This document shows, one piece after another, positions 1 through 64,000 of a stretch of 64,000 nt of DNA. The translations under genes were made by a program, and so were the position numbers. Within the stretch, counting starts at the first letter, position 1; each line of letters opens with the position of its first letter. Origin of the DNA: Perna viridis (lineage: Eukaryota); contig CM074513.1 in assembly GCA_037379345.1 (NCBI GenBank), forward strand, positions 14,260,001 through 14,324,000, given 5' to 3'. Below the pieces are notes generated by a model. It saw only the letters and a program-made list of their open reading frames with translations, was not told the origin of the DNA and searched no databases.

Positions 1-502
1 TAGCCTTTGTATAATTAATCGGTTTCAAAAATATGATAGCTTTTCTTGTATGGTATGAGTCAAACTTGTTGGGATGTTTGAAGTACTGGTCTTTGTACAG
101 ACAGTGCAGAGGGAAAAAAGTTAACCAATAAAAAACAAAACAAAACAAAACAAAATACAAAAAATACAAAACAAAAATTCATAAAATGAAAAAATTCAAA
201 AACAAAAAGACAAAAATGCAAATTCAAACAAGAAAACAAAATGATCCTTCGTGGTAGAAAAGGATAGTTTAGAATATTTAAATGCGTACATGTATATGTA
301 GTGTAGCAATATTTATTCAGTTCAGAGGCTGACAATTTAGAACAGCACATGCAAAACGGTTTGCATCATGTTAAATATACGTTGAATCGACTTTCCGCAA
401 TATCAAAGCCTTCAAAGCATGCTTTTTTGGGTGCCAGAGAGTATACATGTACATGTTTAAGAAGTACGTACATGGAGTGTTATATTCATCTTTGACCAGA
501 TA

Positions 503-676
503 CAGTAAAATCTGTCAATCGAACCCTGAAAAATCCGAAAACCTGCCTTAACCAGACCCTTTTAAAAGTTCCTTTCTGTCAGTTTAAATGTATTTATAAT
601 CTTGGCAAACTAAACAGCTGTCTAAATCGAACTAAATTTAAAGTCCAAAAGGGTCCGTTTTAGGCAGATTTTACTG
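503..676. mobile_element. Short non-autonomous DNA transposon (Tc1/mariner- or pogo-type MITE)
   Basis: TA|CAGTAAAATCTG ... CAGATTTTACTG|TA terminal inverted repeats with TA duplication. A related copy at 749-1153 hosts the next element. Confidence 0.7.
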
Positions 677-830
677 TATCTTCTTTTTACTGAATACATA
701 CTGAATACATACTGTGGTAATTGTTTTGTAGTTGTTCATGAATGGATACAGTGAACTTGTCTTAACCGAACCCATTTTTTAGTTTTGAAATTAGTTTGGT
801 TTAGATAGGTGTTTGATTTACTAGGTTTAA

Positions 831-1046
831 GGAGGTAGACCTAGGGTAAGGGACACAACTCTTACAAATTATTGGAACGTTTGTATTTAGTATTTGACAT
901 CAATCTCGTGTAAGCATCAAAATTACAGATGATTTCATTCTGTCTCAAATGAAAGCTAGGTAGGCTTTGGTGAAATTGAATATATCAATACATTCAAGAA
1001 TATCACTGATTTAAAGAATTATGTCCCTTACCCTAGGTCTACCTCC
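831..1046. mobile_element. TTAA-target MITE (Kolobok-like), nested in the MITE at 749-1153
   Basis: TTAA|GGAGGTAGACCTAGGGTAAGGGACA ... TGTCCCTTACCCTAGGTCTACCTCC|TTAA. Other copies at ~20665-20865, ~29585-29765 (inverted) and 32935-33140. Confidence 0.85.
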
Positions 1047-1749
1047 TTAATATATTTTTAAATTGATACGCATGATTGGATTTGACTAATAAGAAAGTGT
1101 CTGGTTAAGACGGGTTTTGGATTATTCTTGTTCAGTTTGGACAGATTTTACTGTGATTGCAAAATATGGAAGGTCTATTTATCACTGCTTTAGAATAATT
1201 ATCTTCCAAATAACATGTAATCGAAGTAGAAACAAGGCATTGATGATGTTATGCAAGAAACATGTACAACCACTGTAAAGGTTTGGCGGGTCAAAAGTAC
1301 TTACATTATCACTTTGGAATATAGTTTGCCGGAAAGACGTGCGACATGCAACACGATTAGGAGTACGGGATAAGCAGTTGCAGAGATGAATGACTGAACT
1401 TATGACAATATTATAATTACATATCTTTGAAAATGAGATATCCCTGTTTCCTATGTCTTTACCGATGAAATAAGTCTAAATAAAAAAATGCCAGTTATGC
1501 ATTGGCAGTATCAGTCATATGCATGGTACTATATGTATTATCAAAATTCACAATACTATGTAAACATTGCGTAAACTGTGGTCATGAATGAGCAAATGAT
1601 ATCCTGGGACACCTTTTATAAATATCTAAACCGAAACCCCCTTTTTATTATAGTTAACAGGTCCGTATTTTACAGTAGTTTGCCAAGTAAATACGCATGA
1701 AAAGTTTGATATAAAATATCTATCTGTATACAAATCGTTTTGCTTTTAG

Positions 1750-2061
1750 GGTCCCACCAAAATTGTGAGCGAAAGTTCGACGGTCATGGTGGTGAGATAG
1801 CGCATTCCAGAGAAAATGGGAGAGACGTCGTTCATTTTGACGACGAAGAGGACTATAAGTCGATTGAATCGATAACAAAGGAAAAGGAGGGCATCTACCT
1901 CTTACGTGTAGCTGTCCATGAAATCGGACATGTTTTAGGACTTGCCCACTCGAGCCAGGTGAAGAGTATCATGTATGCAATATACCATCAAAGTAGCATC
2001 AATCCTGATAAAGAATTTGAACTAAGTTGGGGTGACAGAAAAGCGGTGCAAAAAGTATATG
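1750..2061 (+). CDS. MMP21: MMP21-like matrix metalloproteinase, catalytic-domain exon
   Basis: ttttag acceptor and gtaagt donor, phase 1/1. HEIGHVLGLAH zinc motif, SIMY Met-turn, and FELSWGDRKAVQKVYG resembling vertebrate MMP21. Upstream exons lie outside the window or were not recognised. Confidence 0.93.
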
Positions 2062-3260
2062 GTAAGTTTCAAGTTTACAATTTGGAACAAAAAGAATTTA
2101 GGGATCTGGTATTCAATATAGTGAATATAACATTTTGTACACCCGTGGAGTCATTTTGTGGCGCTTTTTCTGTTTTCTTAGTATAGTCCTTGTTCCTGGA
2201 TTGTGGATACCCTGTTCCGTGTTCCAGTTATGGTCTTCTTTTTCTCTCAGTCAACTACATTTGTTACAGCATTTATATAAGTATATTTATGCGATCGCTG
2301 TTTTAATGTTTGATCAAATTGTAACATTTGAAAATCACTAGAGTGACCCCCTTTCAGTAAGTCAGTGCCCTCCCCCCAAATTTTTCGTAATATCTGTGTC
2401 CGCTACTGAAAACAAACTCAAAACCTGAAAAAGCCTCTAAAATTAACGAGAAATCAGATAAGATGAGAAATATGATTTCTTTATGCATAAATCATAAACT
2501 GATTATAATCTTTAAACTAGGTATTATTTTCCTTTCAAATTATTGGTCTTCTTGAGTGTAATTGATGACCAACATGAGTCTTTCTGGGTGTCCATTTTTT
2601 GAATTTCAAATGAATGAAGCGTAAATAAGCCTCATTCATCTTTTTCTGTGAATGAATATAGTCATAATTTAAACCATAAAACGAAAATAAATTGAAGTAA
2701 TTTTATAGGAAATCAGAAGACAAAAATATCGTAAACAATCTCTTTGCCATTTAAATCTCAGTACCGAGAAGTATAGTTAAAGAAGCCATTCAGATGTTAA
2801 GAATGAACTATTAAAGAGGCACTTCCCATACATAATTGAATAATGTAAGGGATCATAATGATATCGCCACTACCCTTACGCATGTAAGTACCGGATGTTT
2901 AAGAAAAAGTCTTAATTTCATTAAATGGGATGATTTCGCTGTCATAGTAGACACTCGAATGTTGAGGCATGGTTTGGAATCAGATTACAAGTCATACTCG
3001 CAGATGATAGTACATGCAGGCGATAATTTGGACAAGCGAAGGGGGGAACGTAGATTCAACCACCGATATTTCCCATTATGATTTTTTTAAAATTATTAAC
3101 TTGCTTTTAAAAATTCATCATGTATAATGTACAATCATGCATAATGCATAAGTAACGTTGTAAATGAACATCATATATGTACCAATTTTATGGAGGTGTA
3201 ATACTTACTTTTACCTTTCCTAGAGCAAGTAATAACCGAAGAAAATTTATTTATTTATAG

Positions 3261-3515
3261 GTGTGTGCAAAGGACGATTCAATACCGTATTCGATTGGGT
3301 ACGAAAAACACCAAATAATGGACTTATTTACAATACCTACTTTTTCCGACACAACCAATATTGGATGTACGAAAATCACGCTAATCGTACAAGGTACGGT
3401 GACCCGCTATACATTGCCCTTGAGTGGAAAGGTGTTCCTGATAACGTCGATGGATACATTCATATCTGGTACTTCGCTGGAACTAAAATAGTTGACGAAA
3501 CGTATTTCCTTAAAG
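3261..3515 (+). CDS. MMP21: MMP21-like, hemopexin exon 1
   Basis: tttatag acceptor and gt donor, in phase with the previous exon. GVCKGRFNTVFDWVRK...TYFFRHNQYWMYENHANRTRYGDP is MMP21-like. Confidence 0.93.
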
Positions 3516-3607
3516 GTACTATATTTGTAATTTTGTACGAGTTTTATTTAGAATTATAGGTTTCAACTAGAGTCGCAACCGTTTAATTTATGTGGGTTTC
3601 AACGATC

Positions 3608-4910
3608 TTTTTAGCTCACCTGACCAAAGACCATGTGAGCTATTGCCATCACTTGGCGTCCGTCGTCGTCCGTCGTCGTCGTTAACAATTATACAAAACT
3701 CTTCTCCTCTGAAACTACTTGACTGATTAGAACCAAACTTTTATAAATGTTCCTTTGGGTATCCTGCATAGAACTGATGTTGGTATTTTTGATTCGTTGG
3801 AAATCATGACCGCTGTTACTAAAAATAGAACATAGGAGTCAGACAGTAGTTTTTCACATATATCTCCAAAACCGTTAGGTTTAACTAAATTCTGATAGGT
3901 TAAAAGTGTTCAGCTTGATAAGATCTATCTCTGGTCAAATTTTGGTTTTAATCCGTTAAGCCATGTTTGAGTTATTGTCCTTCTTTTTGCAATTTTTAAT
4001 GTTATTTTTTTTCAAAAATCTTCTTCTCTGACACTACTTGACTAATTGAAACCAAACTTGGTATGATTGTTTCTTAGGGTATCCTGTATAGAACTGATGT
4101 GGGGATTTTTGATCCGTGAAAAAAACATGGCAGCCGTTACTAAAAATAGAACATACAGTGTATGGGACAGACAGTAGTTTTTCGTATATAACTCCAAAAC
4201 CGTTAGGTTTAGCCAAATTCTTTCAAATAGCTGAAATGATCCTTATTATTTGACTACAAAAGTCTTCAAGGATAAAAGTCAGATGAGTTCTCACTAACCA
4301 CTTCTAAAGTTTCCATAACTTTACATGCTAAACAAGTAATTTTCAATGTTTCACCTGAAAGTTGCATACCATTGCGAAGCTTGGAAAATAAGGCTTTCAA
4401 AATCATTATTCTAATGGTAAGATGATCGTAGAAATTCTTCACAAAATTTACTTGAATAAAAATACTGAAAATCAACATTTTTACCTTTTCTGCTTACTGA
4501 CAGCATGGAGGCAAATTACTCACACATGTAAACAATATTCATACACTTTTGTAGTAAATTACAAATATGATTTTTAAGTACACATTGATCACAATACACA
4601 CAAATAATGCACTTACAATGCATATTTCTAGGTTCTGTGTGTCTTTGGTACCACATGGGGGGGGGGGTGGGGTGGCCATTTGACCCGGAAGTGGTTAGTG
4701 AGACCTGACTCCTTGTAAGGGAAAAATGACTTTTTTTTTCTTTTTTTTTGAAAGTTTTCAGTCAATATCTTGAAAACAGTGACAGATTAAACGAAACTTT
4801 CAATTGTTGAAATGATCCTGATGATAAACCCAACTTCTTGTTGAATTTATTGCCTTTGAAAGACAAAATTCAACCAGATTGGCGATTCAGGCTCCTGGGA
4901 GCCTCTTGTT
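3608..4910 (+). mobile_element. Non-autonomous Helitron/Helentron (HINE/DINE-1-like) in an MMP intron
   Basis: 5' TTTTTAGCTCACCTG subterminal motif and (CGTC/GTC)n microsatellite. Internal direct repeat of ~320-bp period (3700 vs 4021). 3' hairpin AGGCTCC-TG-GGAGCCT followed by CTTGTTTT. Confidence 0.8.
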
Positions 4911-6583
4911 TTTTAGTTTGCCTTTTGATACACTCCAAATTGCAGTCCTTGTTTTTGTTCATCAAGAGGTCAGGTCCCCGAAAATAAAGATTTTAGGGAC
5001 TATTGAATTCATAATTCTATCATTTCGTCCGTATGTATGTCTAAAGATCTTCTAAACAAAACTCCTCCTTTATAAACCTCTCAATTGATTCTGATGAAAT
5101 GTTATAGAACAGCATGTTGATGTGTTTTATGTGCGTGATTGAAAAGAGCCTTCGAGGGGAGATCATCGAACGTCGGGGTTTTGGTAGCTCAAGTCATATC
5201 GTTATTACAGACATTCAAATAATTTACAAGCGGTCCCTTGAAGCAGTTGCTGAATGCGCATTATTTTTTACGAGTACAAACTAGATAATGCTTCGTTTCG
5301 GAAATTGTTTGAATTAGCTTTATTCACTATTCGGTTCAGAATGGTATCGAAACAGGACCAGGAATTAAATTTAACTTGAAAAAAACATTCTGACCTTGTT
5401 TGTAAGATCACGGAAACAGTCAGGTTTTCTGTGTAATGATCAGAAGTTATTTGCATATTTGATTTATTGTTTAGTTAGTGTGTCAATTTGCAACATGATG
5501 TCCTCTTAACAATCTATTTCCAGTTTGTATTTTGATCACGATTCTTTAAGACCTGAAATCAATCTTAAATTCAGTTTGTCGGATACGACAGCCTGTAAAA
5601 ATGCTTTGTCGAAAAATGTATATTGGTTAACCTTGTTGCAGATTTATTTCTATTAAAATTTCACAACTGCAAAAAAAATACGGTCGTATAGTGTAGGTAG
5701 GGATGGCACTATCGCGTCGTCCGTACGCAATTGCTTTTCATGGGGTGACTTTACTTTTAATCTTTATTAAATTTTCCAAGAAGCTTTCCAAACCACAAAA
5801 AAATATGTAGAAAGGTTGGTAGTGAATTTTGGGGTAATGAAAAAAGGGATAAAAAGTGGCAAAATAGTTTTTTTGTATAGAATTTAACTATATAGCCATA
5901 ACTTGGGCACGTTTTAGTACCAGCTCAAACTTCGTTTTATGTTATAATTTCTTTATAGTTTTATTACTATGTCCTATCCTGTGTCGAATGTCTAATCGCA
6001 ATTAAAATTCATTGTTGTATAGTAAGTTTGAATGTTCATTCTTGCCCCAGTTGTTCGACCACTGCGGTCGTATCAAGCTGTGTTTTGCCAAGAACTTTAT
6101 AATTACAATTGAATTGTATTTAAAATTATGATTTTTATTCTAATCATATTGATGACTTGACATCCACTTGTTGCGCCATATTGATGTCAAATGCTGCCAT
6201 GGGACAGTTCTATTCAACCTACCAAAGGGGGCAACAGCATTTCGTTTCTATGGGCATCAATCGTCATAGTTTACTATGCTTGTATTTATCTTAAATTTTC
6301 CCTGGAAGTTTCTGTTATAATCACATAATTTTCAATCTCTGTTTTTTTACCTATTCAGACATGTTCGTCTGGTTATTTTTTTTTCATGAATTCTTGAAAG
6401 ACAGCGTTCTAGTAAACTGCTGTAAACCCAGAACCCCTTAAAACAAATGGTTTTACCCTAAGGATCCTTCAGTTTTTTTTCTACCACCTGTCCATATAAA
6501 TCTATATTAAATTTTCGAACTAGTAATCGGTCAGATATTTACGTGCATTTGTTAATGATGGTTAATATTTCTAAAAATTTCAG

Positions 6584-6759
6584 GTGAAAACTACTTTCAG
6601 TACAACAGTGAGGAGGATAAAGTTTATGATGGCGGCACCGGAAAGATAAGCGAAAAATTCGGACCAAAAAAGGGACAGGATATAAGTGTTCCGGACAATG
6701 TTGATACTGCATATTTTGATAAGAGAGATAGAAACATTTACTTCTTTAAAGGAGATACT
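6584..6759 (+). CDS. MMP21: MMP21-like, hemopexin exon 2 (absent from the ORF track)
   Basis: tttcag acceptor and gtaagt donor. Translates in phase as GENYFQYNSEEDKVY...VPDNVDTAYFDKRDRNIYFFKGDT, a hemopexin blade. Confidence 0.92.
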
Positions 6760-8435
6760 GTAAGTTATGTTTATTCATTGTTTTTCATTTAATAGATTAA
6801 GTTAGTGAAGTTGAAATAGGTCCAGAAAAACAATTAACAATTCGTCCGCATTTAGCCAATACTTATAACACACGTCTAGATACAATGTTATCCCACATGC
6901 AAATAGCGATTTTGCACTGAGTGAGAAATGGATTTTATGTTTGTTTTTCATGACTTTTAATAAATACATTGTTTTATTATCACGACTTGGCAAGGTAGAA
7001 ATATTTAATAAGTGTTAAAAGTTTATGTTTAAATCCAGTAAATTGTTGGTAATTTTCCTCAATTCGGGGTTCAATAAAGGGAAATGACCTACTGTAGTTT
7101 GCATCGTGAAACCATCACGACAAATGTTAATGTAAAGACACGGTTACATTACATAATACAAGTATTTTACTGACAGGAATCACTAGAACAAAACTTTTGG
7201 CTTTTTACCCTACCGATGCATGTAGTCCAGATTTTTTAGGTTTTCAATTATTTGGCTTTAAGTTATTCAACCATAACCTCCTACACTACCTGACTATTCG
7301 AATATACTGGTATTTTTCTCATAATTTAGTAGAGCCTAGACAATATTACAAGTTTTAGATTCAAAGCACCATGATAGTAGAGCAATAATAAGTCTCTGAA
7401 TATTATGTTTGAAATACTATTCTACTACACTTAAGTTCTTTTTTATCCACTATATGATAAGAAATAAGCCACATGTATAATTATTAGCTAATATTAAACT
7501 TTCGTGTCAAACTTTATCAATGTAAAATTCGGTATAATAGTATTAATAATGCACATTAGATAAATGAAATAGCAATACACAGACACCTTGCCTCAAATTA
7601 AGTTCGAGAACAGAATGATATCATCTCTGAAAAATGTATTGAAGAGACGTCTTAAGCTCTCAATAAACACAATGAAAGTACTCATATTGGCTTTTACCAG
7701 TCATGCTAAGCAACAGAAAAAGCTCGAGTATACGAGACTTCGAATTTATTTATTTTATCTTACGTCTTAAGTTAATGTTGTGTAATTTTTAAATCCATAG
7801 TGTTTTGAAACGGATTACATTGGTAACATTTGTCAAGTTTCAAAGTATTTGAAGACGCTTGTTCTATAGTCCTCTTTCATGTTGAACGTTTAAGTCTTAC
7901 TTTCTTTTGATAAAATTTTAGAGTAATCCCTTTATTTGTGGAATACGAAAAATTTCTTTGGGTTTGCATTTTAGATGTATGGGAACATGAGATATCTTTT
8001 ATCATGTTATTTTGTTCGAAAAGTGACTTAAAACTGGCAAAACTTCAAACTATCTATCATAGGAGAAGAATAATAGTATTTGTTTTGTTAGTCACTTCTA
8101 TTCTTCGTCGAGTTTTACTTCAATGACCTTCAATGAATTTTGAATGTGATCAAGCTTTCACAGACGTTAAGAGTTGTTATCTCTGAAACTGCTGATAATG
8201 CAAGAAAGTGCAATAATCAACGGGTGTTTCATTGGATTAACCCTATCATTTCTTTATGCCAAAAACGAAAGCCATTAATTTGAACCTCGAGATATATTTC
8301 TGGCAATAAGTATCGTTTTATTAGTTATAGTCGCTAATGATATAAATCAATACTCGGGGAAAGTATCACATTCACCTTGCTTCTTGCCTTTTCATTGACA
8401 CATAACTAATACATGCTATAAAATATCTAAAACAG

Positions 8436-8762
8436 GTTTATGTTTATGATCCAACTGACGAAAATGAGGAAACAAAGGGGTGCTGCTCACGTATTCAAAA
8501 GGTATGGGAAGAGTTCCCGCCCTTGGATGGAGAACTTCCGATTCCGGGAGATCTAGATGCTGTTTATTACTCATATAATGACACGACTGTGTACTTTTTC
8601 AAAGGAGAAGATGTTTGGAAGAATGAACTTTTTCATCCCAGACAAAAACAAACACGGAATGGACTGAAACATTTTGGTAAATGGTATGACCATTGGCATG
8701 ATATTTGTGACGTCAGACCGACGTTCGCGAACTTTGAACTACCATCCAATAGTCATGTTTGA
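8436..8762 (+). CDS. MMP21: MMP21-like, final coding exon
   Basis: aacag acceptor, phase 0. VYVYDP...DLDAVYYSYNDTTVYFFKG...WHDICDV then TGA. Confidence 0.92.
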   Translation, partial: VYVYDPTDENEETKGCCSRIQKVWEEFPPLDGELPIPGDLDAVYYSYNDTTVYFFKGEDVWKNELFHPRQKQTRNGLKHFGKWYDHWHDICDVRPTFANFELPSNSHV

Positions 8763-11700
8763 TGAAGGTCGAAAACTTTCTATGGCATGAAGTTCATTCC
8801 AGCAGTAAGAGATGTTGTTTTCTATCCAATTATGCTAGGTGTCATAACTGGCAGTTAAAACGATGTGTCTTGCTTACAGTTCGAGTCGCATTGTTGTGAT
8901 TATGTAAAACACGAAGTGACGTGTATTGCTTTTTATAGCGACATCAAAGCCATTACGTGATGAATGAACAATGATGGGGGTTCCGTCAATTAGAGGAATT
9001 CTTGTTCCTTCTTGTATAGACTGATTGGACCAATTAGAAGCAGAGAAAACTATTACTGGGCCCCGAGGTGACTGAAACATTCCCTTTTGTTTGTTTGATT
9101 GATTGATCGATTGATGTCTTTATTCTTGTATATGTTGATGGGTATTACAGTAAAATTTTTCTTATTGGAGCCTGACGAATGCTTGGATTTTTATCTATAC
9201 ACTGCTGAATATTTTTGCAGAATCATACGTGTGATTTATCTTTTTTGGAATGGTTTGGATGAGATCGGTTTTACTGTATTATCTACTGCTTTCGTGATTC
9301 ATGTGACTTTAAGTATAAGTCCTCCAAAGAATCATGCAAGATCTTTGATAATGGTAATTTTAATAGATATCAAAATATTTCTGGACTATTTTTTGTATCA
9401 ATTTGTCAAGATATCTCCTTCTTGAGAAAAAAATATGCATTATAGAAAACTTTTACATTAAAACTTCATGAATTTTCTTCCCTGTTTTTCAATTTCTTTT
9501 ACGTTTTTCGAATGACTCTTGTGGTAGTCAATACTTACTGGATTCACAAAACATGAATATTCTTGTTGAAATATAAATATTGAGTACAAAACTACGTTCT
9601 AGCAATGTCATACTTATTTGCCATATGTCAATATTCTGCATCTTTCTTAGGAAGAATTGTACTTTATATTAACTGCAATCAAACTGTGATATATATTTGT
9701 GGAATATTTATATGCATTTATTTGTCATTTTCAAACATTCTTTACTTGTTGTGTACATGTTGTAGACAAACATTAGCATATCATAAGATATTAAGTAGCA
9801 CTCCACATAAGAATCATGCAAAATGCGATACATGGTTGGAAAGCCTACATATTTTTATTTTTGATATTTTATTTAAAATATCATAGTAAACGGAAAGTAA
9901 CATGTGGTTTTTCATATAACCCATGTTCATAGGAGATGAAAACTATATAAAATGCACTATAGATTTCAAAATTAAGGGAGATAACTATGTAAATGACACT
10001 CAAATGCAGTAGAATCTATTGGAATTTCGATGTTGATTATCTCATATGAGCAGACAGATATGAATGAATAATTACACATTTCACAATATAGACCCGTAAA
10101 ACAACTTCATTACAAAAATAAAAATACGTAGCCTTTTTAGGGGGTATATCACATTTTTCAGATTTTGCATGATTCTTGTAAAGACAGATACTTAATAGTA
10201 TTTTTGAATGGCTTTACTGTGTTTTGTCATTCAAAAACGTTTTGTAAATAGGCACGCTTTAGTTAGCATTTGTAACCAAAATGAGTATCAACGTTTGTTT
10301 AGTTGATAAACGTTTGATCAGCATATCAAGCAAGACCGGAGCTTGTCTGAAAATTAATACTGAAAGCAAACACGATGTCTTAAGGGTCAAGTTTTGCATA
10401 GTACGTGGAAAACTAGTATAATTCTCTATTTTTGTTCCGTACATTGTCGGTGTTAATTTTGCACCTTTTATTTCTTGCGTTTTAAGCAAAAATAGAGGAA
10501 ATCGGGCCTGTTAATCTCGCAAGATAATTAGGTGAACATAAGTTGTTCATCTTGATGACGGTTAACTACAACAGGGTACTGTTCTAAAAATGTATTTCTT
10601 TGAACTCCGCGGTCGTTAATGTCAGCAAGTTAAACAGATTCTTGTACAGATAGAAAGAGCAACCGTGAGACTGCATGTATCAATTTGTCGCTTATATCCA
10701 TAAGCAAGTTGTCGCTTACATCAATATGATAGTACACACAACAAAGGCGCGGAACTCGTCTGCGTGACTTGAATGTTTTAACCTCGTAGTTAAGCGGAAC
10801 AAATAATTCTTCGTTAACGTAGACGTATCTTAAAATCAAGTAGCAATATTATACTTGTACAAATATCACTTGGTTGAAATTTTTTTTAGAAAATGGCAGT
10901 TTTTTGTTAATAAATTTTGTACCGGATAAATTGACTAAAGGTAAAAAAAGGACCATAGTATTAGAATCACGAGACAGGTTATCAACAACAATCCAAACAC
11001 ATACTGAGTTATGTGTCATTGAGGATTTCAGCACGTGGTCTTGTATTTTTCTGAAGTCTACAAGGAAGAAAATGTTATTGTGACGATGTAGAACTTGTAA
11101 AATACCGTAAGCATGCTATGTAGATATATTTCTTTAGTTCCCTTCCGGTGTAAATAGTCCTTTTACAAAAGTTGTGCAATATTTCATAAGTTTGCTTCAT
11201 TTTGTAATTATGGTTTCATTCATTTGTTGAATTCGTTACGTTTTGAGATTAATATATTTTTCGTATTTTGTATAATAATTGTGTTTTATTTATATCAGTT
11301 GTTACCAGATCAAAAGTATTTATTTGAAAAGCCAGTCTCGGGAATGGTCATAATTTACTTGCGTGTTTGGTTTTGGTACTGTGAGAGATTGTTTTGTCCC
11401 TGGTTTACTTTGGCGGTGAGGTGGAAGTCGATGCAGCGTTTGCCGTCAATATATTTTCAGTAAAGGTTACTTCCGGTAACATATCCTATCATTTTTTATC
11501 TTTAATTACAAAATTTTAAAGATTTTCAAAATATTTTGGGGTGTTTTCCATTAGTTTTGTCATTTATGCCTAATTTTAGCTTCACATATGCGCAATATTA
11601 TCATTTGCTTTACTTAGGATAATGTTGTAAATAAACTTTATAAAGGTATAAAATAATCCCCTGGTCCTACATTTTGCACTAAGTGATTTTTAATCTTTTC

Positions 11701-14700
11701 TTTCCGATCGTCGTTATTTTACTGCTCCTAGCAACTGTACATTTTAAGTAGGAATCTAGAAGGAAAGTTTAGTTCTTAATTTTGGTCATAATGCTGGTGC
11801 CATAGCAAAGACGTAGCCAACAGTTTCTCATACTGAAATTCCTAAAAGGCGGAGCGCTGACTGAACTAAGAGGGTGGCATTTCCAGTTATTTTCTATATT
11901 TCTTGAAGAAAGGGGTCGGCTTCCCTCCTCCTATTTGGATCTGCTTGTGGTCATCCTATACGCTTTGTTTATATTCTGCAATACTAAATTATGGCCATTC
12001 CCATTTAGTGAGAATCCTCATTCTTCGACATTATTAGTATATTGCTAGAAAATTATCGTTTTATTCGAATGAATATGACTATAGCTGTTATGTGCTAATA
12101 CCACCGAGCTAGACATATGATGTTTGTTTGTAGTCGCCTATACATGTACGAAAAGTTCTGACCATGAATAAATTCACCATATCTAACTCATCATAAACTG
12201 ATGATAAATTTAATGGGGTTTCTACATATAGAGACACAGCAGATAGGTTTCTCTCTCCTCGTCGAATCTTTAAGTTTGCTGAGTGGTTTGAGTATCTTCA
12301 CTCTGTTATAATCATGAAATACTGCCAAAATGGAGGTCGATCAAACTTTTTATATCCTTTTATATATTTTTCTGGTTTATATGTGGAACTATCTTTCATC
12401 TTCCCTCTTTTTTTCGTACATACTTAAAAAAAAAACTAAATATATTGCCCTAACAAGTTTGGCCTAAGGTTGAAAAATTTGTTACTTGGAAATATTGACA
12501 AGATCGATAACAGGGTTAATTTCCGTAAGATATTACAGCTAGCTTTACTTTAAATTTGCACATTTTAGAAGCAACTTATTTTATTTCACTGAACTTAAGA
12601 TCCTGTTGTGAAATTATATAATTTCAACACCAGATACGATTGAGGTCACAGATTTATGTCAAAGGATGAAGGGTGTGACTATTTGGTCTTCAGCTAACAT
12701 CCGGTTTCATGCGAGATAAGTTATTTTGATCTATATTGTTGGCTCCGTACGAGTCAGGTTATGTTGCTGCAGCATAACTACCTTGATCTGCTTTAAGTTG
12801 AACCATACATATAGTGCTGTGCAAACTCATCGTGCATGTTAGTTGGGATCGGATCAGATCCGTGTTTAAAAAATCATGAAAAGTTCGGTTTTATAAATTT
12901 CTCTCTGTAAAAATTGTCTTTAACTATTGTACTAAATCTCCGGAATAAGAAACCAAATTTGATCATTACAGCAGCAGTAGGTTTCATATCCTGATAAATT
13001 ATCCTCTCTGGTCACTGCTATATGGTATATTTATCATCAATTAATATTTAAGTACACTAGAGCTCGGTGCATTTCGTCATTTCTACTTCGCGCAGGGGGA
13101 TCAGGTAAAGATAGCAATGTCCGAATTGGCAAATATTTTACACCATATCGGAAAAATTAAAGTAGCGTGTTGATTTAAAAAAGCAAGAAATATGAATTAA
13201 TTTGATTTGCACCAGTGTGTGATGAGTGATTTGGAAAATGATATTAACAACGTTTTCCAGATATACCACAATATCGAAATGACTATAATTACCTCTCCTT
13301 AAAATATTATAACTGAAAATCAGTAAATTTTGATTTAACAATTTTACCGCTGTGAGCAAGTGGGAAAAGACAAGTTATACCTGAGCTTTAGTGTAAACAA
13401 AATGGCATACATACAAGTAGAGCGTGTATCGTTTGATACAGCTTTGTTATCTTGTTACAAAACAAATAAAAATGTAATAAAGTTAGTGTTTTATACTTAT
13501 TTCTTGACATGGCTGTATTTTGAATTTATATGAAGCAGATCTTGCGTTTAAGCGCTACAGATACCTTATCGAAGATATGCCACTTATCTTCTCTAGGGTG
13601 TTGTTGCCCTATGACCTAGTAGATTTTGGACGAATTAACTGTGGGCCGAGTTGTCCAATATTTTAAACTTCCGTACGTATTTGCATAGCTGATCACTTCC
13701 TGTCAGACGTAAATCGATTCTAATAAGGTCATTGGTTATTTTCGTATAGAGAATCGTTATGAGGACCAAATGAACGGTAATATTCATTCATTTGTGTGTA
13801 AAAATGTACAAGGTGTCCTATTAATGTTTAACATGCGAGGTTTTTTTATCAAATGCATGTACTTGCATTTCACGTTGTTGAATCACGTACGTGACTTGAA
13901 CATAACACGGAAATATTATGGATAAAGTACTAGGAGGGACTATTTGAGTACAAAACCAAGAATTAATTGACAAAAGTGATTGCTACTTCTCTTCTTACAC
14001 ACACATGTTATTACGTACATTGTCGTTGCATAATATTGTATATGTTTTATCTAGCAATTCAAATCTTTGAACATTGATAACTACTCGGGTTTGAAGTTTC
14101 GATAAAACACCAATGCTTTGAATCGAGATATGAACGCAGAGATCTTAAATCATGCACATAACAAATGTATACACAAACAATTGTAATATACTTCCGACTA
14201 GATCAAACCAACAAATCCGGTACATATAACGAAAGTTCCACAGTGGCAGGAAGTTTATGATTAAAATAAACGAGACAAGTGAACACCAAATTACAGGAAA
14301 AAAAACAAGAAACGATTTAAAATGTAACACAAAGAAGAAGCAAAATAAATCCGTTAAAAGCAGGGGTACACTAAAGTTTTGTGTCGATTAAGCTGGATTA
14401 TAGTTCCTGTTCCCTGCGAGACCGCTGACACACCATGATACGCGTTAAATGAAGACGGTTTAAGTTGCAGCGCACGCGTGATTCTGGGTATATTATTACT
14501 GCAACACAGGCTTTTGCTCTAACCACATGTTAAGGTTTTAAGTTTCAAGGAACTTGCCTCGGTTGTAGGTATTTTTTATTTATGGAATTTAATGGAATCG
14601 AGTTCAAACATCGAAATCTCAATTTTTTAAAGAAACGACAAGCAAATTTGTCCTTCGTTAAATTCAAGATATATGCAATTCTACAACTTCAAATCTCACG

Positions 14701-16744
14701 AAATTTATAAAAAATAATACTTTGAGCTTTTAAAAAACTTGTACCTTAAAAGCTTTAATCTTGGATGTAACTTATTGAATCATTCATACTGTCAAGTTTT
14801 CAACAAGTCTTACAATAGATATTCAACGTGGCGCGTATTAGTAACCGTGTTTACAAGTTAAGTTCAAAGTATTGTCACGCATGCAATTGAAAGAATCCAT
14901 TTACATAGGCAATGTATCCGCTTAGTCTTGAGTAAATGCATTTTAAACATGATTGTAGAAATTTAAGTGTTGAAATTGTGACAAACTTACAGCGAAATTA
15001 CAAATAATAGTCACAAATTGAAAAACATCGTCTGGGTTCTTCAGAGAAGTTCAAGTGCATATGGTGTCATATGATAATGGAAGTTAGTGAGTGCGTGGAA
15101 AACCAAGGCAATTTTATCTTTTCGACGAAACTCTCAAAACCTTTGAATTTTTATATATATATGTAAGGTAATGCTTCAGTTCTGTAGAAATGCTATTGGA
15201 TAGTTTTTTGAAGTCATAACTATATTGAATTGTATATATCATATATATTATGTTTCATGTGCCCACGTGAAATCAAACATGCAATTCATTAATACACCCA
15301 TAACTTCCGTTGAAATGACAGATTTCAAAGGAAGCAAAAGAAGCCTCGTTTCAACAAAACGGAAGTGGTCGTCCAGAAAAAAAAATTACTTGAAGACCAC
15401 TGATCAATAGAAAAAATACCACTTTAGAAGAAAAGATCATCCTTTTATACCAAAAGACAAGTCAACGATTATAATTACAATAAATTTACATGTTACCTAA
15501 AACAAACAAGAGTTGTTACACTTTGTATTTTGAGTTTTATTTTATTGTTTGGTATACAAAAATTCACCTAATATTTCAATGTTTCACATTTTTTTTCAAC
15601 GGCCGTGCTTCGGGCGGACGTTAATCAAATTTGATACACAATTTGTCAAAGGAAAATATAATGGAATCAATTCGAGAGACATCATAATAAATGGTTTCTA
15701 GAAAACACCATTTGTAGTAAGAAAGGAAAAAAAAAGAGATCTTCTAGTAAATGGCGAGCTTAAGCCCAACATTAAGCTTTTTAGATAGAAATACTCATAT
15801 TCAACAACTGAAAATAAAATACATTTGTTTTATTGATTCAAGTATGAACATACGAGTACGGCGAGGGGTTAAATTTTCAAATAAAAAAGGGGAGGATCAA
15901 GCCCATAATTGGCCAAATTTTTGCCAACAAACAACCAAAAATTAACTACATGTTAAAAAAGTACTATCTTTTAACAAGTATTATCTTTAAAAAAGATAGA
16001 GGTAGTAAAATATTCTTCTTTTTATTTCTAAGTTTCTACATTTCTTCCAGGAAAATAACACATGCAACGCAATTACAAATTTTCGATACATTTTTTTCGA
16101 ACGCCACTATGTTACATGTATCAGTATTTGGCCAATCGGGAAACAGAATGCGATCAGGTGACTTGCGCTTCCATAGAAGGGCGTCCTTAAGGTCAAAGGA
16201 TAAAAAGCGAAACTACAACGACTGCGCTGGAAAAAGATAGCCGACTCATAATCTAGCTTTGTTAATAGCAAATCGGATTAAGAATTTATTTGGTGAACTG
16301 TGTGATCAGTGTACTATGTTTCGTATTTCAAATATTTTATTAATTCAACACGTAAATTATTTCCAATAATTCAATATATAAAAGATTACTCAATATAATT
16401 ACAAAAGTGATCGAAAATATTCCGGACACCAATGCCCAAATTGATCCTTAAATGTCACAGTTGCTACCACATATGTCCTATGAAATGCGAGGTTGTAAGC
16501 TATATCGGTTAGGTTGCTATGGTGAAGCATCATGAATGTCACGTGATGTGAAAGCGAACTCAATAACGACTGCGTCGGACAAACGAGAAAGGGGTTTCAA
16601 ATAAACACGTTAAGAGTGTCAAGAAGAAATACATCAGTATTAAATCGACTTTGGAATTGACCTTAGAATTACACTCCTTGAGACGTTTACGTTTCCCATT
16701 TTAGCGTTCGTGCATCGTTTATCGTGCGTTTACACATCCTTTTG

Positions 16745-17271
16745 TCTGTCTGTCTGTCTGTCTGTTGGGGTTTAACGTCCGAGCAGCAACATTTCAGCTA
16801 TATTTAGACGATGAACATGAAATTGATGATAAAATGAACATGAAATGATGAGGAAATGAAAAAGGGATGGGACACAAGGACAATGGGATCGACAAATTTT
16901 GATTGCCACTGGAAATAGGGGGAGGTGAGTAGGGTCGGGCAATTAAGCCTACTGTGGCGGAGCCCTATGGTTCCTACTCCGGGAGAATACCACAGTAGGG
17001 TTCTTTAACGTGCGAGGAATGTGGCATCTTGCCCAGCACGGTGCACCACTATGGTTTGCGGTCAGGTTTTCCGTATTATAGCCTGACAACCCCAGCATGT
17101 AACACGCCAGGGGTACCCCATTCAACCACCTGGGGCACACATCCCAGTTGCTCTGTGGGCAGAGCGCCCTAGCCCCTGGCTAGGGTTCTGAGCACTATTT
17201 AGTCGCCTTTTACGACAAGCTTAGCGCTGCTGCAGGCCTATTCTTTAAACACCCGGACCTGCACGGGGCCG
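16745..17271 (-). mobile_element. Non-autonomous non-LTR retroelement (SINE-like) with no tRNA head
   Basis: 10-bp TSD CATCCTTTTG (16735-16744 and 17272-17281). (CAGA)n 3' tail preceded by AATATAGCTGAAATGTTGCTG..GACGTTAAACC. Central GCACGTTAAAGAACCC resembles a Deu/Nin-type SINE core. Confidence 0.8.
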
Positions 17272-20200
17272 CATCCTTTTGCGTTCGTTTAAACGCAAAT
17301 TAAACGCACGCTAGGAGCGTCCGATTAAAAGCACGATAGAAGTGTTCGTTTAAACGCACGCTGGGAGCATTCGCTTAAACACAATGCAGAAGCGTTCGTT
17401 TATTTTTGTACTTTGATTATTTCCTTGATTTAGCTGTTATTTTTATATTTTTTGCTATCATCAATTCATATAATTTCATTAATTTTATTTCCTATTTTTT
17501 CTGTCTTCATTATATGTCAATATTATTATTTTTGTCGTTCGTCTATCGTGACGTTTCTAGGAGTGTAGAAAGCAGGCGAAGGACTACTGTATTCATGTAG
17601 ATGGACAGGAAAAAAACGTGTTGGGGACCATAGTTCGTCTGCTCTACTACTGTTTATTTATATGCAATTTAGATTAAAATACCATACCTTGAAAAGTTCA
17701 AAAGTATTCAATCACCTGCTTCATGATATCTAATTTAACATGCCAAGTACAGTTTATCAGACTTGTTTTGCAATGCTTAAAGTACATAATGCATGTTTTA
17801 TTGTTGACACATTTTACCACATTTAAAACAATTGTAATTAATTTGATTAATTAAGTTTCCTATCAGTCATCATCAAAGTCTACTAGACTAGTGTTTTTTA
17901 ATCATCAAGTGACGTCATCTATTGTAGTACCTATATTATAAAGCAATGTACGGAAGCACGTGAGTGACAGATCTTGACCCCTAGTCTTTTGCCGATTGTC
18001 GTAAAATAATAATATTGTCAAATAAGACAACCGAAAAACACCTGATAATATTTTTTTCTTACCTGGTAACACCTGTTATATGCTTTTTGGCTTTGTGGTT
18101 TTCAACAATCTGCGGTTTGTAACGTACTTGAGTTGAATGGTCAGGACGCTATATTTTATGACGAATTGTATAAGGTAAAAACAGCGAGTGTAGACAAAAA
18201 CATTATCATTTACCGATCGAGCTGAGCAAGGCACGAAATTTCATTCAAGAAAAATACATATTTTTGCCGTTAGGATTTTTCTGGGGGTAACATTTTTGGA
18301 CAATCAAGAATTCATGCAAAGAGAAAAAACAACAACAACAAAAACAATTGAAATAAAAAGAAACTCACCTTTTCCACAATTTTATAAAAAAAAAAGAGTC
18401 ATCACCCCACTTGTCCCCTGCACCCCTTTGAATTAGTTGCATACAACAATATAGGTTTGAAAGTATTTTTTTTTTTTACAAAAAATACTTCGTTTAGTCT
18501 TTTAAACCCACCAACACTGATACAAATCGGAGACGGGTGCAAACAGGAAAAGGAGTTAAGTGCCGAGATACGACAAGTGTTTACTACAATTTGAATTTTA
18601 TTTGATCCAATTAAAATCCCATTCATAAAATACGACACTTGTAGTACTTTCTTGAATTACGTCTTATGTTTTGTTTACCAAGTTGTTGAGCATATCGAGG
18701 ACGGGCAAATTGTTGAGACGACAGATTTCGTTTGATAGTACGAGTGTAAGATAAGCCAACGAGACCGTTGAGAACATTGTATTTTGGTTTTATCAATAGG
18801 TATTCAGTAATTAAAGCTTACTCAGTCATTGCATATAGTTTTGTTCTCATTCTCCCTTTCGGCCTACTTTTATACACTGAAAGCTCTATTAGACTTAAAA
18901 TTGAAACGGAGAAATTGTTAAAAATTGTGACGAAAAAAAAAACAGCAAAAGGCAGTTTACAGGCCTTTATGAATCTATATTAGACTTTAATATACAATGT
19001 AGTGTGTCCAGTGTGGTAGCATGAACTGAAAAAAAAATATGGGAACAGAAATATGGCAATTTAGCCCTTCACATGTGCTGGACGTACCATGGACACTCAA
19101 ATTTGTCAGATTGTTTTAGTATACCTAGTATATGCACTTGAAGGCAATTGAAGTTATTTGCAATGTTTATTATCTATGATATGGTTTGTCAAACAGGAAT
19201 ACAGAGGCTCTCGAAAGGGGCAGAGAGGCAATGATCTCTGAGGCCCCTTGGTCGGATCCAGACTTTGAAATGAGGGGGTGCCAGTCGGGGTTCCTCTTAA
19301 AAAGGGGGTGCTAGGACACTTTTTCCTTTTTTTTACACATGAAATGACAAATTTTCCAATAAAAGAGACGGGTGCCAACCCCCTGCACCCCTGGATCCGT
19401 CACTGGGCTCTTCCACTTTTTACTAATAAGGACATTGGTATCTTTTTACACCAATTAGGTGCTATTACTATACAAAGGAGTATAGGGTCAGACCTTGGAC
19501 CAATTTTGCATCAAGTAAGAAATCAGTTCATTTTATCAGACAATATTTAGTATTACTGGAATAGATTATCCTACGAATCGATGAGCAACTGGTTCCCATT
19601 TGCAGGTTCCTTTCAGAAGTATCAACTTTCTATAGTAATATAGTATTCTGTAATCATAAACGGTTTTCTAGTTTCTATTGCAGTGCATTCAAAAGGATCA
19701 AATTGATGAGACTTACAAGCCCTAGATGTAACATGTAAGAATGATTCCAAGTCATAAAATTGCTTGCCAGCAAACTTATACAGCAATACTGGAGTTGGAG
19801 AACTTGAAACACTACTTCAAATGCACTCAGTGGTTGTCTCATAGACCTATTTCTAACTTATTATACCATCTTTTCACTATCGTGTTTACATAATGTTGAG
19901 AACATTTGTATCACGCTAATATCAGGTTGTCGAGGGTATTATTAGTATAGCATCAAAATAAAATACGATAGTGATTGAGAACTTAATGTTTGGATTTTGT
20001 CAATGAATGAATAGTAACAAGATTTACCTATTGCTACTAATGCCGTAACCAGTCAATGGTTTGACCCAGTTTTTTTTTCTGCTTTGAGCTGTGAGTTGAA
20101 CTGAACGCCTAAATCGAAAACTAATAAATATGATTTTGTGGGTTAACCAAAGACACTACTTAATATACCAACAAACCGGATTAACCCTACAATTGTTTAG

Positions 20201-21679
20201 AAAGGCTTTGATTTTTTTATCGTGACAAGGATATAGCATGTTTCCTCTCTGTACAAATCACCCGGTTTATTTTTAGTTTTTGCAGTTGAAATACTTGGTA
20301 ATAATCTAATTTCAGATGTAACACGTTTTAGGTGTTAAAAAAAAAATAACAAAAAATAATAAAAAAAAATGTCCATTATCTCATAGACCAAATTTTGTAA
20401 TGTGACTGTGACGTCATCAACCTTTAATACACATGTAAAATTAAATTATAAAGAATGACTTATATTTTTCGGTCTATTTGAAATAACCTCAATGCTCGTG
20501 GTGCAGATTTGAAAATAACTTGCTACATGTACATGTATTAATATCTACTGTGCACCACATGATAGTTAATATTTTTTCTCTGATATATATGTAGACAATT
20601 TCCTAACACATTGATTAAGATAATTTTATAACGATAGTCTTAAGAGAGTTTTGTTGGGCAACTTAAGGATATAGACCTAGGGTAAGGTACTCTTAAAAAT
20701 CATTGGAACGTTTGTATTCGACACTATACATCAATCTCATGTAAACATCAAAGCAACTTTGATTGATTTCACTCTGTTTCAAATGAAAGCTTGATAAGCC
20801 TTGGTGAATTGAAAATGATACAAGCGCATCACTGATTTCAAGAGTTGTGTCCCTTACCCTTAGGATCTCATTCCCAAAAGGGCTTGCTTACTGTTCTGAT
20901 CTGTTTATACTTTTTTTCTAAAATCGATACAAAAGGTCGTGGGTTCAAAATACTGGTACATGTACATTTGTACCACCAAATTTATGCGTGTCTGGATCCG
21001 CCATGTGCAGTTGGGTACAGTCTATGTTCTTTACCTTTTTCAGCAGCAGCCGGTGTTACAAAAAATATTTGAAATTATACATTGATAAGTAATGGGGGAA
21101 ATATTAAATCGTATTTTTTTCTGTCCAAAGCTGAGTAAAATAATATTGAGCTCAAATTTCTAATAACTTTTTTTTTTCAAAATAATCCCAGCCCAACCCA
21201 TCTCCTTCGTCAGTATAAAAATCGACGGTGCCGTAGAGTCCAGCAATTTCTCCGATTTAAATTTCTGATACTGTGTGTATGCCGTCCTCCTTACATTCCC
21301 ACGTGACATTTCTTATCGGTCACCTGACGAGTGTTTATCATACAGTTGCTCATGATTCATTTTGCAAAAGCGAGGAAAAAAATAAGTTAAAACAAACGAA
21401 AAAAATATTAAAAAGCCCAACAATATGTACTTTTTGATGTATTTAATGTAGTGATTATATTCTTATCTTTTCCCTTTTCTCGCTTTTTTCCTGTTTTTTT
21501 TTTTATCATCCCATATTTTTTCTGTTTTTCTGTGTATAATTATATTCGTGTAAAGTGCACTATGTGTAATGTGAGTCGCCAACATGAAGTTCAGTTTATT
21601 CTAAAACTGGCACTTTTTTTTTAAATACAGTAGTGTAACCATTTACACAGGGATATCATTATGACATATAATAATTGAA

Positions 21680-21790
21680 TGAATGGATAGATAGATAAAG
21701 GAAGAATGAATGAATAAATAAATAAATAAATAAATAGATTAATGAATGAATAGATAAATAAATAAAAAATAAATAAATAAATAAACATAA
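21680..21790. repeat. (AAAT/GAAT/AGAT)n microsatellite
   Basis: Degenerate tetranucleotide array seen directly. Confidence 0.9.
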
Positions 21791-23659
21791 TGCATAAGTA
21801 CATGTCAATTACATGTAATGTGTAAGATTTTATTTATCATATTTATTAAAATTTGCAGTATTACACATTTCAAAATACCTAGAACACTGATGCTGCATGC
21901 CATATATTGCACATGTTACAACTACCGATAGTTTTGGTTTTGAGTACTTCTTGTATACAAATAATCTTCCAAACGTATACAGCATATCGAAATTTGTATT
22001 ATATATATATATGATTGGTATTTTTTTTATTTTACATGCAATGCAAATAAAATGATTGTTTAAATTTTGTTCTGACAAAATATACAAATACATAACCGTC
22101 TCACTACTTAAGGGACGTACTGTCTGATTTCGAGCTTAAGAGACAAGGAAACATTCAAACTGAAAAACGAAAGTGCTATTTCCGTTGCGTCTTAACCGAG
22201 TTGCAATTTTCATTCATATCTGATATGCAGTACTATCACACAAATTTAGAAGCGTAAATCAATAGATTATCGAATAACGACCATTTACAGCACTAAAGTA
22301 TGCAATATTTTCTCTGTTAATAGTCAAAGATTGTAAATTAATTGTCAACAAGTTTGAAGTGTTCCTGACTAAACATATATAGATTATGCTTAAGTAGTTT
22401 CTATTTTGAAATATCATTCCCGCCAAATTTGTTTCTTTGCAGACGACTCCACACCCACCAGAGCTTCCGGTTAATCGCGGAAATCGTGACAATTCTTTTC
22501 TCTCGATACTTAAAGAGGTAAACAGGGTTTCATCAAGCTTCCTGTCAATATTTCGACATAAGTTAATAGTTTCGTTACTATAAGCTAATTAACTTGCAAT
22601 GTGCCTATGCTAGACGAAACATTGAATTGTCTAAAACATCATCGTGTAATTGGTTTGGTAAATACAGACTTACTATATATAAAACTCATCACTGACTTCT
22701 ATTTCAAGATTTTAGTTAATTGAATTCTTTTGTCGATTGGTTAGAGGATTGCTAATGTCTATTTTAGGGTTGTAGAGAAAGCAAACCCGTGTCATTCAAC
22801 CATAAATCAACAAATATAGTAATAAATGGAAGAAAGCTGGCGACAAGGAAAGGCAGAACCCATTGAACTCATTAATAAGCTATCTTGGTTCGTTGTGGAG
22901 CTTTATTTTTATCTTAGCCAATATCGGGATAAAATGATGTTACAAGTGCTAACCAAACGAACGTAACTCCTAATACAAATGTTGCCGCGATTCCTTACAA
23001 ACATTCGTGATTTTTGTCCCTTCTAAAGGTATCATGTATTTTTAGACAACATGATGGACATAAGCAATTGCATGCATGTGCACATTCAAACCAACAAACA
23101 AACACTTTAGGGGAATATTAACGACGATGATTGAGTTTCACATTCTTTCTCTCTTGTTTTTGTTAAAACTGACAAAAACGACTTAATTTGCTATAAATGC
23201 ACGTAAATACTTCTGGCGCACCGTCGGCAGTATTGAAAACCAAAGGGCAGTCATACATGTATTATTTAACCCATGTAGCATTCTTACCTACGAAGATTTA
23301 AGGATGTTTTAGCTTAGTTGTAAATAATTCAAAGGAACTGACTAGGATTACTCGAAGAAAAATATAGAGTACTCGGAAGACTAACACACATAGTCTAACT
23401 CCGGGGACGATCTGGTCATCTTCTGAGAAATCATAATAGTTGCCATTTTTAGTGACAAAAATATGACGTTTTTATGTAACGTTTTTAATAATATGAAAAG
23501 TGCTGTTTTTCTAATTCATAGGATAATACATGTATTTCATTCCTTTATCATTTTTAATCATGCTCACTCACTGCACGAGATTGAACAGCGGGAAACTTGG
23601 TCGGGAAACAACATTTGACCCATCAAAGTTCATCTGAGAAACAAATATATGAAAGAGGG

Positions 23660-23765
23660 CTACATGAATGTACCACAATGTCATACTACATGAATGTACC
23701 ACAATGTCAGACTACATGAATGTACCGCAATGTCAGACTACATGAATTTACTGCAATGTCAGACT
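23660..23765. repeat. 26-bp minisatellite, 4 copies
   Basis: CTACATGAATGTACCACAATGTCAGA units head to tail, no spacers. Confidence 0.9.
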
Positions 23766-25838
23766 TTAATCAGTTCTTACATTATACTTTTAAAAAGTAC
23801 CACAAATAACCAGTTCACCTAGGTATGACATTTTTATGAAAAATGAATGGCACTTTCAATTTTTATAAAGACGGAAACAGATGTTCAAAGCTCAAATAAA
23901 AAAGGCCATGGATAAATATCTGCAGTAGTTGAAGTCATCACTACAAAAATTTTAAGGTCGTCACACTCGTGGAACGTTACGGTGTATACATGATAACCCA
24001 TTTGTTCATCGTGTCATACAGTCTGTAGTTTTCCTATCATACTTCATCTACCCCAGGACGTAACATTTTATGAGCATCTCGGTGGGTGTTTCTAGACAAG
24101 CAGAGGACGTTACACTTCCTGTGTACCTTGTCCATGCTCCGAGTTTTTAGAGGATTCCGGGTTGCTCATTTACAATTGTATTTTTTGTTTCTAAGTGCAT
24201 GGGTGTTATTTTATTTATTCTATGTTTTGTGTGTGTGAGTTTTTTTTGTCGGGTCGTTGTCCCTGGTTTTTTGTTCTTACTGTTTAACGTTATAATCCTG
24301 GCGTGGATTTCACAAAAAGTCGTAAGTGTAAAGTTGATCGTAAGTGATGACGTCACAAACCTAAAATAGTATTGTGACGATTTTTTGTGAAAAGGACTGC
24401 TGGTTCTCTTGATTTCCCTTTATATTTTCTTCGGTCTTTGAGGAAAATAACCTTGTTCTGATTGATGCAATACATTGCCTGATACTGGTTACAAAGCAAA
24501 AACGTACCCACATTCCGACTCCTATGACCTAATGGAGTTAAATTTATTTTTATTTTGAACTCCCTATTTCAGTGTGAAAATGATTAACTATTCTTAAAAG
24601 CACTGGTTCAATATGGCGTACTTTCATTCTTGATTATGACGCCGTACACATAAACATACAGATGGTTTGGCTAATTACATGTAAATATTATACCCTCTTC
24701 AATAATTGCATGGCATTTTTTAGTGCCTTGTCATGAACGTTGTAGATATTTCCTTTCATTTACGTTTTAGAAAGTAACATCTGGTTAATTGCTGATAATT
24801 TGAGACAGGTGCAGCAGGAACATAAAAGTTAAAGGACGAAAAAGTTGTGGGACGAATTGGTAATGATATAATTATTTACATGTACTTTCTTTTTAACTTT
24901 CGGCTTTTCGGGATGGTTTAATGATATATGTCGTTTACAAGCTCAAATTAGTAAATTATTTACCATAACAATCTCCTTTACAGAGGATAATAGCTTAACA
25001 CCTCTGCCACACTCAGTTTAAAACCTCACCCATTTATGCAACCTAGTATGGAAACAGCTTTACAAAATTACAATAAGCAGTTCTCATGCTCTGTGATTTT
25101 TTCCCCACATCCTGTATAGCACAGCCTATAACCTAGCGGAGTGATACATTGTAAATCAGGAAGCGGTTATAGGTCTGCGGAGGAAATTGGTTGCTTAATC
25201 CCGACGTGTTTATTTGGTCACACGAACACCCTTTATCATTTTGAAATATAAACAAGAGATCAAAGCTGTTCAAATTTTTTTTATAAATAACGCGTCATGT
25301 TTCGGTTTCCAGTTAGCTCCTTTTTTTTCTTTTTTTTATAACTTATGTGAATTCTACAATTAAAGTTAATCCTCTTTCATTCATATTCACCATTCATTGA
25401 TATCAGACCTAATAACAGTTGACAAATGTCAACGTTTCGAGTCGTTTCTCATTCTTATCACCATAATACAGGAAATCTTTGAGGATTATATTGACCAATT
25501 ACGACTTGTATTGGTTCCTTTCAACAGGAAATCGTGGGAGGAAAATGGTCTGATTGAGACAATCACGTGTTCAATTACCAGACATTCTAATCCTACAATT
25601 ATACGACCGTAAATACTCGGCCATTTTCGCAACACCAACAGATTCGGAAGAATGCGATTCATGAAATGCAGTGAGACTTAATATCTTATTTGATTCTGTG
25701 AAGTGTTTGATGTGGAATTTATTTAGTTAACTATAGATTATTATGAATGAAAACTTCAACGAAGACAGTCTTTGATTTAATATTCTATTGAAAAAGTTCT
25801 AAGCAAATCCAGTGATGCGGATGATATAGTGAACATGA

Positions 25839-25960
25839 CATGTTAAAATCTGTATCATATGCTTATCAACCCTTGACCTATATCACTCCGCGACCGGTGG
25901 CCCTTGGGGTGATACAGGAGTCTCGGGATGATACAGCATGTAATACAGATTTTGACATGT
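25839..25960. mobile_element. Palindromic foldback element (possibly Crypton-type, non-autonomous)
   Basis: CATGTTAAAATCTGTATCATATGC..TATCA.CCC ... GGGATGATACAGCATGTAATACAGATTTTGACATG imperfect inverted arms. Confidence 0.5.
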
Positions 25961-27558
25961 AATATTCAGTGTATATGGCTGATGTATCGATATTACAATC
26001 TAGTGAATACAAGAAAGTTCGTCGTTCCTCGTCCTCTCCTAAATGCTACAAGATCATGCACGTACAAGAGTAACTATTTATAGATACAATTAGAAGATAC
26101 TTATATTTATTTAGTTGAGTTTTTGTATTTTTCACAGTCCAAAAAACCTTGGCTCGCTTTGAGAAATCAACTCATTTATAACTGACCGTTAAGATAAAAA
26201 TTGGTGCTGATGCACTCAGAACGTACACGTTATTACGGCGTGAGTATAAATGAACGAATCTTGCCGAATATAAGATTGTTTCCTTTGAACAAAAAGTTAA
26301 GTGTAAGTGTTTGTAAGAATCAGGCAAATGGGAAAAATCAGGAACATGCATGTCAAAACTCCACCGATCTGACAATGTACTATCACTGTAGGATACTTTC
26401 TCTTTTTGAAAAGACTATTATTTGATCTCTGCATCACTGGCTTTGGTTTTTCAATAGAATGTTAGAAAAATGAGGTTTTTGACAGAGTTATCTGCCCTTG
26501 AAATGTTCATTTTCAGTGCATGTCAATGAAATTGTAACTCAAATGTCCAGCATGAAATGGCAAATATTGTTTTTTTTCTTGATTCTGATGGAGCAAATAG
26601 CCAAATTACACTTTCAAATTGATAGGTTTTTTTCATACCATGTTTCACCCACTGCCTGATTCTCACACAGACCGACACTTTAAAACTAGCCAGTGATAAT
26701 TTCCAATATATTTTATTGCATACTTTCGTGAAAATGCATATGAACGGTACAGTACCTTTATACATAAGAAACTGGTATGCAGAATGTGAACCACCATCTA
26801 TTCAAAATAATTGAAAATCAGAAAGTTCAAGTCGATCAGTAGAGAGACATTGTTATTTTCATTCACGTGAATAATTTAATTTTATATTTTGTATCTTGAT
26901 TTTGGAATAACACATCATTTCACCAATTATGAATATGATTACTTGCATAAATCGGCTTCTGACAGACCATTTTTCTTTTGTTAGAAAAGCTACTCCTTGT
27001 CTTAGGTGCAAACTTGGTAAAGTACTTACTTCCGGTCAACTTCTACCACTATCCCACATTTTCAATACATGGAATACTGTACTATTTTGTGGTCACATTG
27101 ATATGATGAATAATGTATGTATTTTTAATACTGTAACAACAGAAGTTAAGTTTTAACAGGAACAATGATTGAAAAAGTATTAGTATCTCAATCACCTTTT
27201 CTGTCTGTCTGTTCGTTTTTCCATATCATTGCGATGAATTTTTATGTATGTTGGAACTATCATATATAAGAACAAAAATTGTATGCAATCTCTTGCTGAA
27301 GTTTGCATGGTATGAGTAATCAAGAAAACTCAGATTCGAGTGAAAATCAAAAGAACACACAGGGAAAACAACAACAAAGAACACGAAATAACCAAAATAG
27401 CACATACAAAGATACAAAAACTCGCAATTTACCAAAATTGGAAGCATGGACCAGCTTTTTTCGTTTGTCGAACTTCGCCGAAGTGACCTCTAGTGGAACT
27501 CGGGTTGCCAGTGAAGCCAACATAGCCGACAACGTTACAGGCAGTACATCCTAGCTTT

Positions 27559-28816
27559 GCCAGCACTCCACAGTTTATACTCGGCGTCACATAAATAATA
27601 TACTGTTAAAATTTGAATAAAAATATTTTCTACGACTTTATTGACACCTACCATCGTTTAAATTGTCTTAAATGACTTGCTCATTCGTATAGCCAAACGG
27701 CTTCTCCCTAAACAAGTCGCTTATTACCTTAAATCATGCGTAACAAATCCTTACGGGAAAATCACATACTAATATCCGCCATGTTGGTTTCTACGGGACG
27801 ATTTGTTTACAAACGAAGTTCGTAAGTTCCCGTCGAACTCCGGTGACAATCGTCTGCTTGATCAACTTCTCGGTATTGTACGTTGTTCGCGTAAAATAAA
27901 TCCGAGATATCCGAAATAACGCCGAAATGCATTCTGGGTTTTCTTTTTGACAAACCATTTAAACGTAAACAACATCTCCTAGCAACCCGATCACTGTAAA
28001 CATGGCCGACTTTTTACAATGTAAAATATTGGCACCGAGAATTAAAATCTGACCGGAATTTAACGATTCAATGTTTAGGGAGAAGCCGTTTGGCTAAACG
28101 AATGAGCAAGTCATTTAAGACAATTTAAACGAGGTAGGTGTCAATAAAGTCGTAGAAAATATTTTTATTCAAATTTTAACAGTATGTGATTTATGTGACG
28201 CCAAGTATAGTTTAGTTTCGCACTTTTGGCCAGGGATGAAAAATGACATAAATGGAAACCGGTGGTTGCTATAGTGATTAAAAATGAAGAATCTATTGTT
28301 GATAAAACATTTTCAGAAAAAAAGGGGACTTTTAAAAGTATTGTGCAATGTTTTATATATTTTCAATGTTGAAGGGGCTTTTTTTCAATGACAATTTTAC
28401 TTCATTGTGAAAGTGAAAGTAAGTCAATTTTTCACCATGCTAAATTTAATAAGCGGATTACAAAGTGAAATATCTCAAAATCTAACCGGCGATGCCCATA
28501 TGAGGAAGAGGTTTTCGAAGGAAACAGTTTCACAGGATGAAATAAAAATTTCAGATATTTTGCGGGAAATTTGATATTTTTAAACCTGATTTTATGCAAA
28601 TTTTCGCATATTTTACATGGTTTCTATGGTAACCCTATTTGCTGTAGGTATTTTTTTTCCAGAAAATTTTTACTGCATCCTGAAGGCCTTGGCTTGAGCT
28701 ATTTTTAGATATATAGATTTACAGATGCTTGACAATTTTTTAAAGTGATAAATGTTACAAAGCATCAGATTACAAGACCAAAATTAGGCAGTTCTACAAT
28801 ACTGTGGAGTGCTGGC
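27559..28816. mobile_element. Non-autonomous DNA transposon hosting a nested foldback element
   Basis: TIR GCCAGCACTCCACAGT ... ACTGTGGAGTGCTGGC. Confidence 0.65.
27576..28209. mobile_element. Long-TIR non-autonomous DNA transposon (TA target)
   Basis: Near-perfect inverted repeats of ~135 bp: TATACTCGGCGTCACATAAAT...CTTCTCCCTAAACA and TGTTTAGGGAGAAG...ATTTATGTGACGCCAAGTATA. Confidence 0.85.
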
Positions 28817-31800
28817 TTTAATATTACGATTATTCTGGAATGGCAAAAGTAGTGCCGGCATGGAAGAGACCAGTGCTCCGGAGTTTGGGACGGAGGAAGT
28901 CCAACATGTAAATGTACCCTTTACCCTTTGATCTCTCCTGTCGCTATACAACTCGGCAGGTTTTCCGGTATTCTAGAATTGTATTCAAAAATTGATGTAG
29001 TACTTGAAGACAAATCACACTATTATTCATGCGCACTGTATGGTGCAAACTATTATATCGTCGTCGATTTGTGACGTCGCTTTTAGCGCGAAATTGGCGA
29101 CTTATCTCCCTTTGACGGTAGAAGCAATATGACGTCGAGATTCAAGGGCTGCTTTGGAAAATGTTCCGTAAATGCCAGGCGTCCGTCCGTGTGTCCGTCT
29201 GTCCTACACAAATTCACGACTACAATTTCACAAGGAAATTCCGAGGAAACTTAAAAACAAATTTTACTAATACTTAGACTTTGAAAAAAAAAAATCAACA
29301 TTGTCCGATAGTTTTAGGGGGAGTTTTGCCAATTCGATTATCAAACATTTTAACGAGGGTCGGGCGGGAGATATGGAACAATAATCTTTTCTTGGAGAAT
29401 GTGAGCTAGTTTTCCTACTCCCGACAAGTTGTTGAACAGGGGGATATTAAAGGTGGTCCTGTATTATTGCAAATAAAACAAAATTTGGCAGTTCATTTAC
29501 TGAGGTAAAAATGTAGAAAATAGTTTCACGCGAATTATGTAATCCATGCGCAGATTCATATGGGCGGATCCGGCGAATGCCCCTTGAAATCAGTAACATG
29601 TTTGTAGCATATCCAATACAACCAAAGTCTATCACGCTTTCATTTGAAACGGAATTAAATCTGTCCAAGTTACTTTGATGCTTACATGAGATCGATGTAA
29701 AATGCTGAATACCAACGTTCCAATGATTTGTAGGAGTTGTGTCCTTTACCCTAGATCTACCTTAAGGTTCTATGTTTTATTCTTCCAAAATATAAATACA
29801 ACTTTTCATGGCTTTTTATATGAAGTGATTTTATAAGAAACAATTACAGGGAAAATAGTAGTATTTATTTCCCTGCATTAGGTTGACCAATCGTGTACCC
29901 TATTTAGATGAAAGGAAGTTGAACTTTGAATGGACAGATTTGTGTACTGACAAAGTTTGTAATGATTATTTTTCTCTCTCAGATTCTTAATGGATCAAAG
30001 TTTAAAAAAAACATTAAGTTTACTTTTTTATCCTTAAAAATGCATAGTTTATGAAATTTTAAAAAGAATGCATAATTGTTACAAATGAGTGCGGAACCAA
30101 AAAAAATGCTAAACTTCCGGTACCTTCAAACTTTTGATGGTGGTTGAAAAAAACGAAGGTCAACCTCTATTCCCATGGTGATTTTTCGATCTCTGAATGA
30201 AAGTACTATAATAAAAAATGTTTTTTCAGTCCTAGTTTTAATTAGAAATTACTGAAAAACTTGAAAAGGTCAGTATTGTCGGCTAAGGGAAAATAAATAC
30301 TACCGTTTTCCCTATAGTATGACGCAAATCTGTAGAAGGGTTATTGTTCATAATAATCCAAACTAATTATTCTTTATACTCTCTGAAATGTTTTTTTCAT
30401 TGTACTTTATTCTATGTCATCAAAGTCAGAATTGTTCCGAAACTACAATTTCCAACAAAAAATGTTTAATAGCCCTGTCGTACGTTAAACGCAATGCCCT
30501 AGCTAGTCTAAGGCTCGATCAACCTATTAAAAAATAAACAATTTTCTCTGCATAATTGCTATTAGGGATCTATATTTGTTCCAGTCTTAGAAATAATTAG
30601 GGTAATCAAACCTTTAGAAAGTTGATAGGTTCCGATAATTTGATATTATGTCTACAAGAGTGTGATTTTTAAATTTTTTTCTCAATCAGCTGTGAAGGTA
30701 ATTGTTCTCTTTTCTTTCTTTTTTTTTGGATCTCATCCTATTTTCTCTCTCTCTGTGTATTGATTTAGCATAATTGCAATTTTATTAAACTAGGAAGGTC
30801 TTTTTTGCTACAAAATCTAGTTCAAGGCTTACTTTGTGACTTCTAAGTCAGTTTGATACAGCGATAGTTATCTTCGGGGAATAGAATTGGTATTCCCATA
30901 CCTGAAAACGTTCCTATATTTCTCTAAGGTAAAATAAATGGTGATTCAGTCAAGGGGAGACCAACTCTTCTCTCTGACGGTACTTGATGCGCGGCTTACA
31001 GTAATTTATCAAATATAATTATTAAACTTCGTCTTTATTATCAGTAGAGAAGCCGTTTACGTTTGCTTGTATTTCCGTCTTTTGACGGTTAACAGTATCC
31101 CGTATGTCCGTCCGTCCGTCTGTCTATAGGACATACATGTACGATGACTGAAAAAAAAACGCTTTTAGAGATTTTCTTAATTTATGGTACAACATAGAGT
31201 AATCACGGTAACCAAGATTCTAGCGGAAATCAAAAAAATATAACCCAGGGACAAAGACCAGACATGGATACCATATACACACAACAAAGAAGATGAAATA
31301 ACCAAAATAATACGTACAAAGCAACAAAAGTAAATGAGCAACTCAGAATCCAATAAAAACTGGAGCATGGACCAGGTGTACCGATTGGGTAAGCGTCCTC
31401 TGCTTTTCTACTATGACCTTTTTTCTCAATCATTTGTAAAAGTTCTTTTTTGGGGGGGGAACTCATCCTATTTTCTTTCTCTCTGTATTGCACTGTTATT
31501 AACCTAGAATAAACCCGTCGAACAGCTCATAAAAAGTCAAGTCCGGGAAGACAAAAGAGGAAAGGAAAACAATGACCCGTTGAATAAATCCGTTTCATGG
31601 TGCAGACGGATACACCGTAACGATCCACGAGTTCATGATGATGACCATAAATCTTCTGTAGTGATGCCTTCAATCTTGTAGCAACATTATCCCGTTCAGA
31701 AGCATAATTGTTAAATAGAAGTTGCAGTCAGATTCTGTTGTTTTGGTAACATTTAAATGCATGCGCATGACGTTGAAACAGAGCTTGAAACATTTGTATC

Positions 31801-32934
31801 TCATTTTATTTAGTCATTCGTCAGTACATTCTCTCAAAATCGAACGCAAATCGATAGATATTTTTGTATCTAATTTATTTAGTCATTCGTTAGTACATTC
31901 GCACAAAATCGAACGCAAATCAATAGATCTTTTTCTTTCTTCGGTTAAAGCCTATGTGGCAAATTTACAAATCAAAGTACTTTGTCCTCTGTCGACACAA
32001 CAGTTTTCTTAAAACTATATACACGCCTTCATCGTATCAATGTTTACATGCACTTTTGGAATGACTAAAGGGAAGAAATGTGCGAGATGATGTCAAAATT
32101 TTAACATAAAGAGACTTTGCATTTCATAAAAAATTTTATCAAATGAACTTGTACAAAAAAATTCAGTTAAAGGGAATTTAAAATGGAACCAACTGCGTTT
32201 AAATAAATATAGATAGATGACTTACGAGACGAATTCAGTACTTTAAATACGATCCAATATAGAACGTACTTGTTTAGGATAAGTGTCCAAACCAGAAAAT
32301 ACTGCAATTATATTAATTTCTGCGCTTATGTACTTCAGTGCTTAAGGAACAAGCTTATTATGCTTGCACACACCGTAGCGCGGAAGGATTTTGCCTTTTT
32401 TATCTTTGTATGGAGAAAATGCGCACACTAGTATAAAGGACAAGGGATGAACACACCATTCAGATTAGGATGGGGCTAGTGCAAATGTGTTGAAGTAAAG
32501 ACCGAGGGAGGCTAGAACATATTGGGGGATTGAATTTCATGCAAACAAATTATTATTCACACTTATACGTGTACTGAGGGCATAGGTCCGGTACACCGTT
32601 CCTTGGATCCGTGCATAATAAAAACAACTTTTTTGTGTTACTTGAAATAAGATATTTATATACTTATATTTTGTCAACTAGTCTGTACCTGTATGGAAAA
32701 GTTTTAACTTTCCAAGTAGAAACCGTAGAAAGAAACTGTCGTTAGCATGACATATTCTGCTATGCTAAAGCAGTATACAGTGCATTGTATACCTCAAATG
32801 AAAACCCTGTATCTGCTGTAGTGTGTTTTTTACTCTGGTCATATTTGAAAAATAAACTTTTTTGTCAAACAGAATTACAGAACATTCGATTCAAGATTGT
32901 TTTGCTCGTACACTCTAAAAAGTAAAGATATTAA

Positions 32935-33140
32935 GGAGGTAGACATAGGATAAGGGACACAACTCCAACAAATCATTGAAACGTTTGTATTCACCATTTT
33001 ACATCAATCTCACGTAAGCATAACTTTAACTGATTTTATTCTGTTTCAACGGAACGCTTAAAAAGCTTTGGTAAAATTAATTACAATAGAAATATATCAC
33101 TGATTTCAAGAGTTATGTCCCTTACCCTAGGTCTACCTCC
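32935..33140. mobile_element. TTAA-target MITE, same family as 831-1046
   Basis: TTAA|GGAGGTAGAC ... GTCTACCTCC|TTAA, with internal sequence collinear with the 831-1046 copy. Confidence 0.85.
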
Positions 33141-35051
33141 TTAAACACCTCAACATATTTTGAAACCTTAATATGTTTAAAACGTACTCAGAATAAGTGT
33201 TCAGATTAGTTTTTTTTTACGTCATGTTAACCTAGTCTGTCGTTTATTTTGGATGTTCGTCCGTTCATCCAAAATGGATTTGATCGATTCATCCAGTTTT
33301 TATAGATAAAATCAAAAACGATTTGTAATATCAACGCTTAAACATGATACATTACTGTAAAGTGTCTCCATTTCTTTCAAACACAGATCGCCGGACAGAG
33401 CGGCTAGACAATTCTTGATGAATTTGTCATACTGAGTGAAAGTATGCACGGTTGCTTATCATATTATATAAATCGATGTGTGCATTGTTTTTCCAGCTGT
33501 TTATTGTTTCAACGGTTGCTTTGTCAATTCTAAGAATGGTGTATGCTCATCACACCCGACTAAATTCGCCCTAACATTATACCGTATGTCCCCGTTACCA
33601 TCTGATGAACGTGTTGAATATGGTCATAATAATAAGAAAAGTTAAAATTTATCTTCGAAACGGACAGGAAATCGAGTTTTTATCATTGGGATCGGAATTA
33701 GGTAAATATGCTTCCGTAAGTTCAAATACACTACAGTCGCCAATATACATGTAATTTGTCATCGACTTCTTCTTTCGTATACTATATCAGCCAACAAGTT
33801 TCTGAAATAGCGGAAAACACATATACATTGTTTCTCAATATGACTGTACATGCGATTAAATTGGTAAGTAAAAGAACCGCCGTGCAGTTCGGGTTTTATA
33901 AGAAAAACATTCAACACTACCGAATCGCCAAAATAAGCTCTTCGGCAGACATGGTGTGTCTATCACAACGAGGACGGAACTGAATTGGTCTTATATGAGT
34001 ATCACTGTACATATCCTGAGCTTATCGGTAAGCATTTCCAGAAAATAATCGATACTACATGTACCATACTGCAAACAAAAAAAAAAGAGGACAAACTCCA
34101 TTAGTCGTGGACTTATTACATCGACAACATCGCATGTCATGATGACTTCGGGTGTTTCCAGAAAAAGCAGACACAACTTACTGTGCTGCCGGTATACATG
34201 TGTTTTTATGTAATTATGTTATTTCATATATCTGTGCTCTTCCATTTTTTTAAATAAAAAATCAAAGACTGAAGTCTTCAAAGTCGCTAATCGTCAAATA
34301 TTCTATGATACTGATATCGGCTTGCTTTCAACATCCGAAATGGCACGAATGCGATATGCTTTAAAATCGGGTGACTTCCGCTAGAATCTTGGTTCCCTTG
34401 ATCTGATTGCTCTTTCGTAATCGTGACGACCCGAATGTTTCTCAACCAAAACAACTGGTTACCAGGAAATGCGACTAATTTTTTCGTTCCGTAAGTTTTT
34501 CTTAAATTTTTAGCGATCTTTGGGTCGCTTATGATATTGACCAGGGAACCAGATTGAACAACTTGCAATAGGGTTTGTAAGTCTCGTCATGTGACTCCAT
34601 AGTTTCATGAGAATGAGTCCTAGTTTACCATTCACATACATGGAGATTTGTCATTTTCAGAGCGTTTGGTTCAGTATATAAAAGCAATTAAAAACATATT
34701 TTCATATAAAAATACCAATAAATGTGAGAAATATCTATTTCCACATGATAAAAGTGTTAAGAAAAAGCATACAATAGAATATTTTGCATAGTAATACAGC
34801 GTTTGAGTTCCCAGAAGTAACTTAAAAAAGCAGACCGGTCTTGGGATTCCAATACGTTTTACATATTAAACATTATCAGGGCCCCTATAATGTTTATGAC
34901 CTGTATAGTCAACTGTAACGAGGCCATGTGTCTGAATCGGAGACTGAGTAATATAACATTCAGTTCGTTGTTAATCAATCATTTCATCTGTTAATGTAAA
35001 CTTCCCGTTCTCATACAAGCAAACAAAAAAAAACAAAAACAAAACAAAACA

Positions 35052-35184
35052 AATAGTGTGAAAATGACAATTCTGCCCCACATGCAGAAATCCTGCATAA
35101 AATCCCCAACCCCGACGGCCAAATGCAAACGGACGGCATTCCCATTGAGCATAGGGTAAATACGAGAAATATGACTTTCGTACA
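35052..35184 (+). repeat. Polinton left terminal inverted repeat
   Basis: Reverse complement of 48604-48736 with 9 mismatches. Begins AATAGT rather than AGTAGT. Confidence 0.95.
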
Positions 35185-35527
35185 CAATGGATTCGTTGAC
35201 ATTCCCACAGATGGGGATGACTTCATCAGAGAAGACGCCTTCCAGGAGAAGGTGCAGGACCAGAATCAGGAAGCACTCAAATGGAAGGACTTACCCACCG
35301 GGGCGATCTATAAGATCTTGGAGGTGGTAGAAGTGGATGGGAAATTCGGTAAAAGCAAAATCCTCACCCTGAAGAATCGAGACGGAGAGACCACCAGGGT
35401 ATGGGCCTGCCCCACTCTTAACAAAGAGAAGGGTCCCTTGCAAAGAGCTTTCGTTCGGAGCACTGGATTCAAGGTGAGCAAGAAATCTCAGCAGCAGTAC
35501 CTCTCCTATGATCTGGTGAGGAAGTAA
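35123..35527 (+). CDS. Polinton small protein, possibly an OB-fold ssDNA-binding protein
   Basis: Intact 134-aa ORF starting inside the left TIR. Beta-rich pattern YKILEVVEVDGKFGKSKILTL..VWA. AATAAA overlaps the stop codon. Function is inference. Confidence 0.6.
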   Translation: MQTDGIPIEHRVNTRNMTFVHNGFVDIPTDGDDFIREDAFQEKVQDQNQEALKWKDLPTGAIYKILEVVEVDGKFGKSKILTLKNRDGETTRVWACPTLNKEKGPLQRAFVRSTGFKVSKKSQQQYLSYDLVRK

Positions 35528-35579
35528 TAAAAAATAATCGAGGGCTATGGGTATAGGGTTCGAAATTTCCCAATCCGAA

Positions 35580-35978
35580 TTACTGGAAAAACTCCAGGCC
35601 TTTGCTCACTGCATCTTCGATCTTGGATTGGTAGGATCTGACGATGCGCACGGTATCTTCATGCTTTTTACGCTTTTGGCGGATGCGCTTGGCTAGCACC
35701 GCCAACCCCGCCATCGTGATGGAATTCACGACGGCTAGTGAGCTCAACGGAATGCATGCTACGGCACCTATCCCCGTTGCGGCGGTGCTGAGTGTGCCGG
35801 TTGTGCAAATGACATTGAGCACGGCAAATGAACCCAGAGCAAAAGACACCACTTTGTCCACTCGTTTATAGATCCTCGACAGTCGGGCGTATTTATGCAT
35901 TTCGAATTTGAGCTCTCGCTCGATAGATTCGATCCTAGCTTCCCTGTAGGCTTTCTTCCCAAAGTCTACGGAGTCCAT
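35580..35978 (-). CDS. Polinton two-TM-helix membrane protein (C-terminus possibly truncated)
   Basis: Two hydrophobic segments followed by a basic KRIRQKRKKH tail. TAAATAAATG start context. Confidence 0.7.
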   Translation of the reverse strand: MDSVDFGKKAYREARIESIERELKFEMHKYARLSRIYKRVDKVVSFALGSFAVLNVICTTGTLSTAATGIGAVACIPLSSLAVVNSITMAGLAVLAKRIRQKRKKHEDTVRIVRSYQSKIEDAVSKGLEFFQ

Positions 35979-35982
35979 TTAT

Positions 35983-36561
35983 TTATAGGAGCATGCCTAA
36001 GATGGGGATGCTTTTGAAGGGGCTATTGGGACCTAAGATCAACCCCTTACCATCGTAGAACCGACGTCCGCTCTTCAAGTATAAGCCATCGCCGTAAGTA
36101 TTGGGCAAAGTACCTGGGCTGAGATACAGACCACGACCATGAGGTTTCACGCAGCATACTTTCCCACCCTTCTTGAGAAATAATCCAGATCCCACGGCCT
36201 TTTGGATGGCTGCGCTTCCCAAACCGCTCAATGCGCCCACGCCCAAAGCGGGCAGCACGGTTTTGGCCAGCATGGGCAGCGCGGCAGAGGCGAGACCTGC
36301 CAGCATGGGGAGGAATCCACCTTCTTTCTGCACCTTATGCCTCACCTGCTTCGGACTCATCTCCAAGACCATTCCACCCTTACCGCTCTGCAAGAGCTTG
36401 GCGATGCGCTGGATCTGACGGCGGGTGAGGAGCATCTTATGCTCGCCGGATAGGTTTGCATGCGATAATCGGACGCTCACGGGGCAACCGTTCTTTGCCG
36501 CAAGCTGGATCTTCTCTGCCTGACCTTTCGTCAAGTTCAGACCATACTCTTGATAATCCAT
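35983..36561 (-). CDS. Polinton virion core/structural precursor
   Basis: 192 aa. EGGFLPMLAGL hydrophobic segment and repeated GxG-L(Y/F/I)L motifs, probable maturation cleavage sites. Confidence 0.75.
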   Translation of the reverse strand: MDYQEYGLNLTKGQAEKIQLAAKNGCPVSVRLSHANLSGEHKMLLTRRQIQRIAKLLQSGKGGMVLEMSPKQVRHKVQKEGGFLPMLAGLASAALPMLAKTVLPALGVGALSGLGSAAIQKAVGSGLFLKKGGKVCCVKPHGRGLYLSPGTLPNTYGDGLYLKSGRRFYDGKGLILGPNSPFKSIPILGMLL

Positions 36562-36565
36562 TTAT

Positions 36566-37237
36566 TTATACCTCACGCAGATGGAAGCGGATGGTGAGAT
36601 TCTCCCCTCGCAGATCGATGGGGGGAGCGTCTTGATCGGTCAGATACGTCTGCATGCGATCGATGGTCCTCAGGGTCACGGGTAAGTAGACAAGATTCTT
36701 GGGAGTCTGGATGATCTTCATGCCAGGATCGACTGCGGGAAAGAAGCTATAGATGGTGGACTGCTGCGTGCCGTTGACGTAGGTATACGTCCGGCGCTCG
36801 AATCCAAGCACCGTATTTAGGCTATTAGGCACGTCGAAATCCACTTGATAATTTCTGGCGAGAGTAAGGGTTGCTCTCAGCGTCGCGCGATTGGCATCGA
36901 GAAGGACCTTAGCCTTATGCTTATTGAGCCGCAGTTGCCGCTGGATCTCATCGTTGATATCGTCGATGCCGTAGGAGCCGGTGCTCAGATCGACGGGAAA
37001 CCAGCTAGCCCCGTCATCGGGAGAGTAGCGGAAGGAATTATTACCTGCGTGAATATTGGGGATGGAGTAGTAGGTCTCCAGATTCACGAGGGCCATCTCG
37101 TAAGATTTCTCCTCGCGCAGCTGGAGGGGTGGGTTGAAGCGAGTCAAGATCTGACTATCGTTCCCAGAGACGATGAAGGAGAACCCGTGCTTGGGCTCGG
37201 TATTGGTGGCGATTTTCCGCAAAAGTGAAACGTCCAT
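36566..37237 (-). CDS. Minor capsid protein (penton), probably with an in-frame deletion
   Basis: TRFNPPLQL..YEMALVNLETYYSIPNI N-terminus and LTDQD..IDLRGENLTIRFHLR C-terminus. Abrupt TYTY|VNG join. Confidence 0.85.
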   Translation of the reverse strand: MDVSLLRKIATNTEPKHGFSFIVSGNDSQILTRFNPPLQLREEKSYEMALVNLETYYSIPNIHAGNNSFRYSPDDGASWFPVDLSTGSYGIDDINDEIQRQLRLNKHKAKVLLDANRATLRATLTLARNYQVDFDVPNSLNTVLGFERRTYTYVNGTQQSTIYSFFPAVDPGMKIIQTPKNLVYLPVTLRTIDRMQTYLTDQDAPPIDLRGENLTIRFHLREV

Positions 37238-37251
37238 TTATCTAAGCCTCC

Positions 37252-38478
37252 TCAGAAAACGACGCTCATCTTCTGGCCGTCGGATTCGAATGGAGGATTC
37301 GATCGGAGATGACCAGGGCGAAGGCTTGGGTATTGGCAGGGACGTTGCGCTCGAAGTCGGCTCGGATCTGGATATCCACCGTCGACTCTTTCAGCCGCTC
37401 GGACTGATGGCTCACGTCGATGACGAATAGGGGATAGAGATCGATGAAGTCGGAGGGATTGATGCCGCCATTGCTCAGCAGACTTTCCATGCTATAGAAT
37501 TTCTTGGGGAATTCGACAGCCTTCTTATAGACCCTGCATTGGGTGAAGCCAGCATTGAAGTCCACGGCGGGATAGCGCTCCGCATTGAGGGTCACGTGAA
37601 TATTTTGCAATCGGCAGTGGTCGAAGACGGCGGCATTATGCAGCTGGTCGTTGTCCCTTTCGATGATGCATCGCGGTTTTTCTCGCCCGCTTTTCGCGGC
37701 TAGGCTCCAATGAAATTGTGAGGTCTGGGGCACGGCTATGGAGTCGCACTGCCTCATGCGAAATCCGCAATCGATTTTGGTCTTGCTCTGGATGGTCTTA
37801 TAGAGCCGCAGCTTCTTTTCGTCGGACGGGATGACGTGGGGGACGAACCAGGAGACCTTGCTCAAGACTACTTTGGCCACGTCGTTGACGGCAGCGGCTC
37901 GGAGGATGGCATTGGCATCCGAATCGCGCACCTGGGAGAGCTCGTGCTTGAATCCGTAGACGATCTTATCGTAGTCCTCGGCAAAGCCAAAGTTGTGCTT
38001 GAGAAGGATGGAGAAGGAAAAGGACCCCTTATTGGCTGGCTTGGTGATGATATACCCGCGACGTGCTGCGAATCCAACGTTATCTGCCTCAGCATCGGCC
38101 GTGGAGTCTGAACCATAGCTGGTTGAGGCCTTGCGATTTGGAGAAGTCGTCGGGATACGTCAGCATCCCTAGCATGGTGGTGGCGATGCCGGGGTCGTTG
38201 AGATGCTCGATCTGCTGGCCGGAGAGTCGGTAGCTGACGAGCGATACCAGATCGCCATCGCCATACGCAGCGCCATCATTCTTCTGAAGTCGGCTTTCGA
38301 TCAAAAGATAGCTTTCGGCGGGATGGAGGAAGAGATCCTGAATCTCGATATTGATGCGTATCTCTGCGCCGGCATTATTCAGCTGCGCCCCGGCTTGAGG
38401 TTCGTATTCGTGAACCTGATATTCCTGGAGACTTTCATCGAAAGTCAGTCCTTCGGTGATAGAGAGCATATCGGCCAT
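37252..38478 (-). pseudogene. Double jelly-roll major capsid protein, frameshifted
   Basis: Fragments FDESL..YQVHEYEP, QDLFLHPAESYLLIE, FGFAEDYDKIVYGFKHEL, SKVSWFVPHV, YPLFVIDVSHQSERLK and FESDGQKMSVVF* lie in different frames. Confidence 0.88.
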
Positions 38479-38485
38479 GATATAT

Positions 38486-38824
38486 TTATCTATAGCGCTG
38501 GACGAAGTCGTGGATGGTGGCGATGCCCCCGCCCGAGATGAGATTATTGAGACGGGTCTGCTGCTGTGGGGTCATCTTGGTGGGTGGTGCTTTAGGCTTC
38601 TTTTTGCGGGTCACTCGATTGACGACGTGGTCCACCGCCTTGCTCGCACCTTTCTCCACGCCTTTCAAAGCTGCATTGGAGGAGGCGCTCACGGCCTTGC
38701 TACCCAACGTCTTGGCGGCGGAGGAGGTAAGCACCCGTCCGGCAAGATTGGCGATGGTATCGAAAAGGCCTCTTCCGCCGACGGCATACTTCCGACGATA
38801 TCCGTGATTCACTACTAAAGGCAT
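38486..38824 (-). CDS. Small basic core protein precursor
   Basis: 112 aa, K/R/A/S-rich. VGGRG-LFDTIANLAGRVL is a probable cleavage site followed by an amphipathic helix. Confidence 0.7.
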   Translation of the reverse strand: MPLVVNHGYRRKYAVGGRGLFDTIANLAGRVLTSSAAKTLGSKAVSASSNAALKGVEKGASKAVDHVVNRVTRKKKPKAPPTKMTPQQQTRLNNLISGGGIATIHDFVQRYR

Positions 38825-38835
38825 CGTAAATATAT

Positions 38836-39681
38836 TTAGAGGAGCTTCCGATGCAGCTTCTCGTACTCACCCCTGCTGATATGACCGGACTTCCTCATGG
38901 CGTCGAGGATGGCCACGATTTCGTTGCGCACCCCATTATTTCCGGCCTGGTAGGTGGCGGCGCAAAGATCGAGACGATCCAGCAATTGGTCGAAGCACGT
39001 GGGGAGGAAGACGGTCGATACCCCGCTCCCATACTTATCTTGCTTATAGATGTACGAGACGATCTCCTTCCTTGCCTTGGGGGTCTGCGAGAGCGCAGAG
39101 TTGCCTTGATACATGGCATTGGATGCTCGTAGGATATCACCATAGGTATGCAGGTCATCCACCTCGAAATCGTTGGGATGCTTCATGACCATAAGTTCCC
39201 ATAGGCCGGGGGTACCCTTATAGCGCTCGTCATCGACGAGGATATCGTCTCCATTGAAGGTGACAGGCAGACTCCCGATCATGATGGCGCCGTCTTCCAC
39301 TCGCAATCCAAAGGTATGGTCGGCCTTGGGAGTCATACTGAGCTGAAGATAATGGGTGGCTCGCGGACCGAGGTTGGTTCTCAATGCTTGCTCGATGGCA
39401 AGCGGATCGTCGTCGCCCTCGGCGGCAGGGAGAGGAGGGGGAAGGGCAGGCACCGGGGCGGGCAGAGCGAGTGGGATATCTTCGATCTTTTTGGTGATCT
39501 GGGAGGCGGTCTCCTTTTGCGTCTCGACCACCGGCTTGAATATCTTGGAGAGATCGCGGCTGAGTCCGATCTTATCTAGGCGACGCTGCATATCGCTGGC
39601 CTGGATGCTACGCTTGGTCTCCTGCAAGTCCCTGGCAAGCGCCTCACGCTGCTTGGGGTCGGTGATCTTGATGAACGTCAT
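38836..39681 (-). CDS. Conserved Polinton protein of unknown function, copy 1
   Basis: 281 aa. FIKITDPKQRE..IFKPVVE, YKGTPGLWEL and C-terminal LLDRLDL..YQAGNNGVRNEI motifs recognised as Polinton-associated. Confidence 0.75.
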   Translation of the reverse strand: MTFIKITDPKQREALARDLQETKRSIQASDMQRRLDKIGLSRDLSKIFKPVVETQKETASQITKKIEDIPLALPAPVPALPPPLPAAEGDDDPLAIEQALRTNLGPRATHYLQLSMTPKADHTFGLRVEDGAIMIGSLPVTFNGDDILVDDERYKGTPGLWELMVMKHPNDFEVDDLHTYGDILRASNAMYQGNSALSQTPKARKEIVSYIYKQDKYGSGVSTVFLPTCFDQLLDRLDLCAATYQAGNNGVRNEIVAILDAMRKSGHISRGEYEKLHRKLL

Positions 39682-39849
39682 TTTATTTATAGCATCGCCA
39701 ACGCCCCTTAGCGATGAATCGAACGCTCCAAGGCGATGGATCGAACGCCCCTAAGCGATGGATCGATCGCCCCATAACGTTCAAGCCATCTCCCATGCTT
39801 TTTGCCTCCTGCCTCAGCGGGATGCAAAAACAATAGATTCCCGAAGATC

Positions 39850-40518
39850 CTACGCACTCTCCATGCATTTGGAGGAGCAGAAAGGCTTCACGCCTTTGAG
39901 GAGATCGTACTCCCCCACCATCCTCACTTTTACGCCCGACCAGAGGGTGGCAAATTTGGGTACGTATATAGTCTCCTCGTGATGCAAAGCCTTACCGCGG
40001 GCGATCGAGACTCCGCACCGGCAGCATGCCTCGGGGAAAAGCTTCGAATGCCTCTTGCACTTATCACTGTCCGATATGGAGGGATACGTGCACTGATGGC
40101 CGCGGATGGTCTTGATGCAGCACTGGGGTCCGGGCGGCGGCTTAGATTTGCGGTTGGAGTGGGAATTATAGGTCCTTCCTTCGAAATCCTGATGATCGAT
40201 GCGGCGAATGAGCGTGAGTCCGCACTTATTGCAGAAGCCATCCTCAAGGCTATGGCGGCAGCGGCACTCGCACTTTCCAAATTCGCCCAGATACTGGCGG
40301 ATGCAGGGGTGGCAAATATTGCCGAGAAGTTTGCACTCACACTCTTCCCCGTATCGGCCAAAATAGTGATCCGCAGAGCACCTCTCGCACCTATCCAGCC
40401 ATCGGGGAGGCTTGGAGAGTATATCCAAGAGGTATCCCCTTAACTCAGCGATCGATGGAGATCGACCTTTCTCTAGCTCGAACTGATTCTCCAGGAAAAA
40501 TTCCTTCAAGTGATCCAT
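39850..40518 (-). CDS. Cys-rich multi-zinc-finger protein, copy 1
   Basis: 222 aa with several CxxC pairs, a C-x7-C-x10-C-x2-H knuckle, and a C-terminal CCRCG...FCSSKC (TRASH/FCS-like) motif. Confidence 0.7.
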   Translation of the reverse strand: MDHLKEFFLENQFELEKGRSPSIAELRGYLLDILSKPPRWLDRCERCSADHYFGRYGEECECKLLGNICHPCIRQYLGEFGKCECRCRHSLEDGFCNKCGLTLIRRIDHQDFEGRTYNSHSNRKSKPPPGPQCCIKTIRGHQCTYPSISDSDKCKRHSKLFPEACCRCGVSIARGKALHHEETIYVPKFATLWSGVKVRMVGEYDLLKGVKPFCSSKCMESA

Positions 40519-40526
40519 TCTTTATC

Positions 40527-41288
40527 TTAGACTCGATAGAAATCGTCTAGATTGCATCGATATTTCCCATTCGTCTTGGGGCTCGTGAGATCGATGGTCA
40601 TGAATCTGTAAGGCTTGGATCAGCAGTGGTCGCATAAGGCATCGAATTGGGCTGGGGTGAGATCGCCGCAATGATCTCGGCGGATATGGTCGCGATTCTT
40701 GGCATGCTGCTCGAAGAGGCATATGAAGTTGGCATTCTCCCGGATCGATTGCCGCGGGAGCTTGAAGTAATTTTGGCAGAGGTAGAAGCAGTCGACGTTA
40801 TTATGCCGACCGCGCACGTAGTAATCCTCGCACTTGCTCTGCTTGCTCAGCATCAAGTCGTCGAAGACCATGAGATTTTTTGCGGGCGGTATCGAGCTAT
40901 CGGGGATCGGGCACGTCGCTCGCCTCCTCGAAGAAGCTTCGATGCCGCTAGACTTGGACGGCGGCTTCATCATTTGCACCACGTCGACCAGAGAGTTGGG
41001 ATAGCTATCCTTGATGGAGAGAAGGTCGCGGATATCGTCTTTCGAAAATCCTTTCCCCAGCGCCTACCGCAGCAGCTGATAGATGGGCTGGTGGAGTGAT
41101 TTTCCGAAGACGTAGAGTCGATCGTAGTCGAGCCATCCATCGCGCAGGAGGAGATTATTCAGCAGAGTCGTCTTGCCGCAGTCTGATTTCCCGATGATCA
41201 GACCTCGGATGGATCGCTGCGGGAGGAGAAAGTGGTTATGCCGACGACTCGCGGCGGGCTCATCGTAGGTAAGGTCTTCAACGTCCAT
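40527..41288 (-). pseudogene. A32/FtsK-like packaging ATPase, copy 1
   Basis: Walker A GKSDCGKT, Walker B LMVFDD, RGRHNN motif. In-frame TAG (41064), TGA (40620) and frameshifts. Confidence 0.9.
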
Positions 41289-41307
41289 TTATCTATATAA
41301 AATTGGA

Positions 41308-41595
41308 ATGTATTGCTTGAAGTGCCAGAAGAAGACGGAGACGAATAATCGCGCCGTGATCACGAGTGATGACGGACGGCGGCGGCGGAAGGTGGGGACC
41401 TGCGCCGAGTGCGGTGCGCGAAAGTCGGAATTCATCAAGACGGAGAGGGGCGCCGGACTCATGAATAAAATGATCAATCGGATGCCCGTCGAGATGCATC
41501 TGCCGGGGCATAATTTCACCGGTCCGGGAACCAGACTCAGCCAGCAACTCAATGCCGACGACATACTTCCGACGATATCCGTGATTCACTACTAA
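41308..41595 (+). pseudogene. Truncated zinc-ribbon/PLA2 gene copy ending at the duplication junction
   Basis: Identical to the 44084 gene up to QQLNADD, then reads into the core-protein gene antisense. Lacks the catalytic HD. Confidence 0.85.
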
Positions 41596-41612
41596 AGGCA
41601 TCGTAAATATAT

Positions 41613-42458
41613 TTAGAGGAGCTTCCGATGCAGCTTCTCGTACTCACCCCTGCTGATATGACCGGACTTCCTCATGGCGTCGAGGATGGCCACGATTTCG
41701 TTGCGCACCCCATTATTTCCGGCCTGGTAGGTGGCGGCGCAAAGATCGAGACGATCCAGCAATTGGTCGAAGCACGTGGGGAGGAAGACGGTCGATACCC
41801 CGCTCCCATACTTATCTTGCTTATAGATGTACGAGACGATCTCCTTCCTTGCCTTGGGGGTCTGCGAGAGCGCAGAGTTGCCTTGATACATGGCATTGGA
41901 TGCTCGTAGGATATCACCATAGGTATGCAGGTCATCCACCTCGAAATCGTTGGGATGCTTCATGACCATAAGTTCCCATAGGCCGGGGGTACCCTTATAG
42001 CGCTCGTCATCGACGAGGATATCGTCTCCATCGAAGGTGACAGGCAGACTCCCGATCATGATGGCGCCGTCTTCCACTCGCAATCCAAAGGTATGGTCGG
42101 CCTTGGGAGTCATACTGAGCTGAAGATAATGGGTGGCTCGCGGACCGAGGTTGGTTCTCAATGCTTGCTCGATGGCAAGCGGATCGTCGTCGCCCTCGGC
42201 GGCAGGGAGAGGAGGGGGAAGGGCAGGCACCGGGGCGGGCAGAGCGAGTGGGATATCTTCGATCTTTTTGGTGATCTGGGAGGCGGTCTCCTTTTGCGTC
42301 TCGACCACCGGCTTGAATATCTTGGAGAGATCGCGGCTGAGTCCGATCTTATCTAGGCGACGCTGCATATCGCTGGCCTGGATGCTACGCTTGGTCTCCT
42401 GCAAGTCCCTGGCAAGCGCCTCACGCTGCTTGGGGTCGGTGATCTTGATGAACGTCAT
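41613..42458 (-). CDS. Conserved Polinton protein of unknown function, copy 2
   Basis: Identical to 38836-39681 except one N/D change. Confidence 0.75.
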   Translation of the reverse strand: MTFIKITDPKQREALARDLQETKRSIQASDMQRRLDKIGLSRDLSKIFKPVVETQKETASQITKKIEDIPLALPAPVPALPPPLPAAEGDDDPLAIEQALRTNLGPRATHYLQLSMTPKADHTFGLRVEDGAIMIGSLPVTFDGDDILVDDERYKGTPGLWELMVMKHPNDFEVDDLHTYGDILRASNAMYQGNSALSQTPKARKEIVSYIYKQDKYGSGVSTVFLPTCFDQLLDRLDLCAATYQAGNNGVRNEIVAILDAMRKSGHISRGEYEKLHRKLL

Positions 42459-42626
42459 TTTATTTATAGCATCGCCAACGCCCCTTAGCGATGAATCGAA
42501 CGCTCCAAGGCGATGGATCGAACGCCCCTAAGCGATGGATCGATCGCCCCATAACGTTCAAGCCATCTCCCATGCTTTTTGCCTCCTGCCTCAGCGGGAT
42601 GCAAAAACAATAGATTCCCGAAGATC

Positions 42627-43295
42627 CTACGCACTCTCCATGCATTTGGAGGAGCAGAAAGGCTTCACGCCTTTGAGGAGATCGTACTCCCCCACCATCC
42701 TCACTTTTACGCCCGACCAGAGGGTGGCAAATTTGGGTACGTATATAGTCTCCTCGTGATGCAAAGCCTTACCGCGGGCGATCGAGACTCCGCACCGGCA
42801 GCATGCCTCGGGGAAAAGCTTCGAATGCCTCTTGCACTTATCACTGTCCGATATGGAGGGATACGTGCACTGATGGCCGCGGATGGTCTTGATGCAGCAC
42901 TGGGGTCCGGGCGGCGGCTTAGATTTGCGGTTGGAGTGGGAATTATAGGTCCTTCCTTCGAAATCCTGATGATCGATGCGGCGAATGAGCGTGAGTCCGC
43001 ACTTATTGCAGAAGCCATCCTCAAGGCTATGGCGGCAGCGGCACTCGCACTTTCCAAATTCGCCCAGATACTGGCGGATGCAGGGGTGGCAAATATTGCC
43101 GAGAAGTTTGCACTCACACTCTTCCCCGTATCGGCCAAAATAGTGATCCGCAGAGCACCTCTCGCACCTATCCAGCCATCGGGGAGGCTTGGAGAGTATA
43201 TCCAAGAGGTATCCCCTTAACTCAGCGATCGATGGAGATCGACCTTTCTCTAGCTCGAACTGATTCTCCAGGAAAAATTCCTTCAAGTGATCCAT
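42627..43295 (-). CDS. Cys-rich multi-zinc-finger protein, copy 2
   Basis: Same protein as 39850-40518. Confidence 0.7.
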   Translation of the reverse strand: MDHLKEFFLENQFELEKGRSPSIAELRGYLLDILSKPPRWLDRCERCSADHYFGRYGEECECKLLGNICHPCIRQYLGEFGKCECRCRHSLEDGFCNKCGLTLIRRIDHQDFEGRTYNSHSNRKSKPPPGPQCCIKTIRGHQCTYPSISDSDKCKRHSKLFPEACCRCGVSIARGKALHHEETIYVPKFATLWSGVKVRMVGEYDLLKGVKPFCSSKCMESA

Positions 43296-43303
43296 TCTTT
43301 ATC

Positions 43304-44064
43304 TTAGACTCGATAGAAATCGTCTAGATTGCATCGATATTTCCCATTCGTCTTGGGGCTCGTGAGATCGATGGTCATGAATCTGTAAGGCTTGGATCAG
43401 CAGTGGTCGCATAAGGCATCGAATTGGGCTGGGGTGAGATCGCCGCAATGATCTCGGCGGATATGGTCGCGATTCTTGGCATGCTGCTCGAAGAGGCATA
43501 TGAAGTTGGCATTCTCCCGGATCGATTGCCGCGGGAGCTTGAAGTAATTTTGGCAGAGGTAGAAGCAGTCGACGTTATTATGCCGACCGCGCACGTAGTA
43601 ATCCTCGCACTTGCTCTGCTTGCTCAGCATCAAGTCGTCGAAGACCATGAGATTTTTGCGGGCGGTATCGAGCTCTCGGGGATCGGGCACGTCGCTCGCC
43701 TCCTCGAAGAAGCTTCGATGCCGCTAGACTTGGACGGCGGCTTCATCATTTGCACCACGTCGACCAGAGATTGGGGATAGCTATCCTTGATGGAGAGAAG
43801 GTCGCGGATATCGTCTTTCGAAAATCCTTTCCCCAGCGCCTACCGCAGCAGCTGATAGATGGGCTGGTGGAGTGATTTTCCGAAGACGTAGAGTCGATCG
43901 TAGTCGAGCCATCCATCGCGCAGGAGGAGATTATTCAGCAGAGTCGTCTTGCCGCAGTCTGATTTCCCGATGATCAGACCTCGGATGGATCGCTGCGGGA
44001 GGAGAAAGTGGTTATGCCGACGACTCGCGGCGGGCTCATCGTAGGTAAGGTCTTCAACGTCCAT
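43304..44064 (-). pseudogene. A32/FtsK-like packaging ATPase, copy 2
   Basis: Same motifs and the same TAG (43840) and TGA (43397) as copy 1. Frameshift before FFEEASDVPDP. Confidence 0.9.
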
Positions 44065-44083
44065 TTATCTATATAAAATTGGA

Positions 44084-44572
44084 ATGTATTGCTTGAAGTG
44101 CCAGAAGAAGACGGAGACGAATAATCGCGCCGTGATCACGAGTGATGACGGACGGCGGCGGCGGAAGGTGGGGACCTGCGCCGAGTGCGGTGCGCGAAAG
44201 TCGGAATTCATCAAGACGGAGAGGGGCGCCGGACTCATGAATAAAATGATCAATCGGATGCCCGTCGAGATGCATCTGCCGGGGCATAATTTCACCGGTC
44301 CGGGAACCAGACTCAGCCAGCAACTCAATGCCGACGACACCCCCAAACCTTGGTCCAGACCCATCAATCGAGTCGATGAGGCCGCCTATCGCCACGATCT
44401 TTGCTACGCCAATCACAAAGATACGGCCGCACGCAATTCGATCTGCGATAAGACGATTCTAGCCTCCCTCGATGCCATCCCCAATCCCACTGCACGCGAG
44501 CGTCTCGAGCGTGGTATCGTCAGGACCCATCATCGGCACCAAAGCACGATTTGGGCTGGGTGTGGGTGGTAA
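44084..44572 (+). CDS. Zinc ribbon plus parvovirus VP1-like phospholipase A2 domain protein
   Basis: MYCLKC..GTCAECG ribbon. HLPGHNFTGPG Ca-binding loop. DEAAYRHDLCY and later CD catalytic motifs. Probable +1 indel near 44525. Confidence 0.88.
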   Translation: MYCLKCQKKTETNNRAVITSDDGRRRRKVGTCAECGARKSEFIKTERGAGLMNKMINRMPVEMHLPGHNFTGPGTRLSQQLNADDTPKPWSRPINRVDEAAYRHDLCYANHKDTAARNSICDKTILASLDAIPNPTARERLERGIVRTHHRHQSTIWAGCGW

Positions 44573-45504
44573 AAAAAGTCCGATGGACGGATAAGCTAGC
44601 CGAAGAGCTGCACAAGCCAGTCCGGCGCAAATTTCATAAGCGTCGCGTGATGGTAGGTGGGGTGGATGAGATCTGGGCTGCCGATCTCGTAGATATGAGC
44701 GCCTTCTCCCGCGATAACCGAGGCTTCAAATACCTTCTGAGCATCATCGACGTCTTCTCCAAGTACGGCTGGTTGGTGCCGTTCAAGGATAAGAAAGACG
44801 CCACGGTGCGAGATGCCTTCCGGACCGTCTTCAAGGATCGCACGCCCGAGAAGCTATGGACCGATAAGGGCACGGAATTTTATAATCGCGAGGTGAAGGA
44901 TCTGCTCCGAAAGCACGACGTCGATCTCTACTCCACCGAGAACGAAGAGAAATCGAGCGTGGTGGAGCGCTGGAATCGTACCATGAAGGAGAAGATGTTC
45001 AAATACTTTTCGGCCAATTCCACGCGCTCCTATCTCCCCGTCCTGGACGATCTCGTCCGCCAGTATAATACCACCAAGCATCGATCCATCAAGATGACCC
45101 CCATCGCCGCCAGCCAGAAAGAGCACGAGTCTAAGGTCTTCTGGAATCTCTACGGAGACCTTCCACCCATGCAGCCTCAGCGATTCGACGTCGGCGATCA
45201 GGTCTGGATCACCAAGAAGAAGGGCATCTTCGAGAAGAGATATACTCCGCGATGGACGGAGATCTTTACCATCGCCCAGGCCCTAGCGACGCAGCCGCCC
45301 ACCTATCGCCTCAAAGACTATAAGGGTGAGGAAATCGAGGGATCCTTTTACGAGCCTGAGCTCCAGCGCACCGACCAGGATATCTTCCGCATCGAGAAAA
45401 TCCTGAGCCGACGCATCCGGAATGGGAAGAAAGAAATCCGCGTCAAGTGGAGAGGATATCCCAAAACCTTCAATTCCTGGGTCAAGGAGTCCGACTGGCA
45501 ATGA
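44551..45504 (+). CDS. Retroviral-like (rve) DDE integrase with C-terminal chromodomain
   Basis: WAADLVDM, IIDVFSK, WTDKGTEF and SVVERWNRT motifs. IEKILSRR..VKWRGYPKTFNSWV chromodomain. No ATG at the 5' end of the conserved region. Confidence 0.95.
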   Translation: MGWVWVVKKVRWTDKLAEELHKPVRRKFHKRRVMVGGVDEIWAADLVDMSAFSRDNRGFKYLLSIIDVFSKYGWLVPFKDKKDATVRDAFRTVFKDRTPEKLWTDKGTEFYNREVKDLLRKHDVDLYSTENEEKSSVVERWNRTMKEKMFKYFSANSTRSYLPVLDDLVRQYNTTKHRSIKMTPIAASQKEHESKVFWNLYGDLPPMQPQRFDVGDQVWITKKKGIFEKRYTPRWTEIFTIAQALATQPPTYRLKDYKGEEIEGSFYEPELQRTDQDIFRIEKILSRRIRNGKKEIRVKWRGYPKTFNSWVKESDWQ

Positions 45505-45552
45505 TCCCCCAGGCTTTCTGGTCTCGATCAAGGGAGACCAGAAAGTCTTGAT

Positions 45553-46029
45553 TTATGCATGCTTCAGCTCGACGAAGACCCTTAATGCGTCTAGATCCTC
45601 CTGCAGGCGATCGTAAAGGGCTTTGGTGATGGGCTCATTATAGGTCTTGGGGAGAGGGAGATTTAGCAGGTGATATTTTTGCATATCTAGGTCCTTAGTC
45701 ATCAAGCCGCCATTGGTCGAGACGCACTCTGACTTATCGACTTTGCCATCTTCCACGGTCATTAGCTTTTTGGTAAGGTCTTTGATGGATGCGTCATACT
45801 CCCTTTGCATCCGCTTGATGATCATCTGCATCTGCTTCATTTCCGAATCTAGCTCTTCGAGGTCTTTCATACCGTCTTTCATCTGCTGATTGACCCATCG
45901 CTTCGTCACAGCGTCCGAGCTGCCCTGGGGCAATCCCAAGCTGGTGATGCGATGCTCATTCATATCGAGATCCTGGTGCATCCGCCAGACGGGCATGCGC
46001 TTTCTCGAGTGAGATCCAAACTTATCAAT
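45553..46029 (-). CDS. Fibre-like trimeric coiled-coil protein
   Basis: Two LDMxxHRITxLxxPxxxxDAVTKxWV-type neck motifs separated by a coiled coil. Track ORF starts at 45996; the likely original start at 46029 is now ATT. Confidence 0.6.
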   Translation of the reverse strand: MDKFGSHSRKRMPVWRMHQDLDMNEHRITSLGLPQGSSDAVTKRWVNQQMKDGMKDLEELDSEMKQMQMIIKRMQREYDASIKDLTKKLMTVEDGKVDKSECVSTNGGLMTKDLDMQKYHLLNLPLPKTYNEPITKALYDRLQEDLDALRVFVELKHA

Positions 46030-46033
46030 TTAT

Positions 46034-46447
46034 CTATAGTCCGAAGATCATCTCCTTGAGCGTCCGACCTTCCAATAGGAGCTTCAGGACGTGCAGGCAA
46101 AAGTGCCCGCATACCACGTCGTCGCGCCGCTGGAGCTCATCGGTATTATATCGAATTTCCGGCCGCAGATAGTTGACCATCTCGTGGGGTGGGGGCAGGC
46201 CGTAGGGGTCGAAGTAGACTTTGAATCCTCCACGATTATGCCAGCACGTCCAATGCGTGCCAGGGCCATTGCGATCGTCGTGATTCAGGATGCCGCATTC
46301 GGCGGGATGGGGGTTGGATGGTAGGGCATCGCGCATGAATACTCCTCTGAATCGATGGATGCCTAGGGCTTTGGTGGCTTCCTCGAGCTCTACGTTGGAG
46401 AGGGGCTTATGGGGGAGGAGGAGGCCGTGCACGCGTATGCTGCTCAT
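46034..46447 (-). CDS. Adenain-like (clan CE) cysteine maturation protease
   Basis: GTHWTCW (His), YFDPYG (Asp) and LQ..DVVCGHFC (Gln/Cys) catalytic motifs. Confidence 0.93.
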   Translation of the reverse strand: MSSIRVHGLLLPHKPLSNVELEEATKALGIHRFRGVFMRDALPSNPHPAECGILNHDDRNGPGTHWTCWHNRGGFKVYFDPYGLPPPHEMVNYLRPEIRYNTDELQRRDDVVCGHFCLHVLKLLLEGRTLKEMIFGL

Positions 46448-46462
46448 TTATCTAGGTACGGG

Positions 46463-48665
46463 CTAAGGAAGCTGAAAATCTAGATTGCACTGGTTGAGTG
46501 CCGCGCCCCGATACACTTCCCGGTGAGATGGTCGTGGTCCCGCACCTTATCCCCTTCCAATTCACCCCCGCAAATGTGGCAGTGCGTGCTTGATTCGAAG
46601 CCCTCCTTATCCTCGTCGCTCATCACCATCGACTTCTCCTTGCATATCTTGCTGATCGTCTGAACTTCCTCTTCGATGCACTGCACGAATTTCTTAGCCG
46701 CATCTTCCCCGCAGTAGACGACCGATTCCTTGTAGTCGCCGTGGGCATACTTCACGCGATAGCAGAAACCTGATGGTCGGTGCTGCTGATACTGCTTCGT
46801 GTAGGACTTGGTCGGATCGGGCTGGCAGGTATCGATCTTCTCCGTGAAGCATTCAAAGTCCGCATAGATCGCGAATGGGACTCTCATCTGCTTCTTGTGG
46901 TTGTGAAAGGCTATGGCGGATCCTTCCTCCGGCATCTCGATACTGATTGCATCCTTCGGGCTGCAATATTCCATATGATCGTCCAAGAGATCCTGCCTGG
47001 TGAAGTGGGAGAGGCATCTTCGGCAAAAGTACGCTTGTCCATCGTGGTTCGTGACCTGCGCTGTCAGAAGGCGTGATAGGCTCTTGATCCAGCAATAATG
47101 CTGCTTGCCTTCACGGGTCAGGAAGAGGAGATCTACGTGGGTGGGGCCTGTATTTTTCGATATCTTGAGGGGGTAAACCTGGAGATCCTGTTCTTCATCT
47201 TCACCCTTCTTTACGCCATTGAAGCCAAAGACGTTGACGTTGATGGTAGGATTCTGCCTTTCAAATTTATCGATTGCCTTGAGCGAAACCGGGAAGTCGA
47301 TGCCTTCAAATTTTAGCTCATCCCCCCACTTCACGTACTGACTGGGGCGATTGGCATGTTTCTGATCCACGTCCTCATGGTGAAGCGCGGAGAGGATAGC
47401 CCACTTGAAGCACTCCTGATCCTCGTTCTGCACGCCTTCTTTTTCGCGAGTGCTGATGGGGTCGGTATGAAGGAAGCCCCCTTGAGAGGCTTGAATTGGT
47501 TGAGGTGGATCTCAAGCTTCTCAACGTGTCCGAAAGTCCATCCGCTCCCTTCCCGCATGTATTTACCCATATTTTCCTTGATCTTCTCCATCATGAACGC
47601 AATCTCCAGATCGAGGTCTGCGGATTCGAAGAGGGTAGTAAGGCCCGATCTGAAGTAGGGGGTGATGTAGGTATTTTCTCCGGTCGCGGGGTTGGTCTTT
47701 ACCAGCTCTGCTAGAAGCACTAAGTGGACCTTCAATCCTTTCTTTTCGGTGAGAGCATCAGAGATGGTGGTGGAGATTGTGCTTCGACTTACCTTGAGAA
47801 ACGTAGCTACGTCATGTGATTTCAAGGGTTCGATGACGACTGTGCCAAATACACCATTCAGTGCCTGACGCCTATCGGTGATCTTGATCTCCTCTTCGAC
47901 TGGGGCGCTTCTGATGCTCTCTTCCACCTGCTGGAGTAGATCCTCTCTCTTGAGCCGGGAGTACCTGGTGAGCCCGCGATTCTTGGCGAGTGCTTTCAGC
48001 TGCTCCTTACTGAGGACTTCCCTACGGGTAAATTTACGGGCGGTTTTCTCCTCGATGAGCTTCACCAAGGCCTCCTTGTTCTTCCTACTGAATCCCCTTA
48101 GACCCTCATCCTTAGCTATTTGACGGAGGGTCTTCATGGTCTCTTTGACCACCATCTTCCCCTCGACTGGGATGACCTCTTCCTCCTGCTGGCGTGGTTG
48201 CTTGCTATGCATCCAGCAGCGACCACCCATCCCGGGCTTGCTCTTGCAGAACTGCCCCTTCTTCCTTTTCAGTGGATAATCGCAGGTGGTCTTCTGCTCC
48301 CCATCTGGTTGATGCTCAAATCGCGGCTTGGCGGACTGCGCACCACAATTTTGACACATATGGGTATGCTCATCCATCTGCGCCATGCTAGGGTTATCGC
48401 AGCACTGCTGCTGCTTTTGGGGGATTGGGGTTGGAATGGTATCCTCCAAATCTTCTTGATTCTTCAGAAATAAATCCTGTAAGCGATCCATATTTTCACT
48501 ATTGGATGCCATCCCTTTATTTATTTCAATCTGTGACACACTTCTCTTTAAGGTGTCCTTATCCACATCCCCACTATCCTCTGGGGCGACCTGACTTATG
48601 CTCTGTGCGAAAGACATAATTCTTGTATTTACCCTATGCTCAATAGGGATGCCATCCGTTTGCAT
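46463..48665 (-). pseudogene. Protein-primed family B DNA polymerase (pPolB), N-terminal half only
   Basis: Two Rho_N/SAP-like repeats; REGSGW..FKPLKGASFIPTP; vOTU-like NEDQECFKWAIL..HYCWIK; C2H2 finger; ExoI IYADFE; EndoVII-like CHIC..VRDHDHLTG. Frameshifts near 47433 and 46515. Polymerase core absent. Confidence 0.92.
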
Positions 48666-48736
48666 TTGACCGTCGGGGTTGGGGATTTTATGCAGGATTT
48701 CTGCATGTGGGGCAGAATTGTCATTTTCACACTACT
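48604..48736 (-). repeat. Polinton right terminal inverted repeat
   Basis: - strand reads AGTAGTGTGAAAATGACAATTCTGCCCC..., the canonical Polinton terminus. Confidence 0.95.
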
Positions 48737-50320
48737 AAAACAAAACAAAAAACAAACAAAACTAAAAAAAAAACACAAACAAAAAACAAACAAACAAACA
48801 AAAAAAAACAAAACAAAACACGTAGAACACATGTGTATGCTTTTTAAGAGGTTAATTTTGATCTCGTATGAAGCTGGAATGGACAGTTTTACGGCACTAA
48901 TGAGCAGCATAATGTTGTGCAATAATATATAATTATGCAAATCATATGCGAATTTAAAGTACTGAAATAACGAGTTCTAGAAATCGATAACAATATTAGC
49001 GATCGGCTTAAAAACACCCACCCTACGCCTGCGTTACAGATCGCGTGAAAAGAGAGATAACTCAACCCGTAGTCAACCAAATTAAATATTCCCATGTGTT
49101 TAGACCATCGGTAAATAATAGGGCTTTAAGCTAGATGAAAATGCTGAAAATAATTCTAGAGACGCGATTTTATTAGGTGCGGAATAACTCAAAATTATAT
49201 ATCATTATTTAAAAGGTCCTTAATTTTTTTGGACCTCAACAATTCGAATTTAGGACCTGCACAATCCGATTTCACGAACTTCATAAATAAATTTGAATTA
49301 ACCTCAATGCTTGTGGTGCACACTTGAAAATAACTTGCTACGTAGGCAATTTAGTGTGCACCACGTTATTGAGGTTATTTCCCCATACCCGAAAAATATA
49401 AAAGTGATTCCTTAAATTTTCCAGATACAATAGGTAAGTTAGTATAATAACGACGAAATGTACACTGTTACATTCTTAAATCACGTGAAGAATGACTGTT
49501 ACATTTTTTCGGTCTACGAAGAAATGATCTCAATCACGTGGTGCACACTAAACAAACCTGCTACAGGTCATAGAGGTTATTTCAAATAAACAGTCATTCC
49601 TTATAACTAAATTTTAGTATAAAAATTCAACGAGTAAATCATTGAAAAAAGGGTGGATGACGTCATAGTCATATTACAAAATTTTGTTCATGATGATGGA
49701 CAATTTTTTTTTTATCCAATCAGAAAGCTTGTTACTTCTGAAATTAAATAATATAGTTATATTATACAATGCAAGTACTTTTCAAAGCAGATATTGGATA
49801 AATATATTCTATACAGTAGTTTTACGAATTCGTAACATTATTTTGCAAGTTATTTTATGAATTTATCACAAAGTCTTAGACTTATTTTTGTTAATAATAT
49901 CAGGTTTTAGAACTTTTTTATCACCCCGTAACAAATTATAATTACATTCATATAAAATGTATTCTTGATTTCTAATAACCACTTAGAATGGTAAATATTT
50001 TTTATATTAAGTTGATACAATATAAAATACAGAGTATATAATAAGTTTTTTTGTTTTACCACACATAATACCAAGCTCCACACAGCCGCAGACGTTCGTT
50101 CCGTCATTAACTAACCGCTGCAGACTGGCCATTCGAAATTTTCGGAATTGAATTTATTTGTAAATTTGTTTTTTAGCACAATGTTTGAATTTGCCGCGCA
50201 TGCTTTGGGGATTTTCGCTGGGCCTCCATACGATCCCGCAGTCTCGTTTTGATGAGCCACGCTGATAGTGCAAGAATTTGCTAATGGCGACACACTGTTT
50301 CAGTCAGCTTTGAAAGTAAA

Positions 50321-51292
50321 ATGAAGACTGAAGCCGATACTCCGGGTAAACTAAAAGACCTGATAGAAGGGTTAAGACGAGGAAAGGGCAGAAGACCCGA
50401 TTTAGACGACGGTGCAAATGCGGCTGACGAATCAGCCGAGGAAAATGATGTCGACGTACAACCCAAATGCCCCAAATCAGACGATGCACACGATGCTGAT
50501 GAAGAACTGCAGGATCTAGAAAAACAGTTGAGGGATCTCAAACTTGAAAGGAAGAAAGCACATTCACGCCAGCAAATTGAACAAGAAAAATCCAGTTTGC
50601 GGACTTTGCAAGTCTCGGCGATGAATTCCGGAATGCATTCGCCCAAGACAGGACCAACGATGTCACCTTCACAGTTTCCTTCAAATACAGGTGAACCTAT
50701 TAGCTTAGTAGATACTTCCAAAGAACAAAAAGTGCTTCAGATTTTGTCATTTATCTGGTCAGAGCCCGCTGAACGATTTCAAACATTTACTTTGGGCGGT
50801 GAAGTTGAGTTTCGCATAGGCAAAAAGAAAACGTTGGATAAGGTTACAATAGAGGATTGGGGCTACGCGAACATTAAAATCATGCAAGAATTGGTGAAAC
50901 AAAAGCGGCTAACGGACATTAATGGTTACCTCAACTATATCGCCGATATCTATCGCTTAGCCGCCCGGAATGTATGATATTCAGTTTTGCTGTACGACAA
51001 AGAATATCGACAAAAGCAGGCCGATCAGTTATTCGAATGGGGAACATACAGACAAGAATTGCGTGACTTTCAGTTAGTGTCGAAACTGGATAACCCAACA
51101 TCTAGAGTATTCGCAGAAGCTTCCAAAGTCGTCATTAAGGGTAGAAATCCGAAACAGATTACTGATGGTCGGCGAAAAGGTCCGTTTCTGCCCAATGGAC
51201 GCGAGATCTGTCGAAGCTTCAATTACAATTCATGTTATCGTGTAGATTGCAAAATGATTCAATTTGTTTTTCTAGTGCTCACTCTGCGTTAA
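50321..51292 (+). pseudogene. Gag-like ORF1 of the YR retrotransposon
   Basis: NV*YSVLLYDKEYRQKQA (stop at an expected Trp) and C-terminal ICRSFNYNSCYRVDCK CCCH-type finger. Confidence 0.75.
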
Positions 51293-51403
51293 ATGGTCAC
51301 AATCAACCAATGACGAGACCAAAAATCCATGAAGTGCCTCAAAATCGGGACTAGTTGTGGAGCCGAAGGCGACATCCGCGATTAACACAGTGCATTTCGA
51401 GGC

Positions 51404-52810
51404 TTGGTGTCGCCTATTACCTATGGAAACAGAGGACCGAGAATTATTTTAGATGGAGTAAAAAATGGCTTTCGTTTACGTACAAAATTTGGCCCGTGTT
51501 ATCCAACCAATCGTGAAAATTATGCATCAGCATTTAAAATGCGCGAAAAAGTAGAAATTCAGCTACGAAATGATTTTGCTTTAGGAAATTATGTGATTAC
51601 TAAAAAAGATTGCAACGATTGTGAGCTCACTAGGGGCTGTCCCAAAACCAAATGGTGAAATACGTTTAATTCATGACGCTAGTCAGCCCGTAGGAATTTC
51701 CCTCAATTCTTATACAAGTGATACAAATTGTTCATATATGGATATGCGACACGCTTTAAAACTTATTAAACCAAATAGTTTTCTTGCAAAAGTTGACCTT
51801 AAAAGTGCGTATAGATCCGTTAAATGTCACAAGTTAGATCATGAATACACCGGCTTAAAATAGACCTTCACAGGTGATGATGTTCCTACTTACATGTATG
51901 ATTGTAGTAGGGATTTGCTTTTATTGGTTCGCACATTGAGACAATTAGGTTTTAACACAAAGTATTCGAAGGTAGAAGGTCCAGCACAGCGAATAACTTT
52001 TTAGGCATAATAATCGATACCCGTGATTTGACACTTACCATGCCAGAGCAGAAGCAATCTGAATTTTATAGCCTACTGTTATCCTTTGAAAAACGCAAAC
52101 GTGCAAGTGTTAAACAACTTCAGTCACTTTGCGGCAATTTAAACTGGGCTTGTCAAATGGTGGAAGGTGGTAGAACGTTTCTGAGACGTTTATTTGACGC
52201 TATTTCTAATGTAGAAAACCGCAGTGACAAAGTGTTATTATCTGCCGATTTTCATGCTGACATTTCTTGGTGGATTAAATTTATGAAGGTTTTCAAAAGC
52301 ACAGTGAAATTGATGGACTCAAAAAAAAAATCACTTCGTTACAAACTGACACGTCTTCATTAGGAGGCGCTGGCTATTACAATGGAGATTTCTTTTATGT
52401 TAATTGGTCTGTTGACTTGCCAGTTATTCAAAATGAACATATCAATATTAAAGAAACTACTGCTGTCATCTTATCTGTACTTCGCTGGGGACATTTATGG
52501 ACAAATAAAACTGTTATAGTGTTTACGGACAATATGACGACCAAATGTATTTTGAACAAGGGGTCGTCAAAGAACAAGTGGCTGATGAGTTTACTGAGAA
52601 CTTTGTTTTGGCTTTCCGCTATGTATAATTTTGACTTTCAGGCAAAATTTTTGAGAGGGCGTTACAACGTTATTGCCGATGACGCCTCACGTCTTCACAA
52701 AGAAGGTCAACTTTCGAGACTTTATGATATATTGACTAGTTATAGTTGCATTCCGTTTACGGTACATGAACTATTAAGACATATTTCGTTTGCCTTTTAT
52801 CTTTTTAGAT
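51404..52810 (+). pseudogene. Reverse transcriptase and RNase H
   Basis: LGAVPKPNGEIRLIHDASQP, AKVDLKSAYRSV, LQSLCGNLNW; RNase H HINIKE, VFTDN, NVIADDASR. The LPFG/YLDD block appears deleted near 51905. Confidence 0.88.
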
Positions 52811-52819
52811 GGTGCAAAT

Positions 52820-53420
52820 ATGATAGCGGACTTGGAGATAGCCGTTGGACGATTGAAAGGAAAGGGGTGGGCTGAATCAACAGCTGGAACGTACGCCACG
52901 CACTTGAAGATGTATCTTCAGTTTTGCGAAGAGTACAAACTGCAGTCGGTACCATGTGACCAGAAGACTATTGAGATTTATATCGCATATTTAGTTGACA
53001 AGAATCATTTCACATATATTTCTATTCGCTCCTACTTGAACATTATTTCTGTTTTACATAAGATGCACGATATACAGGATCCTATTTCTAACTCTTGGAA
53101 TATATACTAACGGGTGTGAAAAGAGAATTATGAACAAGTCAATCCTGCAAAGCGCCAATTACGCCGGAACTGTTATTGAATTTAAGGAACATTCTTGATT
53201 TGTCAAACCACAACAATATTGTTTTTGGGCAGCTTGTTCGACATAGTTCTTTGGCTTTTTAAAACCAAATAATTTTCTTGTAAAGAGAACTTTTAATCCC
53301 GAACTTAATCTTCACAGGGTTGATGTATTACCATGTAGCTGGAGCATGCTTTTACGTTTAAAAGTAGTTAAAACGCTTCAATTTCGTTCAAAACCAATAG
53401 AAGTGGTATTGTCACTTCAA
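52820..53420 (+). pseudogene. Tyrosine recombinase, N-terminal part
   Basis: AESTAGTYATHLKMYLQFC, SIRSYLNII, KAPITPELL, FFGFLK..N, VKTLQFR. The C-terminal HxxR/Y motifs are missing. Confidence 0.8.
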
Positions 53421-53735
53421 ATAAAACGTCGTATGCAAATCGGATAACGTCGCGTAAAATCATTCACATTTTTCTCGACTTTTGCATTTTCTGATAGGGC
53501 TGGCCACAGCGTCTAAACTGAATTTCGAACTTCAGACGCTGTTACTGAGCTTGACATAATACGTTGCCGGAATGCAACCATTCTAGATTTTAAATAATAT
53601 TCAATGTATTGTACTCAATTCTTCATACATTATACGATGAGGATTGTTATTTTTAACCATGAAATTAGTTTTACAAAATTGCATATAGAAGTTTTCTACA
53701 ACGTTACAATTTTCAAAGCCCTATATTTCTGCATC

Positions 53736-53945
53736 TTACAATTGAATAATTATTGGTACTACCATTGTATCAAAAGGCAAATTCAACTTTCTAGCCCTTC
53801 TATTGACTACAAACATGGCTTCTCTTACTTGCTGTACAATATGTGCCTTCGCATCATGAAAGGTACCTTTATGTGAAAATATAAAGTTACATATATAACC
53901 GGAAATAATCAAAAGTTTCATCAGAATAGAGGAGTTGTGCTGCAA
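53736..53945 (-). mobile_element. LINE (RTE-X/CR1-like) ORF2 C-terminal fragment
   Basis: FSHKGTFHDAKAHIVQQVREAMFVVNRRARKLNLPFDTMVVPII resembles the post-RT thumb region of non-LTR elements. Confidence 0.55.
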
Positions 53946-55028
53946 TACTCATTTCAGCTAAACCATTATAAGCATGTGACATAATATCGACTAAATCATT
54001 TAGAAAAATTGAAAATAATATAGGGTTATATTTTCGCCTTGGCGAAAATCAACATGGATTGAAAACGGAGTGACAATTTGAAAAGGAACTACCCTGTCTA
54101 ACACAAGACTTTGCATTACTGTACATATTATTAATGCTTGTGAACATTTTCCATCAATAGTGCACTATAACAATTTTAGCCATAAATAAACTCTTCTACA
54201 TGTAACAGAATCGAAAGCTTTTCGGTAGTCATTGTTCCGTCTCCAGTACTGGTTAAATGCATCGTTATTATACGCAACATTCTGCACCTGCGCATTAAGG
54301 TTTTTAATAGCTATATACATGTAATATGATATTGGAATAGTTTTTTTTTTGAGTTATGTGACTTAATTTGTACAAAAATGCACAATTACCCATTTTAAGT
54401 CCATATTTCAAAAACGGTTTCACCAAAATAACACGATACAGTGAATTGCTTATTTCCTTTGATGTAGGCTTTCAATTTTACCATACGCTCAAGAGGCCAA
54501 ATATTGATAAAAAGAAAAAATCAGCTGCACGTCCGTTCATCTGTTTGCCTATCCATATACTCTTTAAAAAGTCTTATTGCAAATGATAAAGTTCTTTCCA
54601 TGTAACAACTCCAATTGTTGTTTAAATCTTATCCATTTGATCACAATCTGAGATCACCAACCTTGAAATTTGTGTCCATATTTGCCCCTTCGTTTTAATG
54701 GCAGACCTCTACGGGCGAATCTATATTTTGTATATGATACCAATTGTATATTTTTTTCTATGACATAACAACAAATGATACTTTTGGTATCATATGCATC
54801 TGTACCATTCACACAGAAAATGTTGATCATCTTAAGATTCATTTTTAATACAAAAACAGTATAATATCTCTGTCTTTTCTTTTGTTTTTAGCATATGGCA
54901 TGAAAGTCTTGAAGGTATACATAATCTTTTCCACTAAATATAACGAGAATGGATATGGTGAATATATCAAAGAGACAACAACCCCACCGGAATGAAAAAT
55001 GTCAGTTCGAGGCCAACCATGAGTCTTA

Positions 55029-55130
55029 AATGAATAACGAGGAAACCCTCACACCACAGGGCAGGCTGCAGCTGGCCCCAATGAACAACAAGGAAACCCT
55101 CACACCACATGGCAGGCTGCAGCTGGCCCT
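55029..55130. repeat. Tandem duplication of ~50 bp inside an interspersed repeat
   Basis: AATGAA(T/C)AAC(G/A)AGGAAACCCTCACACCACA(G/T)GGCAGGCTGCAGCTGGCCC occurs twice. Confidence 0.85.
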
Positions 55131-57035
55131 GAAAAAAAAAAAACATTATATACATGTACAGAGAAATAGTTGCCCCATATACTCCCGCGTCAAAATAGTA
55201 AACTGTCAGTGAAAGCGATTCGATGCATACGGAGCCAAAAATTCCTGACTTGGGACAGGCGCAAAAATGCGTAAATTATTGTACTTTGGTATGATCACAA
55301 CCATCCCCTTTTTGAAACTGGCCACTGTGGGGAAATATGACACAATGAAATATACTTAAAATCAGTTTGAAAAAACAGGTTTAAAAAAAGGTGCGAGTCC
55401 CTTCTTAAAACAAAGATAAAGAAACTGATTTTACGTTATATTAATGCACAAACAAAGGATTACTACATTGTAGCAGTCAATTACACACCAACTCCAGATC
55501 AGTTTAAACCTACGAAACGTTATGCCTTAACCGTATGTAAAATCAATCCCAATTCTTCCCCTGTTCTCCAGAGTGGAGAACAAAGGTACATCATATGTAA
55601 TAAAATAAGGACAAAGCCGTGTAATACCGAAAACTGCTTTAAAATATAGTGTGTTACTTTCTACGTAAAGACCCTATAAGCGAATCAATGTTACTACCTA
55701 AAAAATGCTATCTATAATAATATGACGACAATATCATAACGATAATTTCCCTTACAAGTTAGCTTATGTCTGCCCGTATTAATCGTTTACAAGTACCTCT
55801 GTATTTGTGAATTGAGTTCCCTTATTGGTTGAAAAAGGAATGTAAATGTTTTACGAGCTTGGTGTAGTAATTTCTCGGTTATATAAAGAATCCGGAACAT
55901 TGTTACAAATACGAACCAATTTAGATATCAAGCTCCGAAAAAGCATCTGACGTTCAAAATTCACCCTAGACGCTGCAGCCAGCCCTCTCAGAAAATGCAA
56001 GAATCTTGCAAAGTCCGGAAAATATGAACGATTCTATGCGACGTTTGATTTGAATAATGTCAGAGAATTTCGAAAGGCATGCCTGCAGTGGTGAATAAAA
56101 GAGGAAACGAACGTCTGCCGCTGCGTGGAGCTTGTTTTGATATGCAAACATCATATGATAGTGACAAGGGGACATCACAATCTAATCAAAAACTGAAGTT
56201 TTCATAGTCATTGATCGTCAAATATTCTATTCCACTGATGTTTGCTTGCTCTCAACATTTTTAGTGCTGTTTTGTTTACTTATATTTTCAAGGTTTTGCT
56301 ACGGTTTGTTGTAATTTTCATCCGTTTCTTTGTCCTGGACTTTCGAGGTTTTTTTTTTATATGTAACGTCTTCCATTGTTTATAATGGTGATAATGCTTA
56401 TATAGTACAATTATTTCCCTTGATGACTTTTGAACCAAGATGGTTGTCTTCCAAGGAAAAAACACGGTTACACAAGGATAATCAAGCATAACAGTCATTA
56501 TTTGATAGAAGCTCAAAACAACAACGTCAAATTTCCAATATCATTGTTATGAATAAGGCATAAACAGTAAGATTCGTTTGCCCGAGCTGATAGCAATTAT
56601 TCTGATTTCTTTATACAACATCGTTGCTTGAGAGATAGGAGTTTGGACACAGGCATACAAAAATCGTTCTTAATACGAATTGATTTCATACACAATGAAT
56701 AAATTAGATATTTATTTACATATTTAAATTAATATAACGTACACACTTCAGACTGTCTCTTTAAGATACACACATCTATTGTAGTTGTGTTTATAACGTA
56801 AATATGAAATAGTTTATATACAGATATTTACAATAGTTAAAAGTTTGTGGAGCACAACACAATACAAAATATGTAAGAAAATGCACGGTATTGCAGACTC
56901 TAAATTTCATACTGATACTTACAACAGCGTTTTTGAAATACACAATACCGAATGTGTGAGAATATGTGTGGTACTGTACATCATTTCAAATTGCATCTAA
57001 TTTTGCAAGGCAGGTAAAAGTGGCGGGAAAAAAGA

Positions 57036-59336
57036 CTACCATGTACCAGGTACAATTATATCAGAGAACAGATGCTCTTTTCTCATAAGCAAGGAAACAA
57101 TATCGTAATGACCATTCATTATTGCAATGTCTAGCGGATAAATCCCATTCGTCCTACTAATATTTGACGAACCACCGTTGTTGAGAATAACACCCACTAT
57201 GTCCAGATGGCCAAATTCACAGGCGTAAAAGAATCGCGTAGTTCCATCGTCTTTTTGCAAGTTTATATCTGCTTTATATCTGATTAGAATATCTGCTACC
57301 TTGTCGAATCCCATAAAGCAAGCAAAATGAAGAGCAGATGATCCTATGCACAAGTCAAACACGTAATTCTCTGATTTTGTTACAAGGTAGTCTTTCACCA
57401 ATTTTGGTGCTTCACTCATTATATCATCAAACCATATCGCTAATATGCTTGTCGTGAATTCACATAAAAAAGATACCAACTGAGCTCTTGGTAATAATAT
57501 ATCATTGCAACTAGCTCCATTCTTACACAATTGTTCAACAATACCAATGTGATTTAATCTAGATGCCAAAATCAAGGCAGTATCACCATCATACATGCTT
57601 GTGTTTATGTCCGCGTGATGTTCAATAAAAAAAAATGACAACATTAAGATACCCGCGCTGACATGCTATGATCAAAGACGAGGAGCCTTCAGAATCTGTT
57701 TTATTAACATCTGCGTTCATATCTAACAACTCATAGACTATATCTAGATGTCCTTTTTGACATGCAATAAACAGGGGCGATCTCCCATTTCCCATACACA
57801 GATTCACATCAGCATTCATCTCTATTAATTTAAGGACAATATCTAGATGTCCTTCTTGACATGCAACGTACAGTGGAGATGAACTATTCTTATCACACAG
57901 ATTCACATCAGCATTCACCTCCAACAACTCACAGACTATATCTAGATGTCCTTCCTGACATGCCATAAACAGTGGAGATACACCGTCTGCTCTCACTAGA
58001 TTAACATTTGCATTATTGAGCAATAACCATTCAACAATGTCAATATAACCATGAAACGCTGCTCTTATTAAAAGTGTATCACATGCGCCAGGTTCTGATT
58101 TTGGGACAAGTGTGTTCTTCATGTTGGTTAGATCGTCAAGATCTTTTCTATCAACCAGGTGCTGTAAAAGCTTCATTCTAAATCGGATGTTTTTGAAATT
58201 TCTATCGCTGAACACCAATGCAACTTTGCCAGTTTTCCAGTCAGTAATACATCTTTCAATGTATGAATCTATCATATCATCGGGGGTAGAAATACAAAAT
58301 TCTAAGTCTTTGGCTTTATCGGACTGCCAGATACATCTCTCATGTATCAGTTCACTTTTCCCGTAGTCTATGACGCTATGAAGTATTTTTTTACCTATGT
58401 AACAAGCAATGATATCGAACAGTTTATCATGAATAGTTTTGTATACCTCATCATCGTCCATTAAAAAAGTTCCAAGAAGTGAATTAAGAGTTCCCTTTAG
58501 ATTCCTCGTCATTATCTTTGCCTCTAATCCTATATCTTCGGACAAATCTTCAAACATCTTTTTTTCGGTATCTGTTGCCCTCCTATCAAAAAACCTTTTA
58601 TCTAATCTATTATGAAACAATACACATAAAGCAAGGCAGAATTGTTTATATCTCCCATTTTGTCCATGTTTATATAATTGCTGGAGCTCAGTTTCGTATG
58701 AATGTACAGGATAAGTGAAAAACTCCCGAACAGATTTGGAGTGACCTTTCCTGTACAATGAACACAGAAGTACGAAAAAATCACCATTCATTCTTTCCGG
58801 TAACTCATTGAAAGCCTTTTCATCTATGTATTTCTCAATAAATCTTTTCTTCTCATCCGTATCAAGACAAAATTCTTCAGAACTCAAGTTGCAATCGTAG
58901 GATATATAATGGTTTATTTTTTCAAGACTTTCATCTCTGTAAACTTGTAATCTGCACGATGATATGATTTTGCAATCGAAATTACTCTGAATAGTGTTGT
59001 AGAAAGGACTTCCAAGAAACTGCTCCCAAATCTCGACGTGCTGTTGCACCGCCGTGAAATTTCCTCATAAATCATCCACAACGAATACGGTTGGGTTTTC
59101 ATAACAAGAAAGAGATTGTATGTCTTTAGGGTCAATAATTGGTACTATATGGAACCCCTTTCTCTGGAGTACCAACGACACATTCCTTGCTATAAATGTT
59201 TTACCACATCCAGCAGGTCCGGTTATAACCAAAAATGTACTTTCATGAATCATTTTAAGAACCTGTTCTCTTGCTCTGGTCGGAACAAACATTCTATCTT
59301 GTTTTCTCCACTCTGTTCGAATAATCTCAAATTGGT
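57036..59336 (-). pseudogene. Terminal exon: nSTAND3-type P-loop NTPase plus ankyrin repeats
   Basis: ttttag acceptor, phase 1. FVPTRA, Walker A ITGPAGCGKT, Walker B VFVVDDL then TGA (59065), IISSCR, IHDKLFD. About 8 ankyrin repeats (SPLxxACQEGHLDIV). Frameshift in a homopolymer near 57630. Confidence 0.88.
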
Positions 59337-60415
59337 CTAAAATTAAAAAAGTAACATTTACAACACTTATAAATGTGTTCCAGACTATAATCATAATAAT
59401 ATTTATTTTGCGCCAGAGACACAAGTATTAAACCTAAAATACATGTACTATAGTATATGTGTGTAAATAATAATTTAATTAAAAAGTTGAAATGGCCCCA
59501 AGAAAGAGTTATTTAATGTACAAATTAAAACTCAAACATATTACTCAATGCTGTTGTTTGTAACTATCTTTCCTTTAGGCTATACAAATGTTTGTCAACT
59601 TGAACAGACACTTAATCTACTAATTAGAGTGAAATACCTTTGGTTTATTAACATGAGTAAATAAAAAAAAATATAATTTCAACTGTCAATTGACAATATT
59701 CAAAAATCATGTTCCTTACCGCTTTGAAATGAAGTGTATAACACACTTGTTTTTTTCTTTTGTTTAAAATAATATAAATTATTTAGCTAAATATGTCATT
59801 ACATTATCTATGCCAAGGTAGAAAATTTGTGTTCTTTTATTCATGTTTGAGAATACCAAATTATGATGTTATCATTACTTTAACAAAAGTTATCATATGT
59901 AATCGACTGCATTTGAAATTATGAGTAATCATGATGTAATCGATTACATTTTTATATCACGCAATCTTGATGCTATTAGTCACATTTGAAATAAATCCGA
60001 CCTTGTTATTGGTATTCAATTTGTTCGTGCACAGGAAATTTTATGAACAAAATATAAAGTTCACAAAATACCCCAATTTAAATGAAGGTAAATGCTAAAT
60101 GTAAAATCGTTAATTGTTCGAAAAGAGATCAATATGTAGTCAGTAAGTTGTTATTGAGTGTGTTAAACAAATCAGAAATAAAATATTGTTTAAAACATGT
60201 AAACTGAAAATTGAAAAAAAAAATGTAACATTATTAGAACATTGTCGATCGGATCTTAACGATTACCTTTTTAATGATTGATAGTTTTTTCTCTAAATTG
60301 ATAAAAAAACCATTTCTTTTATATTAAGAGTGTAGTTCTCTGAAGATAGAAACTTAGCCACAGACCTTAATGTAATAAAAATTGGTTAGAAAGTTCCTTT
60401 AATTATAATACATAC

Positions 60416-60442
60416 CTTTGTCGTCCAGTAAAATTTTCCTTT
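60416..60442 (-). CDS. Probable 27-bp microexon of the CARD-NTPase-ANK gene
   Basis: gttttag acceptor and gtatg donor, phase 1/1, open (ERKILLDDK). Confidence 0.5.
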
Positions 60443-61247
60443 CTAAAACAAGAAATTCAATTTTCAAATCAAATTAAAAAATACTGAGAGCAAATATAAA
60501 ATATACTGTTACTGTAACAATATGAGTTAATGATTTTTACAAAAATATCTTTGTTGTGTGTTGTTTTGTTCTATGGTTGACAGCGATTGTTGAGATCTCT
60601 ATGGCAACATGCATGTGTAAGTTAGTGGGCTGCAGAATCCGGTTCTTGGACAAAAATAGGAAAATGCCAGAATTTTAGCTAAATGAAGAAAATCTCTGCT
60701 AATTAGTTACTTCTCATGCATGTAGATGTTCTGTTCTGCATGTGCCATTTACAAAGACAATATACTAAATAAGTATTCGTATAAAAGAAATGCTGTGTGC
60801 TTTCTTTTAGGCAATGCCTATTCAATATTGATAATTGACTATCATGTGCATGTGCACGGCTTTTCGGAGATACTAAATTCCTGTAAAACGTACACAAGTA
60901 CATCATGGCCATAAGTTATTAATTGCCACAGAACAAAAATAACATACAACAAAATATTTTCAAAAATTTAATAAGGTGATACGTGTTACACCTTTATCAA
61001 TAATCATTGCATCTCTTTCACCAGATATTTAAAGTCTTACTATTATTGTCGGATTATTTTCTATTTGCTTTGAAATGAAATATATTTTAGTTGAATTGAA
61101 TATAGAAATAGAAGAGGAAAACCCTTACGATGTTATAGTATTATTTATTTTATGCAAATGCAAAATATATGGAAGTAAGATACAAATACTTGACCACTAA
61201 TTATTGATATGTAACTTAATAGTAATAGGAATGCTCTAATTACCTAC

Positions 61248-61344
61248 CCATTTCTGATCTGAGCTCATTTTCAAACTGTTCAATATCACACAATGACACT
61301 GACTCAAACAAGTCCTCTGTTTTCTCTCCAAACACCAACAGTAT
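61248..61344 (-). CDS. Probable internal exon of the CARD-NTPase-ANK gene
   Basis: tttaag acceptor (weak) and gtaggt donor. Phase 0/1 fits its neighbours. ILLVFGEKTEDLFES...ELRSEM. Confidence 0.45.
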
Positions 61345-62126
61345 CTTAAATGATATATTTTAATACATTTTTTTTCTGATTACCGTTACGTCATATGTCA
61401 ACTGGTTCTTAACATTATGGAAGTCTATAACAAAAGGTTAAGTAGTAATAGCTGTTACGTTTTTTGTGCCCTTTTCGGTGCAGATCGCGAGGTTAATACA
61501 ACAATTAACATAAATTGGTTAAACACTGTAAGCATTCACCTTGCGGACGTACTAATTGAGCATGCTCAGAAAAATATCACGTAAGGATCTATAAATCTAA
61601 ATAAGTCATTACGCGGACGATGAGGAAGTGATGTGGAACATTCGATTTTTCTTTTTCCATTTAGCTTTCAAGAACATTCGATTTTTCTTTTTCCATTTAG
61701 CTTTCAAAATTCGTAGAAAAATCAATTTTCATTTTCCTTACTTTATTCAAACTGATAAATTTAGGGACCCTTGCTATTGTTATTGTTTCGGTACAATAAA
61801 TATGCGTTTAGAAACGGCAGGATATCGTGTGTGTTTGATAATATCATGGCAGTCTTCTACTTCCGTGGCTTCTGCACACCAGCGAAGCTGCAGAAAATTC
61901 ACGAATATGATATAAAGCCTGTTAAATTCTTGAAAAATATCTTTTGGGCCAAGACAGTATTTTAAATTCATCTGCATATCTATCATTTAACCGCTTTTAT
62001 GGGAATATGAACAAATAAAAAAATTATAATCGGATTTAAAAAATTATATATTTGGACATAATTCACGTACAAATACATTTTAAGATTTGCCAAAGAAATA
62101 GTTTTTTAATACGTTTTCATAGATAC

Positions 62127-62479
62127 CTCTTTAATTGTATTCTGACATTCTGTATATTCTCTTTCTGTCAATTTTTCATCCAGTTCAAACACCAACTGGT
62201 ATAAATTTCGGAATTTATTCACGGCAATATTTATAAGTGTTTCCCGATTTCGACCCATGTTTTCAGTAGATGTACAATCTTTTATCTTGTCCTTTTTTAT
62301 TTTTGTAGGTCGAATTCCCTTTGCTCCCGAGTTAATTTTTGTGAGTTCCAACGATGATTCGTCTATATAAGAAGGGGAATGGCTTTCTTGATTTTTTTCT
62401 AATTTTTGTTTGATGACGTTTATCAATGTAACCATTTGACGAAATCCGGGTTGAATAAAAGGCTCTTTTGTTTGGATAT
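62127..62479 (-). CDS. Internal exon of the CARD-NTPase-ANK gene (linker, possibly degenerate HEPN-like)
   Basis: ttgtag acceptor and gtatc donor, open 353 nt, phase 1/0. Overlaps track ORF 62106-62435. Confidence 0.65.
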
Positions 62480-63472
62480 CTACAATTTAAAAAAAAGTAC
62501 TGATACAATTCACTAAATAAATGATTTATGTCTATTTGTGAATACTAAGGAGCGAGTGCCGTTCATGTACTGATAATGTAGCGTTCTTATTGCATCGCAA
62601 TAACCATTTAAAATTATTTTCAGCGGCGGGAATTTCAGCTACACTAAAAAATTAACCTCGGATGCAGAGAAAAAACAATTTTGAATTTATTGACGGAATT
62701 GTATAGTTGCGCTGATCAAAGAAGTTCTATCCACATCGAATTTTAGTAAGGTGTCATAAGGAATGAGGAACACTAACTCTTACATGAATATTATGACGAG
62801 GAGAGTAGCTAAGAAAAAAAGGAATCGTACTCGGTAAACGTTAGTCCAGTTCAGTTATAATATCAGAACCTGATAATTCGGCTAGTTAATCCGAGGTTTT
62901 TTCTTCTGTGTAACTAGGAAGGCTTAGTATGTCCGATATGAATTTCGAACTTTAAATCAACAATTTTATAACTTATGTTATGAAAGTGGACGTTGCTGTA
63001 CATTTATGTCCCCCGCTAATGATGTTTAAAGGTTTCACGAATGAATGGCCGATTGTGATTACAATTTGTAGCAAATGAATTCCCTTATCTTTTTTAAATT
63101 TCAACAAGTAATGTTAATCATCGAAATAGTTTATATAATATTTACTCACAGACATATCCGATTCTACTGGTCTTATTTTTTAACAAGTTTACTGACCGTT
63201 TATTCAAGCATCTTTTCTCAGAGCAAGCTAACAGTGCCCTCGATCAGAATGTAGCTTTATTTTATGACCGTTGTAGTCGTGCGATTTCGTGACCAATATG
63301 TTCATGGAATTTGTCTTAATTAATTGACTTTTTTTTTAACTCAACCAAATTTGTTAAACTTTTCTTCATTTGTGACAGTGCCAAAAGTATGCAAGCGGAT
63401 AATCATGAAATAAAACAAAAGCAATCGCTGGCACAGTAAGCATTAATTTGACTAGATAGAAACTTTTTTTAC

Positions 63473-63772
63473 CTTTGTGACATCTCTCTCTCTCTCGACC
63501 TGTTACTTCATAGGTTTTGATTTCCTTGGAAAGTTGTTCGTTCATATCATTTCCATCTAGAATCCGAATAAAAACTTCGCAGGCATTTTCGTCGCTTAGC
63601 TTCTCTAAAAGCTTTCGATTTTTCTCAATAGTAGAATTTAAAGCCCGTATTTCTTCTGAGTCTTCTGTTTTAAGAATGTCGTGCTTTATAAGATAGTCTA
63701 CAACCGAATCTGTCGATGCTAAATTGTTGATGATTTTATGGTAGAACTTTTGTATCTTTGTTCTGTTCTCTC
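63473..63772 (-). CDS. CARD (death-fold) domain exon, absent from the ORF track
   Basis: ttgtag acceptor and gtaaa donor, 300 nt open, phase 1/1. KIQKFYHKIINNLASTDSVVDYLIKHDILKTEDSEEIRALNSTIEKNRKLLEKL..ACEVFIRIL fits the CARD helix pattern. Confidence 0.8.
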
Positions 63773-64000
63773 CTACAACAATTTACAAAGTAATATGTCA
63801 ACTATTGCGATCTATTCTTAATGAGGTAATCAAAATCATGACATGAATTAATCAAACGTTATTTTGTATTGAACAAATGACAACGGGAGGCAGTTTCAAG
63901 TTTTTAGCTCTTCCAATACCATGTCTGCCGAAGTTGACTAGTACAAATTTCGGAATATTTGAATTTGGAATATCTCCTCCATATATACATGTACACCTCC

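What the first reader, a model, noticed from the sequence alone, without database searches (positions are those of the whole stretch)
35052..48736. Both Polinton TIRs encode the same N-terminal peptide on two unrelated genes, differing only at silent sites
Seen: the outer 67 bp of the two TIRs differ at one base. An ATG inside each TIR (35123 + and 48665 -) starts an inward-reading ORF, and both begin MQTDGIPIEHRVNTR. All four differences in these 15 codons are synonymous third-position changes (GAC/GAT, ATT/ATC, CCC/CCT, ACG/ACA). Similarity then fades (NMTFVH vs IMSFAQ). One ORF is the terminal-protein/pPolB polyprotein; the other is a 134-aa possibly SSB-like protein. Inference: the inner TIR is no longer homogenised at DNA level but is conserved as protein. 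The origin-proximal TIR would supply a shared promoter and a shared peptide tag (localisation or partner binding) to two replication proteins at opposite genome ends. Four of four changes at third positions has a chance of about (1/3)^4, so this is suggestive but a small sample.
Basis: partly seen in the sequence, partly recalled or inferred. Interest (0 to 1): 0.82.

Follow-up and report, generated by a model that had tools for sequence, protein, structure and literature searches.

The report
Mussel Polinton repeats share gene starts
The two end-repeats of a decayed virus-like element in a mussel genome each hold the start of a different gene, so two unrelated proteins begin with the same roughly 21 amino acids, as already known for related linear plasmids; whether that shared peptide does anything is not shown.

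Summary
A 13.7-kb Polinton/Maverick-like element (35052-48736, GC 53% in a 34% host, 6-bp target duplication AAAACA) has 131-134-bp terminal inverted repeats. An ATG in each repeat opens an inward ORF. Both start MQTDGIPIEHRVNTR, and the four DNA differences in those 15 codons are third-position transitions.

New evidence:
- The same peptide heads both gene families in other Mytilus copies: 3 left-end and 4 right-end relatives.
- The shared stretch is really 21 codons. It includes a Met at codon 17 that nearly all relatives keep and where many predicted proteins start.
- The silent-only pattern has a nominal P of 0.002-0.03. It contrasts with 4 replacements and 0 silent changes in codons 16-21 (Fisher 0.029).
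- Right-end relatives do carry replacements in the peptide. In one sublineage the upstream ATG is out of frame with Met17.
- The left protein models as a weak OB fold (SSB-like). The polymerase gene here is a frameshifted, truncated remnant.

The best reading is that repeat maintenance carries the 5' ends of both terminal genes. This is already described for polymerase-bearing linear mitochondrial plasmids. The peptide is probably translated in this subfamily. A dedicated tag role is unproven. DNA of relatives was not fetched, so dN/dS across copies remains undone.

The parts
35052..48736 (.). Whole Polinton/Maverick-like (adintovirus-like) element, defective copy, about 13.7 kb
   Evidence: GC about 0.46-0.58 inside against about 0.30-0.37 outside. 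Bounded by inverted repeats. Pfam hits to capsid, ATPase, integrase and PLA2-like domains.
35046..35051 (.). Left copy of the putative 6-bp target-site duplication AAAACA, inside a (CAAAA)n-like microsatellite
   Evidence: Read directly. Low-complexity family D2 on both flanks, so this is weak evidence on its own.
48737..48742 (.). Right copy of the putative 6-bp target-site duplication AAAACA
   Evidence: Read directly.
35052..35185 (+). Left terminal inverted repeat: a 71-nt non-coding tip plus the first 21 codons of the left gene
   Evidence: Arm 35054-35184. Base-by-base comparison. The family-level end of the shared stretch is at codon 21.
48603..48736 (-). Right terminal inverted repeat: a 71-nt tip plus the first 21 codons of the right gene
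   Evidence: Arm 48604-48734.
35082..35098 (+). Perfect 6-bp palindrome with a 5-nt spacer (ATGCAG N5 CTGCAT) inside the repeat tip, mirrored in the right repeat. Possible protein-binding site (inference).
   Evidence: Read.
35123..35167 (+). Left copy of the 15 codons encoding MQTDGIPIEHRVNTR
48621..48665 (-). Right copy of the same 15 codons, with four silent differences from the left copy
35123..35527 (+). Left terminal gene, 134 aa, intact. N-terminus (1-36) disordered, one helix, then a five-stranded OB-like barrel. SSB-like by fold only.
   Evidence: 26 Mytilus-type relatives ending at the same C-terminus. AlphaFold model pLDDT 61.6. Foldseek hits to OB-fold and ssDNA-binding proteins with E 5e-4 to 0.08 and TM 0.35-0.41. 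No Pfam, PHROG or PDB sequence hit.
46454..48665 (-). Remnant of the protein-primed family B polymerase gene, broken. Its pieces lie in three reading frames (at least two frame changes) and the polymerase half is absent (one truncation or deletion). The N-terminal 444-aa ORF holds about 168 disordered residues, two HeH/SAP (Rho_N-like) units and a folded alpha/beta domain.
   Evidence: tblastn of relatives, counts and outer bounds only. Rho_N 2.8e-06. Relatives named DNA-directed DNA polymerase or Rho_N-containing. Model.
46034..46447 (-). 137-aa ORF, possible adenain-like cysteine protease (weak)
   Evidence: Peptidase_C5 E 0.14, below cut-off. The order of His and Cys motifs was seen in the translation. 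Inference.
45553..45996 (-). 147-aa coiled-coil-like ORF, function unknown
   Evidence: Only sub-threshold coiled-coil families.
44551..45504 (+). Integrase: rve core plus C-terminal chromodomain. No ATG at the ORF start, and it overlaps the preceding ORF.
   Evidence: rve 5.8e-10, Chromo 1.2e-07.
44084..44572 (+). 162-aa ORF with DUF5679 and a parvovirus-type phospholipase A2-like domain
   Evidence: DUF5679 9.6e-10, Phospholip_A2_4 1.2e-08. PLA2-like genes are noted for adintoviruses in PMC8502044.
38775..44344 (.). Internal tandem duplication: two units of about 2.78 kb, nearly identical, out of register by one base over part of their length. It duplicates a 281-aa ORF, a Cys-rich 222-aa ORF, the ATPase remnant, a 22-nt repeat array and the 5' part of the PLA2-like ORF.
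   Evidence: Families D1, D3 and D4. Duplicated ORFs. Outer bounds.
40677..40880 (-). Packaging ATPase (A32-like), domain match in duplication unit 1. The gene is fragmentary; only about profile positions 99-167 of 242 are recognisable.
   Evidence: Pox_A32 E 2e-04.
43454..43663 (-). Packaging ATPase (A32-like), domain match in duplication unit 2. Fragmentary.
   Evidence: Pox_A32 E 5.1e-05, 23.3 bits against a cut-off of 22.8.
37266..38478 (-). Major capsid protein gene (double jelly roll), broken: two ORF pieces in different frames (at least one frame change)
   Evidence: DJR-like_dom 2.7e-37 covering profile positions 99-316. Assignment of the N-terminal piece rests on position and inference.
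36566..37237 (-). 223-aa ORF next to the capsid gene. No family hit; a minor capsid protein is expected at this position (inference).
35580..36561 (-). Two small ORFs (132 aa and 192 aa) with hydrophobic Gly/Ala-rich stretches. Function unknown.

Best explanation
The terminal inverted repeat of this mussel Polinton family is about 134 bp. It runs across the leader and the first 21 codons of both inward-facing terminal genes: an OB-fold, SSB-like gene on the left and the N-terminal extension of the protein-primed polymerase on the right.

Because the two repeats are kept alike, two unrelated proteins inherit one upstream region, one start and one N-terminus. The mechanism that keeps them alike is inferred: end-to-end correction during protein-primed replication, or gene conversion. 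The shared N-terminus is therefore a structural consequence of repeat maintenance. The same is described for polymerase-bearing linear mitochondrial plasmids, whose DNA and RNA polymerase genes share their first 32-72 residues.

Homogenisation weakens inward. Mismatches are about 3% in the 71-nt tip, 9% in codons 1-15 and 22% in codons 16-21, and no similarity remains from codon 22.

In the window's subfamily an in-frame ATG lies 16 codons upstream of the family-wide Met17. The silent-only differences suggest these 15 codons are read and constrained. I put the probability that they are translated at about 0.55. A dedicated function of the peptide is not required by the data.

The copy in the window is dead. 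Its polymerase, capsid and ATPase genes are broken, and 2.8 kb is tandemly duplicated.

Shown: the anatomy, the sharing, and its recurrence in relatives. Inferred: the homogenisation mechanism, translation from the first ATG, and ssDNA binding.
For: - Repeat arms and base-by-base comparison.
- The tip is unique to the two ends.
- Element genes.
- The identical 15-residue start on left-gene relatives P0051, P0053 and P0059 and right-gene relative P0027, with close variants on P0028, P0029 and P0044.
- Per-position counts show residues shared between the two gene families at positions 1-21 and none at positions 22-27 (positions 28 and 30 coincide in a residue, which I read as chance).
- The left-specific states of codons 18 and 21 (MTFVH) recur in P0001, P0002, P0006 and P0007. 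The right-specific states (MSFAQ) recur in P0027. These differences therefore predate this insertion.
- 4/4 silent differences, P 0.002-0.012.
- 0N:4S against 4N:0S, Fisher 0.029.
- All five differences up to codon 15 are replacements in the overlapping +2 frame, so that frame is not the conserved one.
- Both N-termini are predicted disordered.
- The precedent in linear plasmids (PMC3673629).
Against: - Only one left/right DNA pair was compared, with four informative sites. DNA of relatives was not examined, so no dN/dS across copies exists.
- Met17 is invariant in all sequences that reach it. Many predicted proteins start there: 7 close left-gene relatives, 7 M. coruscus right-gene models starting MAYVF and 3 starting MAF.
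- In the sublineage of P0020 and P0062, the repeat upstream of Met17 is read in other frames, so the first ATG cannot be joined to Met17 there.
- Only about 70 nt are available for promoter plus leader before the first ATG.
- The homogenisation mechanism is inferred from other systems, not observed here.
Confidence: 0.62

Rival explanations
1. Selected shared tag. The 15-21-residue peptide is a functional module that the repeat supplies to two replication proteins, for example for common localisation, partner binding at the genome ends or common turnover. It is kept by purifying selection on both genes.
For: - 0 replacements against 4 silent differences in 15 codons, while silent sites are about 40% diverged and the repeat tip only about 3%.
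- An abrupt switch to replacements at codon 16.
- 15/15 identity in three other left-gene copies and one right-gene copy. P0044 keeps 14/15 although the rest of that protein is only 54% identical.
- A short motif in a disordered N-terminus is a plausible form for a tag.
Against: - Right-end relatives carry T3S, H10Y, R11K and R11G.
- A sublineage with several open OB-fold ORFs has the first ATG out of frame with Met17.
- Other sublineages have quite different N-termini before the conserved core.
- High conservation is also expected of any repeat DNA with a cis role.
- The analogous shared N-termini in linear plasmids are explained without a function (PMC3673629).
- There is no expression or protein evidence.
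Confidence: 0.2
2. Untranslated leader. Translation of both genes starts at Met17. The 48 nt upstream are promoter-proximal leader conserved as repeat DNA, and the third-position pattern of four differences is chance.
For: - Met17 is invariant and is the predicted start in most relatives and sublineages of both genes.
- The frame between the first ATG and Met17 is not kept in the P0020/P0062 sublineage.
- A TATA-like CATAAAAT lies about 27 nt before the first ATG. That would put a transcript start at or just past that ATG (the spacing rule is textbook knowledge).
- Nominal P is only 0.002-0.03 from four sites, picked out post hoc.
Against: - The same gene clusters contain both Met17-start and first-ATG-start forms, so predicted starts reflect gene calling, not biology.
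- The residue change at the TATA-like motif in P0020 implies the motif is not conserved.
- Nine sequences of two genes keep the first ATG in frame.
- The N/S contrast with codons 16-21 runs opposite to what a leader followed by coding sequence predicts.
Confidence: 0.3
3. Post-integration decay. The two repeats were identical on insertion, and all differences are random mutations in a dead copy.
For: - The copy is dead: polymerase, capsid and ATPase genes are broken.
- All five differences up to codon 15 are transitions, and two are at CpG.
Against: - Mismatch density rises inward from about 3% to 9% to 22%, rather than being uniform.
- Side-specific residues at codons 16-21 recur in other copies of the same side.
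- P0020, read in the +2 frame, carries the left-copy state at three of the four informative sites.
Confidence: 0.05

Closest known systems
Subtelomeric gene homogenisation in linear mitochondrial plasmids with protein-primed polymerases (Brassica napus plasmid, Pichia kluyveri pPK2, Podospora anserina pAL2-1; Smith and Keeling 2013, PMC3673629)
   Same: These are linear-replicon-type elements with terminal inverted repeats and a protein-primed family B polymerase. Two unrelated genes at opposite ends read inward and start inside the repeats, so their deduced N-termini are identical (32-72 residues there, 15-21 here). The cause is attributed to repeat expansion and gene conversion between the ends.
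   Different: Here the element is a nuclear, integrating, capsid-encoding virus-like element of an animal. The partner gene is a small OB-fold protein, not an RNA polymerase. The shared stretch is shorter. The inner part shows silent-only divergence rather than identity. The copy seen is integrated and dead, so no linear form or terminal protein is observed.
Polinton/Maverick elements and adintoviruses (PMC8502044; PMC4028283)
   Same: Gene set: protein-primed polymerase, rve integrase with chromodomain, double jelly-roll capsid protein, A32-like ATPase, PLA2-like gene, possible adenain-like protease. Also terminal inverted repeats, a 6-bp target duplication and an animal host.
   Different: This copy lacks the polymerase catalytic half and has several broken genes and a 2.8-kb tandem duplication. 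In the papers I searched I found no description of repeats that encode a common N-terminus for both terminal genes.
Telomere expansion into genes in linear mitochondrial genomes, and the 'ebb and flow' of chloroplast inverted repeats (reviewed in PMC3673629)
   Same: A repeat boundary that lies inside a gene duplicates or homogenises a gene end. The boundary position differs between lineages. Here, P0008 seems to share a longer stretch with the polymerase side, and P0074 repeats the boundary segment three times.
   Different: Those are organelle genomes with no virus-like life cycle. There the duplicated pieces are often pseudogene fragments rather than the working starts of two genes.
Adenovirus and phi29-type inverted terminal repeats (own knowledge, not tested here)
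   Same: Terminal repeats of protein-primed linear genomes that hold the replication origin.
   Different: To my knowledge those repeats are non-coding. No named hit to their terminal proteins came back from any search here.

Membership tests
Polinton/Maverick (adintovirus-like) element | [quoted passage not shown] | tested here: met
   Remnant only. Relatives named DNA-directed DNA polymerase (P0033) and polymerase-containing models (P0030) align to 46454-48665. Pfam does not recognise the remnant. The catalytic half is absent.
Polinton/Maverick (adintovirus-like) element | Retrovirus-like (rve) integrase | tested here: met
   rve 5.8e-10 plus Chromo 1.2e-07 at 44551-45504.
Polinton/Maverick (adintovirus-like) element | Double jelly-roll major capsid protein | tested here: met
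   PF21738 2.7e-37. The gene is broken.
Polinton/Maverick (adintovirus-like) element | A32/FtsK-like packaging ATPase | tested here: met
   Pox_A32 E 5.1e-05, 23.3 bits against a cut-off of 22.8, and E 2e-04 for the duplicate. Fragments only.
Polinton/Maverick (adintovirus-like) element | Adenain-like cysteine protease | tested here: inconclusive
   Peptidase_C5 E 0.14, below cut-off.
Polinton/Maverick (adintovirus-like) element | Terminal inverted repeats and a 5-6-bp target-site duplication | tested here: met
   131-nt arms, 94%. AAAACA on both sides, but inside a microsatellite, so the duplication is weak evidence.
Repeat-embedded, homogenised gene starts (as in linear mitochondrial plasmids) | Two different genes at opposite ends, reading inward, with start codons inside the repeats | tested here: met
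   ATG 35123 (+) and ATG 48665 (-), both inside the arms.
Repeat-embedded, homogenised gene starts (as in linear mitochondrial plasmids) | Identical or near-identical deduced N-termini followed by unrelated sequence | tested here: met
   15/15 and then 17/21 identical in the window. The pattern recurs in 3 left-end and 4 right-end relatives, with none shared at positions 22-27 (positions 28 and 30 coincide, read as chance).
Repeat-embedded, homogenised gene starts (as in linear mitochondrial plasmids) | Concerted evolution of the two ends (gene conversion or end repair) | not tested
   This needs the DNA of both ends of many copies.
Repeat-embedded, homogenised gene starts (as in linear mitochondrial plasmids) | Free linear replicon with a covalently bound terminal protein | not testable with these tools
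   Only an integrated, dead copy is seen.
OB-fold single-stranded DNA-binding proteins | Five-stranded OB barrel | tested here: inconclusive
   The model has mean pLDDT 61.6, with the core at about 63-87, and strands at 62-73, 76-84, 90-95, 110-118 and 125-132. Foldseek hits: uS12, PrgE, Trf, telomere end-binding protein, baculovirus LEF-3, phage SSBs and DUF669. E ranges from 5e-4 to 0.08 and TM from 0.33 to 0.41.
OB-fold single-stranded DNA-binding proteins | Sequence membership in a described SSB family | tested here: not met
   No Pfam, PHROG or PDB-sequence match. The PDB hits were antibody light chains, which I treat as noise.
OB-fold single-stranded DNA-binding proteins | Binding of single-stranded DNA | not testable with these tools
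   Biochemical property.
Terminal proteins of protein-primed replicons (I had phi29 TP and adenovirus pTP in mind) | Recognisable sequence or fold similarity to a known terminal protein | tested here: not met
   Pfam gives only Rho_N. The Foldseek PDB search of the 444-aa model gives only weak Y-family polymerase hits with TM below 0.2. No terminal protein came back as a hit.
Terminal proteins of protein-primed replicons (I had phi29 TP and adenovirus pTP in mind) | Priming residue covalently linked to the 5' end | not testable with these tools
   Biochemical property.

The most novel reading that the evidence does not exclude
In an animal Polinton family, the inner part of the terminal repeat has escaped DNA homogenisation. 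It is held by purifying selection as a 15-residue N-terminal module placed on both terminal replication proteins: an SSB-like OB-fold protein and the terminal-protein/polymerase precursor. On this reading the repeat acts as a genetic device that gives one promoter and one functional peptide to two genes at opposite genome ends.
Probability: 0.2. Interest if true: 0.6.

Novelty: new member of a known kind. Interest (0 to 1): 0.4.

Why it matters
Little is known about how Polintons/Mavericks express and replicate their genomes. If both terminal genes really start inside the repeat, then the roughly 70-nt repeat tip must hold origin, integrase site and promoter together. The two terminal genes would then be co-regulated by construction. 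That would tie Polintons more closely, in genome logic, to the polymerase-bearing linear plasmids, where the same arrangement is known. It would also give annotators a practical rule for this family: look for the start codons of the end genes inside the repeats. The silent-only divergence offers a small, directly testable handle on whether a repeat-encoded peptide is selected. The practical weight is modest, because the copy is dead and the phenomenon has a precedent.

Tried and rejected
1. Predicted start sites of relatives as evidence against the peptide. The first alignment showed 0 of 26 left-gene relatives starting at the first ATG. I rejected this after cluster members showed 130-aa first-ATG forms beside 114-aa Met17 forms in the same clusters. 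Predicted starts reflect gene calling.

2. A conserved upstream ORF in the +2 frame (ATGs at 35064 and 35082). Rejected, because all five repeat differences are replacements in that frame.

3. The TATA-like CATAAAAT as proof that transcripts start past the first ATG. Weakened, because the residue change in P0020 at that spot implies the motif is not conserved.

4. Post-integration decay as the sole cause. Rejected on the inward gradient and on side-specific states shared with other copies.

5. Terminal-protein identity of the 444-aa ORF. Foldseek gave only Y-family polymerase hits with TM below 0.2, which I regard as meaningless for a model with 52% of residues under pLDDT 50.

6. Sequence-based identification of the 134-aa protein. 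Pfam, PHROGs and the PDB profile search gave nothing usable.

7. Other copies or solo repeats in the window. None found.

8. The large representative protein search was not used.

Possible slips, disclosed:
- Entries 2-3 say roughly where a relative's frame changes.

Full report
**What is there**

The window holds a 13.7-kb island of 46-58% GC in a host background of about 30-37% GC.
- It is bounded by an inverted repeat with arms at 35054-35184 and 48604-48734, 131 nt and 94% complementary.
- Two more bases on each side (one mismatch) bring the ends to 35052 and 48736. There the hexamer AAAACA flanks both sides (35046-51, 48737-42).
- That fits the 6-bp target duplication of Polintons. Both flanks are a (CAAAA)n-like microsatellite, so the duplication is weak evidence.
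- The repeat tip occurs only at these two places in the window.

**Gene content**

Pfam finds the following:
- a double jelly-roll capsid domain (2.7e-37);
- A32-like ATPase fragments;
- an rve integrase with a chromodomain;
- a DUF5679 plus parvovirus-type PLA2-like ORF;
- a Rho_N/SAP-type motif in the right terminal ORF.

An adenain-like protease is only hinted at (E 0.14). PLA2-like genes are a noted feature of adintoviruses (PMC8502044).

The best protein relatives of both terminal ORFs are hypothetical proteins of Mytilus galloprovincialis, M. edulis and M. coruscus. The flanks hold a matrixin exon, ankyrin-repeat ORFs and a reverse-transcriptase RNase H fragment. The host is therefore an animal, very probably a Mytilus mussel, and the element is a Polinton/Maverick (adintovirus-like) insertion.

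**State of the copy**

It is dead.
- The polymerase gene survives as a remnant (46454-48665). Its pieces lie in three reading frames, meaning at least two frame changes, and the whole polymerase half is missing (counts and outer bounds only).
- The capsid gene is in two ORF pieces in different frames, meaning at least one frame change.
- Each ATPase copy is recognisable only over about 70 central residues.
- A block of about 2.78 kb is tandemly duplicated (38775-44344). The two units are almost identical and one base out of register over part of their length.
- The left terminal gene (134 aa) is intact relative to its family.

**The observation**

It holds exactly.
- ATG 35123 (+) and ATG 48665 (-) lie inside the repeat arms and open inward ORFs of 134 and 444 aa.
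- Both begin MQTDGIPIEHRVNTR.
- The only differences in those 45 nt are at the third positions of codons 4, 6, 7 and 14. All four are transitions and all are silent. Two are in CpG.
- In the 71 nt outside the ATG there are two mismatches: 35053 and 35119. The latter also falls in phase 3.
- Codons 16, 18, 20 and 21 differ by replacements, Met17 and Phe19 are shared, and from codon 22 on nothing aligns.
- Mismatch density rises inward: about 3%, then 9%, then about 18-22%.

**Is it more than chance?**

- Under neutral substitution models the probability that four differences are all silent is 0.002-0.012.
- Allowing for CpG hypermutability (half of the six CpG-transition sites are silent), my hand calculation gives about 0.03.
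- The adjacent six codons show the opposite pattern: 4 replacements and 0 silent. The contrast gives a Fisher two-sided P of 0.029.
- Silent sites of the 15 codons are about 40% diverged while replacement sites are 0% and the repeat tip about 3%. That is not what recent homogenisation alone would give.
- In the overlapping +2 frame, which carries upstream ATGs at 35064 and 35082, all five differences are replacements. That frame is therefore not the conserved one.
- The sample remains four sites from one pair, picked out post hoc.

**Relatives, at the protein level**

The first search suggested the peptide was peculiar to this copy. None of 26 relatives of the left protein started with it, and the seven closest started at the equivalent of Met17. 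That impression was wrong.
- Members of the same 90% clusters include 130-aa forms (P0051, P0053) and P0059. These begin with the identical 15 residues, then I-M-(S/A)-F-V-Q, before the left-gene sequence.
- On the polymerase side, P0027 has the identical start. P0044 differs by R11G although the rest of the protein is only 54% identical. P0028 and P0029 carry T3S and H10Y, and P0029 also R11K.
- Position-by-position counts over 4 left-end and 5 right-end sequences show residues shared between the two gene families at positions 1-21. None are shared at positions 22-27, and positions 28 and 30 merely coincide in a residue, which I read as chance.
- The shared stretch is therefore 21 codons, not 15, and the repeat boundary sits at the same codon in all of them.
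- The window's left-specific residues at codons 18 and 21 recur in P0001, P0002, P0006 and P0007. Its right-specific residues recur in P0027. These differences are therefore older than this insertion.

**Counter-evidence**

- Met17 is invariant wherever the sequence reaches it, while its neighbours vary. It is also the predicted start of seven M. coruscus polymerase-side models (MAYVF...) and three M. galloprovincialis/M. edulis models (MAF...).
- In the sublineage of P0020 and P0062, the gene caller read the repeat upstream of Met17 in other frames than the window's. There the first ATG cannot be joined to Met17. That cluster nevertheless holds several open full-length OB-fold ORFs starting at Met17. 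These may be decayed copies, but two sequences share the state.
- Other sublineages have unrelated or longer N-termini before the conserved core. In P0008 the N-terminus resembles residues about 40-60 of the polymerase-side ORF, as if the repeat reached deeper there. P0074 carries three tandem 26-residue repeats of the boundary segment.
- P0020, read in the +2 frame, also reports nucleotides at the window's third positions. It carries the left-copy state at three of four informative sites and shows one further silent-site change. It shows none at second positions within the first ten codons. This is a small addition in favour of phase-3-only variation.

**The two proteins**

The 134-aa protein (model: mean pLDDT 61.6):
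- residues 1-36 are disordered, followed by one helix and a five-stranded barrel;
- Foldseek returns OB-fold proteins, several of them ssDNA binders: PrgE, telomere end-binding protein, baculovirus LEF-3, phage SSBs and DUF669;
- the scores are weak, with E from 5e-4 to 0.08 and TM from 0.33 to 0.41;
- no sequence family matches;
- 'SSB-like' is therefore a reasonable but weak label.

The 444-aa ORF (model):
- 168 disordered residues, then two HeH/SAP-like units, then a folded alpha/beta domain;
- no terminal protein came back from any search;
- I had phi29 TP and adenovirus pTP in mind, and that label stays an inference.

**How it most likely works**

The repeat carries the non-coding tip and the 5' ends of both inward-facing terminal genes. 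The tip contains a perfect 6-bp palindrome at 35082-35098 and probably holds the origin, the integrase site and the promoter. Whatever keeps the two repeats alike also keeps the two gene starts alike, with decreasing efficiency inward.

This arrangement is described for polymerase-bearing linear mitochondrial plasmids. There the DNA and RNA polymerase genes share their first 32-72 residues. It is attributed to repeat expansion and gene conversion (Smith and Keeling 2013, PMC3673629).

Within that frame, the silent-only divergence suggests that in this subfamily translation can start at the first ATG and that the 15 residues are constrained. Met17 is probably the ancestral start and possibly an alternative one. 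A specific tag function is possible but not required.

**Novelty**

In the papers I searched I found no description of this arrangement in Polintons or adintoviruses. The kind is known from related replicons, so I rate it a new member of a known kind.

The codon-level test across copies is therefore undone.
- I did not run the large representative search.

- Entries 2-3 say roughly where a relative's frame changes.

Noticed in passing
window 38775-44344: A tandem duplication of about 2.78 kb inside the element. The two units are nearly identical and differ by a one-base register change. It duplicates a 281-aa ORF, a Cys-rich 222-aa ORF, the ATPase remnant and the 5' part of the PLA2-like ORF. 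It could be a very recent event or an assembly artefact.
   Followed up: partly
window 39678-39816 and 42455-42593: Four head-to-tail copies of a 22-nt unit (AACGCCCC..GCGATGGATCG-like) between two minus-strand ORFs, present in both duplication units. Possibly a regulatory array of the element.
   Followed up: no
window 35082-35098 and 48690-48706: Perfect palindrome ATGCAG-N5-CTGCAT inside the non-coding repeat tip. A candidate protein-binding site.
   Followed up: no
window 35002-35053 and 48737-48828: Both flanks of the element are (CAAAA)n-like microsatellite, so the element sits inside a simple repeat. This makes the AAAACA target duplication hard to prove.
   Followed up: partly
window 34644-34671: A 28-nt stretch about 380 nt left of the element that is 79% complementary to the repeat tip (shares TGAAAATGACAA). 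It may be chance or a relic of another end.
   Followed up: no
window 49350-49552: 50-nt inverted repeat arms (78%) separated by 103 nt, just right of the element. A MITE-like hairpin.
   Followed up: no
window 50321-52875: A 218-aa acidic/coiled ORF and an ORF with a reverse-transcriptase RNase H domain (E 5e-4). These are remnants of a retroelement next to the Polinton.
   Followed up: partly
window 57036-59049 (-) and 1740-2186 (+): Host-type coding pieces. Two adjoining ankyrin-repeat ORFs (Ank families, E down to 1e-32) look like one gene interrupted. There is also a matrixin (Peptidase_M10, 2.3e-24) exon.
   Followed up: partly
relatives P0035, P0036, P0040, P0043: Annotated Mytilus gene models that fuse the Polinton polymerase-side N-terminal region to host-looking domains (diphthine-ammonia ligase, DZIP3-like HEPN, B-box). 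These are probably annotation chimeras caused by element insertions.
   Followed up: no
relatives P0074 and P0008: P0074 has three tandem 26-residue repeats, each beginning M(A/S)FVSNVRN, ahead of the OB-fold core. P0008's N-terminus resembles residues about 40-60 of the polymerase-side ORF. The repeat/gene boundary seems to move and to duplicate in some sublineages.
   Followed up: partly
window 35052-48736 against the flanks: The element is about 20 percentage points richer in GC than the surrounding mussel DNA. Either it arrived recently or it keeps a composition of its own.
   Followed up: no
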